Shown in pieces: positions 1 through 64,000 of a stretch of 64,000 nucleotides of DNA. A program made the translations under genes and the position numbers. The notes below the pieces were generated by a model, which worked only from the letters and a program-made list of their open reading frames with translations, was not told the DNA's origin and searched no databases. This DNA is from Mobula hypostoma (Eukaryota): contig NC_086097.1 in the NCBI RefSeq assembly GCF_963921235.1, positions 102,302,001 to 102,366,000 of the forward strand. Direction: 5' to 3'. Each line of letters begins with the position of its first letter. Position 1 is the first letter of the stretch.

Positions 1-700
1 GACATTGGAGGTGACATTTTCTCATGGATTGAGGATCAGATAAAGAGAAAATGAGAATTGGTGTAGATGGGTGGCAGCTGTTATTAATTGGCAATCATAT
101 GGACAAGTGCTCAAGCCTCAACTATTTACAATCTATATTAAAGACTTGGGTGAAAGAACGGATTATGTGGGAGCCAGGTCTACTTGTGTTTCAATGCAAG
201 CTGGAAAGTAAGTTGGAGGAAGATAGTTTGTAAGCAAGAATGATGGATTTTCCCAGAGGGCAAAACATTTGAAAAATGAAGAACAAAACAGGGAAATGTA
301 TAGCAAGTAGCATAAACAAGCAAGTTAACATTCAAATGGGAAAAAACGTAGTGTATTTTTACAGAGGGATTTGACTCTCGCTTAGCTGAAAAACAAAATT
401 TGTAAGCAGATATAGGGATCAATTGAATAATAGAAAGAGGTTGGAATGTGAAAGTAAGGAAGCATTGCTATAATAGTTTGAATGCTTTTTGTGGTGAGTA
501 GATTGCACTCATTGTGGTGAATACTGATTGGAGTTTGGTAAGAAATAGGGGTGGTTTTATTAAAGCATGTGTGATTCTAATGGCTGTTTGATTGGAGAGA
601 TAATGAAAGGATGTTTGTCGGAGCATCTATAACCAGAGGATGGCTTCAGAACTAGAGGTTGTCATTTCAGGTAGTGATGGGGAAGTTCCAGATTGATTGC
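1..700 (+). mobile_element. Highly decayed CR1 LINE ORF2 remnant
   Basis: Degenerate, colinear matches to CR1 RT motifs seen intact elsewhere in the window (WIEDWL, SVLGPQLFTIYI-like and later segments). Confidence 0.5.
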
Positions 701-1091
701 TCTGGTCTTGGGGAGGGCAATTTTATCAGTAAGGTACTGTTTCCTGAAGCTATAGTTTTGCAGTAGTACATTGTATAATGTTTCACCTCAATTTCAGTGA
801 AGTGAAGAGGATTCTCATTGTTTTTATTTCCAGTCCAATATTATATTCCTTCAATAAAACAAGAGTTTGCATTTTATCACTTCATAATCTTGGGGCATTC
901 CATTCTGAAGAGTATAAAATCTTTCGCAGACTGTGCTGCAAGATTCACACAGCAATGTGACAATGTTCTATAAACTGGGGAATGTAAATATTCAACCTGC
1001 ATTAGACCACATTCAGCTGTTTCACAGGTGAAGATTACTTCCGTCATTATTGTTCTATTTCATGAGATTTTTTTTCTTTGTTTTCTTGTAG

Positions 1092-1334
<243 letters not shown>

Positions 1335-1565
1335 TAACTTTCATTTCCCCACTGTTGCTTGACCTGCTGAGTGTACCGTTTGTTTTCAGTGATTTAGGTA
1401 CTCAGCACCTACATTTTCTTTTAAGTTTCACCCTCCTGCTGATTGCTTTGTCACCTTTAATTGATCATCCTGTACCTTTTAGATTTACCATCAACAGCAA
1501 CAGCGCCTTTATTTCCTGTGGAGCATGAAGAAAGCTCACCTCTGTCCCAGGATGCTGACAGACTT

Positions 1566-1747
1566 TTACCGCTGTACCATGGACCATAGGGTCATTAGGA
1601 TTTTCCTGGCAAGGTATGGAAGTAGATTTCCAGGCTTTTCTTCCGCGCAGTTACTGCTGCTGCCCAGGTTGGGACCCGGCTGGGTTTGAACTTGGGACCA
1701 TCTGCCTCGAGGTCCAGTGCTGATACTACTACACCACCAGCCGGCCC
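1566..1747 (-). mobile_element. tRNA-derived SINE with RTE-like 3' part
   Basis: Minus strand GGGCCGGCTGGTGGTGTAGTAG (A box) ... GTTCAAACC (B box), then CTACTTCCATACCTTGCCAGGAAAATCC, resembling the RTE-derived segment of Bov-tA/Sauria-type SINEs. Confidence 0.7.
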
Positions 1748-1899
1748 AATGATTGAAATGCATTTCTCAATTCTCTATCTGCCTTGATTCATAATCCTTG
1801 ATACTCAACACATTTTTTATCTTAATTATGAAATTTTGAGTTGATCAGTTTTAATGAGATATTCTTTTCTAAGCTTCTTGAGATCTCTGTTCCTGTAAG

Positions 1900-2340
1900 T
1901 CATTTTCTCTGTCCGACACAGCTCTCCGCCCGAAGCCAGCTGGAAAGGAGGAGGGTTGAGCATGGAGCTAGCAGCCCCATCCCATAAATACCCAGAACTA
2001 TAGCAAAGCCAACAGAAGCTCCAAAGACCTCACCTCTGGAGGGGAAGGATCTTTGCCTACAAGACATGAAGTTGCATGGTGAAAATTGTAAGTCTGTGGA
2101 AGCCACAGGGCTGATCAATCTTCTATCATCCAGCACCACTACCATCATTGGGAAAATCCTCAGGGAAAGTGGAAAAGAGACCAGCCAAAGAACACCTGGC
2201 GACACAACCTCGAAGCTGACACCAAGGAGATGGGCTGCACCTGGAGACCACTTGAAAGAGTGGCCCAGGAAAAATTACTGTGGCGAGTTACTCTCGGTGG
2301 CCTATGCCCCAGTAGGGCTGATGGCCTTAACTAACTAATT
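1900..2340 (+). mobile_element. Internally deleted (bipartite) RTE-clade LINE derivative
   Basis: RTE-like 5'UTR (GAGGGTTGAGCATGGAGCTAGCAGCCCCATCCC) and ORF start joined near 2150 to an RTE C-terminus NPQGKWKRDQPKNTWRHNLEAD...LERVAQ...WRVTLGGLCP; (CTAA)n tail. Confidence 0.7.
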
Positions 2341-2589
2341 AATGCAATCACAGAAGCTTATACACATCATCTAGGGTGATGCCCTCGCTGGGTTAATTTG
2401 AAGTTCTGTGACAATCCTGTCAGATGGGAGCATGTACCAAAGGGAAAGCTGTATCTGATAAATGGGAGATATTTCAAAGTGAGATTGAACTCAGAGTCAT
2501 CAAGCATTAAGAGTAAGAAGCAAACAATGGGATTCTATAGGTACACTTAATGTCAGAGAAATGTATACAACTTGCATCCTGGATTTGAA

Positions 2590-2960
2590 TGTCATGTTTA
2601 GATGATTAGTCACCCTCTCGTTGGGGATGGTTATTTTCTGGCGCTTTGTACTGCACTACGGTTGCTTGCCACTTAGCGATCCATGCCTGCATATTTTGTG
2701 GTTCTCGCTGTATGCGGACATGAATTGCCTCATTTACTGAGGGGCTGTAGATGAAATAAAACATTGTACCATTGTTTGTGAACTCCCTCCTGATGGGTGG
2801 AAGGTTACGGAAGCAACTGAAGGGTGCTGAGCTTGGGGTATTTCCTTGAGGGACTCCCATGGTGATGTCCTGAGACGGGGATGATTGATGTCTGACAAAT
2901 AATAACAATATGGCTTCATGTAGGATGTGATTCCAACACCAATCTGATTTCCCCTTGATT
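2590..2960 (-). mobile_element. Old CR1/L2-group RT fragment
   Basis: ORF 2606-2908 contains QDITMGVPQG...FSCF...NEAIHVRIQ...QAWIAKWQ, a decayed GVPQGS-to-WQ RT segment. Confidence 0.7.
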
Positions 2961-3289
2961 TACGTTTGAATTTCAGTTTCATCTTGGTTCCTTGAGCTGT
3001 GAGCATGCTCTGTTGGCAAAGGAATTGTGGCAACACTTGTGGGTTTCCCAGCACAATCCTCACTGATTTGATTTGAAACAAGTGACATATTTCATTGTTT
3101 GTTTTGACATACATGTGACATATAAAGGTAATTTTAGATCTTTAATCTCCAGTCTGTTTGAAAATCTGCAAAGGTAAGGAGAGTTTTAAAAAAAAAATGA
3201 AATTAAGATAATTAAAAAATATTCCTGCTACCTGTTCCTAAATCCCGAAGTGGGACAGTTGGGGGACAGATGGGGAAGCCTCTCGTATA

Positions 3290-4745
3290 CCTCTACTCAA
3301 AGTCACAGTTGTGGATGTAAGGTCTGCCTTCCAGAGAGTAAACCCATGGAACATATCTGAATCAGATGATGTCCATGGTGTGTCCTTCAATCCTGCACAG
3401 AGTAGCTGGCATTCTTGACCTCTCCCTCCTTCAATCTAAGGTTCCCATCAACTTTAAGAACACCACAATCATCCCAGAATTTAAGAAAAACAAGGTAATG
3501 TGCCTTAACGACTACCGCTGGCTGCCTTGACATCCATATTCATGAAGTTCTCACATTCGCCATCATGAAGCTGGTCGTGGCATACATTAACTCTAGTCTC
3601 CCTCACAATCTTCACCTGCTGCTGAAACAGATCTAAGAAAGATGCCATCTTCCTGGCCCTACAGTTGTCACTGGAATATCTGAATAGTAAAATCACCTAC
3701 TGCATGTTAGATTTCTTTTTTATTAACTATAGCTAGGCCTTCAATACTATAATTTCAAACAAATTAATCTCCAAACTGCTCTACCTGGGTCTCAATACCT
3801 TCCTCTGCAACAGGATCCTTGACTTAGTGACTAATAGTCAACAATCAGATGTAGAGTCTAACTATATGGTGTCATGTCAAAACCTTTCCCACAATGTCAG
3901 CGGAAAAAGGGCTGGTCATTGACTTCAAGGAGGGAGGAAGTGCCCGAGCTCGTGTTTACATCAGTGCTGAAGTCGAGAGTGTTGGAGCTTGAAGCTTCTA
4001 GGAATGAACATCACCAATAGCCTTTCCTGGTCTAACCATGTTGATGCTATGGCCAAGAAAGCTCACCAGCACCTCTACTTCCTCAAGAGGCTAAAGAAAT
4101 TTGTTATGTCCCTGTTGACCCTCACCAGTGTTTATTGATGCACCATAAAAATGGTCCTAACCAGATGCATTGCGGCGTGGTACAGCAGCTGCTCTGCCTG
4201 TCATCACAAGAAACTGCAGATCAGTGGACACAGCTCAGCTCCTCATGGAAACCAGCCTGTCCTCCATGGACTTTGTCTACACTTCTCACTAGGTAAAGCA
4301 ACAAACAGAAAGGTGAAGATGGATCTAGTGCTTTCCCAGTGTATATGACAAATAAACTCTTCTTGGGCTTCCAGCTGGGTACAGGTATCAATTATAACCG
4401 ACATTTCGATGACAAGCACTGCCATCTTCTTCAGGGAGCATCAGGGATGCGAAAGATTAAACATAAAGACCTCACCGATCCCAGACGTTGTCTTTGCTCC
4501 TATCGAGCAGAAGATATAAAAGCCTGAAAGGGCATATATCAGACTCAAGGACAGCTTCTACCTTGGCTGTTGCAAGACTGTTTAACAGATCTCTAGAATG
4601 TCAGATGGACTTTTGACGTCAAGGTGACCTTGCACCTTCTACCTGCACTGCATTTTCTCTGCAACTGTAGCACATTATTCTGCACTGTTATTGTTTTACC
4701 TGATACTACCATTACACAAGACACAACCTTGGCACATGACAATAA
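3290..4745 (+). mobile_element. Decayed Rex1/Babar-like LINE
   Basis: Colinear remnants of FKxTTIIP.K, LNDYRPxALTS, AFNTI, KKAHQHLYFLKRL and CIAAWY, then the shared 3'UTR. Confidence 0.75.
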
Positions 4746-6109
4746 TAACTCAATTTAGCAATTTAATTTAATTTAGCAGTTATCTTGCTTCACTGGGTAA
4801 TGAGAGAGGGCTTTGATTATTTTCTGCTTGGCAGTTTGGTGCTGCTGTTGTTGGGAACTTCCTGACTTGGTAACTTGAAGTGTGTTGCTAGGCAGAGATT
4901 ATTTTCCTGTTCTGCTGCAGAGTCTGTAGGAGCACAGTTTACACTGTATATCCAGGAAGGAGTTTGGAGCAAGTTCCCAGTCTTTGAACAGGAACTCCAT
5001 CACTTTCCATAGTATACTCCCTATCCTGTGTTTGTTGGATCTGAACTTTTCCAGATCTCTTGGAGTAAAAGACCTGACTCTTTGAAGATTGGCTCCAGCA
5101 ACATTTCTCACTGCTACTATCAGGCAGGAGGTACAGAAGCCTAAAAGTCCCATTCCACCAGGCTCAGAAACAGCTACTTTCCTCCAGCTATCAGGTTCTC
5201 GAACCACCCTGCACAGCCCCAGCAATGGAATAAGATTGTGTGCTAGTGGAATTGTATAATTTATGCACAATTTATATTCTGTGTTGTCTACACCTACATG
5301 CCTGTGATACTGCTACAAGCAAGTTTTTTTTATTGTACCTGGACTTCACTGTATTCGTGTATTTAACAAACCTGATTTGACATTTGTCGGTCTCTAATGT
5401 TTTTGATCTTTTGTAAACTTGCTGGATTAAGTTCAGAAAACAAATCCATTACTTGGGGGTGGAGGAGTTGGGAAAGATGTGCAGCGGGAATGAAAATGTG
5501 AAAATTCAGATTTTTCATTACCATTATTTGGAATTTTAGTCTTTTTTGTGGCCAGTGTGTAGAGTGGCAAAAAAAAAAATCAAAACTAAATGAGAGTTGA
5601 AGCATATTTGGATGTTGGTGTGGGTAATTAATAGGAGTCAAATTATTATTGTTTTAATAGCATTTAATCCAATGGGCAGTTTAAAAATAGGTTGTGTTGC
5701 ATTTGGATTAAAAACTAGAGTGATTGTGCCCCGTGGTTAAAAGTTTAAAATTTATTTTGAGTAATTTGTGAAGTTAAATTCATAGGTTAGTTGCAATCTG
5801 AACTGAAATTAGAATGTTAGTTAACTCGTTTCTTTAAATTGTGACTAAAAATATTAATATTATGTTTATGTATGGATAAAATAAAACTTGATGGCTCTTA
5901 GAAGTCATTAGGATTACTTAATAATACTTGTACATACAAATAGTAATTATTATTTGCTCAAAATGATACAGATGGGGTCCTTTATAATGTAATTTTGTGT
6001 TTAACACAGATTCTATGATTACATCCCATTTAAGAATGAGGTAGTGTCATGGAGTGTTTGGCTTTTCTCTCACATTTTAAGGCAACAGGGTAGTTACTGA
6101 ATTGCCTGA

Positions 6110-6391
<282 letters not shown>

Positions 6392-6888
6392 TAATATCTT
6401 TACAATATCAGTAGTTACCCCATAGAAAAATAATCAAATATCACTTCCTAACCCCACCTATGTCAAACAAAACCGACCCCTTGCCAAGCAACGGCAGGGG
6501 GATATGTATGTTTGCTCCCTATTAATACTGCTGCCCAACTATATGTCTGTTTTTGTGGGGGGAAAATCCATGCCAAAAGCCTCAATAAAAGATGAGCAGA
6601 AACCATTAAAATGCTTCTGATTCATCTGGACTCGTTTCCTCTTTAGTTTTGCAATATGTAATGACCTCTATTGAAATGGGCTTTCAAATGAAGAACAGAA
6701 AAGCTTTCAGAAATTAGCTCAATCTCTGGCCTTTAATTTACTAGAGGTAACCTGGTATAATATTCATACTGGTGCTCCAAGAGGACGAGACAAAGCTTCC
6801 TTCCCTCTATGTTCTTGGCAGGTGATTTTGCCTGAAACAGCTTGTGACTGGTTGGATCTGGTACTGAACAAGATCTCAATGATAAAAC

Positions 6889-8822
6889 ACTTAAGACCAC
6901 AAGATAGGAGCAGAATTAGGCCATTTGACCCATTGAGTCTGCTCCATCATTTCATTATGGCTGATCTAATTTTCCTCTCAGCCCCAATCTCCTGCCTTCC
7001 TGTATCCCTTCATGTCCTGACCATTTAGGAATCTATCAGCCTCTGCCTTAAATATAAAGACTTGGCCTCCACAACCGCCTGTGGCAAAGTATTCCACAGA
7101 CTCACCACTCTCTGGCTGAAGAAATTCCTCCTCATCTCCATTCTAAAAGGACGCTCCTCTATTCTGAGGCTGTATCCTCTGGTCTTAGACTCTCTCACCA
7201 TAGGAAACATCCTCTCCACATCCACTCTGTCAAGCCCTTTCACTGTTCGATAGGTTTCAATGAGGTCACCCCTCATTCTGCTGAATTCTAGTGAATACAG
7301 TCCCAGAGCCATCAAACACTGTTCATGTGGGAAGCCTGGAATCATTTTCATGAGCCTCTTTTGACCCTGTTCAGTTTCAGCACATTCTTTCTAAGATAAG
7401 GGGCCCAAAACTGCTCACAATACTCCAAGTGAGGCCTCACCAGTGCTTTATAAAGTCTCAACATTACATCCTTGCTTTTATATTCTAGTCCTCTTGAAAT
7501 GAATGCTAACATTGCATTTGCCTTCCTCACCACAGACTCAACCTGCAAATTAACCTTTAGGGAATCCAGCACAAGTACCTTTTTATTTTCTCTCCATTTA
7601 GAAAATGGTCACCGGTTCATTTCTTCTACCAAAGTGCAGTGCTATACACTTCCTGACACTGTATTCCATCTGCATTTCTTTGCCCATTCTTCTAATTCAA
7701 GTCCTTTTGTAGCCTCTATTTCCTCAAAACTACCTGCCCCTCTACCCGTCATCATATTGTCTGAAAACTTTGCAATAAAGCTATCAATTTCATCATTCAA
7801 ATCATTGTCATAAAACATAAAAAGGATCAGTCCCAGTACAGACCCCTGTGGAACACCACTAGTCACCAGCAGCCAACTAGAAAAAGCTACCTTTATTCCC
7901 ACTCTTTGTCTCCTGCTAGTCAGTCACTGCTTTGTCCATGCTAGAATCTTTCCTGTAATGCCCCAGTCCGGTAGCTCGTTAAGCATCCTCTTGTCTGGTA
8001 CTTTGTCAAAGACCTTCTGAAAATCCAAGTACACAACATCAACTGATTCTCCTTTGTCTAACCTGCTTGTTACTACTTCAAGGAATTCCAACAGATTTGT
8101 CAGGCAAGATTTTTTCCTTGAGGAAAGCATGTTGACTGTGGCCTATTTTTTATCATGTGCCTCCAAGTATCCTGAGATCTTATCCTTAATAGTCAACTCC
8201 AACATCTTCCCAACTACTGAGGTCAGACTAACTGGCCTATAGTTTCCATTCTTCTGCCTCTCTCCCTTCATGAACGGTGGAGTGACATTTGCAATTTTCC
8301 TGTCTTTGGGAACCATTCCAAAATCTAGTTATTCTTAAAAGATCATTATTAATGCCTCCACAGTCTTTTCAGCGACCTCTTTCAGAACTCTGGGGTGTAC
8401 ACCATCTGGTCCAGGTGACGTATTTACCTTCAGACCTTTCAGTTTCCCAAGAACCTTCTCTCTAGTTACATTAACTTCATACACTTAATGACCCCGACAC
8501 CTGGAATGTCACAGTGAAGGTTGATGCAAAATACTTATTCAGTTAATCTGCCATTTCCTTGTCCCCATTACTACCACTCCAGCATTGTTTTCCATCAGTC
8601 CAATATTCATTCTCACCTCTCTTTTACACTTTATGTAACTTTTGGTATCCTCTTTAATGTCATTGGTTAGCTTACTTTCATATTCCATCTTTACCTTAAT
8701 GACTTTTTAGTTGTTTTGTGTTGGTTTTTAAAAGCTTCCCAATCCTCAAACTTCCCTCTATTTTTTACTCTATTATATGCCCTCTCTTTGGTTTTTATGT
8801 TGGCTTTGACTTCTCTTGTTCA
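6889..8822 (-). mobile_element. CR1 LINE, 5'-truncated, decayed with internal deletions
   Basis: Fragments SCLTNLLEF, VDVVYLDFQK, GVPQGSVLG, LVRPHLEYCEQFW, RGDLIETY; CR1 3' end near 6889. Confidence 0.9.
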
Positions 8823-9080
8823 AGTAGTAAAATGACACGATAAACATCAGTGGCCCAAAACAAAAAAAAAACAAAGATGCTGATTTGAGGTTTTTAAGGG
8901 CATTGACCAAATGGTTGTTCAGAGTGCAGAGTAATAATATCTTGGATATAAGAATGATATCATGGTTGAGAAAGGGAATTCCAAGGTTGAAGGTCTATTT
9001 TTTGACCCATGCCCTTTAACCAAAAATCAAGCACAGTCTTAAATTTAACTTCCAGCCTGAGGAGAAGAGCTGGAAATTTT

Positions 9081-10533
9081 GAAACATAGAAACATAGAAA
9101 ATAGGTGCAGGAGTAGGCCATTCGGCCCTTCGAGCCTGCATCACCATTCAGTACGATCATGGCTGATCATCCAACTCAGAACCCGGTACCAGCCTTCCCT
9201 CCATACCCCCGATCCCTTTAGCCACAAGGGCCATATCTAACTCCCTCTTAAATATAGCCAATGAACTGGTCTCAACTGTTTCCTGTGGCAGAGAATTCCA
9301 CAGATTCACCACTCTCTGTGTGAAGAAGTTTTTCCTAATCTCGGTCCTAAAAGGCTTCCCCTTTATCCTCAAACTGTGACCCCTCATTCTGGACTTCCCC
9401 AACATCGGGAACAATCTTCCTGCATCTAGCCTGTCCAATCCCTTTAGGATTTTATACGTTTCAATCAGATCCCCCCTCAATCTTCTAAATTCCAATGAGT
9501 ATAAGCCTAGTCGATCCAGTCTTTCATCATATGGAAGTCCTGCCATCCCAGGAATCAATTTGGTGAACCTTCTTTGTATTCCCTCTATGGCAAGGATGTC
9601 TTTCCTCAGATTAGGGGACCAAAACTGCACACAATACTCCAGGTGTGGTCTCACCAAGGTCTCGTACAACTGCAGTAGTACCTCCCTGCTCCTGTACTCA
9701 AATCCTCTTGCTATGAATGCCAGCATACCATTCGCCTTTTTCACCGCCTGCTGTACCTGCATACCCACTTTCAATGACTGGTGTATAATGACACCCAGGT
9801 CTCGTTGCACCTCCCCTTTTCCTAATTGGCCACCATTCAGATAATAATCTGTTTTTCTGTTTTTGCCACCAGAGTGGATAACCTCACATTTATCCACATT
9901 AAATTGCATCTGCCATGAATTTGCCCACTCACCTAACCTATCCAAGTCACCCTGCATCCTCTTAGCATCCCCCTCACAACTAACACTGCCGTCCAGCTTC
10001 GTGTCATCTGCAAACTTGGAGATGTTGCATTTAATTCCCTCATCTAAGTCATTAATATATATTGTAAACAACTGGGGTCCCAGCACTGAGCCTTGCGGTA
10101 CCCCACTAGTCACTGCCTGCCATTCTGAAAAGGTCCCGTTTATTCCCACTCTTTGCTTCCTGTCTGCCAACCAATTCTCTATCCACATCAATACCTTACC
10201 CCCAATACCATGTGCTTTAAGTTTGCACACTAATCTCCTGTGTGGGACCTTGTCAAAAGCCTTTTGAAAATCCAAATATACCACATCCACTGGTTCTCCC
10301 CTATCCACTCTACCAGTTACATCCTCAAAAAATTCTATGAGATTCGTCAGACATGATTTTCCTTTCACAAATCCATGCTGACTTTGTCCAATGATTTCAC
10401 CACTTTCCAAATGTGCTGTTATCACATCTTTGATAACTGACTCTAGCATTTTCCCCACCACCGATGTTAGGCTAACCGGTCTATAATTCCCCGGTTTCTC
10501 TCTCCCTCCTTTTTTAAAAACTGGGGTTACATT
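9081..10533 (-). mobile_element. Young 5'-truncated CR1 LINE with an intact 434-aa RT C-terminal ORF
   Basis: ORF 9157-10461 has YLDFQKAFD, GVPQGSVLGP, KFADDTKL, RPHLEYCVQFW. (GAAACATA)n on + is the CR1 (TTCTATGT)n tail. Confidence 0.95.
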
Positions 10534-10689
10534 AGGCGACTATCCTTTTATGTAGGGGAGTAAGATGTTTTCCCATGTTATCAACTGGGACAATTCTAAT
10601 ATTGCCTGGTTTTTCACTGGACACTCAATCTCAGGATAATATATGGTGACGTATCTGTATTTTGATAAGAAATTTGCTTTGAACTTTTA

Positions 10690-11660
10690 CTAGACACTAG
10701 AATACTACAGCACAGTACAGGCCCTTTGGCCCTCGATGTTGTGCCGACCCATATATTCCTAAAAAAAAAAGGTACTAAACCCACACTATCCCGTAACCCT
10801 CTATTTTTCTTTCATCCATGTGCCTATCCAAGAGGCCCCTAATGCGTTAGTCTCCACCACCATCCCTGGCAAGTCATTCCAGGCACCCACAACCCTCTGT
10901 GTTTTTTAAAAAAAGAAAACTAACAAACTTACCCCTGATGTCTCCACTAAATTTCCCTCCCTTAACTTCGTACATATGCCCTCTGGTGTTTGCTATTCAT
11001 GCCCTGGGAAACAGGTACTGGCTATCCACCCTATCTATGCCTCTCATAATCCTGTTGCCCTCTATCAAGTCCCCTCTCATCCTTCTACGCTACAAAGAGA
11101 AAAGTCCCAGCTCTGCTAACCTTGCCTCATAAGACTTGTTTTCCAATCCAGGCAACATCCTGGTAAATCTCCTCTGCACCCTCTCCATAGCTTCCACATC
11201 CTTCCTATAATGAGGTGATCAGAACTGAACACGATATTCTAAGTGTGGTCTGACCAGAGATTTGTGGAGTTGCAACATGACCTTTCTACTCTTGAACTCA
11301 ATCCCCCTATTAGTGAAGCCTAGCACCCCATAGGCTGCCTTAACTTTTGCAGCAACCTTGAGGGATGTATGGATTTGAACCCCAAGGTTCCTCTGTTCAT
11401 CCACACTCTTAAATAACCGACCATTAACCCTGTACTCAGCCTTCTGGTTTGTCTTTCCAAAATGCATCACTTCACATTTAGCCGGATTGAACTCCATCTA
11501 CCACTTTTCTGCCCAACTCTGCATCCTGTCTATATCCTCTTGTAACCTTTGACAACCTACAGCTCCATCCACAACTTCTCCAATCTTCGTGTCATCCGCA
11601 GACTTACTTACCCATCCTTCTGCCTCTTTATCCAGGTCATTTATAAAAATCACAAAGAGC
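10690..11660 (-). mobile_element. CR1 LINE 3' fragment (different subfamily)
   Basis: ORF 11219-11497 MEFNPAKCEVMHFG...LVRPHLEY; the fragment ends ~55 nt before the PTGR2 acceptor at 11716. Confidence 0.85.
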
Positions 11661-11679
11661 TAAACTCAAGGCTGTGTAA

Positions 11680-11838
<159 letters not shown>

Positions 11839-12199
11839 TAAACAATTGATTCCTGTTTCTATTTACGGTTAGAGTAAGTATTTGTTTTGTAGCTTCATCT
11901 TTTGGAGAACAGTGAGAAGTTTTGGGTCTGTGCCCTTCATTCAGAGGGAGTATGGATTTAAATGAATTGTTGCACTCGTTCTGTTAAAGGCTGCTGATCA
12001 GTGAGTTCCAGGATTTTGAACCAATCATAAAACAGGAATGATGAGAGCTGTTCAAGACTGGGATGTTGTGTGATTTCCAGCCTCACTATTCTTCCAGATA
12101 GAAGAGATTGTTAGTTTGGAAGTTGCTGCCAAAGAGATGTTGACAAGTTGCAGAAGTGCATTTTTGAGAACAGTGATTCTTTTAATTTAGGTACCCACT

Positions 12200-13265
12200 C
12201 AAGTTCATGTTCATTGTCATAGGCACACATACACATGGAGTAAATGCCATGGACGGTAGATTTTTTTGCATCAGCAACACAGTACATTACAAAAAAGACA
12301 AAATGAGTTAACATATACTTAAATAAACAAATTATACTCAATCTGCAATGCAAATAAACATAATGACATCAGTGCAAGTTGAGAGAGAAAGCAAAAGAAA
12401 TGTAGTGCAAGGTAGTGTTAGGGACTCGGGTCAGTTCAAGAAACCTAATGCAGTGAGGAAGAAGCAGTTGTTGAACATTGACATGTGGGTCCTCCTGCCT
12501 GATGGCAGCCTCAAGAAGGGGGTGTGACTTGGATAGTTGGAGTCCTTGATGATTGATGTCACCTTCCTGAGTCTTTGGTGGGCAGAAACGTATTGGTGAT
12601 GGAACTTGCTGGGTCTATTACTCTCTGTAGCAGCTTGAGTTCTTGTGCATTGGAGTTTCCATACCAGGCGGTGACGGAAAACCAGAACCTCCAGATTTTT
12701 CCAATGTAAGTCTGTAGCCATTTGTCAGAATCTTTGACATGAATTTCCTTGAACCTGTAAGAAACAGACACTGGTGTGCTTTTATGATTACGACAATGTG
12801 CAGTGCCCAGGATGGATGCTCTGACGTTGATACCCAGAAACGTGAAGCTGCTGACCCCACAATAAGGACTTGTTTGTGTTTACCTGTTTTCCCTTTCCTA
12901 AAGTCCACAGTTGGCTCCTTGGTTTTGTTGATGTCGAGCATAAGGCACTGTTCAACCAGCTTACCCATCTCGCTGCTATGCTCCTTCCCACCACCACCTG
13001 GAATTCTGTCAAAAGCAGGCCGTCATCAAATTTGTAGATGGCATTAGAGCTGTGTGTAACCACACAGTTGTAGATGAAGAGCGCAGGGAGCTAAGCTTGA
13101 GGATAACTGGGTTGATGGCTAGTGAGTTTGAGATGAGGACTCTGAAGCACACTGATTGCGGTCTCCCAGTGAGAAAGTCAAGGATCTAATTACAGAGGAG
13201 GTACTGAATTCTAGAAGCTTAATAAGTTTTGAGGAGATGGTGTTGACCACCATGTGGCATTCAGT
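12200..13265 (-). mobile_element. Decayed Rex1/Babar-like LINE
   Basis: Fragments INKTKEPTVDFRK, SNAIYKFDD, TAWYGNSNAQE, LPSGRR. Confidence 0.75.
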
Positions 13266-13274
13266 GGACAACAG

Positions 13275-13655
13275 CTTCACAACACACACAAAATGCTGGA
13301 GTAGGCCTGGCAAAATCTATGGAAAAGAGTGCCATTGACGTTCTGGGCCGAGGCACTTCATTAGGACTGGAGGAAAAATGTTGAGTCAGAGTAAGAAGGT
13401 GGGATGAAGGGAGGGAGAAACACAGGGGAACAGGTGAAACTGGGAGGGGGGAGGGGTGAAGTAAGGAGCTGGGAAGTTGATTGGGTGGAAGAGAAAGGGC
13501 TGGAGAAGAAGAAATCTGATGGGAGATGACAGGAGGCCATGGAAGAAAGAAAAGTGGGAGGAGCACCAGAGGGAGGTGGTGGCCAGGTAAGGAGATAAGG
13601 TGAGAGAGGGAAATAAGTGGGGGGGGGGCGCATTACCAGAAGTTTGAGAAGCATG
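13275..13655 (-). mobile_element. Penelope pseudo-LTR-derived fragment (decayed)
   Basis: Same layout as 16250-16700: ACACACAAAATGCTGG, a decayed hammerhead-like segment, a purine-rich tract, then AGAAGTTTGAGAAG. Confidence 0.65.
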
Positions 13656-13828
13656 TCCTGAAGTGTGTGCTGGTCCAGAACACAGCCAGCGAGATGGTTT
13701 CTGCTGCAGACCTATTGAAGTGATAGCACTCTTTACTAATTGTACTCCATTTAAACTATTCAATGCTGTAATGATTATATCAGGACTATTACTTCTCCAC
13801 CTCCATTTTCCTTATTGATCTTCAACAG

Positions 13829-13916
13829 AGAGAGATTCTTGGTGACAAACTATTCGGATAACTTTGCCACAAGCCTGGTGCAGTTGACCCGGTGGCTGAA
13901 GGAGGGGAAGCTGAAG
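13829..13916 (+). CDS. PTGR2: PTGR2 coding exon
   Basis: ttcaacAG|A GAG AGA TTC...CTG AAG|GTac, 88 nt, completes the phase-2 Arg codon. Encodes ERFLVTNYSDNFATSLVQLTRWLKEGKLK. Confidence 0.93.
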
Positions 13917-14319
13917 GTACTGTACCATGTTCTATTCTTGCTGCTTGTGTATAAAAACTATTTCAAGTAATCATGTCACAAGTCATGGTCACATTGGATG
14001 ATTTTTGTCAATTACATGAAGCATCTGTTCACTGTATTTGCTTGATAAATCAAATTCTGCATTTGCTGCGAGACTATGTTATAGATGCAGGTGAGATTTT
14101 TTTGCTGTGGCTCAGATTTCAAGCTTGGCTGAACAAATAGATTGGTTGTTCTCTGAACTGTCTGCATGAGGACCTTGGCCTCCATGGGCTGTAATGTCTA
14201 TTTCTCTCATTGAGTCTGAAGCATAAGTGTTTAGTATCCTAATCCTGTTGCAGGAACATTAAAAGACCTTATTGTATCCGCCGTCACCACTGTTGCCGGC
14301 AGGTCTTAAATAATGATGA

Positions 14320-15500
14320 GATGAAGTATAGCAAAGGGATGGGAGCCTGGTGGCAGGACAACATTTCCCTATGTCAACAAAACAAAAGAATCAGTCATTG
14401 TGGAATCTGTATCAATGTAGAGGTCATTTAAGAGCTTCAATTTCTTTGGTGTAAACATGAATAACAGCTTGAACTTGAGTACCCAGGACACCTTCAAGGA
14501 GTGGTGTCTCAGAAAGGCAGGGCCCATTATTAAAGACCTCCAGCCCACAGGGCATGTCCTTTTCTCACTGTTACCATCAGGTAGGAGGTACAGAAGCCTG
14601 AAGGCACACACTCAGTGATTCAGGAACAGCTTCTTCCCCTCTGCCGTCTGATTCCTGAATGGACATTGAATCCGTGGACACTACCTCACTTTTTCATATT
14701 ATTTGTTTTTGCATGATTTTTAATCTATGTACATATACAGTAATTGATTTACTTGTTTATTTTATTTTGTTTTTTTCTTCTATATTATGTATTGCATTGA
14801 ACTGCTGCTGCTAAGTTAACAAATTTCACATCACGTGCCAGTGATAATAAACCCGATTCTGATTTTGATTCAACCAGATCGGCACCCTGACCAAGAAAGC
14901 TCACCAGTGCCTCTACTTTGTCAAAAAATTCATACGTCCCCATGATTCACCAATTTTAATTTAATGCACTACAGAAAACATCTTAACTGGATGCATCACA
15001 GATTAATATAGTATTTGCTTTGTCTAAGGCAGCAAGAATTTGCAGAGAGTTTTGGCCACAGCTCAGTCCATAATGGAAATCAGCCCCTGCACCATGGAAT
15101 CTGTCTACACTTCTCGCTGCCTCAGAAAAGCAGCCAACATAATCAATGCTGCTGCCCCCCCCCACCCCCCACCCACACCAAGCCTGGATATTCTCCCTTC
15201 TTCCATTTGGAAGAAGGTAAATATTTAGAAAAATGTACCCTCAGGCTCAAATTAGCTTCTGGGAAAAAAAAGTATTGTATGGACCTTTTGCACCATAAAC
15301 TCCTGACCTTGCAGTCTATCTTGGCATGGCTCTTGCACCTTATTGTCTGTCTGAACTGCACTTTCTTTGTAGCTGTAATACTATTCTGTTATCATTTTTC
15401 CCCTTGTACTACCTCGATGTACTTGTGTTGTGAAATAATCTGTCTGAATAGCATGCTAATTGGTTTTTCACTTCGTCAGTACATGTGACAATAAAACCAA
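14320..15500 (+). mobile_element. Two Rex1/Babar-like LINE 3' fragments
   Basis: LPSGRRYRSLK/RNSFFP-type 3' end (CCATCAGGTAGGAGGTACAGAAGCCTGAAGGCACACAC, also found at ~39230), then KKAHQCLYF and SRCLRKAANII fragments. Confidence 0.7.
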
Positions 15501-15994
15501 TTACAACTTTGATGCATGTGGGATTCATTCCATCATATTCCCATTCTGACTGTTTCTGACAGCATTCTGTTTTCAGTCTTTACCAGCCATTAGCTGTATA
15601 ATAGGAGAACATTAAAACTGGAAACAGTGGTTCTCCTCCTCCCCCCCCCCCACCTACATGATCTCTCTCCATAGCACCCATTGAGCTGATATTTTGCACT
15701 GAATGACAATGTGTAAATTAGATAAACTCCTTGGGGCTAAAGGTTTATTCAATAGGTTGCCAGTGGAGTTGACAAAATAGCTATTCATGAGAATGTTACT
15801 CAGAAGCTGAAAGAAATGAGGAAGGGATGCCACAGCGGCAGAGTCAGTTTACCGTGTGTCAACAAGCACAACTGAAACTGAATTCTGAGAAAATGTAGTG
15901 TAGCGATGCAGAGAACAGCAGAGCTGATAACCCTGTATCAGAGGAGGCTATGTTTCTCCCATTTCTGTTTTGAGTATCCACAGTATTGGTTTAT

Positions 15995-16213
15995 TTAGAG
16001 CTATGGCACAATAACCGGCCCTCTGGCTCAACAAGCCTAGTCTGCCCAGTTACACCATATAATCAATTAACCCACCAACCTGTACCTCCGGGCTTCAAAG
16101 TGTGTGAGGCAACTGGAGGGGCCAGAGGAACACCATGCGGTCATGGGGAGAACATAGAAACTCCTTGCAGATACTGTAGTGGTGGAAATGAGCCCAAGTC
16201 GCACGCACTGTAA
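15995..16213 (-). mobile_element. V-SINE/HE1-like SINE, split by the Penelope insertion (remainder at ~20016-20045)
   Basis: CATGGGGAGAACATAGAAACTCCTTGCAGA (V-domain-like) followed by an antisense tRNA head that resumes after 20015 (CTGTAATACTGGTACACTAACC). Confidence 0.6.
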
Positions 16214-16309
16214 ACAACAGGAATTCTGCAGATGCTGGAAATTCAAGCAACACACATAAAAGTTGCTGGTGAACGCAGCAGGCCAGGCAGCATCTGTAGG
16301 AAGAGGTAC

Positions 16310-16345
16310 AGTCGACGTTTCAGGCCGAGACCCTTCGTCAGGACT
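16310..16345 (-). ncRNA. Minimal type I hammerhead ribozyme (Penelope pLTR)
   Basis: AGTC-CTGACGA-AGGGTCTCGGCCT-GAAA-CGTC-GACT: stem I AGTC/GACT, intact core, stem II, palindromic ACGT stem III, GUC cleavage triplet. Confidence 0.8.
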
Positions 16346-16994
16346 AACTGAAGGAAGAGTGAGTAAGGGATTTGAAAGTTGGAGGGGGAGGGGGAGATCC
16401 AAAATGATAGGAGAAGACGTCCCCATACCTCCAAATGATTGGAGGGGGAGGGATGGAGCCAAGAGCTGGACAGGTGATAGGCAAAAGGGATATGAGAGGA
16501 TCATGGGACAGGAGGTCCGGGAAGAAAGACAAGGGGTGGGGGGGGCACCCAGAGGATGGGCAAGGGGTATATTCAGAGGGACAGAGGGAGAAAAAGGAGA
16601 GTGAGAGAAAGAATGTGTGTATAAAAATAAGTAATAGATGGGGTACGAGGGGGAGGTGGGGCCTTAGCGGAAGTTAGAGAAGTCGATGTTCATGCCATCA
16701 GGTTGGAGGCTACCCAGACGGAATATAAGGTGTTGTTCCTCCAACCTGAGTGTGGCTTCATCTTTACAGTAGAGGAGGCCGTGGATAGACATGTCAGAAT
16801 GGGAATGGGATGTGGAATTTAAATATGTGGCCACTGGGAGATCCTGCTTTCTCTGGCATGAAACTAGCAGGCATGAACTTCAGATTGCCTCTGCCATTGA
16901 TCTCGCTGGCTCCAACACCTCAGGGCATATTCAAAACCCGGACTCCAGCAACGACCATGGACACATTCAAAGCGATTGCGCAACCACCAACTGA

Positions 16995-17434
16995 GACTCC
17001 AGCCTTGAACTCCAGGCCGGGTCTTTATGTGCTGCTATTGTGACTCCCGTCTCCCCTTCCCCCACCACCACTCTCCAATCCTGTCTCTCTCAGATCCCAC
17101 CGTCAGCTCCTGGGCCCTCAGAGGCTCCATCTTCCTCTCACCCCAACCGTCCCCTCTCCACTGACACCCCCAGCCTCCCCCCCTCCCCCCTCTGATCCGA
17201 GCTCTCAAGATTCCAGCCTTGAACTCCAGGCTGGGTCTTTATGTGCTGCTATTGTGACTCTCGTCTCCCCTTCCCCCACCAATACTCTGCAATCCCATCT
17301 CCTTCAGATCCCATCGTCAGCTCCTGGGTCCTCAGAGGCTCCATCTTCCTCTCACCCCAACCCTCCCCTCTCCATTGACACCCCCAGCCTCCCCCCTCCC
17401 CCCTCCCCCCTCTCCCCTATGATCCCAGCTCTCA
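16995..17434 (+). repeat. ~214-bp tandem duplication inside the Penelope 5' region
   Basis: Two units starting GA(C/T)TCCAGCCTTGAACTCCAGGC at 16995 and 17209, colinear with scattered substitutions. Confidence 0.85.
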
Positions 17435-19905
17435 TCCGTGCCGGGTTTTTACCATCCCCTCCGACCTTCAACTGTCGGAGGCAGAGCGCTCTGTTTGTCC
17501 CCCTTCGCCCACACCTCAGCAAGTTCCGTGTTCGCCATGATGCGGAACTTTTCTTCCGCCGTCTCCGTCTCTGAGCCTACTTCTTCGGCAAGGACTCTTC
17601 CACCCCCACCGATGACCCCTTCTCCCATCTTCAACCCTCCTCTTCTTCATGGACACCCCGCTCTGGTTTTCTGCCTGCTCTGGATCTCTTTATCGCTAAC
17701 TGCCGACGGGACATCAACCTTCTCGACTTCACTGCACCTTGTCCCCATCCCAACCTCACTCCTTCAGAACGCTCTGCTCTCCACTCCCTCCGCACTAATC
17801 CTAGCCTTATTATTAAACCCGCCGATAAGGAGGGTGCTGTTGTAGTCTGGCGTACTGACCTCTACCTTGCCAAGGCACAGCGACAACTCGCGGATACCTC
17901 CTCTTATTTACCCCTCGATCGTGACCCCACTAAGGAGCACCAGGCCATTGTCTCCCACACCATCACCGACTTTATCCGCTCAGGGGATCTCCCATCCACT
18001 GCTACCAACCTTATAGTTCCCACACCTCGCACTTCCCGTTTCTACCTCCTACCCAAGATCCACAAACCTGCCTGTCCTGGCCGACCTATTGTCTCAGCTT
18101 GCTCCTGCCCCACCGAACTCATTTCTGCATACCTCGACACGGTTTTATCCCCCCTTGTTCAATCCCTTCCTACCTATGTTCGTGACACTTCTCACGCTCT
18201 TAAACTTTTCGATGATTTTAAGTTCCCTGGCCCCCACCGCTTTATTTTCACCATGGATGTCCAGTCCCCATATACTTCCATCCCCCATCAGGAAGGTCTC
18301 AAAGCTCTACGCTTTTTGGATTCCAGACCTAATCAGTTCCCCTCTACCACCACTCTGCTCCGTCTAGCGGAATTAGTCCTTACTCTTAATAATTTCTCCT
18401 TTGGCTCCTCCCACTTCCTCCAAACTAAAGGTGAAGCTATGGGCACCCGTATGGGTCCCAGCTATGCCTGCCTTTTTGTTGGCTTTGTGGAACAATCTAT
18501 GTTCCATGCCTATTCTGGTATCTGTCCCCCACTTTTCCTTCGCTACATCGACGACTGCATTAGCGCTGCTTCCTGCACGCATGCAGAGCTCGTTGACTTT
18601 ATTAACTTTGCCTCCAACTTTCACCCTGCCCTCAAGTTTACCTGGTCCATTTCTGACACCTCCCTCCCCTTTCTAGATCTTTCTGTCTCTGTCTCTGGAG
18701 ACAGCTTATCCACTGATGTCTACTATAAGCCTACTGACTCTCACAGCTATCGGGACTATTCCTCTTCTCGCCCTGTCTCTTGCAAAAATGCCATCCCCTT
18801 CTCGCAATTCCTCCATCTCCACCACATTTGCTCTCAGGATGAGGCTTTTCATTCTAGGATGAGAGAGATGTATTCCTTTTTTAAAGAAAGGGGCTTCTCT
18901 TCCTCCACTATCAACTCTGCTCTTAAACGCATCTCCCCCATTTCATGTACATCTGCTCTCACTCCATCCTCCCACCACCCCACTAGGAATAGGGTTCCCC
19001 TGGTCCTCACCTACCACCCCACCAGCCTCCGGGTCCAACATATTATTCTCCGTAACTTCTGCCACCTCCAACGGGATCCCACCACTAAGCACATCTTTCC
19101 CTCCCCCCCCCCGCATTCCGCAGGGATCGCTCCCTACGCGACTCCCTTGTCCATTCGTCCCCCCCATCCCTCCCCACTAATCTCCCTCCGGCACTTATCT
19201 GTGTAAGCGGAACAAGAGCTACACATGCCCTTACACTTCCTCCCTTACCACCATTCAGGGCCCCAAACAGTCCTTCCAGGTGAGGCAACACTTCACCTGT
19301 GAGTCGACTGGGGTGATATACTGCGTTCGGTGCTCCCGATGTGGCCTTTTATATATTGGCGAGACCCGACGCAGACTGGGAGACCGCTTTGCTGAACACC
19401 TACGCTCTGTCCGCCAGAGAAAGCAGGATCTCCCAGTGGCCACACATTTTAATTCCACATCCCATTCCCATTCTGACATGTCTATCCACTGCCTGCTCTA
19501 CTGTAAAGATGAAGCCACACTCGGGTTGGAGGAACAACACCTTATATTCCGTCTGGGTAGCCTCCAACCTGATGGCATGAACATCAACTTCTCTAACTTC
19601 CGCTAAGGCCCCACCTCCCCCTCGTACCCCATCTGTTACTTATTTTTATACACACATTCTTTCTCTCACTCTGCTTTTGCTCCCTCTGTCCCTCTGAATA
19701 TACCCCTTGACCATTCTCTGGGTTCCCCCCCCCCGCCCCTTGTCTTTCTTCCCGGACCTCCTGTCTCATGATCCTCTCGTATCCCTTTTGCCTATCACCT
19801 GTTGAGCTCCTGGCTCCATCCCTCCCCCTCCTGTCTTCTCCTATCATTTTGGAACTCCCCCTCCCCCTCCAACTTTCAAATCCCTTACTCACTCTTCCTT
19901 CAGTT

Positions 19906-19941
19906 AGTCCTGACAAAGGGTCTCGGCCTGAAACGTCGACT
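19906..19941 (+). ncRNA. Hammerhead ribozyme motif with mutated core (CTGACAA)
   Basis: Same sequence as the copy at 16310-16345 except core G8>A at 19915. Confidence 0.65.
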
Positions 19942-20094
19942 GCACCTCTTCCTACAGATGCTGCCTGGCCTGCTGCGTTCACCAGCAACTTTTATGTGTG
20001 TCGCAGGCACTGTAATACTGGTACACTAACCAGAATGCAACCAGAAGTGTAACTTTGGTAGGTAGGATGGGAGTTGTCTGTTCATGGAGACAGT

Positions 20095-20215
20095 GCAGAA
20101 ACTGACCCTTCAGTTTGGGATGAAACCAGAGTACCTGGGGAACCACCCCACAGGGAGAATGTGCAGGCTGCACACAGACAGCACCACAGGTGAAGACTGA
20201 GGCAGTGGCTTTATT
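20095..20215 (-). mobile_element. V-SINE fragment
   Basis: GAAACCAGAGTACCTGGGGAACCACCC...CAGGGAGAATGTGCAGGCTGCACACAGACAG, the antisense V-SINE central domain. Confidence 0.6.
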
Positions 20216-20567
20216 AGCTACATTACTCTGGGTTTGCACCAAGCTGTTCTTAGTTAAAATAGTAATTAATGTAATTGTTCTTCATGGGGGATAATTACAA
20301 ATTAACTCCATGGTATCAGATTATGTCTGCTTGGCTGTGCTTCAGGAGCAAACAAATACTTGGCCTGTGCATCAGCAATGTGAAATTGTTACAATGATGC
20401 TTTCGGTTATCAGCCAGTAAGTAAGTTGGCATTGTGAATAGTAACGGCTGCAGGAATGGGGAGAGATTTCTTTTTGCTGCAGTGCAAAATTGGGTTTGGG
20501 TCAACGTACACTGGTAGTAGGTCTTTAAAGGTGTTTGTAGTTTTCACCAGTGCTTTTGTTCCGGCAG

Positions 20568-20607
20568 GTTTGTGAGACGGTGGTGAAAGGACTGGAAAAC
20601 ATTGGAG
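20568..20607 (+). CDS. PTGR2: PTGR2 short coding exon
   Basis: ccggcAG|GTT TGT GAG...ATT GGA G|GTaagg, 40 nt. Encodes VCETVVKGLENIG (PTGR2 ETVxxGLENxG motif). Confidence 0.92.
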
Positions 20608-21249
20608 GTAAGGGGTGGTTGGCTTTGTGTCATCCTTTGTTAATGGTGCTTGTTCCCCACTTCCCTTTTCAATTGAGTTTTGTGTGCTACGCACCTTACA
20701 GTGACTTGTTCTTCAGCTTATGTAGGAGCAGGTGTCCAAAGCTGTCCAGTTTGCAAGATCAATTTAAATCATTCATACATTTTCAGTCTTTTATTAACAT
20801 TACAGTAGACTAGCAGCTAAGATCAGAATACTGTATGTGGGCAAGTAGCAGAATGGCAGGAAGCTGGTCAGAAGCAAGCGGGTCAAAGTAGATGGTCAGA
20901 CTAGGAAAAGTTCGAAAGCGATGTCCCGTGAGGAATACCACTATTTCTGTTTGGATTCTGGAATGCAATTTCAATTCTTATGGGCATCACTAAGTGTCTG
21001 TGGTTAATCATGTATTGTAATGTGAGGATGTTAATAAACGTGTACCACGAGAAGGCAATGCGATCTTCATTATCAGTAAGATTTCAGTTGCTGCAGTAAT
21101 TTAAGAATTTAGCACTACAAATCCAAAAATTAGTAAGCATACATCATGAGTTAGTAAAGCCACAATTGCAAGTAGCTCATTTCTGGTAGAATAGAATTCA
21201 GAAATGGGGAAGTTGTATCCAACACAAGGTCATACTTGAGATGCCATCA

Positions 21250-21955
21250 AATATGGATCACTTGTTTCACAGGAGTCACCTTTTAGCAGATAGACATTAA
21301 GCAATAAAATTCATCATCATTTCAATTCAACAGCTTGGCTTTTGGTCAACAGAAACAAAATGTTTGAAAATCAAGATCTTGATCTCTGCTCAACTTGTGG
21401 TCTGCCAGCAGCAGTAATCCCTGCCCTGACACGGTCTCTCTACAGTTGGCACATCATTGTATTGAAAAGATTGCTCAATAGCCTCTGCGAGAACAAGTGA
21501 ACCAATGTTAGCATCCTCTCCCATACCAACAGTGAGGCTCTAATCGCAATCAGTTAGATGCTTTGCGCAGGCAACTTCATTATCATGGCCTAGAAACGCT
21601 GCTGTTTGGAGCTCTCACAGGAAGAGTCTACCAGGTAAATTGGGAAAAAGTTCAAGGATGTAGTCATTTTCCTTGAAATGGAACATTCCCATTGCTGATT
21701 CTTGGCCCTTGACCACGTGAAAGAAAGAGCATTTTTGAGAATCACACATCCACATATTGGGAGAACAGGGAAGCTTAGCACAATCGAGGGAAAGGACGCA
21801 GCACTTCTCAAGCAGCCTGTCGGGCAGCTCCTATCCCTCCTGTAAAGAAACATCTGCAGTTCCCACAATGGCTTCATCAATTACCTCAAAACACTCAACT
21901 GGTGTGGAAGTAAATCTGTTTTGATCCTCCAGATACTGCCTCAGAAAAAGAAAAG
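21250..21955 (+). mobile_element. Decayed RTE/BovB-like LINE 3' portion
   Basis: Degenerate TNVSIL...EALI, LLFGELSQ, KKFKDV and terminal C..SHNGFINYLKT Zn-finger-like segments, then a purine tail. Confidence 0.55.
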
Positions 21956-22724
21956 GACCCTGCATTACCTTGAGGCCTACATACCAAAAAATAGACTGCA
22001 ACAATTGACTTATAAGGATGATGGTTGTATCAATTCTACTTTTGGGAATTTTTCAACAGGGTCTGCACTTTTTCTCTTAGAGAAAACAGTTGAGAATAAA
22101 CCTCATAGGCCTGTGGTTTTGAAAGGGTTTGCAAGTATGGATGTGGGAAAGAGATTCCATGTAGAATCCAAAACTGTGAACCAATAATGCAAGATGACCA
22201 CTTACAATTTCAGTAAAAGAAAACTATCCATGAGTTTTCTTTTTATTGTTGAACTTATTACCATTGGGAATGACTGAGATGAAAAGCAGAGATCGATTTA
22301 TGGAGGAACTGGATTTAACACATAAGGAAGAATAAAATGGAATGACAAGCATTTATTGAAAAGCTTCCTCCCATCCTTTCTTCCTTTAATCTTGGGCAGA
22401 CCGTGATACATTTGGTAGGGACAATAAATTCTTAGTGTTATGCATTATAGCAGAATGCTGAGTTAGTATTCTACCAGAAATGAGTTCCTGTATATACTTG
22501 CAGTTGCGGCTCTGCTTTGCTTTTATGTACTTTTCCATAAGCTAACCTTCTTTGCCTTGTCACAATCTTATTTTTTCTGATTCTATTCAAAGTATTGCAA
22601 CAGCATATCATGGAAACTGCACTGAATTAAAAGCATTGCGAGCTGTTTCTGAAAATAACTATTGGGAATTCTCCATTTATTCCTGAGCTGGCGATTTTTA
22701 AAAGTCTCAATTCTTCTCTTACAG

Positions 22725-22792
22725 CTGCCTTTGAGTCGATGATGAAAGGAGGCAATATTGGGAAGCAGCTTGTCCTGGTCTCTGAGGGGTGA
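22725..22792 (+). CDS. PTGR2: PTGR2 last coding exon (to stop)
   Basis: ctcttacAG|CT GCC TTT GAG...GGG TGA. Encodes (A)AFESMMKGGNIGKQLVLVSEG*; phase 1 matches the previous exon. Confidence 0.94.
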
Positions 22793-23013
22793 GGGGTAAT
22801 GAGGCGAAGTGTCCACTCTTCCTGAGCATTGTTGCTACAGTTTTACTGGCTCTGCTATGCTGAGCCAGCCTGTAGATGTTGCTTCTCTTGCCTTTACCTT
22901 TCAGATGGAGAGAGGAATGTTATGAAGGATTGCCAACTGAGGCTTTAGCATATTACTAATCAATTTGTCTAGACATTTTATATAAATCATGTCAATTTAA
23001 TTCATGTTCAAAT

Positions 23014-23019
23014 AATAAA
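23014..23019 (+). terminator. Candidate polyadenylation signal of PTGR2
   Basis: First AATAAA ~220 nt after the stop codon, with a T-rich tract downstream (ttttgtcctttttatttg). Confidence 0.55.
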
Positions 23020-24336
23020 TCCTAAGATTTTGCTCATTTAAAACTAAACTGTTAAGATTTTGTCCTTTTTATTTGAACATGGCACTTGGGTTGCAGAGCC
23101 TTGTGTTTGCAGGGCTGATCATTTCCATCTACTCATATGAAAGGGCTCAGCAATTCTTCCTACCACTAAATCTTGATCTGACTAACCTCTGGCCTAGAAC
23201 TCATTAAATCCAATTGATACAAATCATATTATTACCTCTGCTTCCTGACCAGAATGACTCTTACTCAAAGTTCAAAGTACATTTATTATCAAAGTATATA
23301 TAAATTATATGACCTTGAAATTCACAGCCTAAAGAAATTCACTTACTTACAGGCAGCTACAAAGCAAGAAACTCGAGAGAACCCATTTTTTTAAAAAAAA
23401 AGGACCAACACCCAATGTACGGAGAGATTTTTTTTTAAAGTAACATAAATTGTGCAAACTGTAAAAGCAAGCAACAGCATTGAGAACCAGACTGAGTCCG
23501 TAGACCCTGAGCAGCTGGAGTTCCCATAGCCTCGGTCTCAGTTTATCACTGAGCAGGGAAAGTCACTGAGCTGCCTGAGCAGTCTCAGAGACTCAGTGTC
23601 ATGGAGAGAGGAGTAAACATCAGAGAGCAGTGAGCAGAACCAGCCCAATCCTCACCTCCGCTTCCAACAGCCTGCCTTATCAGTCTGTCTGGGCCGGCAT
23701 TGAAATTGTCTCAACACTGGGTCATCCCCTTCACGGTGCAATGTTATGTCCTGGGCCTGGACCCCGCTGCCCAACTCGTGGCCACCACCCCATTCTGGTC
23801 CGTGCTTGGCCTTTCCAAATCGGCTCGGTGCTTAGGTTTATCCAAATTTGCTCCCGGTTTAAGTGGATGGGCTCCGAAACTCCTCCGCTCCAACTCCGTC
23901 TCTCCACCTACTTCTCCTCAAAAATGCCACACTCTGACTTTGCTTTGCACCTGTACGCCTTGACCCTCGAGTCAACCTCACCTTTGCTCACCTCTTCATT
24001 GTTTACCACAACTTGCCATGTTAAAAGTGTGATCAATGAAATATTTAGTTGTGATTTGTGCCTTTTGAGCCACCAGTAAGCTGTCACCCAACTTCAGTAG
24101 CACCACCTTAAATCAGAAGCAAATCAAATTTGAGATTTCTTCCCTTTCTTCCCCCCATATGTTGCCTCTTTCATGCCTGTAACCTGCAGATTTCTGCAAT
24201 TAGGAATAGCTCTGCATCCCTTCTAATTGATGGCCATGTCTAGTCATCTAGAACCAAAATTCTTTAAAACTTTCCCTCATTACTTAGTATTTAAAATGTA
24301 CATCTGATGAAACCTTTGGTTACTTGTCTCGATACT

Positions 24337-24437
24337 AAACACAAAATAATCTGCAGATGCTGGGGTCAAAGCAACACTCACAACACGCTGGAGGAACTCA
24401 GCAGGTCGGGCAGCATCCGTAGAAACGATCAGTCAAC
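24337..24437 (-). mobile_element. ~100-bp solo Penelope pLTR-end insertion with 11-bp TSD
   Basis: Flanked by GTCTCGATACT at 24326-24336 and 24438-24448; body contains CTGCAGATGCTGG...GGAGGAACTCAGCAGGTC. Confidence 0.8.
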
Positions 24438-25279
24438 GTCTCGATACTTCCCTGAGCTTCATATTACTTTTTGTTTAGTTGCTGTCTGTTAGACTGGTCA
24501 TTGCATCGTAAGAGTACAAGCTATTAGATCCTTCTAGAATTTTCTCTTAATTTCAAATTTACAACATTGATGTGTTATATTTTTACTGTTTTTCATTTGT
24601 ATTGGAGGAGGTCCGTCAAAAATGGTGCTGCTGCTTTTAGCTTGGAAATCAGATCTTCAGTGTGCTTCTAAACATGGGAACAGGAGTTGGTAATAGAACC
24701 CCAAATCTGCATCACGTGGTTCTGAAGTATTGTCTGGGTCTGAGAACTCGGGTTGTACAGATGACCTTCATTCATTCACTCATTCTTGCAGTGTGGATGT
24801 TACTGAGAGAGTAGCAGTGAACCTCACCCTCGTGTTTTAAGTCCCTTCAGATATTTGGGTTGGGATTCGTATGAGTGTCACCAGTGGTTTTCTATCCTAC
24901 AATGTTAGAGAAGTAAAAGCTTTTACTGACAATTTAAAATCTCCAAGATTGTTGTAATGATATGAGCTTGTTTAATAACAAATCAGATTTTGAACAAAAT
25001 ATGCATTTGTATTCTTGGGTATGTTTTGATCCACAAACTGCTCAGCATATGACTGCAAGAAACTGCAAAGTGTTCTGTATCAAGGAAATAAAACTCCCCT
25101 CTATGGATTCTGTCTATACTTCTCAATACACTGTAACGATTTGATCTGTATGCAGGGCAAGCTTTTCACTGTATCTCTATACACGTGACAATTATAAACC
25201 AATTCCTATTCTAATGTGTTGTATTCCAGAAGTGAAGCTAGTGTGGCTGCTCTTAAGCTGGAAGCAGCACTTGATCAAG

Positions 25280-25602
25280 TGTGGCAACAAGGAATTGCAG
25301 TAAAACTGAAGTCTAAGGGAAAATGGTTAGTTATGTCTTACAAAAGAAAAGGTTGATAAGGATGCAACGTTGGTGGCCTTATAAGGCATTGGTCTGATCG
25401 CACTTGAATATTATGAGCAGTTTTGGGCCCCTTATCTGAGAAAGGATTACTGGCATTGATCCCAGGAGAGGTTAATGTACGATAGCTCTGGCCTGGATTC
25501 GCTAGAGTTTAGAAGACTGAGGGGGATCTCATTGAAACCTATAAAAATGTTGAAAGGGCTAGAGAGAATGGATGTGTACGAGATGCTTCCAATAGTGGGA
25601 GA
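25280..25602 (+). mobile_element. Old CR1 fragment, host of the Gypsy insertion (continues 35186-35282)
   Basis: HLEYYEQFWAPYLRK, RGDLIETY...FPIVG, resuming after the 3' LTR as CTAGGACCGGGGGGCACAGGCTCAGAA...RRNFFSQRV. Confidence 0.75.
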
Positions 25603-27849
25603 CTAGTGTATTTAATATTTCAGTAATATGAGTAATTTTGTAAATATATTTGATTAAGCATTCTTGGTTGTTTACATAATTCAATATGGGTTATGTAAAA
25701 GTATGTGAATGGCACACATCATTATGCCACTATGTCATATGTACACATTCACTAGGGTAAAGTAGACAAAATGTGTCCCAGCTTTCATGCTTTTCTTTCG
25801 ATTAGATTTTGGACATACAAAGGATACCAGTGGCAATGAGGAAGTTCTACAACAAACTGAGACGACTACCTATCTGTTGAAGTGCAGCAAAACTTTTGAG
25901 TTAAAAAAAAATACTGCAGTCTTCATAAGTAGAGAAAGACTCCAGAGTTTTTATTTTAAAAAAGCAGAAAGTACTGTATACGAAATTCACGAGTTCATAA
26001 ACATCGAGTACAGGGGTGATAATAAATAAATAACCTGAGATGGCTGGTTACACCAGAAGGTAGGTGCATTTGATTGCACAATTAGGTTATGTATACTCAT
26101 CAAATTGAACAGTATTTTAAAGCAAATGGGACAGCCACTGAGAAATGAGTAAGTGTTGCTGAGTGCGTTGGCTGGAAAAGCATTGGTTAGAAGTTTGACT
26201 GCACCAACCAAACCAGCTGAAATGAAAGTAATGCAGGAACATTTAGAACCAAAACCGTTGTTGATTGCAGATTGTTTTAGGTTTCATAAGCAGAATCAAA
26301 ATGAAGAGGAGTCCATTTCAGCTTGTATGGCTGAAGCGAATTAATTGTCTGAGTGTAGTGATGTCAGTTCAGTAATGGGCTTAATGGTGCACTGACAGAT
26401 CATTTAGTTTGTGGAATCTTGCAAGAAAACATTCAAAAATAGCTCCTAACTGAAGCACAACTCCCATTTTAAAAAAGCAGTTGCAATCACTATCAATGGA
26501 AATAGCGGACAAGGACAATTGAGAGTGAACAAAAATTGCAATGTCTAAATAGAAACATGCCTGTGTGAACAGATTCCTTTCCTTTCCTGTGACAGGGGCT
26601 CACATAAATACAGGTTTAAAGGTAAATCTGGCAGAAATGTAACAAAGTAGAACACATACAAAGAGCATGATGGGCAGACAAAAATAAATGGATTGCATAG
26701 GGAAAAGATAAGTCAAATCAGCAGCTTCAAAAAGAGCACTAATCTGTACACTTGATGAGAGACCTAATAATCTGAGAGTGGCACAGGGTGGGATAGCCTT
26801 GAGACTGATGATGTGAAAACTAACAATAGACAAGGAATATGGCTTACACCAAAAGTGAATAAATTAATTAAAATTGAATTGGACACTGGCTGTGCTGTTA
26901 CAGCCATTCCACAAAATGAGGTTGAACAGCATTTCAAAGATACTGAACTAAAGTCTGCAGATATCCAATGAAGAACTTACACTGGAGAAAAGATAACTCC
27001 TGTGGGAATGACATTTGTAACAGTGAAATATAACAACCAACAAGCCATATTGTGCTTGTGTGTGATAAAAACAGGAGGGCCAGCATTGTGGGGTCATGAT
27101 CGGTTGAATCAACTACAGCTTAATTGTCAATCCAGCCCCTATAATAGAATCAACTGAAAACGAATTAAGAAGGGTACTGGGTGATGCTACGGTAGTGTTC
27201 AAGGATGGCATTGGAAAACTCAAACGTTTCAAGGGCAAAATAGTGTTAAATGAAAATGCCGCAACCAAGTATTACAAAGCCCATCTGGTTCCTTATACCA
27301 CCCGTGATAAAGTAGCCAGTGAGCTAGATCACATTGAGGCAGAAGGAATTCCTTCCAAGGTTGGGTGGAGCCCATGAGCAATACCAGTGGTCCCTGTAGT
27401 CATGAAGAATGGGACTGTCAGGATCTGGGTGAGTTTTAAGGTCACCATAAACCCAGTACTGCAGGTAGATCAATATCCTCTGCTCAGGATAGAGGGTATC
27501 TTTGCAAATTGTTCTGGAGGGAAATACCATCAAAGTGGACTCAGCTGAGGCCTATCTACCGAAGGCAATGGAAGAAGAGTCCAAAGTGTTTGTCACCATA
27601 AACACTCACAAAGGGCTTTATCACTATAATAGGCTTATTTTTTGAGGAACATCTGCACCTGCAGTCTGGCAAAAAACCATGGACCAGGTGCAGCAAGGCT
27701 GCCAGACGTTAGTATTACCCGAATGATATCATTGTTAATCGGTGAGGATGATAAGGAACATAGAACATCTCCAAAATCTCAAGACAGTGTTTAAAAAATA
27801 AGATATGGCTAAGAACATGGTGCAATAAGTGTGAGTTCTTTAAACTTTT

Positions 27850-29065
27850 TCAGAGGCTTGTGACTTTTTAGAGCAGCTTGTGTTTGAGCCTACTCAGGGA
27901 AAGGCTATCTTAGATTGGGTGTTGAGTAATAGCCCAGATCTTATTAGGGAACTTAATGTAAAGGGACCCTTAGGAAGCACTGATCATAATATGATTGAAT
28001 TCATACTGCAATTTGAGAGGGAGAGAAGTCAGATGTGTCAGTATCACAATGGAATAAAGGGAATTAGAGGCATGAGAGAGCAGCTTGTCAAGGTGGACTG
28101 GAGGAGGATACTGGCGGAGATGGCTGAGGTTTCTGGGAATAGTTCACAAGGTGCAGGATAGATATGTCCCACAGAAGATGTAGTTCTCAAATAAGCAGGG
28201 GTAGGCAACCATGGCTGACAAGGGAAGTTAAGGACTGCATAAAAGCCAAGGAAAAGGTATGTAAGGTAGCAAAAGTGGGTGGGAAGTTGGATGATTGGGA
28301 AGCTTTTAAAATCCAACAAAAGGCAACTAAAAAGCTATTAGAAGGGAAAAGATGAATATGAGGGCAAACTAGCCAATAATATAAAGCAGGATACTAAAGG
28401 TTTTTTCATTTATATAAAGAGTAAAAGGAAGGTGAGAGTTGATATTGGACCACTGGAAAATGATGCTGGTGAGATAGTAATGGGGAACAAAGAAATGGTA
28501 GATGAACTTAATGAGTACTTTACATCAGTCTTCACTGTGGAAGACACTAGCAGCGTGCCAGAGAGCAGGAGAGATGCTTCCATTGTTATTACAAAGGAAA
28601 AAGTGCGAGGCAGATTCGGGTGGATAAGTCACCTGGACCAGATGGACCACATCCCAGAGCCCTGAGAGAGGTTGCTGACGAGATTGATCATGATCTTTCA
28701 AGAATCACTTGATTCTGGCATGGTCCCGGAGAACTGGAAGATTGCAAATGTCACTCCACTCTTTAAGTGGGGAGGAAAACAAAAGAAAGGAAATTAAATG
28801 CTAGGTAGTCTAACCTCGGTAGTTGGGGAATTTCTGGGGCCTATTATTAAGGATGAGGTTTTGAGGTACTTGGAGACTAATGATAAAATAAGTCAGAGTC
28901 AGCATGGTTTCTGTAAAGGGAAATCTTGGCTGACAAATCTGTTAGTGTTCTTCGAGGAAGCAATAAGTAGGGTGGACAAATGAGAGGGGGTATCCACAAC
29001 TAGGGGACACAGCCTGAAAATTGAAGGGCGACTTTTTAGAACAGAGATAAGGAGGATTTTTTTTT
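27850..29065 (+). mobile_element. CR1 LINE fragment (EN to RT, internally deleted) inside the Gypsy
   Basis: LGSTDHNMIEF, RQPWLTREVK, NEYFTSVFT, SQHGFCKGKSWLTNL, then a jump to the TRGHSLK 3' region. Confidence 0.85.
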
Positions 29066-29070
29066 AGCAC

Positions 29071-32000
29071 AAGACAGCAAGACATAGGAGCAGAATTAGG
29101 CCATTTGGCCCATACAGTCTGCTCCGCCATTCAATCATGGCTGACCCTTTTTCCCATCCTCAGCCCCATTCTCTGCCTTCTCCCTGTAACCTTTGATGCT
29201 GTGTCCAATCAACAACCTATCAATCTCTGCCTTAAATGCATCCAACGACCTGGCCTCTACAGCTGCCTGTGGTAATAAATTCTACAAACTCACCACCCTC
29301 TGGCTAAAGAAATTCTCTGCATCTCTGTCTTAATTGGATGCCTCTCAATCCTGAGGCTGTGCCCTGTTGTCCTATACTCCCCAAACATGGGAAACAACCT
29401 TTCCACATCAACTCTGTCTAGGCCTTTCAACATTCGAAAGGTTTCAATGGGATCCCACCTCATTCTTAGTTCCAGTGAGTACAAACCCAGAGGCATCAAA
29501 AGTTCCTCGTATGACAACCCTTTCATTCCCAGAATCATCCTTGTAAATCTTCTCTGAATTCTCTCCAATGACAGCACATCTTTTCTTAGATGAGGAGCCC
29601 AAAAACTGTTCACAATACTCAAGGTGAGGCCTCACCAGGGCTGAATAAAGCCTCAGCATCACATTCCCTGCAAGTTAACCTGCAGTCCCAACGCCGACCC
29701 CTGCGGAACACCACCAGTCACCGGCAGTCAACCAGAAAAGGATCCTCTTATTCCCACTCGCTGCCTCCTACCAATGCTCTAACCAGGCCAGTAACTTTCC
29801 TATAATACCATGGGCTCTTAACTTGGTAAGCAGCCTCATGTGTGGCACCTTGTCAAAGGCCTTCTGAAAGTCCAAATATATAACATCCACTGCATCCCCT
29901 TTATCTATCCTACTTGTAATCTCCTCAAAGAATTCCAACAGGTTTATCAGGCAAGACTTTCCCTTGAGGAAACCATGCTGACTTTGTCCTATCTTGTCTT
30001 GTGTCACCAAGTATTCCATAACCTCTTCCTTAACAAATGACTCCAATATGTTCCTAACCACTGAGGCCAGGCTAACTAGTCTAGAATTTCCTTTCTGCTG
30101 CCTTCCTCCTTTCTTAAAGAGTGCAGTGACATCTGCAATTTTCCAGTCCTCTGGCACCATGCCAAAGCCCAATGATTTTTGAAAGATCATTACTAATGCC
30201 ACCACAATCTCTAACTCTACCTCCTTCAGAACCCTAGGGTGCAGTTCCTCTGGTCCCGGTGACTTACGTACCTTTAGGTCTTTCAGCTTTTTGAGCACCT
30301 TCTCCCTTGTAATAGTAACTGCACTCACTTCTCTTCCCTCACACATTACAGCATCAGGCACATTGCTAGTGCCTTCCATAGTGAAAACTGATGCAAATCA
30401 CTCATTTAATTCATCTGCCATTTCCTTGTCCCTTGTTATTATTTCTCCAGCCTCATTTTCTAGCGATCCTATGTCCACTCTCATCTCTTTTTTATTTTTT
30501 ACATACTTGAAGAAGCTTTTACTATCCACTTTGATGTTGTTTGTTAGCTTGCTTTCATATTTAATATTTTCCCTCCTAATAATTCTTTTACTTGCTCTCT
30601 GTAGGGTTTTAAAAGCTTCCCAATCCCCTGTCTTCCCACTATTTTTTGCTTTGTTGTATGCCCTCTCTTTTGCTTTTACATTAGCTTTGACTTCACTTGT
30701 CAGCCACGGTTGTACTAATTTGCCATTTGAGTATTTCTTCATTTTTGGAATACATCTATCCTGCACCTTCCTCATTTTCCCAGAAACTCAAGCCATTGCT
30801 GTTCTGCTGTCATCCCTGCCAGCAGCTCTTCCAATTTACTTTGGCCAACTCCTCACCGTAATTTCCTACCATTGTAACTTCCTTTACTCCACTGAAATAC
30901 TGCTGCATCAGATCTTACTCTCTTCCTATCAAATTTCAAGTTGATCTCAATCATATTGTGATCACTGCCTCCTAAGGGTTCTTTTACTTTAAGCTCCCAA
31001 ATCACCTCCAGTTCATTACATGACACCTAATCCAGAACAGCTGATCCTCTAGTGTTGTCAACAACAAACTGCTCTAAAAAGCCATCTCATCGGCATTCAA
31101 CAAACTCACTCTCTTGAGATCCATTTCCAACCTGATTTTCCCAGTCAACCTGCATTTTGAAATCTCCCATGACTATCATAACATTTCCCTTTTGACATGC
31201 CTTTTCTATCTCTTGTTGTAATCTGTGGTCCACATCCCAGCTACTGTTGGAAGGCCTGTATATAACTGCCATCTGGGTGCTGGACCCTTGCAATATCTTG
31301 ACCCAACCTACAAGGATTCAACATCTTCTGATCCTATGTCACATATTTCTACTGATTTGATGCCATTCTTTACCAGTAGAGCCACGTCACCCCCACTGCC
31401 GACCTTCCCATCCCTCCGATATAACGTGTAACCTTGAACCTAACTGCAACCATCCTTCAGCCACGATTCAGTGATGGCCACAACATCATACTTGACAATC
31501 AGTAATAGTGCAATAAGATCATCCACCTTATTTCTTATACTCCGTGCACTGGGATATAACACTTCGAGTACTGCATTCGCTGCTCTTTTTGATTTTGTAT
31601 TCCTAATGCACTAATTTTGTCCTATCATCTGCCTGCCCTTCCTGATGGTCTGACTGCAAGTTATCTTTGTTTTTTTACCATCTGTCCTATCCTGAGTCCC
31701 ATCATTCTGGTTCCTACCCCCCTGCCAAATTAGTTTAAACCCTCCCCAACAGCTCTAACAAACCTGCCTGCGAATATATTGGTTTCCCTCAGGTTCAGGT
31801 GCAACCCATTCCTTTTATACAGGTCATACCTCCCCAGAAGAGATCCCAATGATCTAAGAACCTGAAGCCCTGCCCCCTGCACCAGCATCTCAACCATGCA
31901 TTAATTTGCCAAATCATCCTGTTTCTGCCCTCACATGCATGTGGCACAGGCAGCAGTCCAGAAATTACTACCCGGGAGGTCCTGCTTCTCAGTTTTCTGC

Positions 32001-32800
32001 CTAGCTCTCTAAATTCACTTTTCAGGACCGCTTTGCTTTTCCTTCCTATGTCATTGGTACCAATATGTACCAAGACATCTGGCTGCTCTCCCTCCTTCTC
32101 CAAAATGTTGTGGACACGATCTGAGATATATCTGACCCCGGCAACATACCATTTGGGTGTCCTGGTCATGTCCACAGAATCTCCTGTCTGTTCCCCTCAC
32201 TATTGAGCCCCTATCTCCCATGCTATCTCCACTCCCCTCTTCTCCCATGCTCAGTGCCAGTAACCTGGTCTCCGTGGCATTCCTCCAGGAGGTCATCCCC
32301 AACAGCACTTATTATTGATGGGAATGGCACAAGGGTGCTCTGTGCTAACTGCCTCTTCACATTTCCATTTCTCCCGACAGTCACCCAGCTACCTGCCTCC
32401 CGCAACTTCTCTGTAATTCTGATCGATTATCTCCCCAATCTCCCATACAAGCCAAAGGTCACCCAGCTGCACCTGGATGCACTTTACGCAGATGTAATGC
32501 CCTGGGAGACTCAGTGCCTCCCAGAACTCCAACATCCGGCATGAAGAACACACACATTTACTACACTAGGTGGGATAAGAGAAAAGAAGAAAAGAAGGGA
32601 ACCCTTACAGAAACTTACCGAGAGCCAACGCCTCTTTTGAGCTGAAGTCTCCTTTGAGCCAAAGCCTGACACTCCCATTCTCACCACTGGCCCACTCCCA
32701 ATAATGGCCGCCCTGCTTGTCCCTGCTGCACTTTCAAACAAGTGTCGCTGACCTGCGAGAAACCTCATCGCTGTGGCCTGTTCCTGTTGCTGATTGGGCC
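29071..32800 (-). mobile_element. Near full-length CR1 (5'UTR, SGNH-esterase ORF1, EN, RT with core deletion)
   Basis: ORF1 motifs VHIGTND, FRFLDHWDLFW (31795-32175); EN/RT fragments 29768-31293; 3' end at 29071. Confidence 0.9.
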
Positions 32801-33555
32801 GTTGGAATTGATAGAGCAGACTTGAGTCTGGTTTGGGGTATGAAATATTTCAACCGGTGCATGCATGGGAGAGAGTTTACCCTCATTACTGATAATTAAC
32901 CACTGGTGTCCATTCTCACTCCACTAACAGCGGCAGCATGAGTACAGAGATGGGCTTCGTTTCCTGGAGGACACGATTACAAGATTGGATTCAAGAGGAC
33001 AACTAATCATGGGGCTGCTGAGGGATTGTCCCGATTACCCTTTGGAAAGGAGATACCTGGGACATTTACAGAAGAGGACGCTCCCTTTGGGATTTTCTCC
33101 TTAATGCAAAGTGAAAATCTCCTCTAGTAATGGCAGATATGATTCAAAGGGAAATCAGAAAAGACCACACCACACTGTCTCAGGTCTTCACGGCCACTCA
33201 AAATGGCTAAAAAGTGCAGCACAAATTCCAGTTCTCCCATTTTTACCAGTGCTGGGATGAACTTGCCCTTGACAGGGGTTGCCTTACGTGGGGATTGAGA
33301 GTTGTTGTACCATCTAAGCTGAGAGCCAGAGTGTTGGAGGGTCTACATGTCGGTCATCTAAGCATGGTAAAAATTAAAGTGTTGGCTCAAAGCTTTTTCT
33401 GGTGGCCTGGGATAGATCAGCAGATCGAGCAGCTTGTCATGCATTGTGCGGGATGCCAAAACATCCAGAAGATGTCAAGAACAGTTCTTATACCTCCCTG
33501 GGAATAGCCTGCATTGCCCTGGCAGAGGATTCATGTGGATTTTTTTTTCACCATA

Positions 33556-34968
33556 TCAAGGTAACAGCTTTTTCAGGTATGTAAAAACTAAAATAAGGAT
33601 GAGAGTGGATATAGAATCGCTAGAAAGTGAGGCCGGAGAAATAATAATGAGGGACAAGGAGATGGCAGATGAACTAAATGAGTATTTTGAATCAGTCTTC
33701 ACTGTGGAAGACACTAGCATATGTGTGAAGGAAGAAAAGTGAGTACAGTTACTATTACAAGGGAGAAGGTGCTCAAAAAGCTGAAAGACCCAAGGGTACA
33801 TAAATCACCCGGACCAGATGAACTGCACCCTAGGGTTCTGAAAAAGGTAGAGTTAGAGATTGTAGTGGCATTAGTAATAATATTTCAAAATCATTGGACT
33901 CTGGCAAGGTACCAGAGGACAGGAAAATTGCAAATATCACTGCACTCTTTAAGAAAGGAGAAAGGCAGCAGAAAGGAAATTATAGACCAGTTAGCCTGAC
34001 CTCAGTGGTTGGGAAGATGTTGGAGTCAATTGTTAAGGATGAGGTTGTGGAGTACTTGATGACACAGGACAAGATAGGATAAAGTCAGCATGGTTTCCTT
34101 AAGGGTAAATCTTGCCTGACAAACCTATTGGAATTCTTTGAGAAGATTACAAGTAGGATAGATAAAGGGGATGTAGTGGATGTTGTATATTTGGACTTTC
34201 AGAAGGCCTTTGACAAGGTGCCACACATGAGGCTGCTTACCAAGTTAAGAGTCCATATATTACAGGGAAGTTACTGGCATGATTAGAGCATTGGCTGATT
34301 GGTAGGAGGCAGTGAGTGGTATCCTTTTCTGATTGACTGCCAGGGACTAGTGGTGTTCTGCAGGGGTTGGTGTTGGGACTGCAGGTTAAGTTGCAGGGGA
34401 TGTGATGCTGAGGTTTTATTTGGCCCTGGTGAGGCCTCATCTTGAGTATTGTGAACAATTTTGGGCTCCTCATCTAAGTAAAGACGTGCTGGCATTGGAG
34501 AGGGTCCAGAGGTTATTCACAAGGATGATTCCGGGAATGAAAGGGTTATCATACGAGGAATGTTTGATGGCTCTGGGTCTGTACTCACTGGAATTCAGAA
34601 GGATGAGGGTGGCGGGGGGGTGAGTCTCATTGAAACCTTTCAAATGTTGAAAGGTCTGGACAGAGTAGATGTGGAAAGGATGTTTCCCATGGTGGGGGAA
34701 TCTAGGACAAGAGGGCACAGCCTCAGGATAGAGGGGCATCATTTACAACAGAAATGTGGAGAAATTTCTTTAGCCAGAGGGTGGTGAATTTGTGGAATAT
34801 GATATCACAGGCAGTTGTGGAGGCCAGGTCGTTGGGTGTATTTAAGGCAGAAATTGATAGATTCTTGATTGGACTTGGGGCTGAGGAGGGAGAAAAAGGA
34901 CCATCCATGATTGAGTGGTGGAGCAGACTTGATGGGCCAAATGGCCTAATTCTGCTCCTATATCGTAT
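33556..34968 (+). mobile_element. 5'-truncated CR1 of the same deleted subfamily as 29071-32800
   Basis: NYRPVSLTSVVGK, YLDFQKAFDK, RPHLEYCEQFW; deletion junction GTTGGGACTGCAGGTTAAGTTGCAGGGGATGTGATG. Confidence 0.9.
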
Positions 34969-36000
34969 GGTGTGTATATGTGTTGTGTATTTAATATTTA
35001 TATCGTTTGATTAAGCATTCTTGTTTGTTTACATAATCCATCATGGTTTATATATAAGAGTACGTGAATGGCATTTCACCACCATGTCATATGTGCACGC
35101 CTCACTAAAGTAAAACAAAGTAGACAAAATGTGTCTCTGCTCTCGTGTTTCTCCTTTGATTAGTTTTTGGATTTATGAAACATGAATTCTAGGACCGGGG
35201 GGCACAGGCTCAGAACACAAGGATGTTCCTTTAGACCAGAGATGAGGAGGAATTTCTTTAGCCAGAGGGTGATGAATCCGTGCCAGAAATTCCCAAGCAG
35301 CTACAGCCTACTTCATCATTGACCTTCCATCATAACATCGGAGATCAGAAAGTTTTATAATTCAACAAGGTTCTTTCTATTTCAAGCTCCTTGGCAAATG
35401 AGGGAGTTCATGCCTGCATATAACAGGACTGAGCTGGCACTCAGGCAAACATTGGCAGACTGACATCACACAGGTGCCAGGTAGTGATAATTTCGAGAGA
35501 CTCTAACGACTAATCTTTCACATAATCACTGAGCTCCCCCGTTAGCAATATTCTCAAATCACCCTAAATTCAACACCGGACCAGCCATGTGAACACTAGG
35601 CTTAAAGATAAGGTTAGTTATCTTTGTTGGATGCTCAGTGAAAGCCATTATTGTCACTGGATCCAAACCCTGGAACCCTCTCTCTCCAAAGCACTTTGGA
35701 CAGAAGGATTGCAACAATATCAGACAATTCATTGTCACATTGTCACAGGCACCTAGGAATGGACAATTTCTTTCCATCAATGTCCAGCTTTTCAAGAAAT
35801 AAATATATGTAAATATATTTATAGAATAATTAGCTTTTAGTCTTGGAGTGCAAGTTCAATAGCATGACTTTTAACTACAGTGTACCCGTAGTTGATTCTG
35901 GCTGTTTTCCTTTCTATATCGATGATAAATTGAACCCAAAGAAAGCTTTGTTTGTAAGCTGGAGCAGTTATGCTGGTGGTGTACATTATATCGATTAGAT

Positions 36001-36578
36001 GTCGGGAAAACATTTCTATTTCCTGAGGAGACTGAGGTCCTTTAACATCTGTCGGACGATGCTGAGGATGTTCTATGAGTCTGTGGTGGCCAGTGCTATC
36101 ATGTTTGCTGTTGTGTGCTGGGGCAGCAGGCTGAGGGTAGCAGACACCAACAGAATCAACAAACTCATTCGTAAGGCCAGTGATGTTGTGGGGATGGAAC
36201 TGGACTCTCTGATGGTGGTGTCTGAAAAGAGGATGCTGTCCAAGTTGCATGCTATCTTGGACAATGCCTCCCATCCACTGCATAATGTACTGGTTGGGCA
36301 CAGGAGTACATTCAGCCAGAGACTCATTCCACCGAGATGCAGCACAGAGCGTCACAGAAAGTCATTCCTGCCTGTGACCATCAAACTTTACAACTCCTCC
36401 CTTGGAGGGTCAGACACCCTGAGCCAATAGGCTGGTCCTGGACTTATTTCCTGGCATAATTTACGTATTGCTGTTTAATTATTTATGGTTTTATTACTAT
36501 TTAATTACTTATGGTGCAACTGTAACGAAAACCAATTTCCTTCGGGATCAATAAAGTACGACTATGACTATGACTATG
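36001..36578 (+). mobile_element. Rex1/Babar-like LINE 3' end
   Basis: ORF 35999-36430 FYFLRRLRSF...FYESVVASAI..CWG...HPLH...RKSFLP; AATAAAG followed by a (ACTATG)n tail. Confidence 0.85.
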
Positions 36579-38194
36579 TCCCAGATTTCTGTCATGAATC
36601 TGTTTTTCTTCTGCCTGATGTATGGCTCTAGAATTGTAAGATGGCAGCTGTTCCTACAGTTTATTTTGACTGTGATAACCTAAACGACACCTGTTCATGG
36701 CCTATTCAAAATGGCACAGAAATATTCAGGTGTGCTGTGCTTAATAATAACAAAAATTAGTTATAGCCATTTTGATATCTATCATTTCACAACAACAATG
36801 TACACTTTCTTTTAAAGCGGTAAAATGCCCAAGGTAATTCACAGGAAAGTAAGCAGTCAAAATTATTTGAAATCTCTGACCCATGCCTGAGCCCGCTAAG
36901 GCCAGCCGTCGCATCACTGGCTAGGTTGAAGATAGAATGGAATGGAAGATGATCCTGCAGAAATCCCACTGAACTTCCTATTTATTTTAATAGGTTTTAA
37001 ATAAGTGGATAGCACTCTCACCCAAGTTCTATTTGTACTCCTCTTTAAATGGTCTTTGTTTTGATTAACAGGAACGAGAATTTTTGCTGGGATCGGTTTT
37101 TAAGGAAATATTATTGTGGTATACAGGACTGGGTCTAAGTCATCATGGATTCAGAAAATGGGTATGGATTTTCAGAAAACTTTTTATTAAAACAGATGAC
37201 ATTAGAGATAATACACTTCATGGATTGTGTCCTGTAGCCCCAGCTGTTGGCAATCTATTACCAACAATGACACTGCTTGGCCATGTGCAGATGATCCTTG
37301 GCAGTAGACAGAGTCAGTACAGATCAACAGATTTTTGTATGATCATGGAGAAGAGGGTTAAGATCAGCTATGATTTTATCGAATGGAACAGCAGGCAAGA
37401 GGGACCAAATAACTTACTATTTATAATGTTCTGAAATTGGTCTTGCTACACAGTAGACCCTTTATTTTGAGCCAAGTCATACGTCCCACCTCACCTCTAA
37501 CTCGATAACTAATGTTTATAAAAGGACAGATCTAATTGCCTCAAATTATCCCCATGTAAAAGTTTTCAGATTGCTTGCAAGTAGCCTTCAGGCATGTTCT
37601 GAGATTGTGAAAGACTCCGTAATTGCAAACAGAGGCAATTATTTTGATAATTCATTCGATTTGATCTAAAAGAGTTAAGTTGAGCAATTTATAAATCTCT
37701 TTTAAATTTAATTTGTAATATAGTAATTGTATCCAGAACAGAAGTAGAAAGTATTGGAAAAGCACAGATCAACATTGGCAAGAGGAATATGAAATAAAGA
37801 CACTAATTCTGCAAATTCCGGATACACATAAAATGCTTGTACTCCTTATCCCGCGCCCCCCCATCCTTATATTCTGTCTTCTTCCCCCTTCCCTTCTAAT
37901 TCCGATGAAGCACCTCAGCCCGAAATGTCTCCACAGTTGCTGCCTGACCTGCTGAATTCACTTTACTTTGCCTGGTAGGTGTCAAGAATGCTTAGGATCC
38001 AGAGATAATGTCACTCAGCTGCTGATTTCCAGCATTTTGTGTGTTACACAGGGATAAAGAATAAACCCTTTTATTTGTAAGTTTCTGATGATCATCTTTC
38101 AGATGATGGCTGACCTGTATAATTCCAGAATTTTTAAATTTTTATTTCAAATACTGATTATTTTTATTAATGTATTATAAACATATACCAAGCA

Positions 38195-39500
38195 TTGCCT
38201 TAATGTCTATTGCCCGGTAGCACTCACATCTACAGTGATGAAATGCTTTGAGAGGTTGGTTATGATGAGACTGAACTTCTGCCTCAGCAAGGACCTGGAC
38301 CCATTGCAATTTGCCTATAGCTACAATAGGTCAACGGCAGATGCAATCTTAATGGTTCTTCACACGGCTTTAGACCACCTGGACAATACGAAGACCTATG
38401 TCAGGATGCTGTTCATCGGCTATACGTAGCTCAGCATTTAACACCATCATTCCCACGATCCTAACTGAGAAGTTGCAGAACCTGGGCCTCTGTACCTCTC
38501 TCTGCAATTGGATCCTTGACTTCCTATTTGGAAGACCTCAGCTGGTGCGGATTGGTGATATCTCCTCCTCGCTGGTGATCAAAACTGGTGCACCTCAGAG
38601 GTGTGTGCTTAGCCCACTGCTCTATTCTCTCTATACCCATGACTGTGTGGCTAGGCATAACCCAAATACCATCTGTAAATTTGCTGATGATACAACCATT
38701 GTTGGTAGAATTTCAGGTGGTGACGAGAGGGTGTACAGGAGTGAGATATGCCAACTAGTGGAGTGGTGCCACAGCAACAACCTGACTCTCAATGTCAATA
38801 AGACAAAAGAGCTGATTGTGGACTTCAGGAAGGGTAAGATGAAGGAACACATACCAATCCTCATAGAGGGATCAGAAGTGGAGAGAATGAGCAGCTTCAA
38901 GTTCCTGGGTGTCAAGATCTCTGAGGACCTAACCTGGTCCCAACATATCAATGCATTTATAAAGAAGGCAAGACAGCGACTATATTAAGAGTTTGAAGAG
39001 ATTTGGTATGTCAACAAATACACTCAAAGTCTTCTGTAGATGTACCATGGAGAACATTCTGAGAGGCTGCATCACTGTCTGGTATGGAGGGGGGGGGGCT
39101 ACTGCACAGGACTGAAAGAAACTGCAGAGGGTTGTAAATTTAGTCAGCTCCATCTTGGATATTAGCCTACAAAGTACCCAGGACATCTTCAAGGAGTGGT
39201 GTATCGGAAAGGCAGTGTCCATTATTAAGGAGATACAGAAGCCTGAAGGCACACACTCAGTGATTCAGGAACAGCTTCTTCCCCTCTGCCATCCGATTCA
39301 TAAATGGACATTGAACCCATGAACACTACCTTGCTTTTTTAATATACAATTATTTCTATTTTTTGTACAATTTTAATCTATTCAATAAATTTATTTATTT
39401 ATTATTATTTTATTTTTATTTTTCTTATTCTATGTTATGTATTGCATTGAATGCTGTTGTGAAGTTAACAAATCTCACGACACATGCCGGTGATTCTGAT
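38195..39500 (+). mobile_element. Rex1/Babar-like LINE, 5'-truncated
   Basis: [57 protein letters not shown]. Confidence 0.9.
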
Positions 39501-40477
39501 TAGGAAGTTGATGCTGTTGATGTTATTTTCAGTGGCTTTATACTGGCTGACTGAACGCTCCTTCATCAGACTGCGTGGCTGTGCCAGTGTAAACCGTAGG
39601 TGGAGTGCCCCAGTCCGCAATTGAATCTGTCACTTAAACTCTCTGTCATGTCAGCTCATGCTACTGATGTACAATAGTCCTTTTTTCTTTCCATTAGGCA
39701 ATTACTGGACAAATGTGGCAAGTTAGCAAAGAATGATCAAATTGGCTAAATAACATCAATTTTGCCTTTATTTCATTTTGCAAAGAGGAGAAGCCTATGG
39801 TATCACAACAAATATTGTTGCCTGTAAGGGTAAATGGGACTATCATACTGTGTTTAAAGGTTTTATGAACTTAAATGTTGTAAGCTCTCAGTCTGCTTGA
39901 TTGTTAGTAGGGAACTTGGTTAAATATTTAGCACAACATATCAAATGCATTTTTATATACCAGTATTTTATCCACATAATCTTCACTTGAAAATATCTTT
40001 GGGCTTTGTTTAAGACTCGAATGCAGTCTTTTGCAAGAATTGTATTGTTCCACATGCCTTAATATAGCAAGATAATTATATATTGCTATATTAATATAAC
40101 AGAATGAGATATGTTAGTGTAAGCGGGATATAAGATCAAATCTGCAGAGCATTTATGGGAGCTTTATGTGCTCATAACTCCATTTATATTAATTAAATTA
40201 ACTTGTATTTTTCTCACAGTACCTCATAATCAGATTAGATTAGGCTGTTTAAAATGGTGTTTGACCGTCTTTCAGAGTAATTGAAAAGACTGTATTTTGA
40301 TATTCATAAAGGAATGATAGGGTGAAATGAGGTTTGCTACAAAAGATTATGGTTTTTTTTGGGGGGGGAGTAAAATAGTTGACTTCAAGACGAATGGTCT
40401 CAAATTCATATCCAGCTTGGTCCTTGCACACTTCCCGTCTCTGGCAGGTTGAGCACCCAGGTCTTTGCACACTTTGA

Positions 40478-40540
40478 CACATCCAGCTTTCACACATTTA
40501 ACAGATTTCACACATCTCACAGATTTCACACATCCAGCTG
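40478..40540. repeat. 18-bp-unit minisatellite, about 3 copies
   Basis: CAG(A/C)TTTCACACAT repeated with 18-bp periodicity. Confidence 0.7.
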
Positions 40541-42539
40541 GCATCTCCGCCTCATTTAAAACAAAGTCAAATGCTACAGAAAGGGCAAAAATGCTGCCCA
40601 ATGTGCTACAAGGCACACAAAGGAACAGCAAAATTGTTGAACAGACTGGACAGAGTAGAATGGCACTGGATATCAGGAGGAGTGCAACATTGATCAGTGC
40701 TTGGCCGTAGTCTATTACAGATCAGTTATTCAGATGAGCTTCCATATTTGATGACAATATCAATTTAAAATGGTAACTAGGTTGTTAGGAGAACGCAAAA
40801 TTCACAAAGATACATAGACAATACAAGCAATTAGGCAAGGATGTTAGAAACATCTCCTTGGGCCTGTGTTACCATTCAGTAAAATCATGGCCAATTGATC
40901 TGAACTTCGCTTTCCTCTGATTCCATTGCTTTCTCGAATATCCAGGAAGTCTTAAGAATGGTGACAGATAAAGTATAAGAACAGCAAACCTTGGAACCTC
41001 AGCAGATTAGGCAGAGTCTGTGGAAAGAGAAACACAATTTTTCTAGGGTTTCATACACTTTGTCATAACTGGGAGAGGGAAAAAAAAGCAAGTTTTCAGT
41101 TGTAGAGAAGTGGTGGAGGGACAGGTAGAACAAGGGAATCAGTAAATAGATGAATTAATCAATCAATAAATAGATAAATAAATAAATATATACTTTTTAT
41201 CCCCAGTAGGGTGAGACTAAATGGGCCAATAGAAGCAGATTATGCACACTATTCCAGGCCTTTAGTTACTGCACCCCTCCCCCCCATCGCCCCACCACCT
41301 TTGTTCATAAGTAGTAATGAAAACTTTTGCCATAAATTCTGGTCCAAGATTGTTACATTGGACCAAGTATTAAGTTTAAGTGAATGTTCCCCTGGAGGAT
41401 TCATACTAGAAATTTCATTGTAGCACATTAGGCAGGCTGAGTTTGAAATCTCCCTCTAGTTTCCCCTGCAATTTCAAGAGTAACATCATCTCCAGTAATT
41501 CCCTGCATTGCCAGTTTAATCTTCCTTGTGATTTCCCTTGCATTGTCGTCTTTCCCTTTGTTTCACAAAATGGTTGCTACATGTTCGACCAATTAAGTCT
41601 ACACTGGCTTTAAATTAGAGCAATACAGCTAGACCTACTCTCCTTGCCCTTCCCAAAGTCCCGCAAACTCTCCCCTCTCACATACTCATCCAGCTTCTCT
41701 TTCAATCCTGCAGTTGAACCCCCCCCCCCCCTCACTCCTCACCCCATCCCACTTCTTTCTAGCAGTCCGGTAGACCTGACATACTTGTTTTTAAAAAAAA
41801 GGTTTCATTGTTGTTTATTCATTTGCCAGTCACCTTCATTCCGTCTCCTTGTTCTTGACTCTTCTATCTACTCTGTCTATACCAGTCATGGTTTAAAATA
41901 CCTTCTTCAGATTTCTACACAGCGTTCTCTGTTCCTTTTTTATCCTCCTCTTTCCAAATGGGGATAAATTTTATAAAAGGTAATCATGACCTCCTTTCCC
42001 CAATGCCTCTACTTCTAAAGTCCAGGGTACTGTCAACAAATTCTACATATCACCCTCTTTCAAAATTGTGCTACTGCACTGTCTAAAAAAGACAATTTTC
42101 CTCTTGCTTAACCCTTACTTTGCCATTCACTGCATTAATTTTAACCTTTCCTTTAGTCTATCCTTGCATTGTCAGAAAATGACACTTTTCTGGTTTTTTC
42201 ATTCATTAATAAATGTTCAAGGACAGATTAGGGATAGCCAGGACAGCATTATATATAGGAAATGTGTCTCACAAATTTGATTTGAGGTTTTTGAAGAGGT
42301 AACCAAGAGGATTGACAAGGTGGGGTAGTAGACAGTCCCCAGTAGTGGCTGATCCAAAAGAACGGAACACAGGATGAGCTGTCCAATCAGGTATAAAATT
42401 TTTATGGTAGAAGCCAATGGATGGTAGTGCAGGGTTTTTTAGATTCAGAAAGTGATTCGTTTTGTGAAGTTAAATGGGGCAAGATATACACAGTGAATAG
42501 CAAGGACCAGGGGAATTTTGTTGAATGAGACCTTGTGGC

Positions 42540-43950
42540 ACCATAAAACCATAAGACATAGAATTAGGCCATTCAGCCCATCGAGTCTGCTCTGCCATCC
42601 CATCATGGCTGATCCTGGATTCCACTCAACCCCAAACACCAGCCTTCTCGCCATATTCTTTGACCAAACAGGGAACTATCAACTTCCACCTTAAATATAC
42701 CCACGGACTATGCCTCCACCACAGTCTGTAGCCGAGTGTTCCACAGATTCACTACTCTCTGGCAAAAAAATTCCTCCTTACCTCTGTTCTAAAAAGACAC
42801 CCCTCAATGCTGTGCCCTCTAGTTCTGGATACCCCCGCCATAGGAAACATCTTCTCCACATCCACCTTATCTTTTCCTTTCAACATTCAGTAGGTTTTAA
42901 TAAGATCCCCATGTGATGCCAAAAGCTCCTCATATGTTAACCCCTTCATTCCCAGAATCATCCTCATGAACCTTCTCTGGACTCTATGTGAAAAGCAGCG
43001 GTCCCAATACTGACCCTGGAGGAACACCACTAGTCACTGGCAGACAGCCAGAAAAGGCCTCTCCCCTTTATTCCCACTCGCTGTCAGCCAGTCCTCTATC
43101 CATGCCAATATCTTTACTATAATGCCATAGAATTTTATCTTGTTAAGGAGCCTCATGTGTGGCACCTGTCTCCTGAAAATCCAAGTAAATAACATTCACT
43201 GCCTCTTCTTTGTCCACCCTGCTTGTTTGAAGAACTCTAACAGATTTTTCAGGCAAGATTTCCCTATGCAGAAACCAAGTTGACTTTGAATTATTTTATC
43301 ATTAGTCTTCAAGTAGCCAGAAACCTTATCCTTAATAATGGACTCCGACACTTTCCCAACCACTGAGGTTAGGCTAACTGGCCTATAATTTTCTTTCTTT
43401 TGCCTTCCTCCCTTTGTAAAGAGTGGAGTGACACTTACAATTTTCCAGTCCTCCAGGACCATGCCAGAAACAAGTGATTCTTGAAAGATCATGACCAATG
43501 CATCTGTTATCTTTTCTGCAACTTTTCTCAGGACTCTGGGATGTAGTCCATCTGGTTCAGGTGACTGATCCACCTTATGATCATTGAGTTTGCCTGGCAC
43601 TTTTCCTTTGTAAACGGTAATGGCACTCGCTCCTGTTCCCTGACACTCACGGAACTCTGGCACACTGCTAGTGTCTTCCACAGCGTAGACAGATGCAAAA
43701 TGCCCATTAAGTTCATCTTCCATTTCTTTGTCCCCCATTACCACCTCACCAGCATCATTTTCCAGTGGTTCAATATCAACCCTCACCTCCCTTTTATTCT
43801 TTATATAATTGAAAAAAACCTTTAGTATCCTGCTTTATATTATTGGCTAGTCTGCCCTCATATTTCATCTTTTCCCTTCTAATAGCTTTTCTAGCTGCAT
43901 TTTGTTCGATTTTAAAAACTTCCCAATCATCCAACTTCCCACTCACTTTT
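42540..43950 (-). mobile_element. CR1 LINE 3' part (outermost host of the nest; 5' part at 51955-52720)
   Basis: ORF 43196-43786 (NYRPVSLTSVVGK, SCLKNLLEFF), CR1 3' end near 42545, internal deletions. Confidence 0.85.
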
Positions 43951-44298
43951 AAAAGTTGCTGGTAAACGCAGCAGGCCAGGCAGCATCTATAGGAAGAGGC
44001 GCAGTCGACGTTTCGGGCCGAGACCCTTCGTCAGGACTAACTGAAGGAAGAGTGAGTAAGGGATTTGAAAGCTGGAGGGGGAGGGGGAGATCCAAAATGA
44101 TAGGAGAAGACAGGAGGGGGAGGGATGGGGCCAAGAGCTGGACAGGTGATTGGCAAAAGGGATACGAGAGGATCACGGGACAGGAGGCCCAGGGAGAAGG
44201 AAAAGGGGGAGGGGGGAATCCCAGAGGATGGGCAAGGGGTATACTGAGAGGGACAGAGGGAGAAAAAGGAGAGACAGAGAAAGAATGTGTGTGTATAT
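43951..44298 (-). mobile_element. Penelope element 3'/pLTR part, split by the Gmr1-type Gypsy
   Basis: Nearly the same as 16258-16625; continues at 51389-51954. Confidence 0.9.
44003..44038 (-). ncRNA. Minimal hammerhead ribozyme, intact core
   Basis: AGTC-CTGACGA-AGGGTCTCGGCCC-GAAA-CGTC-GACT. Confidence 0.8.
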
Positions 44299-45198
44299 TG
44301 TTACGTACCCCGTAACTGGGTTGCCAAACCAGCAGAACTAGATCACTCAGTTGGAGTCTGGATTACTGGAACTAAGAAAGTTTTATTAAAGAAATAAGCA
44401 ACACAGTACTCTAATAGTAAGGATATAAATGCAACAGGTTAGCACTGAATAAACACACATGTACACAGAACTAGGATAATAGGATCAATCAAGCTCTATC
44501 GCAGTCTAGGGGTAAAATGTTCAATCACAAGTGACAGAGTTCAGTTTAGTTCAGTTCGCAGCAATCGTTGTTGTGCCGTTGAAGAGAGAGAGAGAGAGAG
44601 AGAGCGAGCGAATGCTGATATTCAAAATCGGATTCAACAGACCTTTGATATTTCTTGCAGTTAGCTTTCGGGCAAGCCCTTTGTAATGTCACCGACTGTG
44701 ACCCCTCCGTTTCCAGATACAATCGTTCCTCTGCGGTGAACCCAGCACCCAGGCAAGGGCGGACACACACCAGGTTCCCGCCGACCGCATCTTTCCACCC
44801 TGTGCGTCTATGGCTGGTCCCGCGACCAGCCCCCCCAAAAACCCCCACCGACTTGTGGGGGCGCACCGCTTCCAGGGTCTCGATACCTCGTGGTGTCGTG
44901 AGTGGTGTCTCGTGTGGTGTCTGTTGCCTTAGCGAACCCATCCCTTTTTATCCCCCTGTTGGGGTGTCTCCTGTCCATCACTTCAAACAGTTCAGGTTCA
45001 AAGCAAACCAGTCTTGACAATACCCAGACAGGTGTCTCCTTCCGTTAATCTCTCTCGTCTCTTCATTAACATTTCCAAATGCTGCTCCATTGTCTTACTT
45101 ATCTCTCTCTCCTGAAGACAGGTGGCAGATCAACTGTTGATCCCACTGGTGATAGCACAGGACAGTCAACATCTTAATCTATGTATACTTTCGTCACA
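44299..45198 (-). repeat. 3' LTR of the Gmr1-like element
   Basis: Direct repeat of 50480-51388. Minus-strand TATA-like GATAAAAAGGG (~44942-44952) and AATAAA (44382-44387); preceded by the PPT. Confidence 0.92.
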
Positions 45199-45314
45199 CC
45201 CCTCTCCTTCAAGGATTTTTACCGGGGTAAAAATTATAAGCATGAATACATTATTAGATATACACAAATATACATCTTCATCAGCTATTTGGCTAATACA
45301 GAGAATTTTAAGTT

Positions 45315-46457
45315 GTCAACACCTTGACAGACAGTCAGCAATCACATTTTCCGTTCCTTTTATATGTGTAATTTTAATAATCCTTTAAACCAGGCTCCAA
45401 TTTAGCAAACTTCATAGTGGCCGAAAACACTGATGAATCGTGATCAGTGTAACCTCTCATTGGGTTTCGTTCCGGACCACGATAACAAGGGTCGTCCCAT
45501 CCCGACTTAGTTTTCTTTCGCAAGGGCTTAGTAGGAGGGGGAGGGGTAGTACCAGCAAAGTTATTGCAAAACTTCCTACAGTACCCCACCATCTCCAAGA
45601 GCCTTCTGAGGGCCCTCTTGTCTGTCGGGGTTGGGATGTCAGAGATAGCCCGCACCTTAGCTTGCATCGCTGCCAGCTGCCCCTGTGTCACCACAATTCC
45701 CAGATAAGTGACCTTCGCGTGGCCGAACTCATTTTTTTCAAGGTTCACTATCAAGCTGGCTTCAGACAGCCGTATTACATTGCCAATATACACTTCTGTG
45801 TTCTTTAGCCCTTTCGTCACAGAATTACTCATTCTATAGGACTGTTGCTCACTAGGCTGACCTAACGTGACAAACACCACCCAACGTCCCAGTTCTTTGC
45901 ATCACCTCGGGACAATCAAACACATGTGTGTGAGCCATTTAATTAACTCTCCTAAAGAGTCGCTTTGTTTGGGGATTAAGGGAGAGACCTTATCAGCAGA
46001 GCTGGCCAAAACAATAGCCTTCTCTCATCTGGTTAGTACCATACTCACCTTTTCAAAATGGCTTTTCCCCTTATCAGGTGGCACCCTAGCTTCATTGATT
46101 TCCGTGCTAACACCGACTAGGTTTGTTAGCATATCAAAAGCCTGTGACCATCTCAGTTCGCGTCTGCAATAATCAATAACATCCTTCCTCCTGTGCAGCC
46201 ACAAAAACTCTCTCATGGCTTCGCCAACTGTTTCCTTCAGCACCTCAAAATGTCCACCGAGGGGTACTTTGTGGGCCAGGTTAAAAATCTCATCCCCATA
46301 ACTCTTTTGCACCACCCCCCATTCCTCATCTGCGGTACTTGGTCTCCCTTTCTTCCTTAGCACACCCTCCTCCACACAATAGCCTACTGGCTCTCTTTTT
46401 AATCTTGCTTCAGAGAGAGCTGTTTCCTCGTCTCGCTCCTGTACCTGTATAAAGTCC
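45315..46457 (-). pseudogene. Deleted pol remnant of the Gmr1-like element (integrase Zn finger, partial RT, RNase H C-terminus)
   Basis: AHKVPLGGHF...FLW...DVIDYCRR (46025-46375); VNLEKNEFGHAKVTYLG...LRRLLEMVGYCRKF (45374-45880); HIKGTENVIADCLSRC* at ~45315-45365. Confidence 0.8.
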
Positions 46458-46464
46458 TTCTTTT

Positions 46465-48601
46465 ATGCAATGGCAGGCATTTAAAGGTTGCATGGATGAA
46501 CTACAACAATTGTTCATCCCAGTTTGGCAAAAGAATAAATCAAGGAAGGTAGTGCACCCGTGGCTGACAAGAGAAATTAGGGATAGTATCAATTCCAAAG
46601 AAGTAGCATACAAATTAGCCAGAGAAAGTGGCTCACCTGAGGACTGGGAGAAATTCAGAGTTCAGCAGAGGAGGACAAAGGGCTTAATTAGGAAGGGGAA
46701 AAAAGATTATGAGAGAAAACTGGCAGAGAACATAAAAACGGACTGTAAAAGCTTTTATAGATATGTAAAAAGGAAAAGACTGATAAAGACAAATGTAGGT
46801 CCCCTGCAAACAGAAACAGGTGAATTGATTATGGGGAGCAAGGACATGGCAGACCAATTGAATAATTACTTTGGTTCTGTCTTCACTAAGGAGGACATAA
46901 ATAATCTTCCAGAAAAATAGTAAGGGACAGAGGGTCCAGTGAGATGGAGGAACTGAGCGAAATACATGTTAGTAGGGAAGTGGTGTTAGGTAAATTGAAG
47001 GGATTGAAGGCAGATAAATCCCCAGGGCCAGATGGTCTGCATCCCAGAGTGCTTAAGGAAGTGGCCCAAGAAATAGTGGATGCATTAGTGATAATTTTTC
47101 AAAACTCGTTAGATTCTGGACTAGTTCCTGAGGATTGGAGGGTGGCTAATGTAACCCCACTTTTTAAAAAAGGAGGGAGAGAGAAACCGGGGAATTATAG
47201 GCCGGTTAGCCTAACGTCGGTGGTGGGGAAACTGCTGGAGTCAGTTATCAAGGATGTGATAACAGCACATTTGGAAAGCGGTGAAATGATCGGACAAAGT
47301 CAGCATGGATTTGTGAAAGGAAAATCATGTCTGACGAATCTCATAGAATTTTTTGAGGATGTAACTAGTAGAGTGGATAGGGGAGAACCAGTGGATGTGG
47401 TATATTTGGATTTTCAAAAGGCTTTTGACAAGGTCCCACATAGGAGATTAGTGTGCAAACTTAAAGCACACGGTATTGGGGGTAAGGTATTGGTGTGGGT
47501 GGAGAATTGGTTAGCAGAGACAGGAAGCAAAGAGTGGGAATAAACGGGACCTTTTCAGAATGGCAGGCGGTGACTAGTGGGGTACCGCAAGGCTCAGTGC
47601 TGGGACCCCAGTTGTTTACAATATATATTAATGACTTGGATGAGGGAATTAAATGCAGCATCTCCAAGTTTGCGGATGACACGAAGCTGGGTGGCAGTGT
47701 TAGCAGTGAGGAGGATGCTAAGAGGATGCAGGGTGACTTGGATAGGTTGGGTGAGTGGGCAAACTCATGGCAGATGCAATTTAATGTGGATAAATGTGAA
47801 GTTATCCACTTTGGTGGCAAAAATAGGAAAACAGATTATTATCTGAATGGTGGCCGATTAGGAAAAGGGGAGGTGCAACGAGACCTGGGTGTCATTATAC
47901 ACCAGTCATTGAAAGTGGGCATGCAGGTACAGCAGGCGGTGAAAAAGGCGAACGGTATGCTGGCATTTATAGCGAGAGGATTTGAGTACAGGAGCAGGGA
48001 GGTACTACTGCAGTTGTACAAGGCCTTGGTGAGACCACACCTGGAGTATTGTGTGCAGTTTTGGTCCCCTAATCTGAGGAAAGACATCTTTGCCATAGAG
48101 GGAGTACAAAGAAGGTTCACCAGATTGATTCCTGGGATGGCAGGTCTTTCATATGAAGAAAGACTGGATGAACTGGGCTTGTACTCGTTGGAATTTAGAA
48201 GATTGAGGGGGGATCTGATTGAAACGTATAAGATCCTAAAGGGATTGGACAGGCTAGATGCGGGAAGATTGTTCCCGATGTTGGGGAGGTCTAGAACGAG
48301 GGGTCACAGTTTGAGGATAGAGGGGAAGCCTTTTAGGACCGAGGTTAGGAAAAACTTCTTCACACAGAGAGTGGTGAATCTGTGGAATTCTCTGCCACAG
48401 CAAACTGTTGAGGCCAGTTCATTAGCTATGTTTAAAAGGAAGTTAGATATGGCCCTTGTGGCTACAGGGGTCGGGGGGTATGGAGGGAAGGCTGGGTTCT
48501 GAGTTGGATGATCAGCCATGATCATAATAAATGGCGGTGCAGGCTCAAAGGGCCGAATGGCCTACTCCTGCACCTATTTTCTATGTTTCTATGTTTCTAT
48601 G
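46465..48601 (+). mobile_element. Young 5'-truncated CR1 inserted in the Gmr1 ORF, 7-bp TSD TTCTTTT
   Basis: TSD at 46458-46464 and 48602-48608. ORF2 in three frames (46465-46920, 46944-47543, 47495-48502), (TTCTATGT)n tail, same subfamily as 9081-10533. Confidence 0.95.
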
Positions 48602-50379
48602 TTCTTTTCTATTGATAAATCTACCTTAATTTCCCCACTTCCTCCTGTTTCATTATGCTCCTTCTTTTCACTTTCTACCCCCTCCTCGTACAAGGCTGGT
48701 AGAAACGTCTCAGCAGCCTCTCTGGACATACAGCGAGTCACTGCGCAAACAGGATGAACCTGTGAGTCCATGGGCGGGGCCTCAATGCTGACAGGCTGAC
48801 CTGTCAATCTCACTGCCGAGAACACAATTCCCCTGGCAAGGTCATTACCGAGCAAGACTTCCACGCCTTTCATCGGTAATTCGGGCCTCACCCCGATCGT
48901 GACTAGTCCAGAGACCAAGTTGCTTTGTAGGTGTATCTGGTGCAAAGGGACTGCTTCTGTCCCTTCCCCAATACCTTTGACCCTGACCTCCCCAGTCTGG
49001 GTCTCTGAGCTAAACTCTAACACACTCTTCAATATCAATGACTGACACACTCCCATGTCTCTCCAGATCCGTACTGGAACTGGGTTTAACCCCTCCTTCA
49101 CTAACACCACACCGGCCGAGATAAACCTCTCGCGCCCTTCCTGAACTTTGGCAGACCTTTCCTCTCCTAGCGGTTCGTTTACCAGCATGATACAGCCAGT
49201 CGAAATCGCCGTTTTTCCTTTCCCTGTCTCCTTCTTTGGGGCAAAGCACCTGGACACAAAGTGTCCGACTTTCCCACAATTATAACAGACGACCCCAGGA
49301 GACTTCCTACCAGACTGCTCCTGGTCTACCTTATCCTTCTCACTCTTCCCCGGCTTACTTACTGACTTTTCCGGCGGACTCTCCCCGCCGTCCTGACTAC
49401 CCTTCTGGTAGCCTTTACTCGGGGCAAACTTCATTTTATGCGTCAACGCATACTCATCCGCTAACTTAGCAGTTGCGGCTAACATGGCTGCCTCTTTCTC
49501 ACCTAGGTAGGGTCTCATACCGTCAGGGACACAACCTTTAAACTGCTCAATCAGGATCAGCTGTAGCAGTCTGTCATAATCCCCAATTACCCCCTTCGAG
49601 GCGCACCAATGCTCACAATATGTCTGCATCTCACGGGCAAACTCTAAATACGTGCGGTCCCACTGTTTCCTCGCATTCCGGAACCTCTGCCGGTATGCTT
49701 CCGGGACCAACTTATAAATCCTGAGGATGGCCTCTTTCACCACCTCATACCTCTGGGCATCTTCCGCGGACAAAGCTGAGTAAGCTTGTTGGGCTTTTCC
49801 TTTAAGTACACTCTGAAGCAAAACAGCCCACTTATCCCTCGGCCAGTCCTGACTTGCAGCAACTTTTTTGAAATGAAGAAAGTACCGATCCACATCGGTA
49901 TCGTCAAATGGGGGAACCAGCCTAACCTCCTGGGTCGCCCTGAACCCTCCACCTTGGTCTGACATGGGTCCCTGTTCTGCCCTTATCTTTAACCTTTCCA
50001 GCTCGAATTCCCTTTCCCTCTGTTTCTCCTCTTGCTCCAACTGCCTCTCTTTCTCTCTCTCCTGCCGTTCTAACTGTTTCTCTTTCTCTTCGTGTTCTAG
50101 CTGCCGTACCCGGAACTCGTGCTCGAATCTCAGTTTTTCAAGCTGCACCTGTACTGCGTCTCCACTAGGTTTTCCAATAGACACCATCCCCAGCTCCCCT
50201 TGGGGAAACACACCTTTAGATACATAGTGCTCTACGATAGCTCCGTGTATCTCCTCTCTCCTCATTGTCGACTTCCCCTTAACAAGATTCAACCGTTTGG
50301 CCACAGCTGCCAATTCCGCTTTCCTGGCATCCTCTAATGCCTCCAAGTTCGGTGCCTTTAGAAATTCCTCATTCTCCAT
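48589..50379 (-). CDS. Retrotransposon Gag (coiled coil, SCAN-like capsid, CCHC knuckle) plus aspartic protease, 596 aa, truncated by the CR1 insertion
   Basis: Open frame from a true ATG: VPPFDDTDVDRYFLHF..VA....WP...W, VPEAYRQRFR, LILIEQF, CYNCGKVGHFVSRC, protease-like RDMG...LLGND. Confidence 0.85.
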   Translation of the reverse strand: MENEEFLKAPNLEALEDARKAELAAVAKRLNLVKGKSTMRREEIHGAIVEHYVSKGVFPQGELGMVSIGKPSGDAVQVQLEKLRFEHEFRVRQLEHEEKEKQLERQEREKERQLEQEEKQREREFELERLKIRAEQGPMSDQGGGFRATQEVRLVPPFDDTDVDRYFLHFKKVAASQDWPRDKWAVLLQSVLKGKAQQAYSALSAEDAQRYEVVKEAILRIYKLVPEAYRQRFRNARKQWDRTYLEFAREMQTYCEHWCASKGVIGDYDRLLQLILIEQFKGCVPDGMRPYLGEKEAAMLAATAKLADEYALTHKMKFAPSKGYQKGSQDGGESPPEKSVSKPGKSEKDKVDQEQSGRKSPGVVCYNCGKVGHFVSRCFAPKKETGKGKTAISTGCIMLVNEPLGEERSAKVQEGRERFISAGVVLVKEGLNPVPVRIWRDMGVCQSLILKSVLEFSSETQTGEVRVKGIGEGTEAVPLHQIHLQSNLVSGLVTIGVRPELPMKGVEVLLGNDLARGIVFSAVRLTGQPVSIEAPPMDSQVHPVCAVTRCMSREAAETFLPALYEEGVESEKKEHNETGGSGEIKVDLSIEKNIET

Positions 50380-50479
50380 TTCTGCTGTTTGCCTTTTCTT
50401 TCTTTCGGGAATTTTAACCCAATCAATTTACCCCGTCCCCAAATTTAGTGTTCAAAATCGCGGACGAGAACCCCACTTA

Positions 50480-50761
50480 TGTTACGTACCCTGTAACTGG
50501 GTTGCCAAACCAGCAGAAATGGATCACTCAGTTGGAGTCTGGATTACTGGAACTAAGAAAGTTTTATTAAAGAAATAAGCAACACAGTACTCTAATAGTA
50601 AGGATATAAATGCAACAGGTTAGCACTGAATAAACACACATGTACACAGAACTAGGATAATAGGATCAATCAAGCTCTATCGCAGTCTAGGGGTAAAATG
50701 TTTAATCACAAGTGACAGAGTTCAGTTTAGTTCAGTTCGCAGCAATCGTTGTTGTGCCGTT

Positions 50762-50794
<33 letters not shown>

Positions 50795-51388
50795 AAATGC
50801 TGATATTCAAAATCGGATTCAACAGACCTTTGATATTTCTTGCAGTTAGCTTTCGGGCAAGCCCTTTGTAATTTCTTCTGAGGTCACCGACTGTGACCCC
50901 TCCGTTTTCAGATACGATCGTTTCTCTGCGGTGAACCCGGCACCCAGGCAAGGGTGGACACACACCAGGTTCCCACCGACCGAATCTTTCCAACCTGTGC
51001 ATCTATGGCTGGTCCCGTGACCAGCCCTCCAAAACTCGCACGACTTGTGGGGGCGCACTGCTTCCAGGGTCTCGATACCTCGTGGTGTCATGAGTGGTGT
51101 CTCGTGTGGTGTCTGTTGCCTTAGTGAACCCATCCCTTTTTATCCCCCTATTGGGGTATTGCCTGCCAATCACTTCAAACAGTTCAGGTTCAAAGCAAAC
51201 CAGTCTTGACAATACCCAGATCGGTGTCTCCTTCCGTTAATCTCTCTCGTCTCTTCATTAACATTTCCAAATGCTGCTCCATTGTCTTACTTATCTCTCT
51301 CCTGAAGACAGGTGGCAGATCAACTGTTGGTCCCACTGGTGATAGCACAGGACAGTCAAATTCTTAGTCTATGTGTACTTTCGTCACA
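50480..51388 (-). repeat. 5' LTR of the Gmr1-like element
   Basis: Direct repeat of 44299-45198, followed on the minus strand by the PBS TGGGGTTCTCGTCCGCGAT. Confidence 0.92.
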
Positions 51389-51954
51389 ATATAAATAAAT
51401 AACGGATGGGGTACGAAGGGGAGGTGGTGCATTAACGGAAGTTAGAGAAGTCAATGTTCATGCCGTCAGGTTGGAGGCTACCCAGACGGAGTATAAGGTG
51501 TTGTTCCTCCAACCTGAGTGTGGCTTCATCTCTACAGTAGAGGAGGCCGTGGATAGACATATCAGAATGGGATTGGGACATGGAATTAAAATGTGTGGCC
51601 ACTGGGAGATCCTGCTTTCTCTGATGGACAGAGCGTAGGTGTTCAGCGAAACGATCCCCCCGTCTGCGTCGGGTCTCGCCAATATATAGAAGCCCACATC
51701 GAGAGCACCGGACCCAGTATATCACCCCAGCCAGCCCACAGGTGAAGTGTCGCCTCACCTGGAAGGACTGTCTGGGGCCCTGAATGGTGGTGAGGGAGGA
51801 AGTGTAAGGGCATGTGTAGCACTTGTTCCGCTTACACGGATAAGTGCCAGGACGGAGATCAGTGGGGAGGGATGGGGGAGATGAATGGACAAGGGAGTCA
51901 CGTAGGGAGCGATCCCTGTGGAAAGCGGGGGGGGGGGAGGGAAAGATGTGTTTA
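51389..51954 (-). mobile_element. Penelope element GIY-YIG part (continuation of 43951-44298)
   Basis: ORF 51432-51971: PCKRNKCYTC...VIYWVRCSRCGLLYIGET...QPDGMNIDF. Confidence 0.9.
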
Positions 51955-52720
51955 GTCAGCTCCTCTCTCATGCCTCCGTAATTCCCTTTACTCTACTGTG
52001 ATACTGATACATCTGACTTTTGCTTCTCCCCCTCAAATTGCAGTATGAATTCATACGATCGCTGCCTCAAAAGGGTTCCTTTACATTAAGCTTCCTAATA
52101 AAATCTGGGTTTTTACAATCTAAAACAGCCTTTCTTTTTTAGCTGCTCTAAAAAGCCATCTTGCAGGCATTCATAAGTTTCCTCTCTTGTGATCCGACAC
52201 CAATCTGATTACCCAATCCACTTGCATATTTGTCCCCCATTACAATTGTGTCATTACCCATATTACATATCTTTTTCAGATCCCCTTGCAATCTCAAACC
52301 CACACCTTTGCTACTATTTGGAGGCCTATATCTGATTCCCGTAAAGTTTTATTTTAACTTTTCAGTTTAACTCCACCCACAAAGATTCAACATTTTCTGG
52401 CCCTATGTCACCTTTCTAAAGATGTAATTCCATCTCTTACCAACAGAGCCACACCACTGCCTGTGCCTTCCTGCCTGTCCTTTCAATACAGAAGTATATC
52501 TTTTGTTGTTAAGCTCCCAACTATGGCCTTCTTTCAGCCACGTCTCAGTGATGCCCACACGTTATACTGACCAATCTCTAATTGCCCTAAGAGTTCATCC
52601 ACCTTATTCCAAATGCTGCGTGCATTTAAATACAGCACCTTCAGTCCTGCATTCTTTTCCCTTCTGAATTTTGCCTCTGTGGTACAACTTAGCTCTGTCT
52701 GCATCTGTACCCAATAGCAC
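51955..52720 (-). mobile_element. CR1 endonuclease region (5' continuation of 42540-43950)
   Basis: GLKVLYLNARSIWNKVDEL; colinear with the + copy at 27880-28085. Confidence 0.75.
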
Positions 52721-53053
52721 AACCTGCGCTCATACATACAGTAGTTCCTTAAAAGAAGGCAGAGTGGTGAAGGTGGTAAATGCCTTCATCAGCCAAGGTA
52801 ATATTAGTTAGGCCGCACTTGGAGTAGTTAATGCAGTTCTGCTGTTCAAGTACAGCAGAACTGCACTAAGATGTGAGTAAGCAAACAAAAATGTTGCCTG
52901 GATTGGAGGGCTTGACCGATACTGAGAAATTAAATAAGTGCTTACTTTCTTCTTGTGAAGGTGCCAAGAGATATCATGATGGCAGTCTGAGAGGCTTAGA
53001 TAGGGTAAATGCCAGAGTCCGTTTCCTGCAGGTAAGGTGTCTAAAATATACAG

Positions 53054-53154
53054 GCAACACCCACACACAAAATGCTGGTGGAACGCAGCAGGCCAGACGG
53101 CATCCATAGTAAGAAGCACAGTCGACGTTTCGGGCCGAGACCCTTCGTCAGGAT
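53054..53154 (-). mobile_element. ~100-bp solo Penelope pLTR-end insertion carrying an intact hammerhead core
   Basis: TSD TAAAATAT(A/G)CAG at 53042-53053 and 53155-53166 inside an old CR1; hammerhead CTGACGA...GAAACGTC at 53120-53154. Confidence 0.8.
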
Positions 53155-54284
53155 TAAAATATGCAGCATGTCATTAAGGTGAAGGTTGGATTAAAGAGGA
53201 TTTAAGGGGTAAATCTTTCAAAGATAGTTTGTATCTGGAATGAACCACCACAGCAGATGCTGGAGGCAGGAACAATAACAACATTTAAAAATTATCTTTA
53301 CGGGTATATGAATGATCAAGGCACAGAGGGATCTGGAATTAATGCAGACAAATGGAATTAGTTATGGCTAAGCATAATAGTCGGCAACGACATGGTGGGC
53401 TGATGCATATTTGTATGCTGTCTGAGTTACCAATATTTCCCAAACAGTTAATCAGCTTCCTAGTATGAGGTAATATTTGAACCCAATATTCTGTGTTGCG
53501 ACAATAGCTAACCTTGCAAGTCAAATGACCCCTTTACACTATACAGTTCTACTTTGAAACCAAAGATAGGAAAAAAAGAATGGATTTTGGACACTGCTGT
53601 TTCACATAACTCCAATGTGTTTTCTGTTGTATTTTAAGATTATACACTGGGTCCTGTGCCTTCTGACTGCTGCATTGTAACAAATGGAGTTTGACCCTGA
53701 CACCTCATATATTACAAATTCTTCTTCTACTAGACATGTGCTTTGAGCTCTAAAGGAACAGAAAGTGCTGTGAACGCATTTGGAAGGACAGATAAAAAGG
53801 CTTAATGGTCTAGATTTTGCAAAGAAATTAAAGCTTCTGTTCTGCAAATTCCAGGAAGTTTGGTTAACTGTGCATGAGTTTCAGAATTATAGTTAGATTC
53901 ATGCAGCATGGAAATAGGTCTTTATCCCACCACTTCCACACCAACCATCAATCACCCATCTACACTAACACTTTTCCACACCATCAATTACCCATCTAAA
54001 CAATCAATCACCCATCAGCAGTAACACTTTTTGCTGTTGATGTGTCAAGCCAAACAGCAGTTACGGATACCCAGCTGTGGCTGTGAAAACTCCTCATGGC
54101 TTACAGTTTCATCACTTCTAAATGCTTTTCCTACACCTTACCACTGCTTTTTGCTTCTTCATGCCCGGCTCCTTTTGTAAAACAACACATTCAACATGCT
54201 GCTGAAACTCAGACCCTGACTTGAAACAGTGACTGTTTATTCCCCTCCATAAATGCTCTCTGACTCGTTGAGTTCCTCCCACTT

Positions 54285-55570
54285 CAAAACATCCACCATT
54301 GTCCCTGTAGTGAAAACTGAACCACTGGTGTCCTATCGCACTCACCTCAAAAACAAGCAAGTGCTTTGAGTGGCTGATCAAGGACTACATCTGCAGCATG
54401 CTGCCACCCACACTGGATTCCCTACAATTTGCCTACTGACACCAACGATTGACAGACGATGCAATAGCTACAGCTCTACACACCATCCTTACACATCCAG
54501 AGAAGAGGGATGCTTATGTGAGAATGCTGTTCCTGGACTACAGTTCAGCATTCAACACCATAATTCCATCCAAGCTCGACAGGAAGCTCAGAGACCTCGG
54601 CCTTCACCCTGCCTTGTATAACTGGTAAGAGTGGGCTCCCTCACCTCTGCCCTGCTGACCCTCAACACAGGTGCCCCTCAGGGCTGTGTACTAAGCCCCC
54701 TCCTTTAGTCTCTATATACCCAGGACTGTGTGCCACCCACAGCTCCAATCTGCTAATTAAATTTGCTGACGACAATACACTGCTTGGCCTAATCTCAAAT
54801 AATAATGAGTCAGCCTACAGAGAGGAAATCATCACCCTGACACAGTGGTGTCAAGAAAACAGCCTCTCCCTCAATGTCACAAAAACAAAGGAGCTGGTTG
54901 TGGACTACAGGAGGACTAGAGACAGGCTAACCCCTATAAACATCAATGGATCTGGAGTTGAGAGGGTGAACAGCTTTAAGTTCCAAAACATCACCGAGGA
55001 TCTCACGTGGTCTGTACATACCAGCTGGGTGGTGAAAAAGGCCTCTTTCACCTCAGACAGTTGAAGAAGTTTGATACGGGCCCCCAAATTCTAAGAACTT
55101 TCTACAGGGCACAATTGAGAGCATCCTGACTGGCTGCATCACTGCCTGGTATGGGGACTGTACATCCCTTAATCGTAGGATTCTGCAGAGAGTGACGTGG
55201 AGAGCCTAGCGCATCTGTAGATGTGAACTTCCCACTATCCAGGATGTTTACAAAGACAGGTGTGTAAAAAGGGCCCAAAGGATCATTGAGGACCTGAATC
55301 ACTCCCAACCACAAACTGTTCCAGCTGCTACCATCTGGGAAACGGTACTGTAGCATAAAAACCAGGACCAACAGATGCCAAGACAACTTCTTCCACCAGG
55401 CCATCAGACTGATTAACTCTTGCTGACACAACTGTATGTTTATGTTATATTGACTATCCTGTTGTACATAATATTTATAATTCACTATAATTGCACATTT
55501 GAACAGAGACGTAAAGATTTTAACTCCTCATGTATATGAAAGGTGTAAGTAATAAAGTCAATTCAATTCA

Positions 55571-55571
<1 letters not shown>
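54285..55571 (+). mobile_element. Rex1/Babar-like LINE
   Basis: [47 protein letters not shown]; tail AATAAAGTCAATTCAATTCAA. Confidence 0.85.

Positions 55572-55572
<1 letters not shown>

Positions 55573-55606
<34 letters not shown>
55573..55606. repeat. (GT)17 microsatellite
   Basis: Perfect GT run. Confidence 0.95.
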
Positions 55607-55607
<1 letters not shown>

Positions 55608-55639
55608 GCTCAAAATTTCCAACCTGCAAAATTTCTTGT

Positions 55640-56365
55640 TTAGAAACATAAAAAACCTACAGCACAATACAGGTCCTTCGGCCCACAAAGCTGTGCCAAA
55701 CATGTCCTTACCTTAGAACTACCTAGGCTTACCCATAGCCCTCTATTTTTCTAAGCTCCATGTACCCATCCAGGAGTTTCTTAAAAGACCCTATCGTTTC
55801 CACCTCCACCACTGCCACCGGCAGCCCATTCCATGCACTCACCACTCTCTACATAAAAAAACGTAACCCTGACATCTCCTCTGTACCTACTTCCACGCAC
55901 CTTAAAAGTACGCGCTGTCGTGCTAGCCATTTCAGCCCTGAGAAAAAAGCCTCTGACTATCCACATGATCAATGCCTCTCATTAGCTTGTACATCTCTGT
56001 CAGGTCACATCTCATACTCCGTCGCTCCAAGGAGAAAAAGCCGAGTTCACTCAACCTATTCTCATAAGACATGCTCGCCAATCCAGGCAACATCTTTGTA
56101 AATCTCTGCACCCTTCCTATGGTTTCCACATCCTTCCTGTAGTGAGGCAACCAGAATTGAGCACAGTGGTCCAAGTGGGATCTGACCAGCATCCTATATA
56201 TCTGCAACATTACCTCCCGGCTCTTAAACTCAATCCCACGGCTGATGAAGGTCAATGCACCGTATGCTTTGTCAACCTGCGTAGCAGCTTTGAGTGTCCT
56301 ATGGACTCAGACCCCAAGATCCCTCTGATCCTCCAAACTGCCAAGAGTCTTACCATTAATGCTGA
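55640..56365 (-). mobile_element. CR1 LINE 3' fragment
   Basis: FISRGIEFKSREVMLQ...HLDHCAQFW; 3' end near 55640. Confidence 0.85.
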
Positions 56366-56379
56366 ACTCCATTTGCCAC

Positions 56380-58690
56380 TTAAAATTTGCCAGTTAAAAT
56401 TGGCATGTAGCAAAGGTAATGCTACAGTTGTTATGAGGGATTTCAACATGCAGGTAGATTGGAAGAATCAGGTTGGTACTGGACCCCAAGAAAGGGAGTT
56501 TGTGGAGTGCCTCCGAGATGGATTCTTAGAACAGCTTGTACTGGAGCCTACCAGAGAGAAGGCAATTCTAGATTTAGTGTTGTGCAATGAACCAGATTTG
56601 ATCAGGGACCTCGAGGTAAAGGAGCCATTAGGAGGTAGTGACCATAATATGATAAGTTTTAATCTACAATTTGAGATGGAGAAGGGAAAATCAGAAGTGT
56701 CAGTATTATAGCTGAACAAAGGGAACTATGGAGCTATGAGGGAGTAGCTGGCTAAAGTTCAATGGAACAATACCCTAGCAGGGATGACAGTGGAACAACA
56801 ATGGCAGGTATTTCTGGGAATAATGCAGAAGGTGCAGGATCAGTTAATTCCAAAGAGGACGAAAGATCCTAAGGGGAGTAAAGGGAGGCCATGGCTGACA
56901 AGGGAAGTAAAGGGCAGTATAAAAATAAAAAAGTAGTATAACATAGCAAAGATGAATGGGAAGCCAGAGGATTGGGAAACTTTTAAAGAGTAACAAAAGA
57001 TAACTAAAAAGGCAATACGTGGAGAAAAAATGAGGTATGAAGGTAAACAAGCCAAGAATATAAAGGAGGATAGTAAAAGCTTCTTTAGGTATGTGAAAAG
57101 GAAAAAAATAGTTAAGACCAAAATTGGGCCCATGAAGACAGAAACAGGTGAATTTATTATGGGGAACAAGGAAGTGGCAGACGAGTTGAACAGGTACTTT
57201 GGATCTGTCTTCACTAGAGAAGACACAATCTCCCAGGTACAATAGTGGCCAAAGGACCTAGGGTAATGGATGAACTGAAGGAAATTTATATTAGGCCGGA
57301 AATGGTGTTGGATAGACTGTTGGGTCTGAAGGCTGATAAGTCCCCGGGACCTGATGGTCTGCATCCCAGGGTACATAAGGAGGTGGCTTTAGAAATCGTG
57401 GACGCATTGGTAATCATTTTCCAATGTTCTATAGATTCAGGATCAGTTCCTGTGGACTGGAGGGTGGCTAATGTTGTCCCACTTTTCAAAAAAGGGAGAG
57501 AGAAAACAGGGAATTATAGACCGGTTAGCCTGACGTCAGTGGTGGGGAAAGATGCTGGAGTCAATTATAAAAGATGAAATTACGACATATTTGGATAGCA
57601 GTAACAGGATAGGTCCGAGTCAGAATGGATTTACGAAGGGGAAATCATGCTTGACTAATCTTCTAGAATTTTTTGAGGATGTAACTATGAAAATGGACAA
57701 GGGAGAGCTAGTGGATGTAGTGTACCCGGACTTTCAGAAAGCCTTTAATAAAGTTCCACATAGGAGATTAGTAGGCAAAATTAGGGCACATGGTATTGGG
57801 GGCAGAGTACTGACATGGATTGAAAATTGGCTGGCAGACAGGAAACAAAGAGTAGCGATTAATGGGTCCCTTTCGGAATGGCAGGCGGTGACCGGTGGGG
57901 TACTGCAGGGTTCAGTTCTGGGACTGCAGCTGTTTACAATATACATTAATGATTTAGATGAATGGATTAAAAGTAACATTAGCAAATTTGCAGATGACAC
58001 AAAGCTGGGTGGCAGTGTGAAACGTGAGGAGGATGTTATGAGAATGCAAGGTGACTTGGACAAGCTGGGTGAGTGGGCGGATGCATGGCAGATGCAGTTT
58101 AATGTGGATAAATATGAGGTTATCCACTTTGGTGGTAAGAACAGGAAGGCAGATTATTATCTAAATGGAGTCAAGTTAGGAAAAGGGGAAGAACAACGAG
58201 ATCGAGGTGTTCTTGTACATCAGTCATTGAAAGCAAGCATGCAAGTACAGCAGGCAGTGAAGAAAGCTAATGGCATGCTGGCCTTCATAACAAGGGGAGT
58301 TGAGTATAGGAGCAAAGAGGTCCTTCTGCAGCTGTACAGGGCCCTTGTAAGACCACACCTGGAGTATTGTGTGCAGTTTTGGTCCCCAAATTTGAGGAAG
58401 GATGTTCTTGCTATTGAGGGAGTGCAGCATAGGTTCACAAGGTTAATTCCCGGGATGGCAGGACTGTCATATGTTGAAAGATTGGAGTGACTGGGCTTGT
58501 ATCCACTGGAATTTAGAAGGATGAGAGGGGATTTGATTGAAACATATAAGATTATCAAGGGATTGGACACGCTGGAGGCAGGAAGCATGTTCCTGCTGAT
58601 GGGTGAGTCCAGAACCAGAGGCCAGAGTTTAAGAATAAGGGGTAGGCCATTTAGAACAGAGTTGAGGAAAAACTTTTTCACCCAGAGAAC
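56380..58690 (+). mobile_element. CR1 LINE ORF2 (EN-RT), decayed, 3' end missing
   Basis: DFN, LGGSDHNMI, NYRPVSLTS, KFADDTKLGG, RPHLEYCVQFW; ends abruptly at NFFTQR. Confidence 0.92.
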
Positions 58691-60790
58691 GTACCTATGC
58701 AGAACTCCATACAAATATCCCCTGAACATTTGCTACATTTCTTCCATACCTTTCCCTGAGAACATCTGTTTCCCATTTAAGCTTCCAAGTTCCTGCCCGA
58801 TAGCCTCATAATTCCCCTTACTCCAATTAAATGCTTTTCTAACTTGTCTGTTCCCATCTCTCTCCAATGCTATTGTAGAGGAGATAGAATTATGATCACT
58901 ATCTCCAAAATGCTCTCCCTCTGAGAGATCTGACACCTGAGCAGGTTCATTTGCCAATACCAAATCAAGTACAGCCTCTCCTCTTGGAGGCTTATCTACA
59001 TATTGTGTCAAGAAACCTTCCTGAACACACCTAACAAACCCCACCCCATCTAAACCCCTTGCTCTAGGGAGATGCTAATCAATATTTGGGAAATCAAAAT
59101 CTCCCACAACTCTGTCATCATTACACCTTTCCAGGATCTGTTTCCCTATCTGCTCCTTGATATCCCTGTTACTATTGGGTGGCCTATATATAAAAAAAAA
59201 CACCCAGTAGAGTTATTGACCCCTTCCTATTCCTACCTTCCACCCACTGAGACTCCGTAGACAACCCCTCCATGACTTCCTCCTTTTCTGCAACCGTGAC
59301 ACTATCTCTGATCAGCAGTGCCACGCCCAACCTCTTTTGCCTCCCTCCCTGTCCTTTCTAAAACATCTAAAGCCTGGCACTTGAAGTAGCCATTTCTGTC
59401 CCTGCGCCATCCAAGTCTGTAATGGCCACAACATCATAGCTCCAAGTACTGATCCACGCTGTAAGGTCATCCACTTTGTTCATAATACTCCTTGCGTTAA
59501 AACAGTCACATCTCAAACCATCGGTCTGAGCGTGTCCCTTCTCTATCACCTGCCTATCCTCCCTCTCGCACTGCCTCCAAGCTTTACTCTATTTGTGAAC
59601 CAACTGCCCTTCCTCCATCACTTCAGTTCGGTTCCCACCCTCCAGCAATTCTAGTTTAAACTCTCCCCAACAGCCTTAGCAAACATCCCCGCCAGGATAT
59701 TGGTACCCCTCAGGTTCAAGGGCAACCTGTCCTTTTTGTACAGGTCACACCTGCCCCAAAAGAGGTCCCAATGATCCAGGAATCTGAATCCCTGCCCCCT
59801 GCTCCAATCCCTCAGCCACACATTCATCCTCCACCTGATTCTATTCCTATACTCACAGTTGCGTGGCACAGGCAGTAATCCCGAGATTACTATCTTTGTG
59901 GTCCTACTTCTCAACTTCCTTCCTAACTCCCTGCAGTCTGTTTTCAGGACCTCCTCCCTTTTCCTACCATGTCGTTGGTACCAATATGTACCATGACCTC
60001 TGGCAGTTCTTCTTCCCACTTCAGGATATCATGGATGCGATCAGAAACATCCCAGACCCTGGCACCTGGGAGGCAAACTACCATCAGCGTTTCTGTCCTG
60101 CATCCACAGAGTCGCCTGTCTGACCCCCTAACTATAGAGTCCCCTATCACTGCTGCCATCCTCTTCCTTTCCCTACCCTTCTGAGCCACAGGGCCACACT
60201 TCGTGCCAGAAGCGCGACCACTGTTGTTTCCCCCAGGTAGATCAACCCCCGCAACAGCACTCAAACAGGACTACTTACTGTTAAGGGGGACAGCTGCTGG
60301 GGTACTCTCTAGCATCCGCCTCCTGCCCTTCCCTCTCCTGACTGTTACCCACTTCTCTGTCTCCTGTGGCCCTGGAGTGACTACCTGCCTATAGCTCCTC
60401 TCTATCACCTCCTCACTTACCCTGACCAGATGAAGGTCATTAAGCTGCATCTCTAGTTCCCTAATGCAGTCCCTAAGGAGCTGCAGCTTGATGCACCTGG
60501 TGCAGATGTGGCTGTCCAGGAGGCTAGCAGTCTCCCAGACCTCCCATATCTGACACCCATCACAGAAAACTGGCCTCACACACATACTTTCTGTCTGTAT
60601 TCCACACAAGAAACCTACCTCGCCTCAACCCTTTATTGCCGAAGCCCCATTGAGCCAAAGCCTTCCTACTCTGACTCCCTCTACTCTGACACCCACTGTA
60701 TAAGGCTGCCCTCTTTTTAAACTCTTGTTGTTCTCACTGGCTGACCTCCACGTGCTTGCGTAGTCATGCCCCGTTCAAATCGCTGAAGAA
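58691..60790 (-). mobile_element. CR1 LINE 5' portion: 5'UTR, ORF1 (Zn finger, coiled coil, SGNH esterase), EN start
   Basis: CDGC...HICTRC plus heptad repeat (60271-60609); VIGDSIVRG...CLPGA...VHIGTND (59944-60264); FNARSIMNKVDDL; FGDSDHNSI. Confidence 0.9.
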
Positions 60791-61844
60791 ATAACCATTT
60801 ATTGCTTCCTAAAATTGTAACTAAAGACATTTCTTAAGAAAGACTAACTGACCAAGTGAAATTAAAATTATTAGTTTCAATGTGGTTCTTGGACCTGAAA
60901 TGTTAACAGTCTCTCTTTCTGTGGGAGGTTTGATGCTTGGCTAAATAGTGTTCTGTAAACAGTTTGTTTTTTTAATTAAACATTATAATAATTCCTTACC
61001 TAAATTTCAGGATGAGTTTGAAACACACTGTGGCTGAGGCAACCAAAGCAGCAACATTGCAGACAAGTGAAATTTACTTTTTATTAACAATCATTTTGGG
61101 CACAAAAGGTTGGGCACATTCAATTTTTGAACAAAATGCAGATCAAAGTAGTGTTGTAGCTCCTGTTGAGGACCAGATGTTCTCTTTCAGCCGGTTTGTC
61201 TCAGAGAGTTGGCGGACTGGGAAATGCTCTGGAAGCATATCCCACCGGTGGAGCAGGCCACATCTGTGCAACCTCAAATCAAAACAAAAAATGCTGAACA
61301 CTCAGCAGATCAGGGTACTTTTGTAAGAAGAGAAACAAAGATAATCAGAATTGGGAAGGAGAGAAAAGGAAGTTGTTAAGCTGCAGGAACAGTGGGAACA
61401 GGGAACAGGGAATGATTCTGATAGAGTAAAATGGGTGTTGACCATGGGATAAGCTTTAAACAAAGTTACCTGTTGATTGGGTGAATGGGAGCAGTCAGCT
61501 AGTGAGAACATCAAAAAATACAATCAAACTGTGTGTCCTCTACTCCCACTGAATATATTATGGCGTTCTTTTTTTTCTTTAAGAAAACAATTTCACAGGT
61601 AGATGTCTGACAAAGACAGAAACCAGAGTCTGAAATTCCACTTTTCACAATTCAGAGCCACACAGGTTATGTTCACACTATTTAATATTTTTCGACACAC
61701 TGTTCACATATTCAGATCTGCACACAATGCCACGTGTCAGCACACACGTGCTCTGCACTTTCTTGGGTTGTGATCAGTATGTACACGGAACAATTTCAGC
61801 CCTAACCAAATTCCACTCTATCAGTTCTGCTTTCTTTACAAATG

Positions 61845-62142
61845 CAGAACTCTACTAGAGTTCACTAGAATACAAGAGGGGTGACCTTATTTAAACCTAT
61901 CAAATGGTGAAAGGCCTACGGAGTGGATGTGGAGAGGATATTTCCTATGGTGGGAGAGTCCAAGACCAGAGAACACAGCCTCGGAATAGCACAGATGAGG
62001 AAGAATTTCTTTAGCCAGAGAGTGGTGGATCTGTGGAATTCTTTGTCGCAGGCAGCTGTGGGGGCCAAGTCTGTATGTATATTTAAGGCAGTTTGATAGA
62101 TTCTTGATTGGTCAGGGCATGAAGGGATACAGGGAGAAGGTC
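61845..62142 (+). mobile_element. CR1 3' fragment
   Basis: LYSLEF..RGDL..TY, VGESKTR, RKNFFSQRVV. Confidence 0.8.
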
Positions 62143-62218
62143 TAACTCTATATTATTACTTCTGCTGCCAAATTTCACCCAGTCAGTATCTGATTCTTCC
62201 TGTCCTTTTCTGCATCTA

Positions 62219-63632
62219 CAGTTGAAGTCAGAAGTTTACATACACTTAGGTTGAAACTCATTGTTTAACCACACCACAGATTTCATATTAGCAAACTATA
62301 GTTTTGGCAAGATGTTGAGGACATCTACTTTGTGTATGACATGAGTAATTTTTCCAACAATTGTTTACAGACAGATTATTTCAGTTTTAATTGACTATAC
62401 CACAATTCCAGTGGGTCAGAAGTTTACAAACAAAATCAAAAGAAATCAGCCAAGACTTCAGAAAAAAAATTGTGGACCTCCACAAGTCTGGTTCATCCTT
62501 GGGAGCAATTTCCAAACGCCTGAAGGTACCACGTTCATCTGTACAAACAATAGTACGCAAGTATACATACCATGGGACCACGCAGTCGTCATACTGCTCA
62601 GGAAGGAGGTGCATTTTGTCTCCTAGAGATGAACGTACTTTGGCGTGAAAAGTGCAAATCAATCCCAGAACAACAGCAAAGGACCTTGTGAAGATGCTGG
62701 AGGAAACAGGTGGACAAGTATCTATATACACAGTAAAACGAGTCCTATATCGAAATAAACTGAAAGGCTGCTCAGCAAGGAAGAAGCCACTGCTCCAAAA
62801 GTGCCATGAAAAAGCCAGACTACAGTTTGCAAGTGCACATGGGGACAAAGATCTTACTTTTTGGAGAAATGTCCTCTGGTCTGATGAAACAAAAATTGAA
62901 CTGTTTGGCCATAATGGCTATCGTTACGTTTGGAGGAAAAAGGGTGAGGCTTGCAAGCCGAAGAACACCATCCCATCCGTGAAGCGTGGGGGTGGCAGCA
63001 TCATGTTGTGGGGGTGCTTTGCTGCAGGTGGGACTGGTGCACTTCACAAAATAGATGGCATCCTGAGGAAGGAAAATTATGTGGATATATTGAAGCAACA
63101 TCTAAAGACATCAGCCAGGAAGTTAAAGCTCGGTTGCAAATGGGTCTTTCAAATGGACAATGACCCCAAGCATACCTCCAAAGTTGTGGCAAAATTGCTT
63201 AAGCACAACAAAGTCAAGGTATTGGAGTGGCCATCACAAAACCCTGACCTCAATCTGATAGAAAATTTGTGGACAGAACTGAAAAAGCGTGTGTGAGCAA
63301 GGAGGCCTACAAACCTGACTCAGTTACACCAGTTCTTGTGAGAAGCTTGTGGAAGGCTACCCAAAGCATTTGACCCAAGTTAAATAATTTAAAGGCAATG
63401 CTACCAAAGTGTATGTAAACTTCTAACCCACTGGGAATGTGATGAAAGAAATAAAAGCTGAAATAAATCATTCCCTCTACTATTATTCTCACATTTCATA
63501 TTCTTAAAATAAAATAGTGATCCTAACTGACCTAAGACAGGGAACTTTTTCTAGGATTAAATGTCAGGCATTGTGAAAAACTGAGTTTAAATATATTTGG
63601 CCAAGGTGTATGTAAACTTCTGACTTCAATTG
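62219..63632 (+). mobile_element. Tc1/mariner DD34E DNA transposon, Sleeping Beauty-like IR/DR family, defective
   Basis: TA TSDs (62217-62218, 63633-63634). Terminal CAGTTGAAGTCAGAAGTTTACATACAC with an inverted copy at the right end; inner DRs at ~62407-62428 and ~63409-63436. Confidence 0.95.
62432..63408 (+). pseudogene. Tc1 transposase pseudogene
   Basis: KSKEISQD.RKKIVDLHKSG HTH region, WSDE / MDND / IEN catalytic DD34E, WPSQNPDLN. Start codon deleted, TGA stops at 62646-62648 and 63294-63296, small C-terminal deletion. Confidence 0.92.
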
Positions 63633-64000
63633 TATTTCCATCTCAGATGATAGGCTAGCTACTAACTTTATTCACAAGCTTACTGACTCTCACTGCTATC
63701 TTGACTACTTTTCATTCCCCACTCCCCAGTCTTCTGTCGGGGAAGCCCTCTAGACTCAATATTGAATTCTCCAACTTCAAGTAACCTGCTTGATCAGTCT
63801 GTATCAGTCATCCACCTGGGATATTGCTCAGCTTGCTTTATCTCCCTCTGGGAGTGAAGGTAGATCAGGCAGATGTTTGATCCGCATCTGTTGTGTTCTA
63901 CCACATTCTACTTCTCCATTCGCACTCTACTCCCATTTACTCTGACCAGAGAACCTTGTTTAGTTTATCCACATGGTCACTCAGGTTTTACCATATCATA

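Follow-up and report, generated by a model that had tools for sequence, protein, structure and literature searches.

An LTR element on the minus strand at 44299..51388 of the window, the 64,000-nucleotide stretch of Mobula hypostoma DNA analyzed here, is best explained (probability roughly 0.85) as a decayed member of a Gmr1-type Ty3/Gypsy family that is non-autonomous and has its nearest named members in Mobula. The order of the element is SCAN, zinc knuckle, protease (PR), integrase (IN), RT, and RNase H (RH). The hallmark of an autonomous Gmr1 element (i.e., catalytic IN, RT, and RNase H cores) is absent, all three cores having been deleted. It is proposed that an ancestor would have lost these cores via three large in-frame deletions, with smaller deletions added by later master lineages. 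The family would have retained its LTRs, a polypurine tract (PPT), and a PBS-like site, together with a single frame, about 950–1000 aa long, for Gag, protease, and a dead IN/RT/RH tail. It would make its own capsid, which would favor the packaging of its own RNA, and an autonomous Gmr1 relative may supply it with RT and IN.

Alignment of the LTR pair delimits a 5′ LTR of 909 nt (50480..51388, minus strand) and a 3′ LTR of 900 nt (44299..45198, minus strand), both of the form TG...CA and separated by 35 substitutions over 895 aligned sites (K2P 0.040). The TSD ATAT flanks the element at 51389..51392 upstream and 44295..44298 downstream, as established by comparing the two sides with each other and with copies of the host repeat. 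By sequence inspection, a PPT adjoins the 3′ LTR (45199..45210, minus strand), and a degenerate-looking PBS-like tract begins 4 nt past the 5′ LTR (50455..50475, minus strand). The latter may correspond to a tRNA-Pro PBS, with mismatches; its comparison with Rfam gave no tRNA match and one chance match, and ARAGORN reported 0 genes. Of the LTRs, PBS, PPT, and 4-bp TSD that the first-pass annotation had described as complete, the LTRs, PPT, and TSD are upheld, whereas the PBS is only PBS-like. The element is nested in a host repeat (RT and GIY-YIG), presumably Penelope-like, with one part upstream of the insertion at 51393..51992 (minus strand) and the other at 43950–44294; its GIY-YIG and RVT_1 Pfam matches are weak and below cut-off. 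Within the window, two empty-site copies of this repeat (16257–16855 and 19084–19994) continue uninterrupted across the insertion point. The paired LTRs and the TSD show that the already-deleted form underwent a proper insertion. All 30 bins of the element are covered in all four sequencing runs, the depth not being a copy number. A contig of 2405 nt (X1 record 1), matching the LTR start only and without the element's own upstream flank, was considered as a second locus and rejected.

The Gag–protease part of the family frame is a stop-free ORF of 592 codons (48602..50379, minus strand), comprising N-terminal helices, a long helix rich in E/R/K/Q, the capsid, a zinc knuckle, the protease, and a linker. 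The SCAN (capsid C-terminal) domain spans residues 226–315 (49435..49704, minus strand; Pfam PF02023, E 5e-12, 45.9 bits against a cut-off of 27), and the CCHC zinc knuckle residues 364–378 (49246..49290, minus strand; PF00098, 24.3 bits against 20.8). A retropepsin-fold protease lies downstream (48835..49122, minus strand), predicted from an AF2 model with Foldseek matches to retroviral proteases (best E 7e-4), so that the SCAN capsid followed by a protease, as first annotated, is confirmed. The matches listed by Foldseek for the whole model were all proteases, the capsid fold not being among them, and a PDB sequence search returned only weak matches, to retroviral nucleocapsids and SCAN. The protease catalytic motif at 49059–49051 is altered in the window copy. 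Among 120 matches, 110 harbor the canonical triad, one the window's form, and one another form, while no motif was matched in eight; the change is almost private to this copy, and CpG decay is a plausible source.

Downstream of the protease, alignment resolves the pol region into four minus-strand remnants separated by deletions. The integrase zinc-binding remnant (46160..46457) has both histidines and is truncated ahead of the two cysteines; SCAN and zf-CCHC exceed their Pfam cut-offs, but Integrase_H2C2, the third profile named on first pass, reaches 20.9 bits here and falls under its cut-off of 25.5. About 290 aa of integrase are missing at a junction near 46160, as judged by alignment with relatives. 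The next remnant (45830..46159) comprises the integrase end and the IN–RT linker and carries stops at 46027–46025 and 45904–45902. A deletion of about 128 aa of RT (junction near 45830) precedes the RT C-terminal remnant (45485..45829), in which the YxDD catalytic site is degenerate and a further 18 aa are deleted near 45772. Finally, 87 aa of RNase H are missing at a junction near 45485, ahead of an RNase H tail remnant (45316..45484). A frameshift in this tail, common to the family, ends the frame at 45376–45374, 176 nt ahead of the 3′ LTR, and sequence of the former pol end carries on to about 45316 in a different frame.

The remnants are collinear with the full-length protein P0144 at its residues 670–762 (IN), 1051–1172, 1299/1338–1432 (RT), and 1520 onward (RH). 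Integrase thus lies upstream of RT–RNase H, in agreement with the Gmr1-type order originally proposed; the Gmr1 assignment is made from domain order and SCAN, the tree described below being one of Gag-PR only. Pfam profiles for rve, RVT_1, and RNase H found no match in the window pieces or in the relatives P0009 and P0137. Alignment and profile search agree with the earlier statement that the integrase DDE core, much of RT, and most of RNase H are missing; the absent parts are the IN core, the N-terminal half of RT, and the RNase H core.

The same junctions recur elsewhere. Among 346 proteins, the integrase-deletion junction is present in 15 predicted M. hypostoma proteins, distributed over 12 contigs that differ in length, and in M. 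birostris P0263; these relatives are gene models, in which splices or corrections could be hidden. Sequencing contigs from runs of two organisms bridge the junctions, X17 record 17 and X15 record 9 for IN and X4 record 25 for RT. The search for other copies with the same pol deletion junctions, suggested with the first-pass annotation, thus favors its proposal of an already-deleted, non-autonomous family, the junctions being shared by 16 proteins from two Mobula species. The deletions appear to have built up stepwise; P0263 carries the large ones and has neither the 18-aa nor a 7-aa deletion. As a separate observation, several Mobula gene models, some bearing host-gene names, are copies of the ray element. 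No full-length ray helper was found among the best 120 of 435 longer matches (best 41–42% identity), which counts only weakly against one. No description of the family was found in open-licence PMC and bioRxiv; Repbase, Dfam, or genome-paper supplements may already hold it.

The first break in the frame is a 5′-truncated CR1-type LINE (46465..48601, plus strand), antisense to the element and identified as an RT element by profile search. It is flanked by identical copies of a 7-bp TSD (46458–46464 and 48602–48608) and is 95–96% similar to a copy at 9206–10535 of the same window; contigs in runs X1 and X17 skip it with a 7-letter overlap. The flanking frame pieces of 1778 and 433 nt are in the same phase, sum to 2211 nt, and are each stop-free up to 46027, so the claim that removal of CR1 rejoins the halves in frame is correct. 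The accompanying claim of a 736-aa frame intact until one CR1 insertion does not hold. The same frame extends to 45374, interrupted by the two internal stops noted above, and at position 46025 at least 99.8% of the depth in all four sequencing runs differs from the window letter. The stop that ends the 736-aa frame is private to the window copy. Among the 16 relatives with the junction, the frame continues beyond the first stop position in 13 and beyond the second in 12, counts that are inflated because the relatives were found via annotation as long frames. A 736-aa family protein is rejected; the family frame runs through the IN/RT/RH remnants, and five members are open from Met to the family end (939–1004 aa, 96.1–98.0% identical).

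Relative to its relatives, the window copy has nine frame-keeping indels: the three large deletions, four shared ones of 5, 7, 18, and 1 aa, and two window-only ones of 6 and 2 aa. Frame is kept by nine of ten indels, the sole shift lying about 11 codons before the stop. For 77 residue differences, about 4–5 stops are expected; the young members have none and the window copy two, at least one of which is private. The probability of two or fewer is 0.12–0.23, and therefore the stop count alone is weak. The chances are about even that nested pol deletions spread across at least two Mobula species, with selection keeping about 360 dead pol codons in frame with Gag-PR. On similarly balanced grounds, selection for translation as far as the vicinity of the 3′ LTR, via cis action or RNA stability, may be what keeps the tail in frame.

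It is possible, though we hold it only tentatively, that the family is non-autonomous and its open tail incidental, such that masters escaped frameshifts by chance and only open tails surface in the annotation. The relatives are indeed gene models chosen for long frames, three of the 16 do not reach the first stop position and four do not reach the second, P0005, P0006, and P0008 exit the frame inside the RT remnant, and one frameshift is common to the family. An incidental tail does not readily account for nine indels that all keep the frame, with the only shift so close to the stop, nor, more weakly, for the shortfall of stops.

Gag-PR is apparently constrained in family members while the pol remnant decays, as judged from conserved positions and pairwise identities. 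In P0137, 17/122 conserved positions are changed in Gag-PR versus 24/61 in the IN and RT remnant (p 3e-4); in the IN-intact P0017, the figures are 16/113 (Gag-PR) and 22/151 (pol). Between the window copy and five young members, the capsid is identical at 154–158 of 170 positions and the remnant at 73–75% (p at most 5e-6 for each of the five), while the IN-intact pair P0021/P0017 shows no comparable gap (p 0.68). Residues 44–116 of the RT remnant are still 85–90% identical between the window copy and young members, as high as the protease. The window copy itself has 20/126 conserved Gag-PR positions changed, slightly above the 17–18/122 of the young members, and is altered at the near-invariant positions 171, 223, 442, and 444. 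Its private gag-PR changes comprise 17 nonsynonymous and five synonymous ones, against a neutral expectation of 71–77% nonsynonymous (from a sample of 40 of 471 difference rows). Since its insertion this copy appears to have evolved neutrally, and it now bears CR1, the two internal stops, and the altered protease motif.

Helper co-packaging makes recombination likely for LTR elements. Template switching with a helper, rather than selection on the family's own Gag, might then have refreshed Gag-PR, and recombination with a co-packaged helper is reported for Athila (PMC2410132). In the Gag-PR tree, which leaves out P0263, P0028, P0130, and P0133, rows of unclear pol status do nest within the deleted clade; those not typed as deleted all end before the junction, as do P0013, P0018, and P0022. 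All 14 deleted rows nevertheless form one supported, ladder-shaped clade (96/83). The only tree rows to reach the integrase core, the ray fragments P0021 and P0017, fall outside it, and even the closer of the two matches the window copy at only 84% (SCAN C-half) and 74% (protease) identity. Refreshment by template switching is accordingly considered unlikely.

A domesticated SCAN or gag host gene, to which the above-cut-off SCAN domain and the 592-codon open piece might point, is very improbable at this locus. The LTRs are a pair 4% apart with a TSD and are nested in another repeat, the private changes occur at a neutral ratio and reach near-invariant positions, and neither a downstream zinc-finger array nor KRAB/C2H2 Pfam domains are present; a domesticated SCAN zinc-finger gene is thus rejected. 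Ordinary decay of this copy alone, with deletions post-dating insertion, has a negligible chance and is rejected despite the private damage, as the junctions recur in 16 proteins of two species and are bridged by contigs from two organisms' runs.

A decayed member of a non-autonomous Gmr1-type family remains the preferred reading. Gmr1-like Ty3/Gypsy elements encode a SCAN capsid followed by PR, IN, and RT-RH in a single frame (10.1101/2025.03.03.638093, PMC8220671) and are reported to be abundant in fish genomes (10.1101/2025.03.03.638093). The ray element has the same Pfam order as the full-length P0143 and P0144 (Gag-PR 41–42% identical) but is without about 500 aa of pol, including all catalytic cores, and its remnant is degenerate. 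The link of SCAN to Gmr1-like elements is already known. What is added is a parasite family in the Gmr1 clade that retains gag, comprises both old and young members, acquired its deletions in stages, and keeps a frame through dead enzyme sequence. Any purging of tail indels and stops, countable in two annotated Mobula genomes, would bear on why defective LTR elements can outcompete helpers.

The plant TR-GAG/GAG-PROT families (PMC13570524) and pol-less Athila (PMC2410132) likewise lack working enzymes but retain Gag, in some cases together with protease; in Athila, gag is reported to be under purifying selection (PMC2410132), and there are sugar-beet families that carry decayed RT/RH/INT remnants (PMC13570524, PMC2410132). 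These are plant lineages, and in the relevant passages of the two accounts the remnant is not described as a single long fusion frame. Like the ray family, ERVL-MaLR is an LTR family of vertebrates that is pol-less and has homology to gag (PMC11359688), but it derives from ERV-L, and neither an in-frame pol remnant nor a SCAN capsid is described in the corresponding part of that account.

The mouse IAP 1Δ1 is a non-autonomous element in which an internal deletion created one gag–pol fusion frame; it spreads well, and cis action of its fusion protein has been reported (PMC6466679, PMC7411935). It resembles the ray element in that deletion leaves one fusion frame, but, as those reports describe it, it belongs to the class II ERVs and has a single 1.9-kb deletion, which takes away part of gag as well. 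In contrast, the ray element is a cartilaginous-fish Gypsy with gag and protease whole and several nested deletions. If the tail is indeed kept open by selection, the target would be not the tail sequence but translation itself or how far it extends (by way of cis-packaging or of escape from RNA decay), and the ray family would provide a natural series, open to dating, in which to follow the cis effect described for IAP 1Δ1.

The minus-strand element at 51388–44299 is one copy of a pol-deleted form that integrated properly and is common to many loci. Its LTRs, on the same strand (5′, 50480–51388, 909 nt; 3′, 44299–45198, 900 nt), are both bounded by TG…CA. The 5′ LTR is followed by a PBS-like tract, for which no matching tRNA was identified by searches including Rfam, and the 3′ LTR is directly adjoined by a polypurine tract (PPT). 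ATAT stands at both ends of the element, which is nested in an RT/GIY-YIG repeat; two further window copies of this repeat span the insertion point uninterrupted. Longer copies of the host repeat lie at 17575–19994 and 16257–16855, with an open RT stretch of 543 codons. Across 895 sites at which the LTRs can be aligned, they differ by 35 substitutions, of which 24 are transitions, with 10 of CpG type; there are also 5 gaps, and the K2P distance is 0.040. The substitutions are unevenly spread: the first 500 nt hold 29 of the 35 and the final ~410 nt hold 6, a pattern that CpG content, gene conversion, or a template switch could explain.

A CR1-type LINE (46465–48601), antisense to the element and with a 7-bp duplication at its insertion, separates pieces of 1778 and 433 nt that share the same phase, just as the first-pass annotation had calculated. 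The insert is 95–96% like another CR1 copy in the window and, by this likeness, its age class would be roughly that of the two LTRs. CR1-type fragments of several ages are dense at 7000–11400, 27800–34700, 42700–43800, and 55800–58700. An additional RT fragment lies at 38374–38988, and a Tc1/mariner-type transposase fragment of 215 codons at 62649–63296 scores above cut-off for HTH_Tnp_Tc3_2 and DDE_3.

Of the three Pfam profiles named by the first-pass annotation, SCAN and zf-CCHC score above cut-off on the element pieces and Integrase_H2C2 below it. A retropepsin fold, supported by Foldseek, occupies about residues 420–515 of the structure model. Residues 74–135 of Gag (49975–50160) are modeled as a long E/R/K/Q-rich helix, whose repeat number differs between copies. 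The closest full-length relatives among 120 of 435 longer matches listed, P0143 and P0144, are 41–42% identical in Gag-PR (Gag plus protease) and are ordered SCAN, zinc knuckle, IN, RT, RNase H. This order defines Gmr1 (PMC8220671; 10.1101/2025.03.03.638093), and the earlier Gmr1-type assignment with a SCAN-like capsid holds, as judged from domain order and the SCAN profile. Relative to P0144, the family lacks residues ~764–1051 (zinc-finger cysteines, DDE core, and most of the C-terminal domain), ~1173–1298 (N-half of RT), and ~1433–1519 (RNase H core), confirming the losses of the DDE core, much of RT, and most of RNase H seen previously; the YxDD site in the RT remnant is degenerate. The element thus fails as an autonomous one, its catalytic IN, RT, and RNase H cores being gone.

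A protein search with the element gave 530 matches among 8000 candidates, the best being Mobula gene models at 78–85% identity. The integrase junction of the window copy recurs in 15 M. hypostoma proteins on 12 contigs, as told apart by their lengths, among 346 proteins compared. All three large deletions are present in M. birostris P0263, which retains two pieces absent from the window and M. hypostoma copies, one of 18 aa in RT and another of 7 aa; therefore, loss was stepwise. Among public contigs from four sequencing runs, some bridge the IN junction (X17 record 17, X15 record 9) and one bridges both RT junctions (X4 record 25), and in X1 and X17 a joint that skips CR1 links 46457 with 48602, the two sides overlapping by 7 letters. 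Other copies therefore carry the deletions without CR1, and the proposal that the family transposed already deleted is supported by these recurrences. In the tail, at 45873–45976, an X4 contig has 12 nt in place of 102; the net difference of 90 nt is divisible by three and may mark another subfamily with an in-frame deletion. P0264 of Hypanus sabinus, a Gmr1 relative, has a different, smaller deletion just past the integrase zinc-finger histidines, having lost sequence independently at almost the same position.

A 736-aa frame, intact but for CR1, had been claimed; it is an artefact. The frame continues in the same phase to 45374, with stops at 46027–46025, 45904–45902, and 45376–45374, giving 953 codons outside CR1 by coordinates. 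Among 16 junction-bearing relatives, 13 read through the first stop, 12 through the second, and 8 terminate at the third. At 46025, 169908 of the 170123 X1 depth units show another letter, as does the entire depth in X4, X15, and X17. Five M. hypostoma models, the young members, span Met to the family end (939–1004 aa, 96.1–98.0% identical); the helix repeats account for most of this length spread.

The protein-level comparison indicates that Gag-PR of the deleted form is under constraint. At conserved positions, defined by profiling 32 full-length proteins from outside Mobula, the young members have changed 17–18 of 122 in Gag-PR versus 24–25 of 61 in IN/RT (p 7e-5 to 3e-4); the corresponding counts are 16/113 and 22/151 for IN-intact P0017, and 13/73 and 12/69 for IN-intact P0021. 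The window copy is 91–93% identical to the young members in capsid, 86–87% in protease, and 73–75% in the remnant, and the canonical protease triad is found in 110 of 120 matches. A 36-row tree of Gag-PR places all 14 deleted rows in one ladder-shaped clade (96/83); the window copy sits near the base of this clade, within which two rows that end short of the junction also nest. Near-fixed Gag-PR differences between the window copy and public contigs (from 40 of 471 difference rows) number 17 nonsynonymous and 5 synonymous, against a neutral nonsynonymous share of 71–77%, a count that leaves out the break site, CR1 rows, two sites lying outside the frame, and two Gag-PR sites with share <0.9.

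The odds that selection keeps the tail in frame are about even. Nine indels in the tail of the window copy preserve frame; the sole shift falls ~11 codons ahead of the stop, which lies 176 nt from the 3′ LTR, and young members have lost a further 6 aa and 4 aa in frame. Were one third of indels to preserve frame by chance, the probability that 9 of 10 do so would be near 4e-4 by hand calculation, a figure that misses compensated shifts and draws on relatives biased by annotation. On its own, the stop count is weak (P 0.12–0.23 for two or fewer). One RT remnant stretch is conserved to the same degree as the protease, which counts against a wholly free tail.

RT and IN would be supplied in trans, as LTR biology suggests, because the cores are gone yet the LTR ends, PPT, and TSD were correctly made. 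The retained Gag would probably bias packaging toward the element's own RNA. As for a helper, the ray fragments P0021 and P0017 carry an integrase core, but the 120 of 435 longer matches listed include no full-length ray protein.

Mobula models named as MACC1, PPM1Lb, PISD, and UBE2G2 isoforms (P0009, P0135, P0011, and P0131, respectively) belong to the family, the first three being element sequence throughout or nearly so. Such models are either artefacts of annotation or transcripts in which the element is joined to a host gene. Four near-identical M. birostris SCAN/protease models of 384–413 aa (P0018, P0140, P0141, P0142), each with several accessions, lie on one 44-Mb contig, where they may form a tandem array or be candidates for co-option.

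Literature searches covering open-licence papers in PMC and bioRxiv listed no account of this ray family. Gag-retaining non-autonomous LTR families of plants include TR-GAG and GAG/PROT (PMC13570524) and Athila (PMC2410132), mouse IAP 1Δ1 carries an in-frame gag-pol fusion that is reported to act in cis (PMC6466679, PMC7411935), and MaLR is pol-less (PMC11359688). The ray family works like TR-GAG, GAG/PROT, Athila, IAP 1Δ1, and MaLR, as a non-autonomous LTR element.
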